This document shows positions 1 to 32,508 of a DNA stretch of 32,508 bases, piece after piece. The notes under the pieces are model-generated. The model was given only the letters and a program-made list of their open reading frames with translations, had not been told where the DNA came from and ran no database searches. The position numbers and the translations under genes were made by a program. Within the stretch, counting starts at the first letter, position 1; the number at the start of each line of letters is the position of its first letter. Source of the DNA: a virus (Duplodnaviria; Caudoviricetes); the IMG/VR virus record IMGVR_UViG_3300032295_001260, positions 1 through 32,508 of that record; one strand, given 5' to 3'.

Positions 1-1
1 A

Positions 2-319
2 TTCGAAGCACCTACAAACCCTAAGTTTGTTGGTACATTAAACGGCGCAATGAGAGTTTTCGTTGACTCTTATGCTCCTGACACTACACCAGTATTGGTT
101 GGTTATAAGGGTTCATCTGAGACTGATGCGGCAGCATTCTATTGCCCATACATCCCATTGATGAGTTCTGGTGTTGTTCTAGATCCTTCTACATTCGAAC
201 CAGTCGTGTCATTCATGACTCGTTACGGTTATGTAGAATTGACTAACACAGCGTCCAGCTTCGGTAACGCGGCTGACTACGTTGGTGAGATCGCAGTTCA
301 AAACTTGACTTTCCAATAA
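2..319 (+). CDS. gp23: Major capsid protein, T4 gp23-like, C-terminal part (5' end lies outside the window)
   Basis: Frame is open from position 2 (FEAPTNPKFVGTLNGAMRVFVDSY). It contains the gp23-family C-terminal signature GYKGSSETDAAAFYCPYIPL...DPSTFEPVVSFMTRYG. TAA at 317-319. Confidence 0.93.
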   Translation, partial: FEAPTNPKFVGTLNGAMRVFVDSYAPDTTPVLVGYKGSSETDAAAFYCPYIPLMSSGVVLDPSTFEPVVSFMTRYGYVELTNTASSFGNAADYVGEIAVQNLTFQ

Positions 320-326
320 ATCGGAA

Positions 327-371
327 TCTTCTTGTTCGGGAGCACAGACTACGGTCTGTGTTACGGGAAGG
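327..371 (+). other. Extended stem-loop in the capsid 3' UTR with a cUACGg tetraloop
   Basis: Inner stem AGCACAGAC (341-349) / GTCTGTGTT (354-362) with loop TACG. Outer stem TCTTCTTGT (327-335) / ACGGGAAGG (363-371) pairs with G-U wobbles. TCGGG (336-340) is bulged. Confidence 0.7.
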
Positions 372-375
372 AATC

Positions 376-400
376 AAAGAGCACTTCGGTGCTCTTTTTT
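376..400 (+). terminator. Rho-independent terminator of the major capsid transcript
   Basis: AAAGAGCAC-TTCG-GTGCTCTTT followed by further Ts: a perfect 9-bp stem, the cUUCGg tetraloop typical of T4-like phages, and a U-tract. Confidence 0.92.
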
Positions 401-406
401 ATTGGG

Positions 407-414
407 CATAAATA
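407..414 (+). promoter_or_regulatory. Putative T4-like late promoter (CATAAATA)
   Basis: Matches the T4/cyanomyophage late consensus (T)ATAAATA. It sits right after the terminator and 4 nt before the ATG at 419. Confidence 0.65.
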
Positions 415-418
415 TCTA

Positions 419-1123
419 ATGACTGCATTATTATATACCTTAATAGTCACACACATCACTATAGTATGTGTTACTCTATTCTTACATAGAGGACAAGCAC
501 ACAAAGCAATAATCTTTAATCCTGTATTAGAGCACTTTATGAGATTTTGGCTTTGGTTAACTACCGGCATGATTACAAAGCAATGGGTAGCTATTCATCG
601 TAAGCATCATAGATTTAGTGACCTTACTGGTGATCCACATAGCCCTCACGTATACGGGATACATCGAGTATTATTTAAAGGAGCAATGTTATATCATGAC
701 GCAAGCAAAGATAAAGATATGGTTAATACATATGGTGTTGGCACTCCTTCTGATTGGGTGGAGCACAACATATACACTAATCACAGTAGACTTGGCATTG
801 GCATTCTCTTTTTGTTCAACATAATAGTGTTTGGTTGGATAGGCGTATTGATCTGGTTGATACAAATGATTTGGATACCATTTTGGGCAGCCGGCGTAAT
901 TAACGGAGTAGGACATTGGATAGGATATCGCAATGGAGTTACTAAAGATCATAGTCATAATATTAGCCCTTGGGGGATTATAATCGGCGGAGAAGAATTA
1001 CACAACAACCATCATTTAGAGCCCGCAAATCCTAAGCTAAGTAGAAAATGGTTTGAGTTTGACATAGGCTGGATGTGGTTATCAATTTTTAAATTTGTAA
1101 AACTAGCAAATGTAAAGTCATAA
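419..1123 (+). CDS. desA: Membrane fatty acid (delta-9 acyl-lipid/acyl-CoA) desaturase, DesA/OLE1-like
   Basis: Three His boxes: HRGQAH, HRKHH (followed by DPHSP) and GEELHNNHH. Also hydrophobic segments and the KWFEFDIGW motif. Start moved to ATG 419 because the TTG at 332 runs through the terminator. Confidence 0.92.
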   Translation: MTALLYTLIVTHITIVCVTLFLHRGQAHKAIIFNPVLEHFMRFWLWLTTGMITKQWVAIHRKHHRFSDLTGDPHSPHVYGIHRVLFKGAMLYHDASKDKDMVNTYGVGTPSDWVEHNIYTNHSRLGIGILFLFNIIVFGWIGVLIWLIQMIWIPFWAAGVINGVGHWIGYRNGVTKDHSHNISPWGIIIGGEELHNNHHLEPANPKLSRKWFEFDIGWMWLSIFKFVKLANVKS

Positions 1124-1483
1124 TCTGTAGTCAGTATCTATGGTTATATCTAGTAGTGATTTTTTCTTCTCACGTAATTTCTTTTGATACAACCTATTAC
1201 AATTAGCGCATAGTGTTTGAATGTTAGACTTGACTTTATTATTTTTGTCACCATCTTTATATACAATGTCTAGCTGACATTTATCTTGCGGAACAAACCC
1301 GCACTTATCACACTTTGTTTTCTTGTTTAGACGATGACCAAACTTTTGATTGTATATCGCAGTAGCGCACGTAGAACAATACTTGTGCCACTTTTGAAAG
1401 CCGTGCTTACTAGTGCCGTTTGGCTTTGTTAGTGCATTTTTACAGTTAATGCACATTGGTCTATACGGTTGTCTTGTTAACAT
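1118..1483 (-). CDS. Zinc-binding HNH-fold protein, probably catalytically degenerate
   Basis: CxxC pairs (CINC, CSTC, CDKC, CANC) and HNH-like segment QLDIVYKDGDKNNKVKSNIQTLCANCNR. It is the only credible minus-strand gene and overlaps the desA stop by 6 nt. Confidence 0.75.
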   Translation of the reverse strand: MLTRQPYRPMCINCKNALTKPNGTSKHGFQKWHKYCSTCATAIYNQKFGHRLNKKTKCDKCGFVPQDKCQLDIVYKDGDKNNKVKSNIQTLCANCNRLYQKKLREKKKSLLDITIDTDYRL

Positions 1484-1517
1484 AAAAAAGATATCCAGGT
1501 TGACTTATTTCTAATGT

Positions 1518-1525
1518 TTATTTAA
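1518..1525 (-). promoter_or_regulatory. Possible divergent late promoter (TTAAATA on the - strand) for the HNH-like gene
   Basis: TATTTA at 1519-1524 reads TAAATA on the minus strand, about 35 nt upstream of the 1483 start. AT-rich context lowers specificity. Confidence 0.35.
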
Positions 1526-1533
1526 CAACTCAA

Positions 1534-1541
1534 GATAAATA
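1534..1541 (+). promoter_or_regulatory. Putative late promoter (GATAAATA) for the giant fibre gene
   Basis: Intergenic ATAAATA 30 nt before ATG 1571, followed by the SD-like AGGA at 1561-1564. Confidence 0.65.
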
Positions 1542-1570
1542 TATTATTGAGACATATTTTAGGATAAAAC

Positions 1571-4500
1571 ATGGCAGCAGAACCGTTTAACTCTCTGGGT
1601 GGCTTTAGTACAGGCATACCCGCAAACACCGTAATCGATGCTAATGGCAACGTTGTTACCAACGTTATGGTACCTACCGGTAACGTTGTAGCTAATACAA
1701 TTTCAGCAAACAGCTTGACATTATCAGGTAACATTAATTTAGGTGATGCAAATAACGTAACAATATTAGGCGGTCAAAATGGTTATTTCCTACAAACTGA
1801 TGGTACAGGTAACTTAACTTGGGCTGCCACTGGAAACGGCGGAGGCAGTAACGCAACTCCAGCGGGGTCTAATACACAAGTACAGTTCAATGACGCCGGC
1901 AGTTTTGGTGCTGATGCAGGATTCACTTACAACAAAAATACCAATACACTAACAGCAGAATTTGTAGTTGCTAGTGCAAACATTACTGCTAACATAGTTT
2001 CTGCAAACTATCTATATGGTGATGGTAGTAATATTACAGGTATAACAGGACTTTCAGGTACTAGTGGTTACAGTGGTAGATCAGGTTGGTCTGGATTCTC
2101 CGGTACAAGTGGCACTAGTGGTCAACAAGGTACTTCGGGCTTTAGTGGCACAACTGGTATCAGTGGATTTAGTGGTAGATCAGGTTTCTCAGGTACTACA
2201 GGTCTTAGTGGTATTTCGGGACATTCAGGTAAATCAGGTTTTAGTGGCTCAGGCATAAGTGGTTGGAGTGGTATCAGTGGTTTCTCCGGACAACTAGGTT
2301 TAAGTGGTGTATCCGGTGTAAGTGGTTTTAGTGGATCGGGTATAAGCGGATTTACAGGAATATCAGGTATAAGTGGATATTCTGGTACTTCAGGTACATC
2401 AGGTATCAGTGGATTTACTGGTACAAGTGGCACGTCAGGTGTTAGTGGATTTAGCGGTACTTCAGGTATCAGTGGATTTAGTGGTACATCAGGTATCAGT
2501 GGATTTAGTGGAACATCGGGTATAAGTGGATTTAGTGGTACATCAGGTATCAGTGGATTTAGTGGTACATCAGGTATCAGTGGATTTAGCGGTACATCAG
2601 GTACTAGCGGTTGGTCAGGAACTAGTGGTTGGTCAGGTACAACTGGTATATCAGGATATAGCGGTGCAACCGGTCTTAGTGGATACTCAGGAACTTCAGG
2701 TGTATCTGGTTCAGGGGTAAGTGGTTTCTCAGGAACGTCAGGATTCAGTGGTACAACAGGTATCAGTGGATTTTCAGGTAGAGGTATTAATATTGCAGGT
2801 AGTGTAGCTAACTATACTTTTCTTCCTAACGGAGCACCCGCCGGAACATTGTACATCGTTCAAAATGCAGGTGGCGGATATAGTGCAGGCGATGGTGCAG
2901 TAAGTAATGGTGATAATACATGGACTAACATTGGAACTCTGCAAGGCCCGTCAGGTGTAAGTGGATTTAGTGGATCCGGTGTTTCGGGCTTCAGTGGTAT
3001 TAGTGGAGTATCAGGCATTAGTGGTTTCTCAGGTACAAGTGGTATATCAGGATTATCAGGAACCAGTGGTATAATAGGCACAACAGGTGTAAGTGGTTTC
3101 TCAGGTGATTCAGGCATCAGTGGTTTCTCAGGTAATTCAGGCATCAGTGGTTTCTCAGGTGCAACAGGAGTAAGTGGCTTTACCGGTACTAGTGGTGTAA
3201 GTGGTACAACTGGGTATTCAGGTACCAGTGGTTTTAGTGGTACATCAGGTATCAGCGGTACATCAGGTATCAGCGGTACATCAGGTACAACTGGTGTTAG
3301 TGGTTGGTCAGGTATTAGTGGTCAATCAGGAACTTCAGGATTTAGTGGAACTTCAGGTTGGTCAGGTGTTTCTGGCGCATCAGGTACATCAGGCATAAGT
3401 GGTACGTCAGGTATCAGTGGATTTAGTGGTACGTCAGGTTTCAGTGGTACTACTGGTATTAGTGGATTTAGTGGTACATCAGGCACATCAGGTGTCAGTG
3501 GTGAATCAGGCATCAGTGGATTTAGTGGCTCTGGTGTAAGTGGCTTTAGTGGTGAATCAGGCATCAGTGGATTTAGTGGCTCTGGTGTAAGTGGATTCTC
3601 CGGTACAAGTGGATTTAGTGGTACATCAGGCACATCAGGCATAAGTGGTACGTCAGGTATCAGTGGATTTAGTGGTACATCAGGCGAAAGTGGATTCTCC
3701 GGTACAAGTGGATTTAGTGGTACATCAGGCACATCAGGTATAAGTGGTTACTCTGGTATAAGCGGTACATCAGGTATAAGCGGTACATCAGGCGCCGGTG
3801 GTATCTCATCAACTATCTTTGAATACTTTGCAGACACAGGTGCTACATCAGGTGATCCAGGTAACGGTGATATATTATGGAATAACGCAACACAAACAAG
3901 TGCTACTCAAATCAATGTAAGTCATTTAACTAATGATGGTATTGACATTGATATTTATTTGGCACTATTAACACAAACTGAAGTTATAACATTACAAGAC
4001 AAAGCTAATAGTGCTAATTTCCAACGATGGGAAATCAATGGAACACCAACATCTGTGGCAAATCTTTACTGGACTGTTCCAGTAACATTATTAAGTTCAG
4101 GTGGAACTGGAACTACTGGTTTTAGTAATGGTGCTGAAATAATCTTAGCATTGGTACAAGGTGTAAGTGGTGCTAGTGGTGTAAGTGGTGCTAGTGGTGT
4201 AAGTGGTACATCAGGATTCAGCGGTGCTAGTGGCACTACCGGTATCAGTGGTTGGTCAGGTGCAAGTGGCACTACCGGTGTTAGTGGTACATCAGGTACA
4301 TCGGGTATATCAGGATTCTCTGGTACAACTGGTATATCAGGATTCTCTGGTACTAGTGGTATATCGGGCATAAGTGGATTCTCAGGAACTAGTGGCACAT
4401 CAGGCATAAGTGGTGCATCAGGTACAACTGGTGTTAGTGGATGGTCTGGTGCATCAGGAACATCAGGTGAAAGTGGTTTCTCAGGAACATCAGGTGAAAG

Positions 4501-7500
4501 TGGTTTCTCAGGAACATCAGGTATATCAGGTACTACAGGTATAAGTGGCTTCTCTGGTACAAGTGGTACTTCAGGTATCAGTGGCACAACCGGCATAAGT
4601 GGTGTCAGTGGATGGTCAGGAACTACCGGTGTGTCAGGAACATCAGGAACATCAGGTACTAGTGGTTGGTCTGGTATTAGTGGTACATCAGGTGTCAGTG
4701 GATATACAGGTGTTTCAGGTATTAGTGGTGAATCAGGTATAAGCGGTACATCAGGTATAAGCGGTACATCAGGCTTCAGTGGTGTTAGTGGTACTAGTGG
4801 AACTAGTGGTACATCAGGTACCTCAGGAGAATCAGGTGCTAGTGGTATTAGTGGATACACTGGTACATCAGGTATTAGTGGCTACTCTGGTAAGTCAATT
4901 AATATTGCAGGTAGCGTATTTGATTATTCGTATCTTCCTAACGGAACCCCTGCAGGAACATTGTACATCATTCAAAACACCGGCGGTGGTTATAATGCAG
5001 GTGACGGTGCAGTAAGTAATGGTGATAATACATGGACTAATATAGGACCGTTACAAGGACCATCAGGCTATTCAGGTGTTAGCGGTGCATCAGGTATAAG
5101 TGGCTTCTCAGGTGAATCAGGTATAAGTGGCTTTTCAGGTGCATCAGGTGCATCAGGCACAACAGGTGTAAGTGGTTTCTCAGGTACTTCAGGTATTAGT
5201 GGTACATCAGGTATCAGCGGCGAGAGTGGTATATCTGGTTACTCAGGTGAATCGGGCATCAGTGGATTCTCAGGTGAATCAGGTATCAGTGGATTCTCAG
5301 GTGCATCCGGTGCATCAGGTATCAGTGGCGAGAGTGGTATCAGTGGCTTCACCGGTATCAGTGGTTATTCAGGAATTAGTGGTACATCTGGTATATCAGG
5401 ATATACTGGAATATCAGGTATATCTGGCACAACAGGTATTAGTGGTTATAGTGGTACAACTGGTGTAAGCGGCTGGTCAGGTACTAGCGGTGATAGTGGT
5501 TACTCAGGCACAATAGGTATCAGTGGATGGTCAGGTATTAGTGGTCAATCAGGAACTTCAGGTACATCGGGTATAAGCGGTATATCAGGGTACACTGGCG
5601 TAAGTGGCTGGTCAGGTGTGAGCGGTACTAGCGGTACATCTGGTGCAAGTGGTACATCAGGCTGGTCTGGTACATCAGGCATAAGTGGTACATCAGGCAC
5701 ATCAGGTGAAAGTGGTTTCTCAGGTACATCAGGCACATCAGGTGTTAGTGGTTTCTCTGGTGCTAGTGGCGCAAGTGGTGCTAGTGGCGCAAGTGGTATT
5801 TCAGGTTGGTCAGGCATTAGTGGTACTAGTGGCACATCAGGTGAAAGTGGATATTCTGGTACTTCGGGAACTTCAGGTGTAAGCGGCGCTAGTGGCGCAT
5901 CCGGTACAAGCGGTACATCAGGATATACCGGTGTATCAGGTTGGTCGGGTATTAGTGGTACTAGTGGTACTAGCGGAGCAAGTGGCACAAGTGGTTGGTC
6001 AGGTCAATCAGGCACCACTGGTATTTCAGGTATTAGTGGTACAAGCGGCATTTCAGGAACTTCAGGATTAAGTGGTTACTCAGGTGAACCGGGTGACCAC
6101 TATGCTACTACAAGCTCAACATCATTGACTATAAGCACAGGAACAAAAACACTAGTTGTAGATACAGGATTAGCGTATACTGTAGGGCAAGACATTGTTT
6201 TAGCTTTTAATTCTACTAATACAATGAACGGTCCTATTCTTAGCTATAATAAGAATACAGGTGACTTGTCTGTTAATATTATTGAAACTGCAGGATCAGG
6301 AACATATACATCATGGGCTATAAACTTAGATGGAGCTATTGGCCCACAAGGTTTTTCAGGTGCATCAGGCACAACAGGCGTAAGTGGTTTCTCAGGTACT
6401 TCAGGTATTAGTGGTACATCGGGCATTAGCGGTACATCAGGTGTTAGCGGTTGGAGCGGCACAACAGGTGTAAGTGGTACTAGTGGTGTATCAGGTACAA
6501 GTGGTTGGTCAGGTATTAGTGGTATATCAGGTACATCAGGTTTTAGTGGCTTGTCAGGTGAATCAGGTATATCAGGATGGTCTGGTACTAGTGGTACAAG
6601 TGGTGCATCAGGATGGTCTGGTGCAAGTGGTACTAGTGGTTGGTCTGGTACATCAGGTATTAGTGGAACATCAGGCGTAAGTGGTTTCTCAGGTACATCA
6701 GGCACATCAGGCATCAGTGGATTCAGTGGCACATCAGGAACATCAGGTACATCAGGAACATCAGGTGTTAGTGGTTATACCGGTGTATCAGGATGGACAG
6801 GCGTAAGCGGTACATCAGGTACATCTGGTGCAAGTGGTACTTCAGGTTGGTCTGGTACATCAGGTATAAGTGGTACTAGTGGTACATCAGGTACAAGTGG
6901 TACATCAGGTACTAGCGGTTGGTCAGGACAGAGTGGTACAAGTGGTACTTCAGGTGCCACTGGTGTTAGTGGTTGGTCAGGACAGAGTGGTACGAGTGGT
7001 ACATCAGGATGGTCTGGTGCGAGTGGTATAAGTGGAGCAAGCGGTACATCAGGTACTTCAGGTGTGAGTGGTTTCAGTGGTACATCAGGAACATCAGGTA
7101 CATCAGGTATCAGTGGATTTAGTGGCACATCAGGTATTAGTGGTACAACAGGTGTTAGTGGTTTCAGTGGCACTACAGGTGTCAGTGGATTCAGTGGTAC
7201 ATCAGGTTGGTCAGGTTTCTCTGGTACTAGTGGTTACTCAGGTCAAGACGGTGGTATGTTGACACCAAGTACTTACTTAGCTGTTGGTAAACTTGCAGGC
7301 GATCAAACTATTACAACGAATGCAGACATTATAATTGATTTCGTTGATGATGTTGATCCTAAAGGATGGTGGAACGCTTCTACAAAACGATTTACACCAA
7401 ACGTAGCAGGATATTATAGCGTATCTATATTTGTATTGTTTGGCGCAGGCGCGGTGACTAATAACCAATACAATACACAAATTCGTATAAATGGTAATCA

Positions 7501-10500
7501 AGTTGCTATTTTTCAAAATCAAATTACTACCTCAATTGGCTTATCACAGGGCGGCACAAAAACAGTTTACCTAAATGGTACTACTGATTATGTAGACTTT
7601 ACTGCGTTTAACGGAAATTCAGGTAGCGTAGTCCTTTCTTCAGGTAACGCAACTACTTTCTCTATCAACTTGCTTGCATATGGTGAGTCAGGTACATCAG
7701 GCTTCAGTGGATTCAGTGGTATATCAGGTACAACAGGTGTAAGTGGATTCTCTGGTACAAGTGGCACTAGTGGCACTAGTGGCACTAGTGGCTGGTCAGG
7801 TACGTCAGGTACTTCAGGGTGGAGTGGTACTTCAGGCACGTCAGGTGTCAGTGGTTTCTCAGGTACAACGGGTATTAGTGGTTTCTCGGGAACTTCAGGT
7901 ACAACTGGTAGAAGTGGCTTCAGTGGTACAACCGGTATAAGTGGATTTAGCGGTACATCGGGATTTAGCGGCACAAGCGGCACAAGTGGTTTCTCAGGAA
8001 CTTCAGGTACATCAGGAGTAAGTGGCTTCTCAGGAACTACCGGTGTATCAGGATTCAGTGGTACGTCAGGCACATCAGGAACTACCGGTGTATCAGGATT
8101 CAGTGGCACATCGGGTGCATCAGGTGCTAGTGGTATATCAGGTGTTTCAGGTAATGCCGGTATCTCATCAACTATCTTTGAATACTTTGCAGATACTGGT
8201 GCTACATCAGGTGATCCTGGTAATGGCGATATCTTATGGAATAATGCAACACAAATAAGTGCTACTCAACTCAATATAAGCGATAAAACTAATGATGGTA
8301 TTGACATTGATATCTATCTAGCATTATTGACACAAACCGAAGTAATAACATTACAAGATAAAGCTAATCATACTAATTTCCAACGTTGGGAAATCAGTGG
8401 AACACCAACATCAGTAAGCACTTATTGGACGTTCCCGGTAACATTATTAGCTTCAGGTGGAAATGGAACAACTAATTTTACTAATGGTACTGAACTAATT
8501 CTTGCATTGGTACAGGGTGTTTCGGGTGTAAGCGGTACTAGTGGTAGATCAGGTTGGTCTGGTACTAGTGGTATATCAGGTACATCGGGTATTAGTGGAA
8601 CAACAGGTATCAGTGGATTTAGTGGCACTAGTGGCACATCAGGTATTAGTGGAACAACAGGTGTTAGTGGATTTAGTGGCACATCAGGCATTAGTGGAAC
8701 AACCGGCGTAAGTGGTTGGTCAGGTGCAAGTGGTACAACTGGTGTTAGTGGTTGGTCAGGTGCAAGTGGTACAACTGGTGTTAGTGGTACTAGTGGTATA
8801 TCAGGCTTTAGTGGAACAAGTGGCACAACAGGTGTAAGTGGCTGGTCTGGTGCAAGTGGTACAACAGGTATCAGTGGATTCTCAGGCACAACTGGTGTCA
8901 GTGGTTTCTCAGGTACTACAGGTATCTCTGGTACTACAGGTGTTAGTGGTTTTAGTGGCACTACAGGTGTAAGTGGATTTAGCGGTAGATCAGGTTGGTC
9001 AGGTGTGTCGGGATGGTCAGGCACATCAGGCATCAGTGGATACTCAGGCACATCAGGCATTAGTGGGTTCAGTGGTACATCAGGTACAAGCGGTATATCA
9101 GGAACAACTGGTATCAGCGGTTACTCAGGTACTACTGGTGTATCTGGTTGGAGCGGCACAACGGGTGTAAGTGGCACATCAGGTGTCTCCGGTACATCAG
9201 GTGTCAGTGGATGGACAGGTACATCAGGTACAACTGGTGTAAGTGGTTTCTCAGGAACATCTGGTGTTAGTGGATGGTCAGGTACAACTGGTGTAAGTGG
9301 TACATCAGGAACATCGGGTGTCTCGGGTTGGTCTGGTGCAAGTGGTACTACAGGCGTAAGTGGATGGAGTGGCACAAGTGGTATATCAGGTACTACTGGT
9401 ATTAGTGGCTTCTCAGGTACTTCAGGCACAACAGGCGTTAGTGGCTTCTCCGGTGCAAGTGGTACAACTGGTGTTAGTGGATGGTCCGGTGCATCAGGTA
9501 CAACAGGTATCAGTGGTACAAGTGGCTGGTCTGGTGCAAGTGGTACAACAGGTATCAGTGGATTCTCAGGTACATCAGGAACATCTGGCGTAAGTGGATT
9601 CAGTGGCACATCAGGCATTAGTGGAACAAGTGGTTGGTCTGGTGCTAGTGGCGCAACCGGCGTAAGCGGTTTTAGTGGCACTTCAGGTATAAGTGGTACA
9701 ACTGGTATAAGTGGTACAACAGGTGTTAGTGGATTCTCAGGTACATCAGGAACATCTGGCGTTAGTGGATGGTCCGGTACAACTGGTATATCAGGTACAA
9801 CAGGTGTAAGTGGATTCAGTGGTACAACTGGTATATCAGGTACAACAGGTGTAAGTGGATTCAGTGGTACATCAGGCACAACAGGTGTTAGTGGATTCAG
9901 TGGCACATCAGGAACATCAGGCGTTAGCGGTTTCTCAGGAAGATCAGGATTCAGTGGTACATCAGGATTCAGTGGTACATCAGGAACATCTGGTTGGTCA
10001 GGCACAACAGGTGTGTCAGGTTGGTCAGGTACAACTGGTGTTAGCGGTACGTCAGGCACATCAGGCACATCAGGTTGGTCTGGTGTAAGTGGTATATCCG
10101 GTACAACTGGAGTAAGTGGATTCTCAGGTGCTACAGGTGTAAGCGGTAGATCAGGATTTAGTGGTGTTTCTGGTTGGTCTGGTACTAGCGGTACATCAGG
10201 TCAAGCAGGACCTAGTACAGCAATCAATGCTACGCAAGATACATCAACTACTGCATTGTATCCTGTTATGGTTGGTGCTACTGGTTCTAATCAAACACCT
10301 AAAGCAACTACAACTAAGTTTGCGTTTAATGCAAGTACAGGTACATTGACTTTAGGCACAGGTACTGGTGGTAATATTACTGGTGCTAACGTCATTTCTG
10401 CTAGTTATTTTGACTTTGGAACAACAGACGCTATTACAGCGGCAGGTTCTACTCAAGGTACTGCTACGGTAATAGTAACAGCTATTAACAATGTAACAAC

Positions 10501-10723
10501 AGTTGCCGCAAGTACAGGTGTTATATTGCCAACAGCAGAAGCAGGTCTACGTGTTATTGTTAGAAACGGTGGAGCAAACGCATTGAACGTTTATCCAAAC
10601 ACATCTGACTCTATCAATGCAGCCTCAGCGAACGTTGCATATTCATTATTAGTTGGTGGTTGTGTAGAATTTATTGCTATGAATGCTACAAACTGGTATA
10701 CATTAAACGCTACATACGCTTAA
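1571..10723 (+). CDS. Giant (3050 aa) Gly-X-Ser collagen-like fibre protein with interspersed globular modules; putative virion fibre
   Basis: Uninterrupted 9.15-kb ORF with SD and late promoter. N-terminal phage structural motifs ([29 protein letters not shown]). Seven blocks with Gly at every third residue, an internal C1q-like domain, and a C-terminal beta-rich domain ([26 protein letters not shown]). Confidence 0.85.
2451..2601 (+). repeat. Near-exact 27-bp tandem repeat (about 5.5 copies), encoding SGTSGISGF
   Basis: Unit TTAGTGGTACATCAGGTATCAGTGGAT repeated with only a few synonymous changes. Confidence 0.85.
2782..2950 (+). repeat. Fibre module A, copy 1 (about 56 aa; copy 2 at about 4891-5061)
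   Basis: [46 protein letters not shown] occurs twice, sharing the exact DNA GGTGCAGTAAGTAATGGTGATAATACATGGACTAA. Confidence 0.9.
3800..4160 (+). repeat. Fibre module B, copy 1 (about 120 aa; copy 2 at about 8160-8516)
   Basis: [32 protein letters not shown]...[31 protein letters not shown]...LALVQG occurs twice, sharing the exact DNA GGTATCTCATCAACTATCTTTGAATACTTTGCAGA. Confidence 0.9.
4891..5061 (+). repeat. Fibre module A, copy 2
   Basis: Near-identical to 2782-2950. Confidence 0.9.
7255..7680 (+). other. C1q/TNF-like beta-sandwich domain inside the fibre
   Basis: Pattern DQTI....[32 protein letters not shown]...[12 protein letters not shown]...TFSINLL resembles the gC1q fold (F-T-x-x-x-x-G-x-Y, then L...D.V). 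Recognised by eye. Confidence 0.7.
8160..8516 (+). repeat. Fibre module B, copy 2
   Basis: Near-identical to 3800-4160. Confidence 0.9.
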
Positions 10724-10724
10724 A

Positions 10725-10773
10725 ATTTAGGACTCTTTCTGCTCAGTCATATATAGTAGAAAGGGTCCTAAAT
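10725..10773 (+). promoter_or_regulatory. 19-bp hairpin that occludes the RBS and start codon of the first glycosyltransferase; late-promoter-like CATATATA in the loop
   Basis: ATTTAGGACTCTTTCTGCT (10725-10743) pairs with AGTAGAAAGGGTCCTAAAT (10755-10773) using two G-U pairs. The right arm includes AAAGGG and the AT of ATG 10772. Confidence 0.75.
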
Positions 10774-11524
10774 GAAATATAGCATCGTTATTCCTACCTA
10801 CAACAATTGTGATAAGTTCTTAAAACCGTGCCTAGAAGCACTTTTCAAATACTCGCACCTCAGTGACATAGAATTGGTTATCAGTGCAAACGGCTGTACT
10901 GATAATACTTTTGAATTTTTGGGCAAACTTAAAGATAGTTTTGACTATCTAGGACTGTCCGATAACTTAAAAATAGTTTGGAACAAAGATGCGCTTGGAT
11001 ACGCAAGAGCAACTAATGCAGGCATTAGAGTATCAACATGTGATAAACTCGTAATGCTAAACAATGATGCTATTCTCCTCGGTCAACACAGAGGTGATTG
11101 GTTACGATTGTTAAACAGTGCATTTGAAGAAAACCCTAAATGCGGTATCTCTTGCTCATTAAAGAAACACTCCCCTATTACTAAGATGGACTTTGGTGTC
11201 TTTTTCTGTGTAATGTTTCCTAGAGAAGTATTGAACAAAGTAGGATACTTAGATGAGCGTTATGAAAAAGGTGGCAACGAAGATATTGACTTCTGTGCGG
11301 CTGCACAACTTTTAGGATATGAGGTTGTTCAGCCTGTTCCATTAACATGGAGCGAAGAAGCTCAGATACATGTAGGTACATTCCCGTTATGGCATCAAGG
11401 TGAAGGTACAGTTCATAATCCCGAACTAGTAAGTGATTGGGAACGTACATTTAGAATCAATGAGTTAAAACTAGCTCAAAAATATAACATGGCTTGGTAT
11501 GAAGCCTATAAACATACAGTATAA
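10772..11524 (+). CDS. Glycosyltransferase family 2 (GT-A)
   Basis: SIVIPTYN start, LGYARATNAG, LNND (DxD-like), GYLDERY..GGNEDIDF. Confidence 0.9.
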   Translation: MKYSIVIPTYNNCDKFLKPCLEALFKYSHLSDIELVISANGCTDNTFEFLGKLKDSFDYLGLSDNLKIVWNKDALGYARATNAGIRVSTCDKLVMLNNDAILLGQHRGDWLRLLNSAFEENPKCGISCSLKKHSPITKMDFGVFFCVMFPREVLNKVGYLDERYEKGGNEDIDFCAAAQLLGYEVVQPVPLTWSEEAQIHVGTFPLWHQGEGTVHNPELVSDWERTFRINELKLAQKYNMAWYEAYKHTV

Positions 11525-11533
11525 AGGCAACAA

Positions 11534-13546
11534 ATGAAATACAGCGTAGTAATACCTACATACAATCATTGTGATGATTTACTAAAACCATGCGTGGAAT
11601 CAATCTTCAAATACACAGACGTAACTGATATTGAACTTATCATAAGTGCTAATGGATGCAAAGATAACACATTCACTTATCTTGCTTCTCTTAAAGAAAA
11701 ATATGATCTATTAGGATTAAGTGACAATCTAAAAATAGTTTGGAACGCAGACGCACTTGGTTACTCACGTGCATGTAATGCAGGCATTAAAGTTGCAACA
11801 ACTGACTTGATTGTATTGTTGAATAACGACACTGTATTGTTACCTCAAGAAAAGAATCGTTGGGTCAAACAATTAGAGTCTGTGTTTATAGGTAATGATA
11901 AAGCCGGTATCAGTTGTTTGATTAAAAGCGAATCAGAACCTGCAGGACATGACTTTGCTATTTTCTTCTGCGTTATGATTCATCGTAGAGTGTTTAATAA
12001 GATTGGTTTACTAAGTCTAGATTACGGCGCAGGTGGAGGTGAAGATACTGAATTCTCTATTGAATGCGAACGTGCAGGATTTGAAGTAATAGAATGTGTT
12101 ACAAAATCATGGAACGCAGAAGTAGGTATGTATTGCGGCGACTTCCCTATCTATCATTTAGGTGAGGGCACTGTACATGACAAAGAACTTGTTCCTGAAT
12201 GGGAAGATATCTTCTTAACTAATTCATTAACACTAGCTAGGAAGTATAACCCACATTGGTACCAATGGCGTCTAAGTAATTATTGGGAACGTGCTGTGTT
12301 CTTTAAAGGAGATGAGATTGCTCCTAGAGAGATTACACGATACTCATGGGCGGCACAAAACATTCTAGGTACTAACGTATTTGAGTTAGGTTGTTCTAGT
12401 GGATATGGGCTACAGTTCTTACCTGAAAATATTGAATACACCGGTCTAGATTACGATAAGCGTATCATCCCTGTAGCACGTGACCAAAAATGGCGTGAAA
12501 AAGCTACATTCGTTCATGGTGATATCAACACATATGAATTAGGTCAGTACGACACTATCATTGCATTTGAAGTTATTGAACATTTGGATAATGGATTAGA
12601 GATTGTAGAAAAGTTAAAGAAACATTGCAATCGATTAATGATTACTGTTCCTATGTTAGAAACACCAGGCTTATGGGGCCCGCATCACAAGATACATAAC
12701 TTAGATGAATCGTTCTTTCCGGGATTTAAGTTTAAGTTTATTGCACCCGATGGCAGTTTACGTGACGAACCACACAACAGGGGTGATAAAGAAAACATCA
12801 ACTTGATGTTATGCGTTTGGGATAAGGATAATACAGTGACTCAATCACAAACTAAATCAATAGAAGAATCATTGCGTTTCTTAACTGAACAAGATCCTGC
12901 AATGTACAGAGAAGTTATTGAAGCCAATCAGTATCATTTAACTGCTGAAAAAGTAAAAGATAGAATTGTTATTGACATTGGCGCAAACATTGGCGCATTC
13001 TCATTGTACGCAGCCTCATTAGGTGCAAAGAAAGTTATCTCTGTAGAACCTATTAGTGCATCTTATAACACATTCTTAAAGAACATTCATAGATTAGGTT
13101 TGACAAATATAACTACCTATAAGAAGATTGTTGCAGAGAAAGGTAATCAGTTCTTGCCTGTTAGTTTGAACTCTAATGCCGGCGCCAATAGTATGTATAA
13201 CGTTTCTGATAACTATGAAGTTGTTGAGACAATTACATTCTCTGAGATTATGGATCAAATTGCTGGTCATGATATTCTATTAAAGTTAGACTGCGAAGGC
13301 GGAGAGTATGATGTAATATTGAATGCATCAGCACACGACTTTGTTAGAATCAATGAAATCATGATGGAGATACATACTGATTTGCACCCTAAACATAAGG
13401 GTAAAGAAATAATAGAACAAATTCTAGCTAAGAACGGCTACAATAGATTAGACTCTGTGCAAATTTACTTTTGGGATTGGGATCATAATGGTCAACCAAT
13501 CAACTATCGTGAAGCACCTTTTGTAAATCAACATTGGAAAAAATGA
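11534..13546 (+). CDS. Three-domain fusion: GT2 glycosyltransferase + class I SAM methyltransferase + FkbM-family methyltransferase
   Basis: N-terminal SVVIPTYN/LNND/EDTEF. Middle VFELGCSSGYG...FEVIEHL. C-terminal VIDIGANIGAFS...LLKLDCEGGEY. Confidence 0.9.
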   Translation: MKYSVVIPTYNHCDDLLKPCVESIFKYTDVTDIELIISANGCKDNTFTYLASLKEKYDLLGLSDNLKIVWNADALGYSRACNAGIKVATTDLIVLLNNDTVLLPQEKNRWVKQLESVFIGNDKAGISCLIKSESEPAGHDFAIFFCVMIHRRVFNKIGLLSLDYGAGGGEDTEFSIECERAGFEVIECVTKSWNAEVGMYCGDFPIYHLGEGTVHDKELVPEWEDIFLTNSLTLARKYNPHWYQWRLSNYWERAVFFKGDEIAPREITRYSWAAQNILGTNVFELGCSSGYGLQFLPENIEYTGLDYDKRIIPVARDQKWREKATFVHGDINTYELGQYDTIIAFEVIEHLDNGLEIVEKLKKHCNRLMITVPMLETPGLWGPHHKIHNLDESFFPGFKFKFIAPDGSLRDEPHNRGDKENINLMLCVWDKDNTVTQSQTKSIEESLRFLTEQDPAMYREVIEANQYHLTAEKVKDRIVIDIGANIGAFSLYAASLGAKKVISVEPISASYNTFLKNIHRLGLTNITTYKKIVAEKGNQFLPVSLNSNAGANSMYNVSDNYEVVETITFSEIMDQIAGHDILLKLDCEGGEYDVILNASAHDFVRINEIMMEIHTDLHPKHKGKEIIEQILAKNGYNRLDSVQIYFWDWDHNGQPINYREAPFVNQHWKK

Positions 13547-14523
13547 ACAAAGAAATATTATGCTCAATCTCTACTAAAGGGAGATATGATACAACACTAC
13601 CAATGGCAATTTCGTCTGTTATAACACAGACAAAACGCCCTGACTATATCATCATTCAAGATGATAACGATGAACCAAAAGATGTTCGTGAAATTCAACA
13701 CTATAACTATCTAATGCAAATGTTAAGCGAATGCGGAATTGCATGGGAATGGTTATATGCTGAAAAGAAAGGTCAACATCACAATCATCAACGTGCTAAT
13801 ACTAGAGGATTTAAGTGGGTTTGGCGCTTAGACGATGATACTATTGCTGAATCTAACGTGTTAGAGACACTATATAGACACGCAACCGCAGAAGAAAATG
13901 TGGGTGCAGTTGGTGGTTCTGTGTTAACTCCGCCTAGCATGGGTGAAGTTAACGCTACCGGTAAGATTGAAAACATATACAATGAACCTAATTTACAATG
14001 GGGTCGAATCAATCAAAAGAAAGAAGTCGATCATTTGCATTGTTCATTCTTATACAGAGCAGGTGTAGCTGATTATTGCTTGTCGTTGTCACGCATTGCA
14101 CACAGGGAAGAAACACTGTTTACATATGAGTTGATTAAGAGAGGCTACAAGAACTACGTTGTACCTGATGCTATCACTTGGCACTTAAAGAATAAAGTAG
14201 GTGGTATACGTGATGGCGTTCATGCAATGTTTGAACATGATGAACGTATATTTCAAAACATCATGAACTTTAAAGACCAAACAATCGTTGTTTTAGATTG
14301 TGGTATGGGTGACCATATTGTCTTTAAGAAAGTTTTACCGTACATTAAAAACCCAGTTATATTCAGTTGCTATCCTGAAATCATACCAGGCCGTAGCATT
14401 GCCGAAGCACAAGCATTGTTTGGTGATATACACGAATACAACGTCTATGCCCATATGGATCGTTGGAATTGGACAGGCTCACTTGAAGATGCTTTCAAAA
14501 AGTTCTATAATGTGTCTGTATGA
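13543..14523 (+). CDS. GT2-like glycosyltransferase fused to an N-terminal-half-like segment of a GT9 (heptosyltransferase-type) enzyme
   Basis: WVWRLDDD, VGAVGG, HREET (GT-A). C-terminal VVLDCGMGDHIVFKKVLP resembles the GT9 G(L/I)GD motif. ATG 13543 overlaps the upstream TGA (ATGA), so it is preferred over the TTG at 13534. Confidence 0.8.
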   Translation: MNKEILCSISTKGRYDTTLPMAISSVITQTKRPDYIIIQDDNDEPKDVREIQHYNYLMQMLSECGIAWEWLYAEKKGQHHNHQRANTRGFKWVWRLDDDTIAESNVLETLYRHATAEENVGAVGGSVLTPPSMGEVNATGKIENIYNEPNLQWGRINQKKEVDHLHCSFLYRAGVADYCLSLSRIAHREETLFTYELIKRGYKNYVVPDAITWHLKNKVGGIRDGVHAMFEHDERIFQNIMNFKDQTIVVLDCGMGDHIVFKKVLPYIKNPVIFSCYPEIIPGRSIAEAQALFGDIHEYNVYAHMDRWNWTGSLEDAFKKFYNVSV

Positions 14524-15011
14524 TTAAATTAAATTTAGGTAGCGGCGGAGACTATATTGATGGGTTTGTTAACATAGACCTATATGCCGAACGTGCGGAT
14601 GAAAGATACGACATTGCTAAGTTGCCCTATATGGATAACTCAGTAGATGAAATCAGAGCATATCATGTAATTGAACACTTTGATTACCTACATGCACATG
14701 ATGTACTGAAAGAATGGCATCGAGTATTAAAGCCAGGCGCTAAGATAAAGATTGAGACTCCTGACTTTTTAGAATCATGTAAAGAATTCATCAAAGCCGA
14801 TCAAGATGGTAGATGGAATCTCTATGGTCATTTCTTCTCAACTGGTTGGATTAATCCAGGACTGATTCACAAATTTCTTTACACTGAGTATGAATTACAA
14901 AAGACTATGACATGGGCCGGCTTTCAAAACTTAGTTAGATGCGAACCAAACTCTAGTTATGTGACACCTAATACAAAACATATATTTTTAAATATTGAAG
15001 CAACAAAATGA
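14520..15011 (+). CDS. Class I SAM-dependent methyltransferase (Methyltransf_11-like)
   Basis: KLNLGSG, FVNIDL, LPYMDNSVDEI..YHVIEHF, EWHRVLKPG, ETPD. ATGA overlaps at both ends. Confidence 0.9.
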   Translation: MIKLNLGSGGDYIDGFVNIDLYAERADERYDIAKLPYMDNSVDEIRAYHVIEHFDYLHAHDVLKEWHRVLKPGAKIKIETPDFLESCKEFIKADQDGRWNLYGHFFSTGWINPGLIHKFLYTEYELQKTMTWAGFQNLVRCEPNSSYVTPNTKHIFLNIEATK

Positions 15012-15460
15012 TTATAATTTCACCCTATTCTAAGTTTATGCGTAATGGTGCTAAACACCCTAAGAATTATCCCTTTTGGGAAGAAGTACTTAAACACGTT
15101 AAAGAACCAGTCATTCAGGTTGGCGTTGAAGGCGAGACACAGTTAGTACCTGATTTTAGAAAAAATCTTTCATTAACTGAATTAGCAACTCTTGTTAATG
15201 AAGCTAAGACTTGGATGAGTTGCGATAGCTTCTTCCAACATTTTTGCTGGGACTTAGGTAAACCAGGCGTAGTGTTATTCGGACAATCTGACCCTAACAT
15301 CTTTGGACATATAGAAAACATCAATCTGTTGAAAGACAGAAAGTATCTGAGAGAGAAACAATTTTGGATTTGGGAACAAGCAGAATATAATGAAGATGCT
15401 TTCGTTGGTCCATATATGGTGGTTCAAGCCCTTAAGGTGTTTGGTGTTGAAACAAAATAA
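15008..15460 (+). CDS. C-terminal Rossmann half of a GT9 / ADP-heptose heptosyltransferase-like glycosyltransferase
   Basis: IIISP....KNYP.W, LSLTELATLVNEA..WMSCDSFFQH...LGKPGVVLFG match the GT9 C-domain pattern (K.WP...L.EL.ALI..A..F(I/V)G.DSG..H.A.A.G.P.V.LFG). Confidence 0.8.
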   Translation: MIIISPYSKFMRNGAKHPKNYPFWEEVLKHVKEPVIQVGVEGETQLVPDFRKNLSLTELATLVNEAKTWMSCDSFFQHFCWDLGKPGVVLFGQSDPNIFGHIENINLLKDRKYLREKQFWIWEQAEYNEDAFVGPYMVVQALKVFGVETK

Positions 15461-15906
15461 TGGAAAATTTATTTCAGACTGAGTATGATACCATTTTTAA
15501 GAATTGGTATAAGTTGAGAATGTCCCTAGAGGACAAAGACATAAAAACACAATGCATAGAAGTAGACAAATGGTGGCAACTAGCACCTCAAGTTAGTCAC
15601 TATCTACATAGTGATTTTGTGCATGAATGGCCTAACCCATGGGAACTCATATCCGAAAATCATTATTGTAATATAGCACGTGGTTTGGGTATGTTTTATA
15701 CACTATATCTGTTGGGTATACAAGACATTGCTTTTGTTGAAGCAAAAGACTATAATAACGAAGATGTGGCTCTTATACTAGTAGAGGACGCAAAATATAT
15801 ACTTAATTACTGGCCCGATACGGTAGTAAATAACAATCTACAAGATTTTACCATAGTCAAGCATATTGACCCCCTGCCAATAATTAAAAAAATAGGTTTA
15901 AAATGA
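15460..15906 (+). CDS. Hypothetical phage protein with a transglutaminase-like/BTLCP (LapG, C93)-like motif
   Basis: WPNPWELISENHYCNIARGLGMFYTLYLLGI resembles the BTLCP core W.TP.E.....GDCED.A..KY..L..LG. The start overlaps the upstream stop (TAATG). Confidence 0.5.
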   Translation: MENLFQTEYDTIFKNWYKLRMSLEDKDIKTQCIEVDKWWQLAPQVSHYLHSDFVHEWPNPWELISENHYCNIARGLGMFYTLYLLGIQDIAFVEAKDYNNEDVALILVEDAKYILNYWPDTVVNNNLQDFTIVKHIDPLPIIKKIGLK

Positions 15907-18221
15907 AAATACACGTAATAAAAAGATCCGGACAAAAAGAACTACTCACACTCGAAAAATGGCAAGCGCAAATAGCGAAGATATGCACTGGTATAGCTGA
16001 TGTAAGTCAGTCAATGATTGAAATTAAAGCACAGCCTCACTTTTATGATGGTATCTCTACTAGGGAAATCGATGAAATAACGCTTAGGGCTATTGTCGAT
16101 CTTATTGATGTAGAATCTAATCCAGATGTTGGACATACTAACTACCAATATGTAGCGGGCAAGCAACGCTTGTCAATGTTACGTAAAGACGTATACGGAG
16201 AGTATGAACCTCCCCGTCTTTACGAAATTGTTAAAACTAATGTAGAGACAGGTTTGTATACCAATGAATTATTAGAATGGTATACAGAAGAAGATTGGAA
16301 CAAGATGGACGACATGCTTGACCATTCTAAGGATGAAAGTTATAGCTATGCTGCCATCGAACAGCTAATCGAAAAATATCTTGTAAAAAACCGTTCAACA
16401 AAGCAAACATATGAAACACCTCAAGTTAGATACATGGTTGCGGCAGCAACTGTCTTCCATAAAGAAGAACCGAACTCAGCGAGAATGCGCTACATCAAAG
16501 AATACTACACCGCAGCCAGTGATGGTTTGTTCACTCTTGCTACTCCTGTTCTCGCTGGTCTCGGGACTCCTACTAAACAATTTAGTAGTTGTGTACTTAT
16601 CCGTAGTGACGATGATCTGGACAGCATATTTGCTAGTGGAGAAATGATGGCAAAGTATGCTAGCAAACGTGCTGGCATTGGTTTAGAGATTGGACGACTA
16701 CGTCCATTAGGCTCCCCTATTAGGGGCGGCGAAATTATGCACACTGGTATGATTCCATTCTTAAAGAAGTGGTTTGGCGATCTACGCAGTTGCAGTCAAG
16801 GAGGCATTCGTAATGCAAGTGCTACAGTATTTTATCCCATTTGGCATCATCAGTTTGATGATCTTATTGTCCTTAAGAACAATCAAGGAACAGAAGAAAC
16901 CCGAGTCCGTCATATGGATTATGGGGTTGTGCTTAGTAGTTTCTTCTGGAGACGATTCAAAAACAAAGAAAACATAACATTCTTTGACCCCAATGAAGTA
17001 CCAGATTTGTACGAAGCATTTTATAAAGACACTAAACTTTTTGAGGAGTTGTACATTAAGTATGAAAAACAAAAAGGTCTACGTAAGAAAACAATGGCTG
17101 CTGAAGAAGTATTTAAAGGCGGCATTTTAAAAGAACGTACAGACACTGGGCGTATCTATCTAGTATTCATCGATAACGTTATGAATCAGGGCCCGTTTGA
17201 TCCTGAATATCATACAATTTACCAGAGTAACCTTTGCTGTGAAATCCTATTACCTACTAAGTCTTTTAAACGTCTTGATGATCCCGATGGTCGTATCGCT
17301 TTATGTACACTTGGTAGCATCAACTGGGGAGCTTTCCGCAACCCAGAAGATATGCGTAGGGCTTGCCGTATCCTTCACCGCAGTCTTAACAATATTCTCG
17401 ATTATCAAGATTTCTTGAGTATTCAAAGTAAGTTAAGCAACGATGAAATTCGCCCATTAGGTATTGGTATTACTAACTTAGCGTACTGGCATGCCAAGCG
17501 TAGCTTCAAGTATGGCGAGAAAGATGCACTACAAGAAGTTAAATCTTGGATGGAACATCAAGCATATTATCTAACAGAAGCAACAGTTGAATTGGCACAA
17601 GAACGTGGTCGCTGTAAAGATAGTGACAAAACTCTGTATGGTCGTGGAATATTCCCTTGGGAGCGTAGAGCAAATGGTGTTAATGAATTAGCAAACTTTA
17701 CCCCAGAGTTGAACTGGGAAGGCCTACGTGCCATGATGCGTTCATGTGGCGTCCGTAATGCTACACAAATGGCTGTTGCTCCTGTAGAATCTAGTAGCGT
17801 AGTCATTAACTCTACTAACGGTATTGAAATGCCAATGAGTTTGATTAGTGTGAAAGAAAGCAAAGCAGGATCGTTTGTGCAAGTTGTACCTGAATATCAT
17901 AAGTTAAAAAACAAGTATCAGATGATGTGGGATCAAAAAGATTGCGATGCGTATCTAAAGACAGCCGCTGTCATTCAAGCATATGTTGACCAATCGATTA
18001 GCACAAACACATTTTATAATCCAGCGCATTTCCCGGGTCGCAAAGTGCCAACAACTTTGATTGCTAAAAATTTAATGCAGTCTCAATTATGGGGCATCAA
18101 GACATTCTATTATAGCTTGATTAACAAAGCAGGTAGTAAACAACAAGAAGAGGCAACCGAAGGTCCGTTGGAAGTTATTGACTTTGATGACCAAGAAGAT
18201 TGCGAGGCTTGTAAGTTATGA
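15903..18221 (+). CDS. nrdA: Class Ia ribonucleotide reductase alpha subunit with ATP cone
   Basis: VIKRSG ATP-cone start, TPVLAG..TPTKQFSSC, SNLCCEI, LCTLGSIN, APVESSS, DQSISTN, KTFYY and C-terminal CEAC. Confidence 0.97.
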   Translation: MKIHVIKRSGQKELLTLEKWQAQIAKICTGIADVSQSMIEIKAQPHFYDGISTREIDEITLRAIVDLIDVESNPDVGHTNYQYVAGKQRLSMLRKDVYGEYEPPRLYEIVKTNVETGLYTNELLEWYTEEDWNKMDDMLDHSKDESYSYAAIEQLIEKYLVKNRSTKQTYETPQVRYMVAAATVFHKEEPNSARMRYIKEYYTAASDGLFTLATPVLAGLGTPTKQFSSCVLIRSDDDLDSIFASGEMMAKYASKRAGIGLEIGRLRPLGSPIRGGEIMHTGMIPFLKKWFGDLRSCSQGGIRNASATVFYPIWHHQFDDLIVLKNNQGTEETRVRHMDYGVVLSSFFWRRFKNKENITFFDPNEVPDLYEAFYKDTKLFEELYIKYEKQKGLRKKTMAAEEVFKGGILKERTDTGRIYLVFIDNVMNQGPFDPEYHTIYQSNLCCEILLPTKSFKRLDDPDGRIALCTLGSINWGAFRNPEDMRRACRILHRSLNNILDYQDFLSIQSKLSNDEIRPLGIGITNLAYWHAKRSFKYGEKDALQEVKSWMEHQAYYLTEATVELAQERGRCKDSDKTLYGRGIFPWERRANGVNELANFTPELNWEGLRAMMRSCGVRNATQMAVAPVESSSVVINSTNGIEMPMSLISVKESKAGSFVQVVPEYHKLKNKYQMMWDQKDCDAYLKTAAVIQAYVDQSISTNTFYNPAHFPGRKVPTTLIAKNLMQSQLWGIKTFYYSLINKAGSKQQEEATEGPLEVIDFDDQEDCEACKL

Positions 18222-18976
18222 AGATAGGGGTGTATGGCGATAGCTATACAACCTGTCATGGGTTGTATGACGAGCCTACAAATTGGTACAATAAACTAGC
18301 TAGTTTACTCAGTGATATACGCGGCCCAACTACGATTAATCATTACGGTAGAGCCGGTTCGTCATTGTATTATACCTATAGGACGTTCTTTGACACACAC
18401 CATGAGAATGATCTTAACATTGTACTAATTACGGGTCCAAACAGATATCCGTTTATAGTTCAAATGGAAAAACCCAGTCACATAAGAACGTTTACTAGCA
18501 AACAGCATGTAATAAGTACCATAGATGCTTTGGCTGATACGTTAACTAACGATGAACTTAAAAAGTTAAATAATGTAGCTGCCTGGTTTGACGCATGTTT
18601 AGACGAGCGTTACTTCAATGATGTTGCTGAGTTAATGGTTGATAAAATTAGCTCAACGTCAAACACTATTGTTTATCCTTGCTTTTCGGATTCGTTCACT
18701 AGAGAACAATTTAAGAAACATAATTTAAACAAAGACATGCATTTTATGCATTCTCTTTGGTTTCGACAGTGTGAGTTACTTAAAATAGATACTGATTCAT
18801 TTACAGCACTAGAGAAAAAAACACTATGTGGTCATTTAAGTATAGAGTTCAATGTATTTTTTGCAGAAGTTCTTTATAAAAGAGTCCAAACAGGCAAGTG
18901 GGACCATACAGGTTTACTCGATGTAACTATCAGTCAACCTAGAAAATTTTATTACGACAATTTCAAAGATGAGTAA
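18218..18976 (+). CDS. Hypothetical SGNH/GDSL-like protein inserted between nrdA and nrdB
   Basis: N-terminal IGVYGDSY, NHYGRAGSS (block II-like) and a late CGHLS. It overlaps both neighbours. Confidence 0.65.
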   Translation: MKIGVYGDSYTTCHGLYDEPTNWYNKLASLLSDIRGPTTINHYGRAGSSLYYTYRTFFDTHHENDLNIVLITGPNRYPFIVQMEKPSHIRTFTSKQHVISTIDALADTLTNDELKKLNNVAAWFDACLDERYFNDVAELMVDKISSTSNTIVYPCFSDSFTREQFKKHNLNKDMHFMHSLWFRQCELLKIDTDSFTALEKKTLCGHLSIEFNVFFAEVLYKRVQTGKWDHTGLLDVTISQPRKFYYDNFKDE

Positions 18977-20069
18977 ACAACAATATAACCTAACAACAAA
19001 AACAGATTATCTCAATCGCAAGATGTTTCTAGACCCTGAAGGTCCTGTAACCATTCAGCGTTTTGAAGAAGTCAAGTACAAAAAAATAGTAGATTTTGAA
19101 CAAACTGCACGTGGCTTCTTTTGGGTACCAGAAGAAGTTAGTTTAACAAAAGATTCACAAGATTTTAAAGACGCCAGTGAAACCGTTCGTCATATTTTTA
19201 CTGCGAACCTATTGCGTCAAACAGCGTTAGACAGTTTGCAAGGTCGTGGACCTAGTCAAATATTTACACCTGTCGTCAGTTTACCTGAACTAGAAGCATT
19301 GGTATATAACTGGAGCTTCTTTGAGACAAACATTCACAGTCGCAGTTATAGTCACATTATTCGTAACATTTATAATGTACCTAAAGATGTATTCAATACT
19401 ATTCACGATACTAAAGAAATAGTAGACATGGCCAGTAGTGTTGGAAGATACTATGATGACTTACATAGAATCAACTGTCGCAAAGAGTTAGGTGAAAAGG
19501 TTACTGAAGAAGAACACATCAAAGCAATTTATCTTGCTCTACATGCTAGTTATGCACTAGAAGCATTCCGCTTTATGGTATCATTCGCTACATCGCTAGC
19601 CATGGTAGAGAATAAAATCTTCATTGGCAACGGCAACATCATCAGCTTGATTCTACAAGACGAGTTACTGCACAAGGGTTGGACAGCTTTCTTGATTAAT
19701 CAAGTAGTCAAAGAAGATCAACGTTTTGCTAAAATAGCAGAAGAATGCAAGGCAGAAGTAAATCAAATTTACGCTGACGTTATACGTGAAGAAAAAGAAT
19801 GGGCTGATTATCTATTCAAGTTTGGCCCTGTTATTGGTCTAAATGCTAACATTCTAAAAGATTTCGTTGACTATACCGCAGTGGCTGCATTGAAAGAAAT
19901 TGGTATTAAGTACTGGAACCCTAGTCCAAAATCTACACCTATACCATGGTTTAACAAACATTCTGATACTAGCAAAAAGCAAACAGCGTTACAAGAGAAC
20001 GAATCAACTAACTATGTAATCGGTGTAATGTCTGACGCACTTGATTATGACGAATTACCACAGATATAA
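18969..20069 (+). CDS. nrdB: Class Ia ribonucleotide reductase beta subunit
   Basis: FFWVPEEV, LDSLQGRGP, ETNIHSRSY (radical Tyr), LEAFRFMVSF, DELLH, ALQENESTNY. Confidence 0.96.
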   Translation: MSKQQYNLTTKTDYLNRKMFLDPEGPVTIQRFEEVKYKKIVDFEQTARGFFWVPEEVSLTKDSQDFKDASETVRHIFTANLLRQTALDSLQGRGPSQIFTPVVSLPELEALVYNWSFFETNIHSRSYSHIIRNIYNVPKDVFNTIHDTKEIVDMASSVGRYYDDLHRINCRKELGEKVTEEEHIKAIYLALHASYALEAFRFMVSFATSLAMVENKIFIGNGNIISLILQDELLHKGWTAFLINQVVKEDQRFAKIAEECKAEVNQIYADVIREEKEWADYLFKFGPVIGLNANILKDFVDYTAVAALKEIGIKYWNPSPKSTPIPWFNKHSDTSKKQTALQENESTNYVIGVMSDALDYDELPQI

Positions 20070-20081
20070 AAAGGAAATAAT

Positions 20082-20312
20082 ATGAAAGCAATTGTATGGA
20101 GTAAGTACCACTGTCCTTATTGCGACCAAGCAAAGGCATTACTAACACAAAAGGGTATCCCATTTGAAGAAAAGAAAATCGGTGATGGATACACAAAAGA
20201 AGAACTACTAGAAGCAGTACCCACAGCACGTACTGTTCCGCAAATCTTTTTAGATGAGCAATTAATCGGCGGGTTCAATGAACTCAAACAATATTTTTCA
20301 AAGGCAGCATAA
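20082..20312 (+). CDS. grxC: Glutaredoxin (NrdC/GrxC-like)
   Basis: CPYC active site, TVPQIF, IGGF. SD AAGGA upstream. Confidence 0.95.
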   Translation: MKAIVWSKYHCPYCDQAKALLTQKGIPFEEKKIGDGYTKEELLEAVPTARTVPQIFLDEQLIGGFNELKQYFSKAA

Positions 20313-20617
20313 TGCAAATAGCACTACAAACAAACTCAGTATACACATTCAAACTCAACTCAGGAGAAGAACTAATCGCTAAAGTAAGACAAGCAGGTGG
20401 TGACTTCATTGAAATAGAAGAACCTGTCTCTATTGCTCCTACACAGCAGGGTATGCAGATGATTCCTAGCGTATTCACCGCAGAACCCAAGGGTATTTTT
20501 AGACTAAATACTAGTAGCATTGCCATTTATGCTGAAACTGACGATAGCGTTAGAATGAAGTATTTAGAAGCAACGACTGGTATTAAAGTACCAGATAAGA
20601 AAATCGTATTAGGATAA
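20312..20617 (+). CDS. Phage hypothetical protein, possible Sm/SH3-like beta-barrel
   Basis: FKLNSGEELIAKV motif recalled from small myophage proteins. TAATG overlap with the glutaredoxin gene. Confidence 0.6.
   Translation: MQIALQTNSVYTFKLNSGEELIAKVRQAGGDFIEIEEPVSIAPTQQGMQMIPSVFTAEPKGIFRLNTSSIAIYAETDDSVRMKYLEATTGIKVPDKKIVLG
20504..20510 (+). promoter_or_regulatory. Possible intragenic late promoter (CTAAATA) for the PAAR and structural genes
   Basis: Late-consensus match about 110 nt upstream of the PAAR ATG. It could be a chance match. Confidence 0.3.
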
Positions 20618-20618
20618 T

Positions 20619-20900
20619 ATGCCACAACTTAGCAGAAAAGGTGACCAAAACAATGCAGGAGGCGCAATCATGCGTGGCGCCGGCACTGTTTTTGCCAATG
20701 GAATTCCAGTAGGATTGCATGTGAGTCAAATAACTCCTCATGCCCCTTTTGGTAGACCTCACCCTCCTCATAGGGCTGCTACGACAACTCAAGGAAGCCC
20801 TACAGTTTTTGCTGAGGGCGACCCGGTGTTAAGAGTAGGATCAGGTAACTCATGTGGACATAGCATCGCACAAGGAAGCCCTGACGTATACTGCCCATGA
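20619..20900 (+). CDS. PAAR-repeat tail spike tip protein (T4 gp5.4-like)
   Basis: LSRKGD, GAGTVFANGIPV, HPPH, GSPTVFAEGDPVLRVG...CGH.IAQGSPDV. Confidence 0.92.
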   Translation: MPQLSRKGDQNNAGGAIMRGAGTVFANGIPVGLHVSQITPHAPFGRPHPPHRAATTTQGSPTVFAEGDPVLRVGSGNSCGHSIAQGSPDVYCP

Positions 20901-23900
20901 CTACACCAAAACAATCCCCACTAGGCGTAAATGCAATAGGATCGCTAATAAATAACACAGGGTTTCAAATCAATCCCGTGGCACAATCCTATATGGGATC
21001 AAGCAAAACAAATACTGGATATACACCCGGCACTGTAGTTACTAACACCTGTTTGAATCTATTGACCTATGCAATCTATGATGCATATACTAGAGGTCAA
21101 GTTACAACTAGTCCTGCAGGCACATCGGTATACGACACATTAATTAGCATAGGTGCTAATGTATGTCCTGCATTGGGTAACAGTAAACCACCTACATATA
21201 GTGCAACTGATCCTAGTGGTCTATGGACTGATGATGGAACTCCTGCAACTAGTGGTTATGGTAATGACGTAAACCCTGACTATCCAAACAATGATGAAGG
21301 TCAAGGACAAGAAGCTAGTTGGTTACCGTATGACTTAACTAACCCTAATGGATCAGTAACACAGTGGGGATTCTTGCGTAACTATGCACTGCAAGCATGG
21401 AATGAATTTAATTGGAACGGAATACCTAGTAGTTCTACAGTAGAGTACAAAGATTTTTGCAGTTCATTTATGAATGCACAATCATACATAGAGTCTACTA
21501 ATCCATTCATTCGTATTTCTAATAGAAGTATTACTTTCTTAGAAGGTACATACAGCAATATGAATGATTACTCTAGTTGTGATATAACTGGAGTTAATTT
21601 AGCAACTGCGACATTCGGTAGTGATTGTATTACACTAGGCAAAGCAATAGACCTAAGTAAACTAAACAAGTTTGGGTTACCCTCTACTTTATTGCAAGTC
21701 ATTTACAAAAACAATGCATTCACACAATCGTTGACTCTTGCATTATTGTCAGCAGGTATGACACCTGACGAAGCAGTGGGTATTGCTTCAGGTGATATCA
21801 GTTATGTTACTAAACAACAAGAGCAACAAATATTTGGTGCATTCTTAGTTATTGTAGGTGTAGACTTAGTTGATGTGACTGTGCCTTTAAACTGCAAGAC
21901 TAAAGGCTTAGGAACATTAGCAGACTTGCTAGATGTTAAAAAGATGTTCCCTAACAGTTATACATCAATGACTGTTCCAATGTATAACACAACTTCTGCA
22001 CCTACAAATAGTAAAACATACTATCCTATATATGAAAACGGTGCAGTAAGTTCTAGATTATCAAATCCTAATCTAACTAAACAAGTGGGTGCAAATATAC
22101 CAAATGGAACTCCACCTATAGTTAACAGCACAACTACTAATGTTCAAATATTACCAGTTGGATTTGATTCTTATCTACAAAACGCAATACCAGAAGATAT
22201 AGGTGTAGCAGCCGGCGCATTTGCTTTTAGTATGCTACAGATTCCAAACATTACTAACGTAAATTTTGAAAAGTTTGCACAAGTCGCTGCCTCTATCGAA
22301 GTCAGCACCGTTGGATTAGATCAAGTAAATGGCACAAACGTACCAGTCAACACAACACTAGCACAGCAGACATATAACAAGGTTGCATTAGGTAGTGGTC
22401 CAGAAGGCACGTATACTATGAGTGACTTCTATGGTTGTATGTCAGGATTACCCTACAGTTGGAACGAGTTGCAAAAGGATATAATTGCGGCACAAACAAC
22501 AAAACTGTCTAACATCTACAATCAATTGTATCTTGCTACGACATGGGAAGGTGCAACACTATCAGTTCAGTATTCTACAGCAGCCGGCCCACTTTACACG
22601 ATTACTGGACTAACAGTAACTGATTCAGGTGGTGGTTATTATAGAGGTACTGCATCTGCACCTACTATTACTATTGCAGGCGGATCAGGTGCAACAGCAA
22701 CATGCACTATAGGAACAGATCCTACCAATGTTTCAACATATGGTAGAGTCACAGGTGTAACATTAACATCAGCCGGATCAGCAACAGGAACAATACCTAC
22801 TGCTACTGTAGAATGTCCTCCTACTGCAACATTGGCAGTGGCAGTTGATGGCAGTATTGCAACAGGTGGGACAAACACTGCTAGTGGTACAGCAGGATGG
22901 CCTGGAATGAACACAGTAGTTAGTGCATACATTACACAAGCTAATGATGAAATTACTAGTATTAGTACTTCCAAAGTAAACGATACAATAAATCTTAACA
23001 CGGTATACAATGCATTTGGTAATCAGTTGATGATAGAGCAACGTGCAAGATACCATGGAATACCTCCTGTCAACGTGACAAGAGATACATGGTTGAATTC
23101 AAGTCCATCTGCGTTGATAACATTTGTGGATGCAATGATTGGCATGACAACAAATACATACCCGCATATGTATGGTCAAACACTAGAAGCAATAACTGAC
23201 TTATGCACAGTGGGCGGACAAAGCGTTATAGCTTTGGGTAGACAGATAAGAAACACAGAAAAGATTCAACAATTGGGTATAACGGTTAACGGAGCAATAC
23301 CTGCTGAACCTAACCCTGCATCAGCACCGATATTATTATCTAACGGTACTACTCCTACAGCAAAAACAGGTATTTCTGTACCGGGTATAGGATGTGTACC
23401 TGATGAGCCTACGATATTTACGATTCCTAGTATTATGATACAATCAGATTGTACCACCGGTGATCTGATATCACCTAAACCACAGGGATACTTTGATCCA
23501 AATACGAATCGTTTCATGAAAACGACAGGTGCTACTGAAATCAACGAAGTCCCTGCAATCGGTACGATAGTTAAATCAGCTAGTACTACTTTAAATAATA
23601 CTAACTTACTGGGACCAAACTGTGACGGCACAGGCCCTGCATTATTTGGATCATCTGCGTTAGACGCATCTGCATTGCAAACAGGAACAACAGAGAACTT
23701 CTCACCTGAAGATAAGTTCTCAAATAATTTACAACCAATTGGTATATTCAAAACAGGTACAAGGATACCAACAGGCACTGCTACCCCAATTGATACCGGA
23801 GCCGCAGAGTTTCCGGGCAGTTTAGCCGGTTCGCCCGAAACAAACTTGCTACCTGCAACACTAAATTCAGCATATACATCATCAGTATTACTTCCTTCTA

Positions 23901-23965
23901 CATTAAGCGTACAGGAAGCTATAGATGAGGTCGTCAAGTGTAATTGCGACTGCTGGATAGACTAA
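20897..23965 (+). CDS. Large (1022 aa) Thr/Asn/Gly-rich putative virion structural protein
   Basis: Long ORF coupled to PAAR by an ATGA overlap. It has an internal ITGLTVTDSGGGY...APTITIAGGSGATAT...VTGVTLTSAGS module typical of myophage baseplate/tail proteins and a C-terminal CNCDCW. Confidence 0.7.
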   Translation: MTTPKQSPLGVNAIGSLINNTGFQINPVAQSYMGSSKTNTGYTPGTVVTNTCLNLLTYAIYDAYTRGQVTTSPAGTSVYDTLISIGANVCPALGNSKPPTYSATDPSGLWTDDGTPATSGYGNDVNPDYPNNDEGQGQEASWLPYDLTNPNGSVTQWGFLRNYALQAWNEFNWNGIPSSSTVEYKDFCSSFMNAQSYIESTNPFIRISNRSITFLEGTYSNMNDYSSCDITGVNLATATFGSDCITLGKAIDLSKLNKFGLPSTLLQVIYKNNAFTQSLTLALLSAGMTPDEAVGIASGDISYVTKQQEQQIFGAFLVIVGVDLVDVTVPLNCKTKGLGTLADLLDVKKMFPNSYTSMTVPMYNTTSAPTNSKTYYPIYENGAVSSRLSNPNLTKQVGANIPNGTPPIVNSTTTNVQILPVGFDSYLQNAIPEDIGVAAGAFAFSMLQIPNITNVNFEKFAQVAASIEVSTVGLDQVNGTNVPVNTTLAQQTYNKVALGSGPEGTYTMSDFYGCMSGLPYSWNELQKDIIAAQTTKLSNIYNQLYLATTWEGATLSVQYSTAAGPLYTITGLTVTDSGGGYYRGTASAPTITIAGGSGATATCTIGTDPTNVSTYGRVTGVTLTSAGSATGTIPTATVECPPTATLAVAVDGSIATGGTNTASGTAGWPGMNTVVSAYITQANDEITSISTSKVNDTINLNTVYNAFGNQLMIEQRARYHGIPPVNVTRDTWLNSSPSALITFVDAMIGMTTNTYPHMYGQTLEAITDLCTVGGQSVIALGRQIRNTEKIQQLGITVNGAIPAEPNPASAPILLSNGTTPTAKTGISVPGIGCVPDEPTIFTIPSIMIQSDCTTGDLISPKPQGYFDPNTNRFMKTTGATEINEVPAIGTIVKSASTTLNNTNLLGPNCDGTGPALFGSSALDASALQTGTTENFSPEDKFSNNLQPIGIFKTGTRIPTGTATPIDTGAAEFPGSLAGSPETNLLPATLNSAYTSSVLLPSTLSVQEAIDEVVKCNCDCWID

Positions 23966-23974
23966 CCGTTTTTG

Positions 23975-24003
23975 TTGAATAAAAATACATTTGGTGCTAT
24001 ACT
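23975..24003 (+). promoter_or_regulatory. Sigma70-type promoter with extended -10
   Basis: TTGAAT (23975-23980), 17-nt spacer ending in TGc, then TATACT (23998-24003), in the intergenic region. Confidence 0.65.
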
Positions 24004-24064
24004 AAGCATCTAAGTATTTTTACCGTTCTCAAAAACGGCACAAACTATGAAAGGAAAGTTGAAA

Positions 24065-24622
24065 ATGGAAACAACTATAAAAACATTTGGTAGTTTACTA
24101 GGACTATTCTTAATTTTGGCATTGGTGAACACAGTTACCGCATTCAAGTTACAAAGTAATACTGGTATACTAGGAATGGCTAAAGAACACAAGTCTTACG
24201 TAGACATTAGGAATGTTGATAGAACATTGGAATGTTTAGCATTGAATATTTACAGAGAAGCCGGCAACGAACCATTTGAAGGTAAAGTTGCAGTAGCTCA
24301 AGTAACGTTGAACAGAGTTGATGATGGTCGCTTTGGTAAAGACGTATGCGGAGTAGTATATCAAAAGAACGTTGTTATGGAAAAGGTCGTGTGTCAGTTT
24401 AGCTGGTACTGCGACAGTGTTCATAGATCACGTCCTATTAACAAAGAATCATATGCTAACAGCTATGCAGTAGCCAAAAAAGTTTTGTTAGAAGGTTTTA
24501 GATTGGATTCTCTAGAGGATGCTCTCTTTTATCATGCGGATTATGTAAACCCACGCTGGCCGCATGAGCGTATTACTAAAGTGGGAACTCACATTTTTTA
24601 TAAAACAAAGGTAAAGCAATGA
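24065..24622 (+). CDS. Cell wall hydrolase, SleB/CwlJ (Hydrolase_2) family, with N-terminal hydrophobic anchor or signal
   Basis: CLALNIYREAGNEPFEGKVAVAQVTLNRV, VCGVVYQ, CQFSW, ALFYHADYVNPRW, VGTHIFY. SD AAAGGA at 24050-24055 favours ATG 24065 (alternative start 24047). Confidence 0.92.
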   Translation: METTIKTFGSLLGLFLILALVNTVTAFKLQSNTGILGMAKEHKSYVDIRNVDRTLECLALNIYREAGNEPFEGKVAVAQVTLNRVDDGRFGKDVCGVVYQKNVVMEKVVCQFSWYCDSVHRSRPINKESYANSYAVAKKVLLEGFRLDSLEDALFYHADYVNPRWPHERITKVGTHIFYKTKVKQ

Positions 24623-24930
24623 ACTACATGATTCAAACAATGGACTATATCAAAGATTTATTCTACAATAAATTGGGCAAAATGTCCGCAGACACACTAG
24701 GTTGGTTAGCAAACATTGCATTGCATTGTGCAACTATTCCATCTTTCTTTGCACTAATGACTGGAATCACTGAAAAGCCCCCGGCTGTTGATTTGGTTCT
24801 TATGATTTGGGCAACCCTTGGTCTATTGTTCTTCCGTGCAGTACTACTCAAGGATTTGTTGAATATCGTAACTATTGGCATGGGCTTTTTGCTTCAAGCA
24901 ACAGCTATGGCATTGATATTTTTCAAGTGA
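24619..24930 (+). CDS. Small membrane protein with about three TM helices (SemiSWEET/PQ-loop-like or holin-like)
   Basis: Three hydrophobic segments. TLGWLANIALHCATIPS resembles the first SemiSWEET helix (IG..A...TT..F.PQ). Coupled to the hydrolase by ATGA. Confidence 0.55.
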   Translation: MNYMIQTMDYIKDLFYNKLGKMSADTLGWLANIALHCATIPSFFALMTGITEKPPAVDLVLMIWATLGLLFFRAVLLKDLLNIVTIGMGFLLQATAMALIFFK

Positions 24931-24933
24931 TCG

Positions 24934-24948
24934 TTTACTCAGTAAATA
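24934..24948 (+). promoter_or_regulatory. Putative late promoter GTAAATA embedded in the palindrome TTTACT-C-AGTAAA, upstream of metK
   Basis: Intergenic GTAAATA at 24942-24948, then SD AAGGAG and ATG 24967. Confidence 0.55.
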
Positions 24949-24966
24949 CATCACTTAAGGAGAATT

Positions 24967-26067
24967 ATGAGTTACCTATTTACAAGTGAAAGCGTTAGTG
25001 AAGGTCATCCAGACAAAGTAGCTGACGCAATTAGCGATGCCATTTTAGATTTAATTATGGCGAACGAAGATCCTGCACAACGATGTGCATGTGAGACTTT
25101 GGTAACAACAAACCGTGTAGTAGTTGCAGGTGAATATAAAGGTTCACTGCATGATCTTCAAGTTGACAGTGCAGTTCGCCGTGTTATTAAGTTGATTGGT
25201 TATGAACAAGAAGGTTTCGACTGGCGAAAGTTAGAAGTCACTAATCTATTACATGGTCAAAGTGCTGATATTGCATTAGGTACCGATAACTTTGGCGCTG
25301 GAGATCAAGGCTTAATGTTTGGCTATGCATGTAATGAAACTGAATCGCACATGCCAAGCGCAATCTATTGGTCACATCGTATTGTAGAAAAACTTTCTGA
25401 ACTACGAAAAAACAAGGTCATGACTTGCCTTGGTCCAGATGCCAAGAGTCAGGTTACGTTTGAATATGATGACAATGGTAAGCCTACACGTATTGCTAAA
25501 GTTGTTTGTTCTACCCAACATACAGAAGATACGAACATTGAAACATTGCGTAGAGCAGTAGAGGAAGTGATTCGTGCTATACTTCCTGCAAAATTATTAG
25601 ACAATGCTACTGAATTTTATATTAATCCTACTGGTCGTTTCGTTATTGGTGGTCCTGATGGCGACACTGGGCTCACTGGAAGAAAAATTATTGTGGACAC
25701 CTACGGTGGTTATAGTCCTCATGGTGGCGGTGCTTTCAGTGGCAAAGATCCTACCAAAGTAGATCGTAGTGCGGCATATTTAACACGTTGGATTGCTAAG
25801 AACATCGTAGCAAGTGGTAAGGCAGATTGGGCAACTGTACAAATCAGTTACGCAATTGGTCTAGCACAACCAATGAGTTTTTATATTGAAACTGCTGATG
25901 CTAAACAAGGTCGTGAACTAACTAAATGGGTACAAGACAACGTTGATTTGACACCTAAAGGTATCATTGATCGTTTCAATTTATTCAGACCTATCTATAG
26001 TAAAACAACCAACTACGGTCATTTTGGCAAAGCTGATTTACCGTGGGAAAACATAAATCTATTTTAA
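24967..26067 (+). CDS. metK: S-adenosylmethionine synthetase
   Basis: LFTSESVSEGHPDK, GAGDQGLMFGYA, GGPDGDTGLTGRKIIVDTYGG, GGGAFSGKDPTKVDRSAAY, YGHFG. Confidence 0.98.
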   Translation: MSYLFTSESVSEGHPDKVADAISDAILDLIMANEDPAQRCACETLVTTNRVVVAGEYKGSLHDLQVDSAVRRVIKLIGYEQEGFDWRKLEVTNLLHGQSADIALGTDNFGAGDQGLMFGYACNETESHMPSAIYWSHRIVEKLSELRKNKVMTCLGPDAKSQVTFEYDDNGKPTRIAKVVCSTQHTEDTNIETLRRAVEEVIRAILPAKLLDNATEFYINPTGRFVIGGPDGDTGLTGRKIIVDTYGGYSPHGGGAFSGKDPTKVDRSAAYLTRWIAKNIVASGKADWATVQISYAIGLAQPMSFYIETADAKQGRELTKWVQDNVDLTPKGIIDRFNLFRPIYSKTTNYGHFGKADLPWENINLF

Positions 26068-26068
26068 A

Positions 26069-26632
26069 ATGAACTCTAGTCCAGAACGAGGAACATTTCA
26101 TATTCAAAACAAACTCAAGCAATTAGAAGAAGGTACTACCACAGCCGAAGATGCTGAAGGTATGATCGATTTCTATAAATCTTGGGAAGACCGACGCCGT
26201 GAGTTAGAACAAACTGCCGAATGGCGTCAAAACAATATGGAGTATGACCTTCGTTCTTGCAAGTGGGTTTGTGACAAAGCGAAAGCTAGTGAAGCATACG
26301 CACAAAACTTGTATGCCGCAATTTGTAATAATGATTTCACTAGAAATGATGTATGGCCTATACTACAAGGTCAAACATGGAGTGCTAGTTGGAGAAGCGC
26401 AGGTGGCATCATCGCTAACATGGTTGAAGAAGGTGATTATATTGATTGGTATTGTTCCGGCATCACCGGAGAAATCTCCGATGAAGAATACAATGATATG
26501 ACTAAACAACAACAAGAAAGATACATGTATCTAAAAACTCATTTTGTCCCGGAAAGTGTAGTCACTGATGAGATACGTGAAGACCTCCTTAAACTAGGAT
26601 GGTTAGTAGTAGATAATGGAAATGAAGAATGA
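26069..26632 (+). CDS. Hypothetical phage protein
   Basis: 187-aa ORF packed between neighbours. It has motif-like segments YAQNLYAAICNN and WSASWRSAGGIIA..GDYIDWYCSG. No function recognised. Confidence 0.75.
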   Translation: MNSSPERGTFHIQNKLKQLEEGTTTAEDAEGMIDFYKSWEDRRRELEQTAEWRQNNMEYDLRSCKWVCDKAKASEAYAQNLYAAICNNDFTRNDVWPILQGQTWSASWRSAGGIIANMVEEGDYIDWYCSGITGEISDEEYNDMTKQQQERYMYLKTHFVPESVVTDEIREDLLKLGWLVVDNGNEE

Positions 26633-27543
26633 AAATATTAATAACAGGATTGAGTGGGTTTATTGGTGGATATCTCAATAAAAGATTGAAATCAAAATAC
26701 GAGATTTATGACTTGGGTTGTAATCTACTAGAGTTTGATAAAGTAAAAGAAAGACTGCATGAAGTCAATCCTGATTTTATTATTCACCTAGCCGCACGTA
26801 CAGAAGTTGAACGTAGCTTTTATGAACAAACAACGTTCAGTCAGATTAATTATACAGGTACCGTTAACCTGATTGAATCTAGTAAAGATTTGACTAACTT
26901 AAAGTTATGCATCTTTAGTTCAACTATGGAAACATATGGTTGGCAACCTGAAAGCGATTTGATTAGAGACGGCAAAGATTTTACATTACCTGTCTTCACA
27001 GAAGAAACTAAACAACATCCCAATGCTCCATATGCTGTAGCAAAGATGGCTTGTGAGTTATACTACAATTATGCAAATCGTGCGTATAACTATCCTTTCT
27101 GTGCTATTCGGCAAACTAATAGTTATGGTCGTGTAGACAATGATTTCTTTGTAGTTGAGCAAATCATTACACAGATGTTGAAGAACCCTAACGAAATCAA
27201 TTTGGGATATAAGCACCCATACAGAAACTTCTTATTCATTGAAGATTTAGTAGATATGTATGAAACTATCCTTGATAAGCACACAGAAGCACGTGGTGAA
27301 ATTTTCTGTGCAGGACCTAACAACGCAGTTTCAATCGAAGAACTAGCAAATACTATAGCCAATAAGTTAGGTTGGAAGGGCAAAATCAATTGGGACACTA
27401 AACCAGCAAGACCTGGTGAAATTTACGTTCTTAATTCTACGAATGACAAAGCAACATCAATGTTGGGTTGGTCACCTAGTACTAGTCTCAGTGATGGCCT
27501 AGACAAGACCATTGAAATTTGGCGTACTAAATACAATATGTAA
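26629..27543 (+). CDS. NAD-dependent NDP-sugar epimerase/dehydratase (extended SDR; RmlB/Gmd-like)
   Basis: ILITGLSGFIG, IHLAA, SSTMETYG, PYAVAK (YxxxK), RNFLFIEDL, RPGE, LGWSP. Confidence 0.92.
   Translation: MKILITGLSGFIGGYLNKRLKSKYEIYDLGCNLLEFDKVKERLHEVNPDFIIHLAARTEVERSFYEQTTFSQINYTGTVNLIESSKDLTNLKLCIFSSTMETYGWQPESDLIRDGKDFTLPVFTEETKQHPNAPYAVAKMACELYYNYANRAYNYPFCAIRQTNSYGRVDNDFFVVEQIITQMLKNPNEINLGYKHPYRNFLFIEDLVDMYETILDKHTEARGEIFCAGPNNAVSIEELANTIANKLGWKGKINWDTKPARPGEIYVLNSTNDKATSMLGWSPSTSLSDGLDKTIEIWRTKYNM
27527..27533 (+). promoter_or_regulatory. Putative late promoter (CTAAATA) upstream of iscU
   Basis: Late-consensus match about 24 nt before ATG 27557, with SD AGGAG in between. Confidence 0.5.
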
Positions 27544-27556
27544 TTAGGAGATAAAC

Positions 27557-27943
27557 ATGGCTTATAGCGCAAAAGTAGTTGACCACTATGAAAATCCACG
27601 AAATGTGGGTAAGTTTGAGATTGACGACACTGTAGGTACTGGTATGGTCGGTGCCCCTGCTTGTGGGGACGTAATGAAATTACAAATTAAAGTAGACGAG
27701 TCTACGGGAGTTATAACAGATGCTAGATTTAAAACGTATGGGTGCGGGTCAGCGATTGCTAGCTCAAGTCTTGTCACAGAATGGGTTAAAGGCAAAACCC
27801 TCAACGAGGCTGCAACAATTAGAAACTCACAGATCGCAGAAGAACTCAGTCTCCCACCAGTCAAAATCCACTGCTCCATCCTTGCCGAAGACGCCATCAA
27901 AGCCGCGGTAGAAGATTACAAAAAGAAGCATGATTTGCATTGA
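27557..27943 (+). CDS. iscU: Fe-S cluster assembly scaffold IscU
   Basis: MAYSAKVVDHYENPRNVG, GAPACGDVMKLQIKV, FKTYGCGSAIASSS, LPPVKIHCS (HscA-binding LPPVK). Confidence 0.98.
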   Translation: MAYSAKVVDHYENPRNVGKFEIDDTVGTGMVGAPACGDVMKLQIKVDESTGVITDARFKTYGCGSAIASSSLVTEWVKGKTLNEAATIRNSQIAEELSLPPVKIHCSILAEDAIKAAVEDYKKKHDLH

Positions 27944-28952
27944 ACCCGATGTTAGTGTAAATCCATTTTTTTCTATAACTTGGGAATGCACCTTAAAGTG
28001 TAACTTGGACTGTAGTTATTGTTCATCACATGATAACTCGGTTCCTCACCCACCGTTAGATGAGTGTTTGCGTACTATAGATTTTCTATACGAGTACGTG
28101 GACATCATCATGAATAACAAACCCCCTCAACAAAAACACGTTAGCTTCAACATCTTTGGTGGTGAGAGCCTATTTCATCCAAACATCATAGACATAATCG
28201 AATATGCATATAACAAGCACAATGGAAATTATGCATGGACTTTAGGATTAAACACAGTAACTAATGCAATTGTAAAACCTAAAGTTTGGGACATGTTACT
28301 TGACTACTTTGATTACCTTACTGTAAGTTATCACACTGAGTCTACTATAGCAGAACAAGAACTTTTCAGAAGAAATGTATTGGAATTACAAAAACGTAAT
28401 AAAAGATTCCAAGTATCAATTCTGTTACACCCGATAAACATTCAAAACTGCAAAAGCATGATTGATTGGTGTAAAGACCATGATATACCTTATTGGGCAC
28501 GTAAGATGGATACGCCTCCTGGACAAGGTACTAGAGAACATACTATAACATTAGTCAAACGTAATGAAATACTTAAAACTAGACAATTGGGTAGATCATG
28601 CTGTGGTGGTCAAAAATTTAATGTGGATCAAGATTATACTAAAACAGTCTCAATCGTACCGAACAATTTCATGGATTGGAATTGTGGTGTAAACCACTTT
28701 TTTATATTTGTAAAACAGGAAACTAAAGAAGTATTCATCAACAAAGACTGTTTAATGTCATACGATAGTGAGTACGGACCAATAGGATCACTGACTGACC
28801 CAACCAAAATCGTACAAGACTTGAAATATAGAATTGAAAACGGAACAGATTACATTGTATGTAAAAAGGAAAGATGTTGGTGTGGTCTTTGTTCACCCAA
28901 AGCAAAAGACAAAGTTGTATACGATGATATAATGAAAAAATATCACGTATGA
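27930..28952 (+). CDS. Radical SAM protein with Cys-rich C-terminus
   Basis: CNLDCSYC (CxxxCxxC), FGGESLFHP, TNA, SYHTE. Additional Cys motifs CCGG, WNC, C, and CKKERCWCGLC. Confidence 0.9.
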   Translation: MICIEPDVSVNPFFSITWECTLKCNLDCSYCSSHDNSVPHPPLDECLRTIDFLYEYVDIIMNNKPPQQKHVSFNIFGGESLFHPNIIDIIEYAYNKHNGNYAWTLGLNTVTNAIVKPKVWDMLLDYFDYLTVSYHTESTIAEQELFRRNVLELQKRNKRFQVSILLHPINIQNCKSMIDWCKDHDIPYWARKMDTPPGQGTREHTITLVKRNEILKTRQLGRSCCGGQKFNVDQDYTKTVSIVPNNFMDWNCGVNHFFIFVKQETKEVFINKDCLMSYDSEYGPIGSLTDPTKIVQDLKYRIENGTDYIVCKKERCWCGLCSPKAKDKVVYDDIMKKYHV

Positions 28953-28983
28953 GTATCAGCATTATATACTAATAGGAATATAT

Positions 28984-29289
28984 ATGAGCACTGAACAAGA
29001 CAAACTAAAAAATTCTAAGCGCCGTCATCAAGATGAAGTGGCAATCCAAAAACAAGTTAAGATTGCCAAAGCACATGGGTTAGGATTTAACGATAAGGCT
29101 ATCAAAGAGCCACATCGTTTAGCTAAACATCACGCTATGGATTGCGGTAATCCTGACTGCTATCTATGCGGTAATCCACGCAAGACCCACAAAGACAAAT
29201 TAACAGCACAAGAAAAACGTTTGTTTCAGGATGTAGAAAAAACTACCGATAAACACAGTAATGGACTGCCACCTGCAGAGGATGAATGA
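28984..29289 (+). CDS. Small hypothetical protein with a putative metal-binding motif
   Basis: HRLAKHHAMDCGNPDCYLCGNPRK. SD AGGA and TTATATA (28962-28968) upstream. Confidence 0.7.
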   Translation: MSTEQDKLKNSKRRHQDEVAIQKQVKIAKAHGLGFNDKAIKEPHRLAKHHAMDCGNPDCYLCGNPRKTHKDKLTAQEKRLFQDVEKTTDKHSNGLPPAEDE

Positions 29290-30188
29290 AAGTATTGTTA
29301 ATAGGTGGCAATGGCTACATAGGCTCATCGTTTTATCACAAGTCTACACATGAAATACATAGTGTAGACCTTTGCCTTTTTAAACACAACTTAGGTTATT
29401 CTACCGGTCGTAACTTCAACACGTTTGATACTAGCGATAGTGATGTAATTGTTTGTTTAGCAGGACACAGTAGTGTGCCCATGTGTGAGTATAGTCCTTC
29501 AAGATCATGGACTAACAACGTAGAATATTTTAGAAATCTCTGTGAGAGATTGAAACTTAACCAAAAACTTATCTATGCATCTAGTGCTAGTGTATATGGT
29601 AAGACTACCGGGGTGTCACATGAAACATCAGATATAAATTTTAATGTACTTAACCATTATGATTTACAAAAGATTACCATTGACTTGATTGCTAACAAGT
29701 ATATAGCAGAAGGTAAAAACATTCTAGGTTTGAGATTTGGTACAGTCAATGGTGTAAGCCCAAACACACGTAACGACTTAATGATTAACTCTATGATTAA
29801 GTCTGCACTTGAAACCAACAAAGTAAATGCAAAGAACTTACAAATACGTAGAGCAATTTTAGGTATCAATGATGTATCAAACGCATTGAACATGTTAGTA
29901 GATATTGATATAGCTCCTGGACAATACAATTTGGCATCGTTTAATAGTACAGTAGGCAAAATTGCAAATGCTGTTGCAGAAATGACTAACTCGGTAATAA
30001 CAGAACATCCAAATGATAAGTTAGCATATGACTTTGAATTAAGTACAGAGAAGTTTTGTAAGGCTACGGGATTTGAATTTACTGATACAGTAGACTCATT
30101 AATTACAGGGCTACTTTCGAATAGAGAATATGTAAATTTTGATGTGAGAGATAATGACAGAAACTTCCAGTATTACCTATCTGAATAA
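29286..30188 (+). CDS. NAD-dependent NDP-sugar epimerase/reductase (extended SDR)
   Basis: LLIGGNGYIG, IYASSASVYG, YDLQK (YxxxK), LRFGTVNG.SP..R.DLMIN. Confidence 0.9.
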   Translation: MKVLLIGGNGYIGSSFYHKSTHEIHSVDLCLFKHNLGYSTGRNFNTFDTSDSDVIVCLAGHSSVPMCEYSPSRSWTNNVEYFRNLCERLKLNQKLIYASSASVYGKTTGVSHETSDINFNVLNHYDLQKITIDLIANKYIAEGKNILGLRFGTVNGVSPNTRNDLMINSMIKSALETNKVNAKNLQIRRAILGINDVSNALNMLVDIDIAPGQYNLASFNSTVGKIANAVAEMTNSVITEHPNDKLAYDFELSTEKFCKATGFEFTDTVDSLITGLLSNREYVNFDVRDNDRNFQYYLSE

Positions 30189-31377
30189 GTGCTTATGTTG
30201 CGGTAGTGAGAACTTGACTATGGTGTTAGATTTACACGACCAGCCGTTAGCTAATTCTTATGTCAAAGATATAAATGACGTAGAAGAATACTACCCACTA
30301 GCATTAAACTATTGCAATGATTGTACGCATTTACAATTGACACATGGTGTCAACCCTGACTTGTTATTTAAGAACTATTTGTATGTCAGTGGCACTACTC
30401 AAACTCTAAGAGATTACTTTGATGAGTTTGTTAACATATCGTCTAGTTACATGCCAGTAAAAGGTCCTTATAAAATATTGGATATTGCATGTAACGATGG
30501 TTCTCAACTTGATGCATTTAAGAAGCAAGGACATCAAACATACGGAGTAGATCCTGCAGTTAATCTACATGAAATCAGTAGTAAGAATCATACCGTTATA
30601 TGTGATTACTTTAACGAATCTTCAGTAGTACGATTGGGTGCGGATAGATATGATGTGATTGTTGCACAGAATGTTTTTGCACATAATACTTATCCAAAAG
30701 ACTTTCTAACAGTTTGCAAAGATAGATTAAGCCATACTGGTAGATTGTTTATACAGACTAGCCAAGCAGATATGGTTATGTATGGGCAGTTTGATACTAT
30801 ATATCACGAACATATTTCATTTTTCAATGTGAAGTCTATGGCTACACTTGCTAAACAAGCAGGTATGTATCTACAAGATGTATTTAAGACCAGCATACAC
30901 GGTACTAGTTACGTGTTTGTTTTGACTACTGATCCTTCTCATGACACCTCTACCCTATTAATAGAAAATGAAGCTAAACAAACTATTGATGTTGCTAAGA
31001 AGTTTGCTACTACAGCAGTTCGTGTAGTAACGGAATTAAAGGACGAGTTAAACAGATACACTGATTGCTTACTAGTTGGGTACGGAGCAGCCGCAAAAGG
31101 TAATACGCTACTAAATTTTGGTGAGATAGACTTAGATTATATCGTAGATGACAATCCATTGAAACAAGGTCTATACACTCCCGGTAGGAAGATTAAGATA
31201 GTATCATTAGATGACCTGGTTAAGCTTGCTGGTAGTAAACCTATTGTTTGGGTTCCTTTGTCTTGGAACTTCTTTAATGAAATTAGAGAAAGAATTAAAA
31301 ATAAATATCATGAACCGACTGTATTCATAAAGTACTTTCCAAACATGCAAGTTATATTAGATGAGAACGAAGAATGA
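30154..31377 (+). CDS. NDP-hexose C-methyltransferase (TylCIII/EryBIII/TcaB9-like; Zn-binding + class I MTase + C-terminal domain)
   Basis: CLCCG...LDL.DQPLAN..YPL.L.YC..C.HLQL, LDIACNDG, NVFAH, FDTIYHEH, HGTS, YGAAAKGNTLL, DDNPLKQG.YTPG, SWNF. Confidence 0.92.
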   Translation: MTETSSITYLNKCLCCGSENLTMVLDLHDQPLANSYVKDINDVEEYYPLALNYCNDCTHLQLTHGVNPDLLFKNYLYVSGTTQTLRDYFDEFVNISSSYMPVKGPYKILDIACNDGSQLDAFKKQGHQTYGVDPAVNLHEISSKNHTVICDYFNESSVVRLGADRYDVIVAQNVFAHNTYPKDFLTVCKDRLSHTGRLFIQTSQADMVMYGQFDTIYHEHISFFNVKSMATLAKQAGMYLQDVFKTSIHGTSYVFVLTTDPSHDTSTLLIENEAKQTIDVAKKFATTAVRVVTELKDELNRYTDCLLVGYGAAAKGNTLLNFGEIDLDYIVDDNPLKQGLYTPGRKIKIVSLDDLVKLAGSKPIVWVPLSWNFFNEIRERIKNKYHEPTVFIKYFPNMQVILDENEE

Positions 31378-32123
31378 AATCAGTAATAACACACATATAC
31401 AATGAAGAATATCTATTGCCATGGTGGCTCAATCATCACAAAAAGATGTTTGACTATGGTGTCATCATAGACTATGGTAGCACTGATAGATCAGTAGAAA
31501 TATGTAAAGAAATATGCCCACATTGGCAAGTATTACCTTCAAGGTACACTCACTTTGCTGCCGCAGACTGCGACTATGAAGTTATGTTCTATGAAAGTCA
31601 GATTCCAGGTTGGAGAATTGCATTAACTACAGCAGAATTTCTAGTAGGGGACATAGATAGTTTAACCAACAATAGACCTGAACGACAGCAACACATCATA
31701 CCTGGAATACGCTTTACTAAGTGGGATCCTTGTGGTCAGTTAGACAAGTCAAAGCCTTTATGGGAACAGGTACATACAGGTATATCATACTACGATAACT
31801 ACATTGCACATCAGGCAAGAAGTCTACACAACTACAATGATATTAAATATCCCGTTGGTAGACATTATTGGCCACCTACAACTGAGAACGTTATGATATT
31901 TCACTATGCAAATGCTGTTGTGGGCAAAGAAATGATACAGCGTAGAATGCAGATACAAGATAAGGTTAGTCCTGCTGACAAGCAACAGGGTATAGGCAAT
32001 CATCACTATGTAGATGAGAATGGATTAACGTTCAACGAATTGTACAAAATGCATGTCGAATACATGGCAGATGGTGAGACAGATTGCTCACCTTTCATAG
32101 ACAGAATATTTAAGGGTAAATAA
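31374..32123 (+). CDS. GT-A fold glycosyltransferase (Glyco_tranf_2_4/GT92-like)
   Basis: THIYNEEYLLPWWLNHH...FDYGVIIDYGSTDRS. WRIALTTAEFL lies where (L)D.DEF is usual. Also GRH and IFHY. Confidence 0.75.
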   Translation: MKSVITHIYNEEYLLPWWLNHHKKMFDYGVIIDYGSTDRSVEICKEICPHWQVLPSRYTHFAAADCDYEVMFYESQIPGWRIALTTAEFLVGDIDSLTNNRPERQQHIIPGIRFTKWDPCGQLDKSKPLWEQVHTGISYYDNYIAHQARSLHNYNDIKYPVGRHYWPPTTENVMIFHYANAVVGKEMIQRRMQIQDKVSPADKQQGIGNHHYVDENGLTFNELYKMHVEYMADGETDCSPFIDRIFKGK

Positions 32124-32205
32124 GTAAATATAGTATCACATATAGGCTATACTATATCAACAATAACAGTTATAATACTGTAGAGACTTGCCCTAATCGC
32201 AAGTC
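32116..32205 (+). promoter_or_regulatory. Complex regulatory region upstream of ahpC
   Basis: Tandem GTAAATA (32116-32122, 32124-32130); inverted repeat ATATAGTAT/ATACTATAT (32128-32136/32149-32157); perfect TATAAT at 32171-32176; hairpin GACTTGC/GCAAGTC (32185-32191/32199-32205). Confidence 0.55.
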
Positions 32206-32238
32206 ACAAAAATATTTCATTACACACAAGGAGAAATT

Positions 32239-32508
32239 ATGAAAACAGTCGGAGATAAATTAGAAAAATTTGCAGTCACAGGCGTCAAGCCCGGACAACC
32301 AGAAGATGCTTTCTACACTATTACAGACCAAAGCTTTGCAGGCAAGTGGAAAGTAATCGTGTACTATCCAAAGGACTTTACATTCGTTTGCCCTACAGAA
32401 ATCGTAGCATACGATAAGTTGACACAGGACTTTGCAGACCGTGACGCAGTATTGCTCACAGGTTCAACAGACAATGAGTTCTGTAAAGTAGCATGGCAAA
32501 AGAGCCAC
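32239..32508 (+). CDS. ahpC: Peroxiredoxin AhpC (3' end truncated by the window; absent from the supplied ORF track)
   Basis: Manual translation: MKTVGDKLEKFAVTGVKPGQPEDAFYTITDQSFAGKWKVIVYYPKDFTFVCPTEIVAYDKL...GSTDNEFCKVAW, with the peroxidatic FTFVCPTE motif. SD AAGGAG. Confidence 0.96.
   Translation, partial: MKTVGDKLEKFAVTGVKPGQPEDAFYTITDQSFAGKWKVIVYYPKDFTFVCPTEIVAYDKLTQDFADRDAVLLTGSTDNEFCKVAWQKSH

Follow-up and report, generated by a model that had tools for sequence, protein, structure and literature searches.

In an uncultured T4-like phage, a giant collagen-like gene for a predicted virion fibre is followed by a cassette of glycosyltransferase (GT) and methyltransferase genes, the products of which probably O-glycosylate the Ser and Thr residues at the Y position of the Gly-X-Y repeat late in infection. 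This reading of the sequence is favoured because the same enzyme set adjoins Ser-type collagen genes in many phages, and because a core enzyme (GT-C) is phage-specific, the locus carries a late-promoter-like motif and a conserved hairpin, the cultured phage P19250A has the same layout, and the bacterial enzyme SgtA provides a precedent. The window analysed is the whole stretch of 32,508 nucleotides of the IMG/VR record IMGVR_UViG_3300032295_001260; the glycosylation system proposed for it in an initial annotation is, overall, partly supported.

The fibre gene (positions 1571-10723, plus strand) encodes 3050 amino acids and was assigned by Pfam, PHROG and homologues. Its repeat comprises 719 Gly-X-Y triplets, which are arranged as 13 runs with at least four triplets each, the longest of which spans 189, while shuffled versions of the protein (n = 200) contain 50 such triplets on average and 81 at most. 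The Y position is Ser in 620 and Thr in 79 triplets (699/719), which bears out the giant Ser-rich fibre initially annotated. The X position is mainly occupied by Thr (246), Ile (114), Phe (99), Val (84), Trp (49), Ala (44) and Tyr (23), thus including 171 aromatic residues, and is Pro in only four of the 719 triplets; altogether, the 2157 repeat residues include five Pro and 31 charged residues. Pfam Collagen (PF01391) matches the protein with 892 bits (E 2.5e-276), in keeping with a Gly at every third residue across long runs. The protein also matches tail-fibre families in PHROG, and relatives harbour intact homologues of 2.7-3.4 kaa. If triple-helical, the repeat would extend over a predicted length of about 617 nm.

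Several non-repeat domains flank or interrupt the collagen-like runs. The N-terminal domain (aa 1-156; 1571-2038, plus strand) matches a tail-fibre family (phrog_9942, E 5.4e-5), is common to repeat-less fibre proteins of the clade (matches L133 and L134) and likely represents the virion anchor. The 168-aa C-terminal domain (10217-10720, plus strand) varies among relatives and is a candidate tip. Two inserts on the plus strand occur twice: a 53-aa knob (2786-2944 and 4898-5056), which also interrupts Ser-type and Thr-type fibres in small phages, and a 117-aa globular insert (3809-4159 and 8168-8515), which is common to Gly-X-Ser, Gly-Pro/Ala-Thr and Gly-X-Gln fibres and to gp23 of P19250A. A 77-aa insert (6101-6331, plus strand) has no family assigned. 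The C1q-like domain claimed earlier maps to a 141-aa insert (aa 1897-2037; 7259-7681, plus strand) and is backed by an ESM Atlas look-alike but by no Pfam match; the Atlas scores are 0.96 and 0.95 against clusters in which 39% and 49% of the members, respectively, carry PF00386. The insert also matches a tail protein family (phrog_13286, E 2.9e-4), its single-sequence AlphaFold model (pLDDT 35) was not used, and among the loci compared it is found elsewhere only in the near-identical L002. It is possibly a trimerisation domain.

The fibre stop codon is separated by 48 nt from five packed genes, which according to Pfam harbour three GT2 and three methyltransferase domains, as initially described. 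The later gaps are +9, -4, -4 and -4 nt, with the third gene counted from ATG 13543; the ORF finder begins at TTG 13534, and from there the junction is -13 instead of -4. All five genes lie on the plus strand. GT-A (10772-11524) is a 250-aa GT2 (PF00535, E 2.1e-14), an accessory paralogue that is 55% identical to the GT2 domain of GT-B. GT-B (11534-13546; 670 aa) combines this GT2 domain with a class I methyltransferase domain (aa 274-373) and an FkbM methyltransferase domain (aa 481-636; Pfam), an arrangement that is swapped or split in relatives. The core enzyme GT-C (13543-14523) consists of a GT2 domain (aa 1-246) and a tail of about 80 residues. The stand-alone methyltransferase (14520-15011; PF08241, E 7.3e-8) is accessory, and close relatives without it include L008, L009, L010, L051 and L053. 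Finally, the core protein GT9-E (15008-15460; 150 aa) resembles the C-terminal, nucleotide-sugar-binding half of GT9 enzymes (PF01075, 26.8 bits at a cut-off of 22, covering profile positions 171-221 only; Atlas 0.99, viral clusters). Only GT-C and GT9-E are invariant in relatives, GT9-E following GT-C in all 144 loci with enough flank, and P19250A lacks both upstream GT2 domains; the five-gene set initially described is thus not constant. Nor does the packed run end at 15460, since the overlaps continue into a 148-aa gene without assigned function and then nrdA (best NrdA match among isolates, 60%). nrdA is usually an earlier gene, and its place in this operon speaks against a late role at the fibre.

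The AlphaFold model of GT-C (pLDDT 93.8) adopts a GT-A-type fold according to Foldseek and VIA, with no acceptor class indicated. The best fold matches include SpsA (Z 17.4) and ppGalNAc-T1 (Z 17.0), and the model thus fits glycan-acting and protein-acting enzymes of this fold equally. No chain of the GT-B fold was among the matches listed in this search, which barely probed the tail, and the GT-C profile returned chance matches only when it was searched against PDB sequences. The tail contains an invariant GxGDH motif, which we take to resemble GT9 N-termini, and is likely the N-terminal half of a GT9-like enzyme, as judged from its sequence. Thus, of the split GT9 postulated earlier, the C-terminal domain in the gene at 15008 is confirmed, while the N-terminal half, assigned to the last 80 or so residues of GT-C, finds no Pfam or PHROG match. 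TibC and Aah (TIGR04414) are GT9-related autotransporter heptosyltransferases, which transfer sugar onto Ser of an adhesin. Membership in this group was considered and rejected: TIGR04414 yielded no match at E 0.01 in the GT proteins of the window and none in 17 related records, and no TibC chain was among the PDB matches. The serine-rich repeat adhesins Fap1, GspB and SraP rely on an initiating GtfA/GtfB pair (GT4) and accessory Sec genes; neither PF00534 nor Sec families were among the Pfam matches of the 28 proteins encoded in the window, which is a genome fragment.

Regulatory signals at the locus point to late expression. The motif ATAAATA (1535-1541, plus strand) lies 36 nt before the fibre start, precedes the fibre gene in the relatives examined and also occurs upstream of other structural genes of the clade. 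It is of the T4 late-promoter type (consensus TATAAATA; PMC3014915), and we infer from its sequence that it serves as a late promoter. The 48-nt spacer forms a predicted 19-bp RNA hairpin (10725-10773, plus strand), which spans the ribosome-binding site and reaches into the GT-A start codon as far as its second base. The hairpin is predicted at -28 kcal/mol (z -7.4; none of 200 shuffles as stable), and in 15 distinct sequences 12 of the 19 pairs show changes on both sides. In T4 gene e and I-TevI, a hairpin hides the Shine-Dalgarno sequence and the start codon, and a late promoter is located inside (PMC3014915). The hairpin described here shares with T4 gene e the conserved cover of these elements but precedes a glycosyltransferase operon, and its loop (10749-10755) carries a variant of the motif, ATATATA in the window and ATAAGTA in most relatives. 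The covarying hairpin with its late-promoter-like loop suggests late expression, which would fit with a virion substrate. Scans for sigma-70 promoters and terminators yielded nothing above shuffles.

The association between enzymes and fibre type was assessed in sets of the best 80 matches per query, which were picked by homology and are not random samples. In a set picked by the J-like tail protein only (80 loci, 40 informative), GT-C was present in 12 of 12 Gly-X-Ser loci, and a GT2-TPR enzyme took its place in eight of ten Thr-type loci; 18 loci without a collagen gene downstream of the tail gene carried neither enzyme and no GT2. Whole-record searches agreed with this pattern, including five collagen-less records that are at least 90% complete. 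On a J tree built by a quick method, the Ser state requires six changes, and all six independent pairs were concordant (sign test, p 0.031). A similar picture emerged when loci were picked by the 53-aa knob (79 loci, 45 informative): the cassette accompanied all 17 Ser-type fibres (16 with GT-C plus GT9-E) and GT2-TPR none, while 19 of 28 Thr-type fibres were found with GT2-TPR and none with GT-C. After dereplication, the association comprised 13/13 Ser-type and 14/19 Thr-type groups. Two Ser-type loci that end early have GT-C elsewhere on their records, charged, non-hydroxyl collagens were not found in the knob-picked set, and three Gly-X-Gln loci sit on records that are 2-9% complete. The enzymes beside Thr fibres comprise 347-358 residues and share the domain layout of SgtA (GT2-TPR).

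Starting from the enzyme, a Ser/Thr collagen gene was found within the fetched locus for 37 of the 44 GT-C clusters that were informative, and elsewhere on the record for three more; for the other four no Ser/Thr collagen was found on records 14-25% complete, one of which contains a Gly-X-Gln repeat only. GT-C occurs on an estimated 1,200 viral stretches as opposed to five matches in 185,579 prokaryote genomes, all on MAG contigs of less than 40 kb, and by sequence distribution the core pair GT-C and GT9-E is phage-specific. The synteny anticipated by the initial annotation is therefore seen across T4-like and lambda-like phages, in which the cassette follows the distribution of Gly-X-Ser fibres and is absent from relatives without them. 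The further expectation that Pro-rich fibres lack the cassette is too simple: most Gly-Pro-Thr fibres are found with another GT, GT2-TPR, and in one group of large phages Gly-Pro-Thr collagen is paired with the very cassette described here. Adjacent genes move together, and therefore, concordant gain and loss do not prove an enzyme-substrate link. Direct adjacency, moreover, is not the rule that it was assumed to be: lectin-domain genes intervene in close relatives (L001/L048, L042 and L045), and G002, a relative of 335 kb, encodes its Gly-X-Ser fibres at a distance of over 130 kb from the operon. No collagen match was found in G001 (58% complete). The near-complete G068 and G073 encode Thr-type fibres with no GT detected, and hence, a hydroxyl at Y is not always accompanied by a phage GT.

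The cultured siphovirus P19250A, a Methylophilaceae phage (KX815270.1), encodes a 281-triplet Ser fibre (gp23, APC43908.1; predicted repeat length about 240 nm), labelled tape-measure protein in GenBank, directly followed by a methyltransferase, GT-C and GT9-E (gp24-26). It was the sole match when GT-A and GT-C were searched with tblastn against 50,697 phage records (E 1e-6), and as a cultured phage it renders the system testable.

Other functions of the cassette have to be weighed. The enzymes might alter the host LPS core or O-chain and thereby block co-infection, and would then lie near the fibre because of a variable host-recognition region. This has been the published reading for GTs beside SAR11 myophage tail fibres (PMC7029224), sugar-pathway genes in the window would also fit, and the nearest solved relatives of GT9-E are the LPS heptosyltransferases WaaC (closest, E 0.03) and WaaF, although the 150-aa protein stays below the respective equivalog cut-offs (23.4 versus 437 and 22.1 versus 185.3 bits). 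We nevertheless consider a host-surface target unlikely, as it leaves unexplained why the GT family tracks the repeat type and why collagen-less sister phages lack GT2. Furthermore, the enzyme family is almost absent from cellular genomes, late-type expression would come late for exclusion, and no membrane segments were found by eye in the five cassette proteins. Phage GTs are classically known for glycosylating DNA (PMC12619734), and the operon abuts nrdA/nrdB in this T4-like clade; yet hypermodification of phage DNA is barely credible here, given that the cassette of small phages resides within the tail module, away from replication genes, and tracks the fibre type, and that the Pfam and PHROG matches of the cassette genes include neither a base-hydroxylase nor a DNA-GT family.

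Quite improbable, in our view, is a general glycosylation of capsid, tail and Ser/Thr-rich fibres, with collagen as one substrate or none. Phage GTs glycosylate capsid and tail-tube proteins in mycobacteriophages (cited in PMC12363180 and PMC12619734), and the operon is equipped with a promoter-like element of its own. It directly follows the capsid gene without an intervening fibre in L056-L061, which counts against the fibre as substrate, and non-collagen Thr/Ser-rich fibre genes in L062/L063 and L099. Conversely, the small siphovirus loci L256 and L257 vary in cassette and Ser collagen together while the J-like tail gene is nearly identical, and neither GT-A nor GT-C found a mycobacteriophage match at E 1e-6. 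The repeat could also fold unmodified, e.g., as a polyglycine II bundle, with GT genes hitch-hiking in the same mobile cassette. The near absence of Pro, the frequent aromatic or beta-branched X residues and the Gly-rich PPII bundles of the phage S16 adhesin (PMC12227593) are compatible with this very improbable option, but the runs of up to 189 triplets are free of turns and nearly free of Gly-Gly, the bundles known so far (among those listed) comprise 6-14 helices, and a C1q-like insert is present. Hitch-hiking, moreover, would not preserve a pairing that is seen in both T4-like and lambda-like phages, with enzymes 45-60% identical, while fibre inserts reshuffle.

If the cassette indeed glycosylates the fibre, fibre and cassette would each be transcribed from their own late promoter, and the hairpin would stop early translation of read-through mRNA. 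The first sugar on Ser might be attached by GT-C, or by a two-chain GT9-like enzyme composed of the GT-C tail and GT9-E; the accessory GT2 domains would lengthen the glycan, and the methyltransferases would cap or decorate it. The sugars may stand in for proline and salt bridges in stabilising a triple helix of about 0.6 micrometre, and keep the aromatic-rich chain soluble. There is perhaps an even chance that the principle is general, such that tailed phages of fresh water, ranging in size from siphoviruses of 38 kb to T4-like phages of 335 kb, assemble proline-free collagen fibres of up to about 0.7 micrometre, which are held together by hundreds of phage-added Ser O-glycans. Each repeat chemistry would then be matched to an enzyme family in an exchangeable pair, Gly-X-Ser repeats being served by GT-C/split GT9 and Gly-Pro-Thr repeats by an SgtA-like GT2-TPR enzyme, and the varying methyltransferases and additional GT2 modules would yield phage-specific glycan coats.

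The closest known parallel is SgtA-BclA3 of Clostridioides difficile (compare BclA of Bacillus anthracis), where a collagen with a Y hydroxyl likewise lies beside a GT with a GT-A-type fold. SgtA is a 358-aa GT2-TPR protein whose gene adjoins bclA3; on peptides from the collagen region it attaches O-GlcNAc to Thr and, in addition, to Ser (PMC7157674). That system acts at the spore surface on a Gly-Pro-Thr repeat with one GT2-TPR enzyme, whereas the phage system combines a Pro-free Gly-X-Ser repeat with a GT2 plus GT9-like core and methyltransferases, and Pfam detects no TPR in the GTs of the window. Thr-type phage fibres are a closer match to SgtA, and the GT2-TPR layout recurs in Thr-type siphoviruses. 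The mycobacteriophages Che8, Corndog and Myrna modify virion proteins with their own GTs (Freeman et al. 2023, cited in PMC12363180 and PMC12619734), but the substrates are capsid and tail-tube proteins rather than a collagen fibre, and the search with GT-A and GT-C matched none of the mycobacteriophages. Among phage collagens, the E. coli O157:H7 prophage fibres EPclA/B are trimeric, their Gly-X-Y stalk being flanked by globular domains; as described in PMC3368898, their approximately 111 collagen residues are rich in Pro and charge, contain no Phe, Trp or Tyr, and were unglycosylated in recombinant form. The far longer repeat described here is almost devoid of these EPcl-type stabilisers. 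Collagen is not mentioned in the accessible part of the moraphage paper.

Should the proposed glycosylation prove true, dense Ser glycosylation with almost no imino acids would represent a third stabiliser of the collagen helix beside hydroxyproline and salt bridges, and virion glycosylation in tailed phages, known from a few mycobacteriophages, would become a widespread aquatic module. The many “LPS biosynthesis” genes beside tail fibres of aquatic phages would gain an alternative reading. The proposal can be directly tested in the isolate P19250A with its minimal four-gene version. The production of recombinant collagens could also profit from a soluble pair of enzymes able to glycosylate Gly-X-Ser repeats.

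A second group of sugar genes in the window (24967-32123, plus strand) may supply donors, possibly SAM and modified nucleotide sugars, and would thereby be linked to the fibre. It comprises MetK (24967), nucleotide-sugar epimerase/dehydratases (26629 and 29286), a sugar C-methyltransferase-like gene (30154) and a GT2-like gene (31374). In locus L065, homologues of the genes at 29286, 30154 and 31374 are located directly upstream of GT-B, GT-C and GT9-E.

The predicted fibre gene (1571-10723, plus strand) encodes a protein of 3050 amino acids, in which 13 runs add up to 719 Gly-X-Y triplets, compared to a maximum of 81 in shuffled sequences. The Y position is occupied by Ser in 620 and by Thr in 79 of these triplets, and the repeat part (2157 residues) comprises 5 Pro and 31 charged residues; assuming a collagen-like rise of 0.286 nm per residue, it would extend over approximately 617 nm. 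Between the runs lie globular inserts, namely a 53-aa “knob” and a 117-aa domain, each present twice, as well as one 77-aa and one 141-aa domain. The latter had no matches in a Pfam search and scores 0.96 to C1q clusters of the ESM Atlas, with C1q in 39-49% of the members. PHROG assigns the protein to tail-fibre families, and the gene is real, since homologues in relatives retain intact open frames of 2.7-3.4 kaa. The X positions (1571-10723) follow a loose rhythm over three triplets from Thr to aliphatic to aromatic residues, i.e., a 9-residue superperiod, the commonest steps of which occur 129, 109 and 98 times. Two other phage contigs, L326 (59 kb) and L332, encode Gly-X-Ser fibres as well, with lengths of 3008 aa and at least 2460 aa, respectively, and therefore giant fibres of this type are not restricted to jumbo phages.

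An unmodified Gly-X-Ser chain of such composition would be unstable, as judged from host-guest peptide data, and Thr glycosylation in Riftia sets a precedent for collagen stabilization. According to PMC3368898, which also refers to collagen stabilized by Thr glycosylation, E. coli prophage collagens employ Pro and charge as stabilizers and lack aromatics, whereas the fibre studied here has neither of these stabilizers.

The cassette downstream of the fibre gene encodes GT-A (10772-11524), GT-B (11534-13546), GT-C (13543-14523), a stand-alone methyltransferase (14520-15011) and GT9-E (15008-15460). Pfam agrees with the initial annotation on three GT2 and three methyltransferase domains; of the “split GT9” proposed there, it detects the C-terminal half, a partial domain in GT9-E. 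Profile searches with the GT-C tail did not confirm a GT9 N-terminal identity, but the tail harbours an invariant GxGDH motif, which may correspond to that of GT9 N-termini. GT9-E is closest to WaaC (E 0.03), and the search against the TibC family gave no match. Where 600 nt or more of flank were available, GT-C is followed by GT9-E (144/144 loci), and the stand-alone methyltransferase, GT-A and the domains of GT-B are lost, split or swapped among relatives, which suggests a division into a core (GT-C and GT9-E) and accessory parts. GT-C homologues form 2336 clusters at E 1e-15 and occur in an estimated 1,200 or so viral stretches, compared to 5 matches in 185,579 prokaryote genomes, each on a MAG contig shorter than 40 kb. 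The predicted GT-C structure (pLDDT 93.8) adopts a GT-A fold, and the model found no close solved relative in structure comparison, SpsA (Z 17.4, rmsd 3.5, 207 aligned) and ppGalNAc-T1 (Z 17.0, rmsd 4.2, 253 aligned) being tied. In some loci (L048:2247-9952, L045, L042) up to twelve inserted genes separate fibre and GT operon, with LamG-lectin and fibrinogen-like domains among those scanned.

The linkage of cassette and fibre was counted from both sides, and every locus set comprises the best 80 matches per query. Among siphovirus loci matching a J-like tail protein (40 of the 80 left out, mostly for ending early), GT-C is present in 12/12 loci with Gly-X-Ser fibres and a GT2-TPR gene in 8/10 with Thr-type fibres; none of 18 loci without a collagen gene 3' of J, as scored within the fetched flank, contains a GT. 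Searches over 50 whole records retrieved PF00535 in 21 and GT-C in 14, the latter being the 12 Ser-type loci, a further Ser-type locus that is cut off, and G060 with its Ser fibre of 25 triplets. PF00535 was not found in whole-record searches of the collagen-less records, including five with a completeness of 90% or more. On a quick IQ-TREE phylogeny of J, the Ser state requires 6 changes, and independent pairs are concordant in 6/6 cases (p 0.031), compared to 4/5 for the Thr pairing (p 0.125). Of 79 loci matching the knob, 45 were informative: this cassette accompanies 17/17 Ser-type and GT2-TPR 19/28 Thr-type fibres, without any cross-pairing. Dereplication left 13/13 Ser-type and 14/19 Thr-type groups, two or three of them common to the J set. 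The near-complete genomes G068 and G073, with Thr-type fibres and no GT detected, count against the linkage.

Counted from the enzyme, 158 GT-C loci yielded 58 clusters at 80% identity, 14 of which were left out as collagen-free with less than 5 kb upstream. A Ser/Thr collagen gene lies within the locus in 37 of the remaining 44; among the other seven, Gly-X-Ser genes occur outside the locus on the same record in three, a Gly-X-Gln repeat is present in one, and the last three are collagen-free fragments. One positive cluster, the L100 group, combines Gly-Pro-Thr collagen with the same cassette. The co-occurrence queried in the initial annotation was observed in both locus sets, and the pairing with Ser fibres is strong rather than exclusive.

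The GT2-TPR enzymes (347-393 aa, SgtA domain layout) follow Gly-Pro-Thr fibres of small phages (L223:18108-19154, L237, L243, L247, L251, L255, L268, L269, L017, L025, L027, L029, L034), a candidate second phage glyco-collagen system. In a third pairing, a GT4-type enzyme (PF00534) lies a few genes after Gly-Pro/Ala-Thr fibres (L022, L023, L030-L032, L038). In siphoviruses that lack collagen, the tail gene is often followed by 2OG-Fe(II) oxygenase genes (370-386 aa; L218, L245, L248, L264, L276, L280, L288, L292), in L218 together with a carbamoyltransferase.

Among 50,697 phage records, GT-C matched solely the cultured Methylophilaceae phage P19250A (58.7%), described in 10.1101/2020.04.27.064238 as a siphovirus of freshwater LD28. 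Its Gly-X-Ser protein of 1201 aa shares the knob and the 117-aa domain with the window fibre and is followed by methyltransferase, GT-C and GT9-E; the GT2 domain of GT-A/B is absent. This protein, gp23 (KX815270.1 21390-24995, corresponding to L135:8750-12355), contains 281 triplets and is collagen-like, although its annotation reads tail length tape-measure protein.

The 48-nt spacer between fibre gene and GT-A folds into a 19-bp hairpin over the GT-A ribosome site and start codon (z -7.4). Changes on both sides affect 12 of the 19 pairs among 15 distinct sequences, a count that none of the 500 shuffles and none of the slid controls reached; kinship may inflate this signal, which concerns a structure derived from the window sequence. 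The loop carries ATATATA or ATAAGTA 22-23 nt 5' of the start, and ATAAATA is found upstream of the fibre gene and other structural genes. Hairpin and late-promoter-like motif together match the arrangement at T4 gene e, which is translated from late transcripts while its long early transcripts stay silent (PMC3014915). The element is retained in loci where the upstream gene is not a fibre, and hence the GT operon is probably transcribed from a late promoter of its own. In L164 (14254), a 230-aa gene inserted 3' of nrdA, by eye a homing endonuclease, shows the same hairpin and ATAAATA layout.

Taken from sequence, the cassette probably O-glycosylates the predicted fibre late in infection. Modification of host LPS is the published interpretation of such genes (PMC7029224), yet a late promoter of the operon's own would favour a virion substrate, an argument qualified by nrdA following the operon gap-free; we consider the LPS reading improbable and DNA modification, against which the same argument speaks, very improbable indeed. 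General glycosylation of the virion is slightly less probable than the LPS reading. Adjacent genes travel together, which counts against reading linkage as functional; that the GT genes merely hitch-hike beside an unmodified fibre seems quite improbable. Fibre glycosylation by the candidate cassette would work like the SgtA-BclA3 pair (PMC7157674) and share its principle with the virion glycosylation reported for mycobacteriophages, though the cassette is a member of neither family. A literature search, with coverage excluding most subscription papers and supplements, retrieved no publication describing glycosylation of phage collagen fibres; new here are the division into core and accessory parts, the test of paired modules against collagen-less controls, P19250A as a cultured model, and the hairpin.

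The window is the full virus record (32.5 kb), starts inside a T4 gp23-type capsid gene and also encodes nrdA/nrdB, a PAAR gene, an endolysin and MetK. Relatives whose capsid C-termini are 94-98% identical have contigs of up to 335 kb, and the record is therefore part of a T4-like jumbo phage genome; the closest isolate match of NrdA is 60%. A fatty-acid desaturase gene (332-1123) directly 3' of the capsid gene and an HNH-like gene on the opposite strand (1118-1483) are retained in close relatives. Throughout the jumbo clade, GT9-E and nrdA are separated by the 148-aa gene at 15460-15906, which had no matches in Pfam, PHROG or NCBIfam and no counterpart in the small phages. The region 24967-32123 encodes MetK, two nucleotide-sugar epimerases, NifU, a radical SAM protein, a sugar C-methyltransferase-like protein and an additional GT2-like protein. 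In several relatives (L079:13317-18157, L084, L158, L198), nrdA is split by insertions into 2-3 ORFs.
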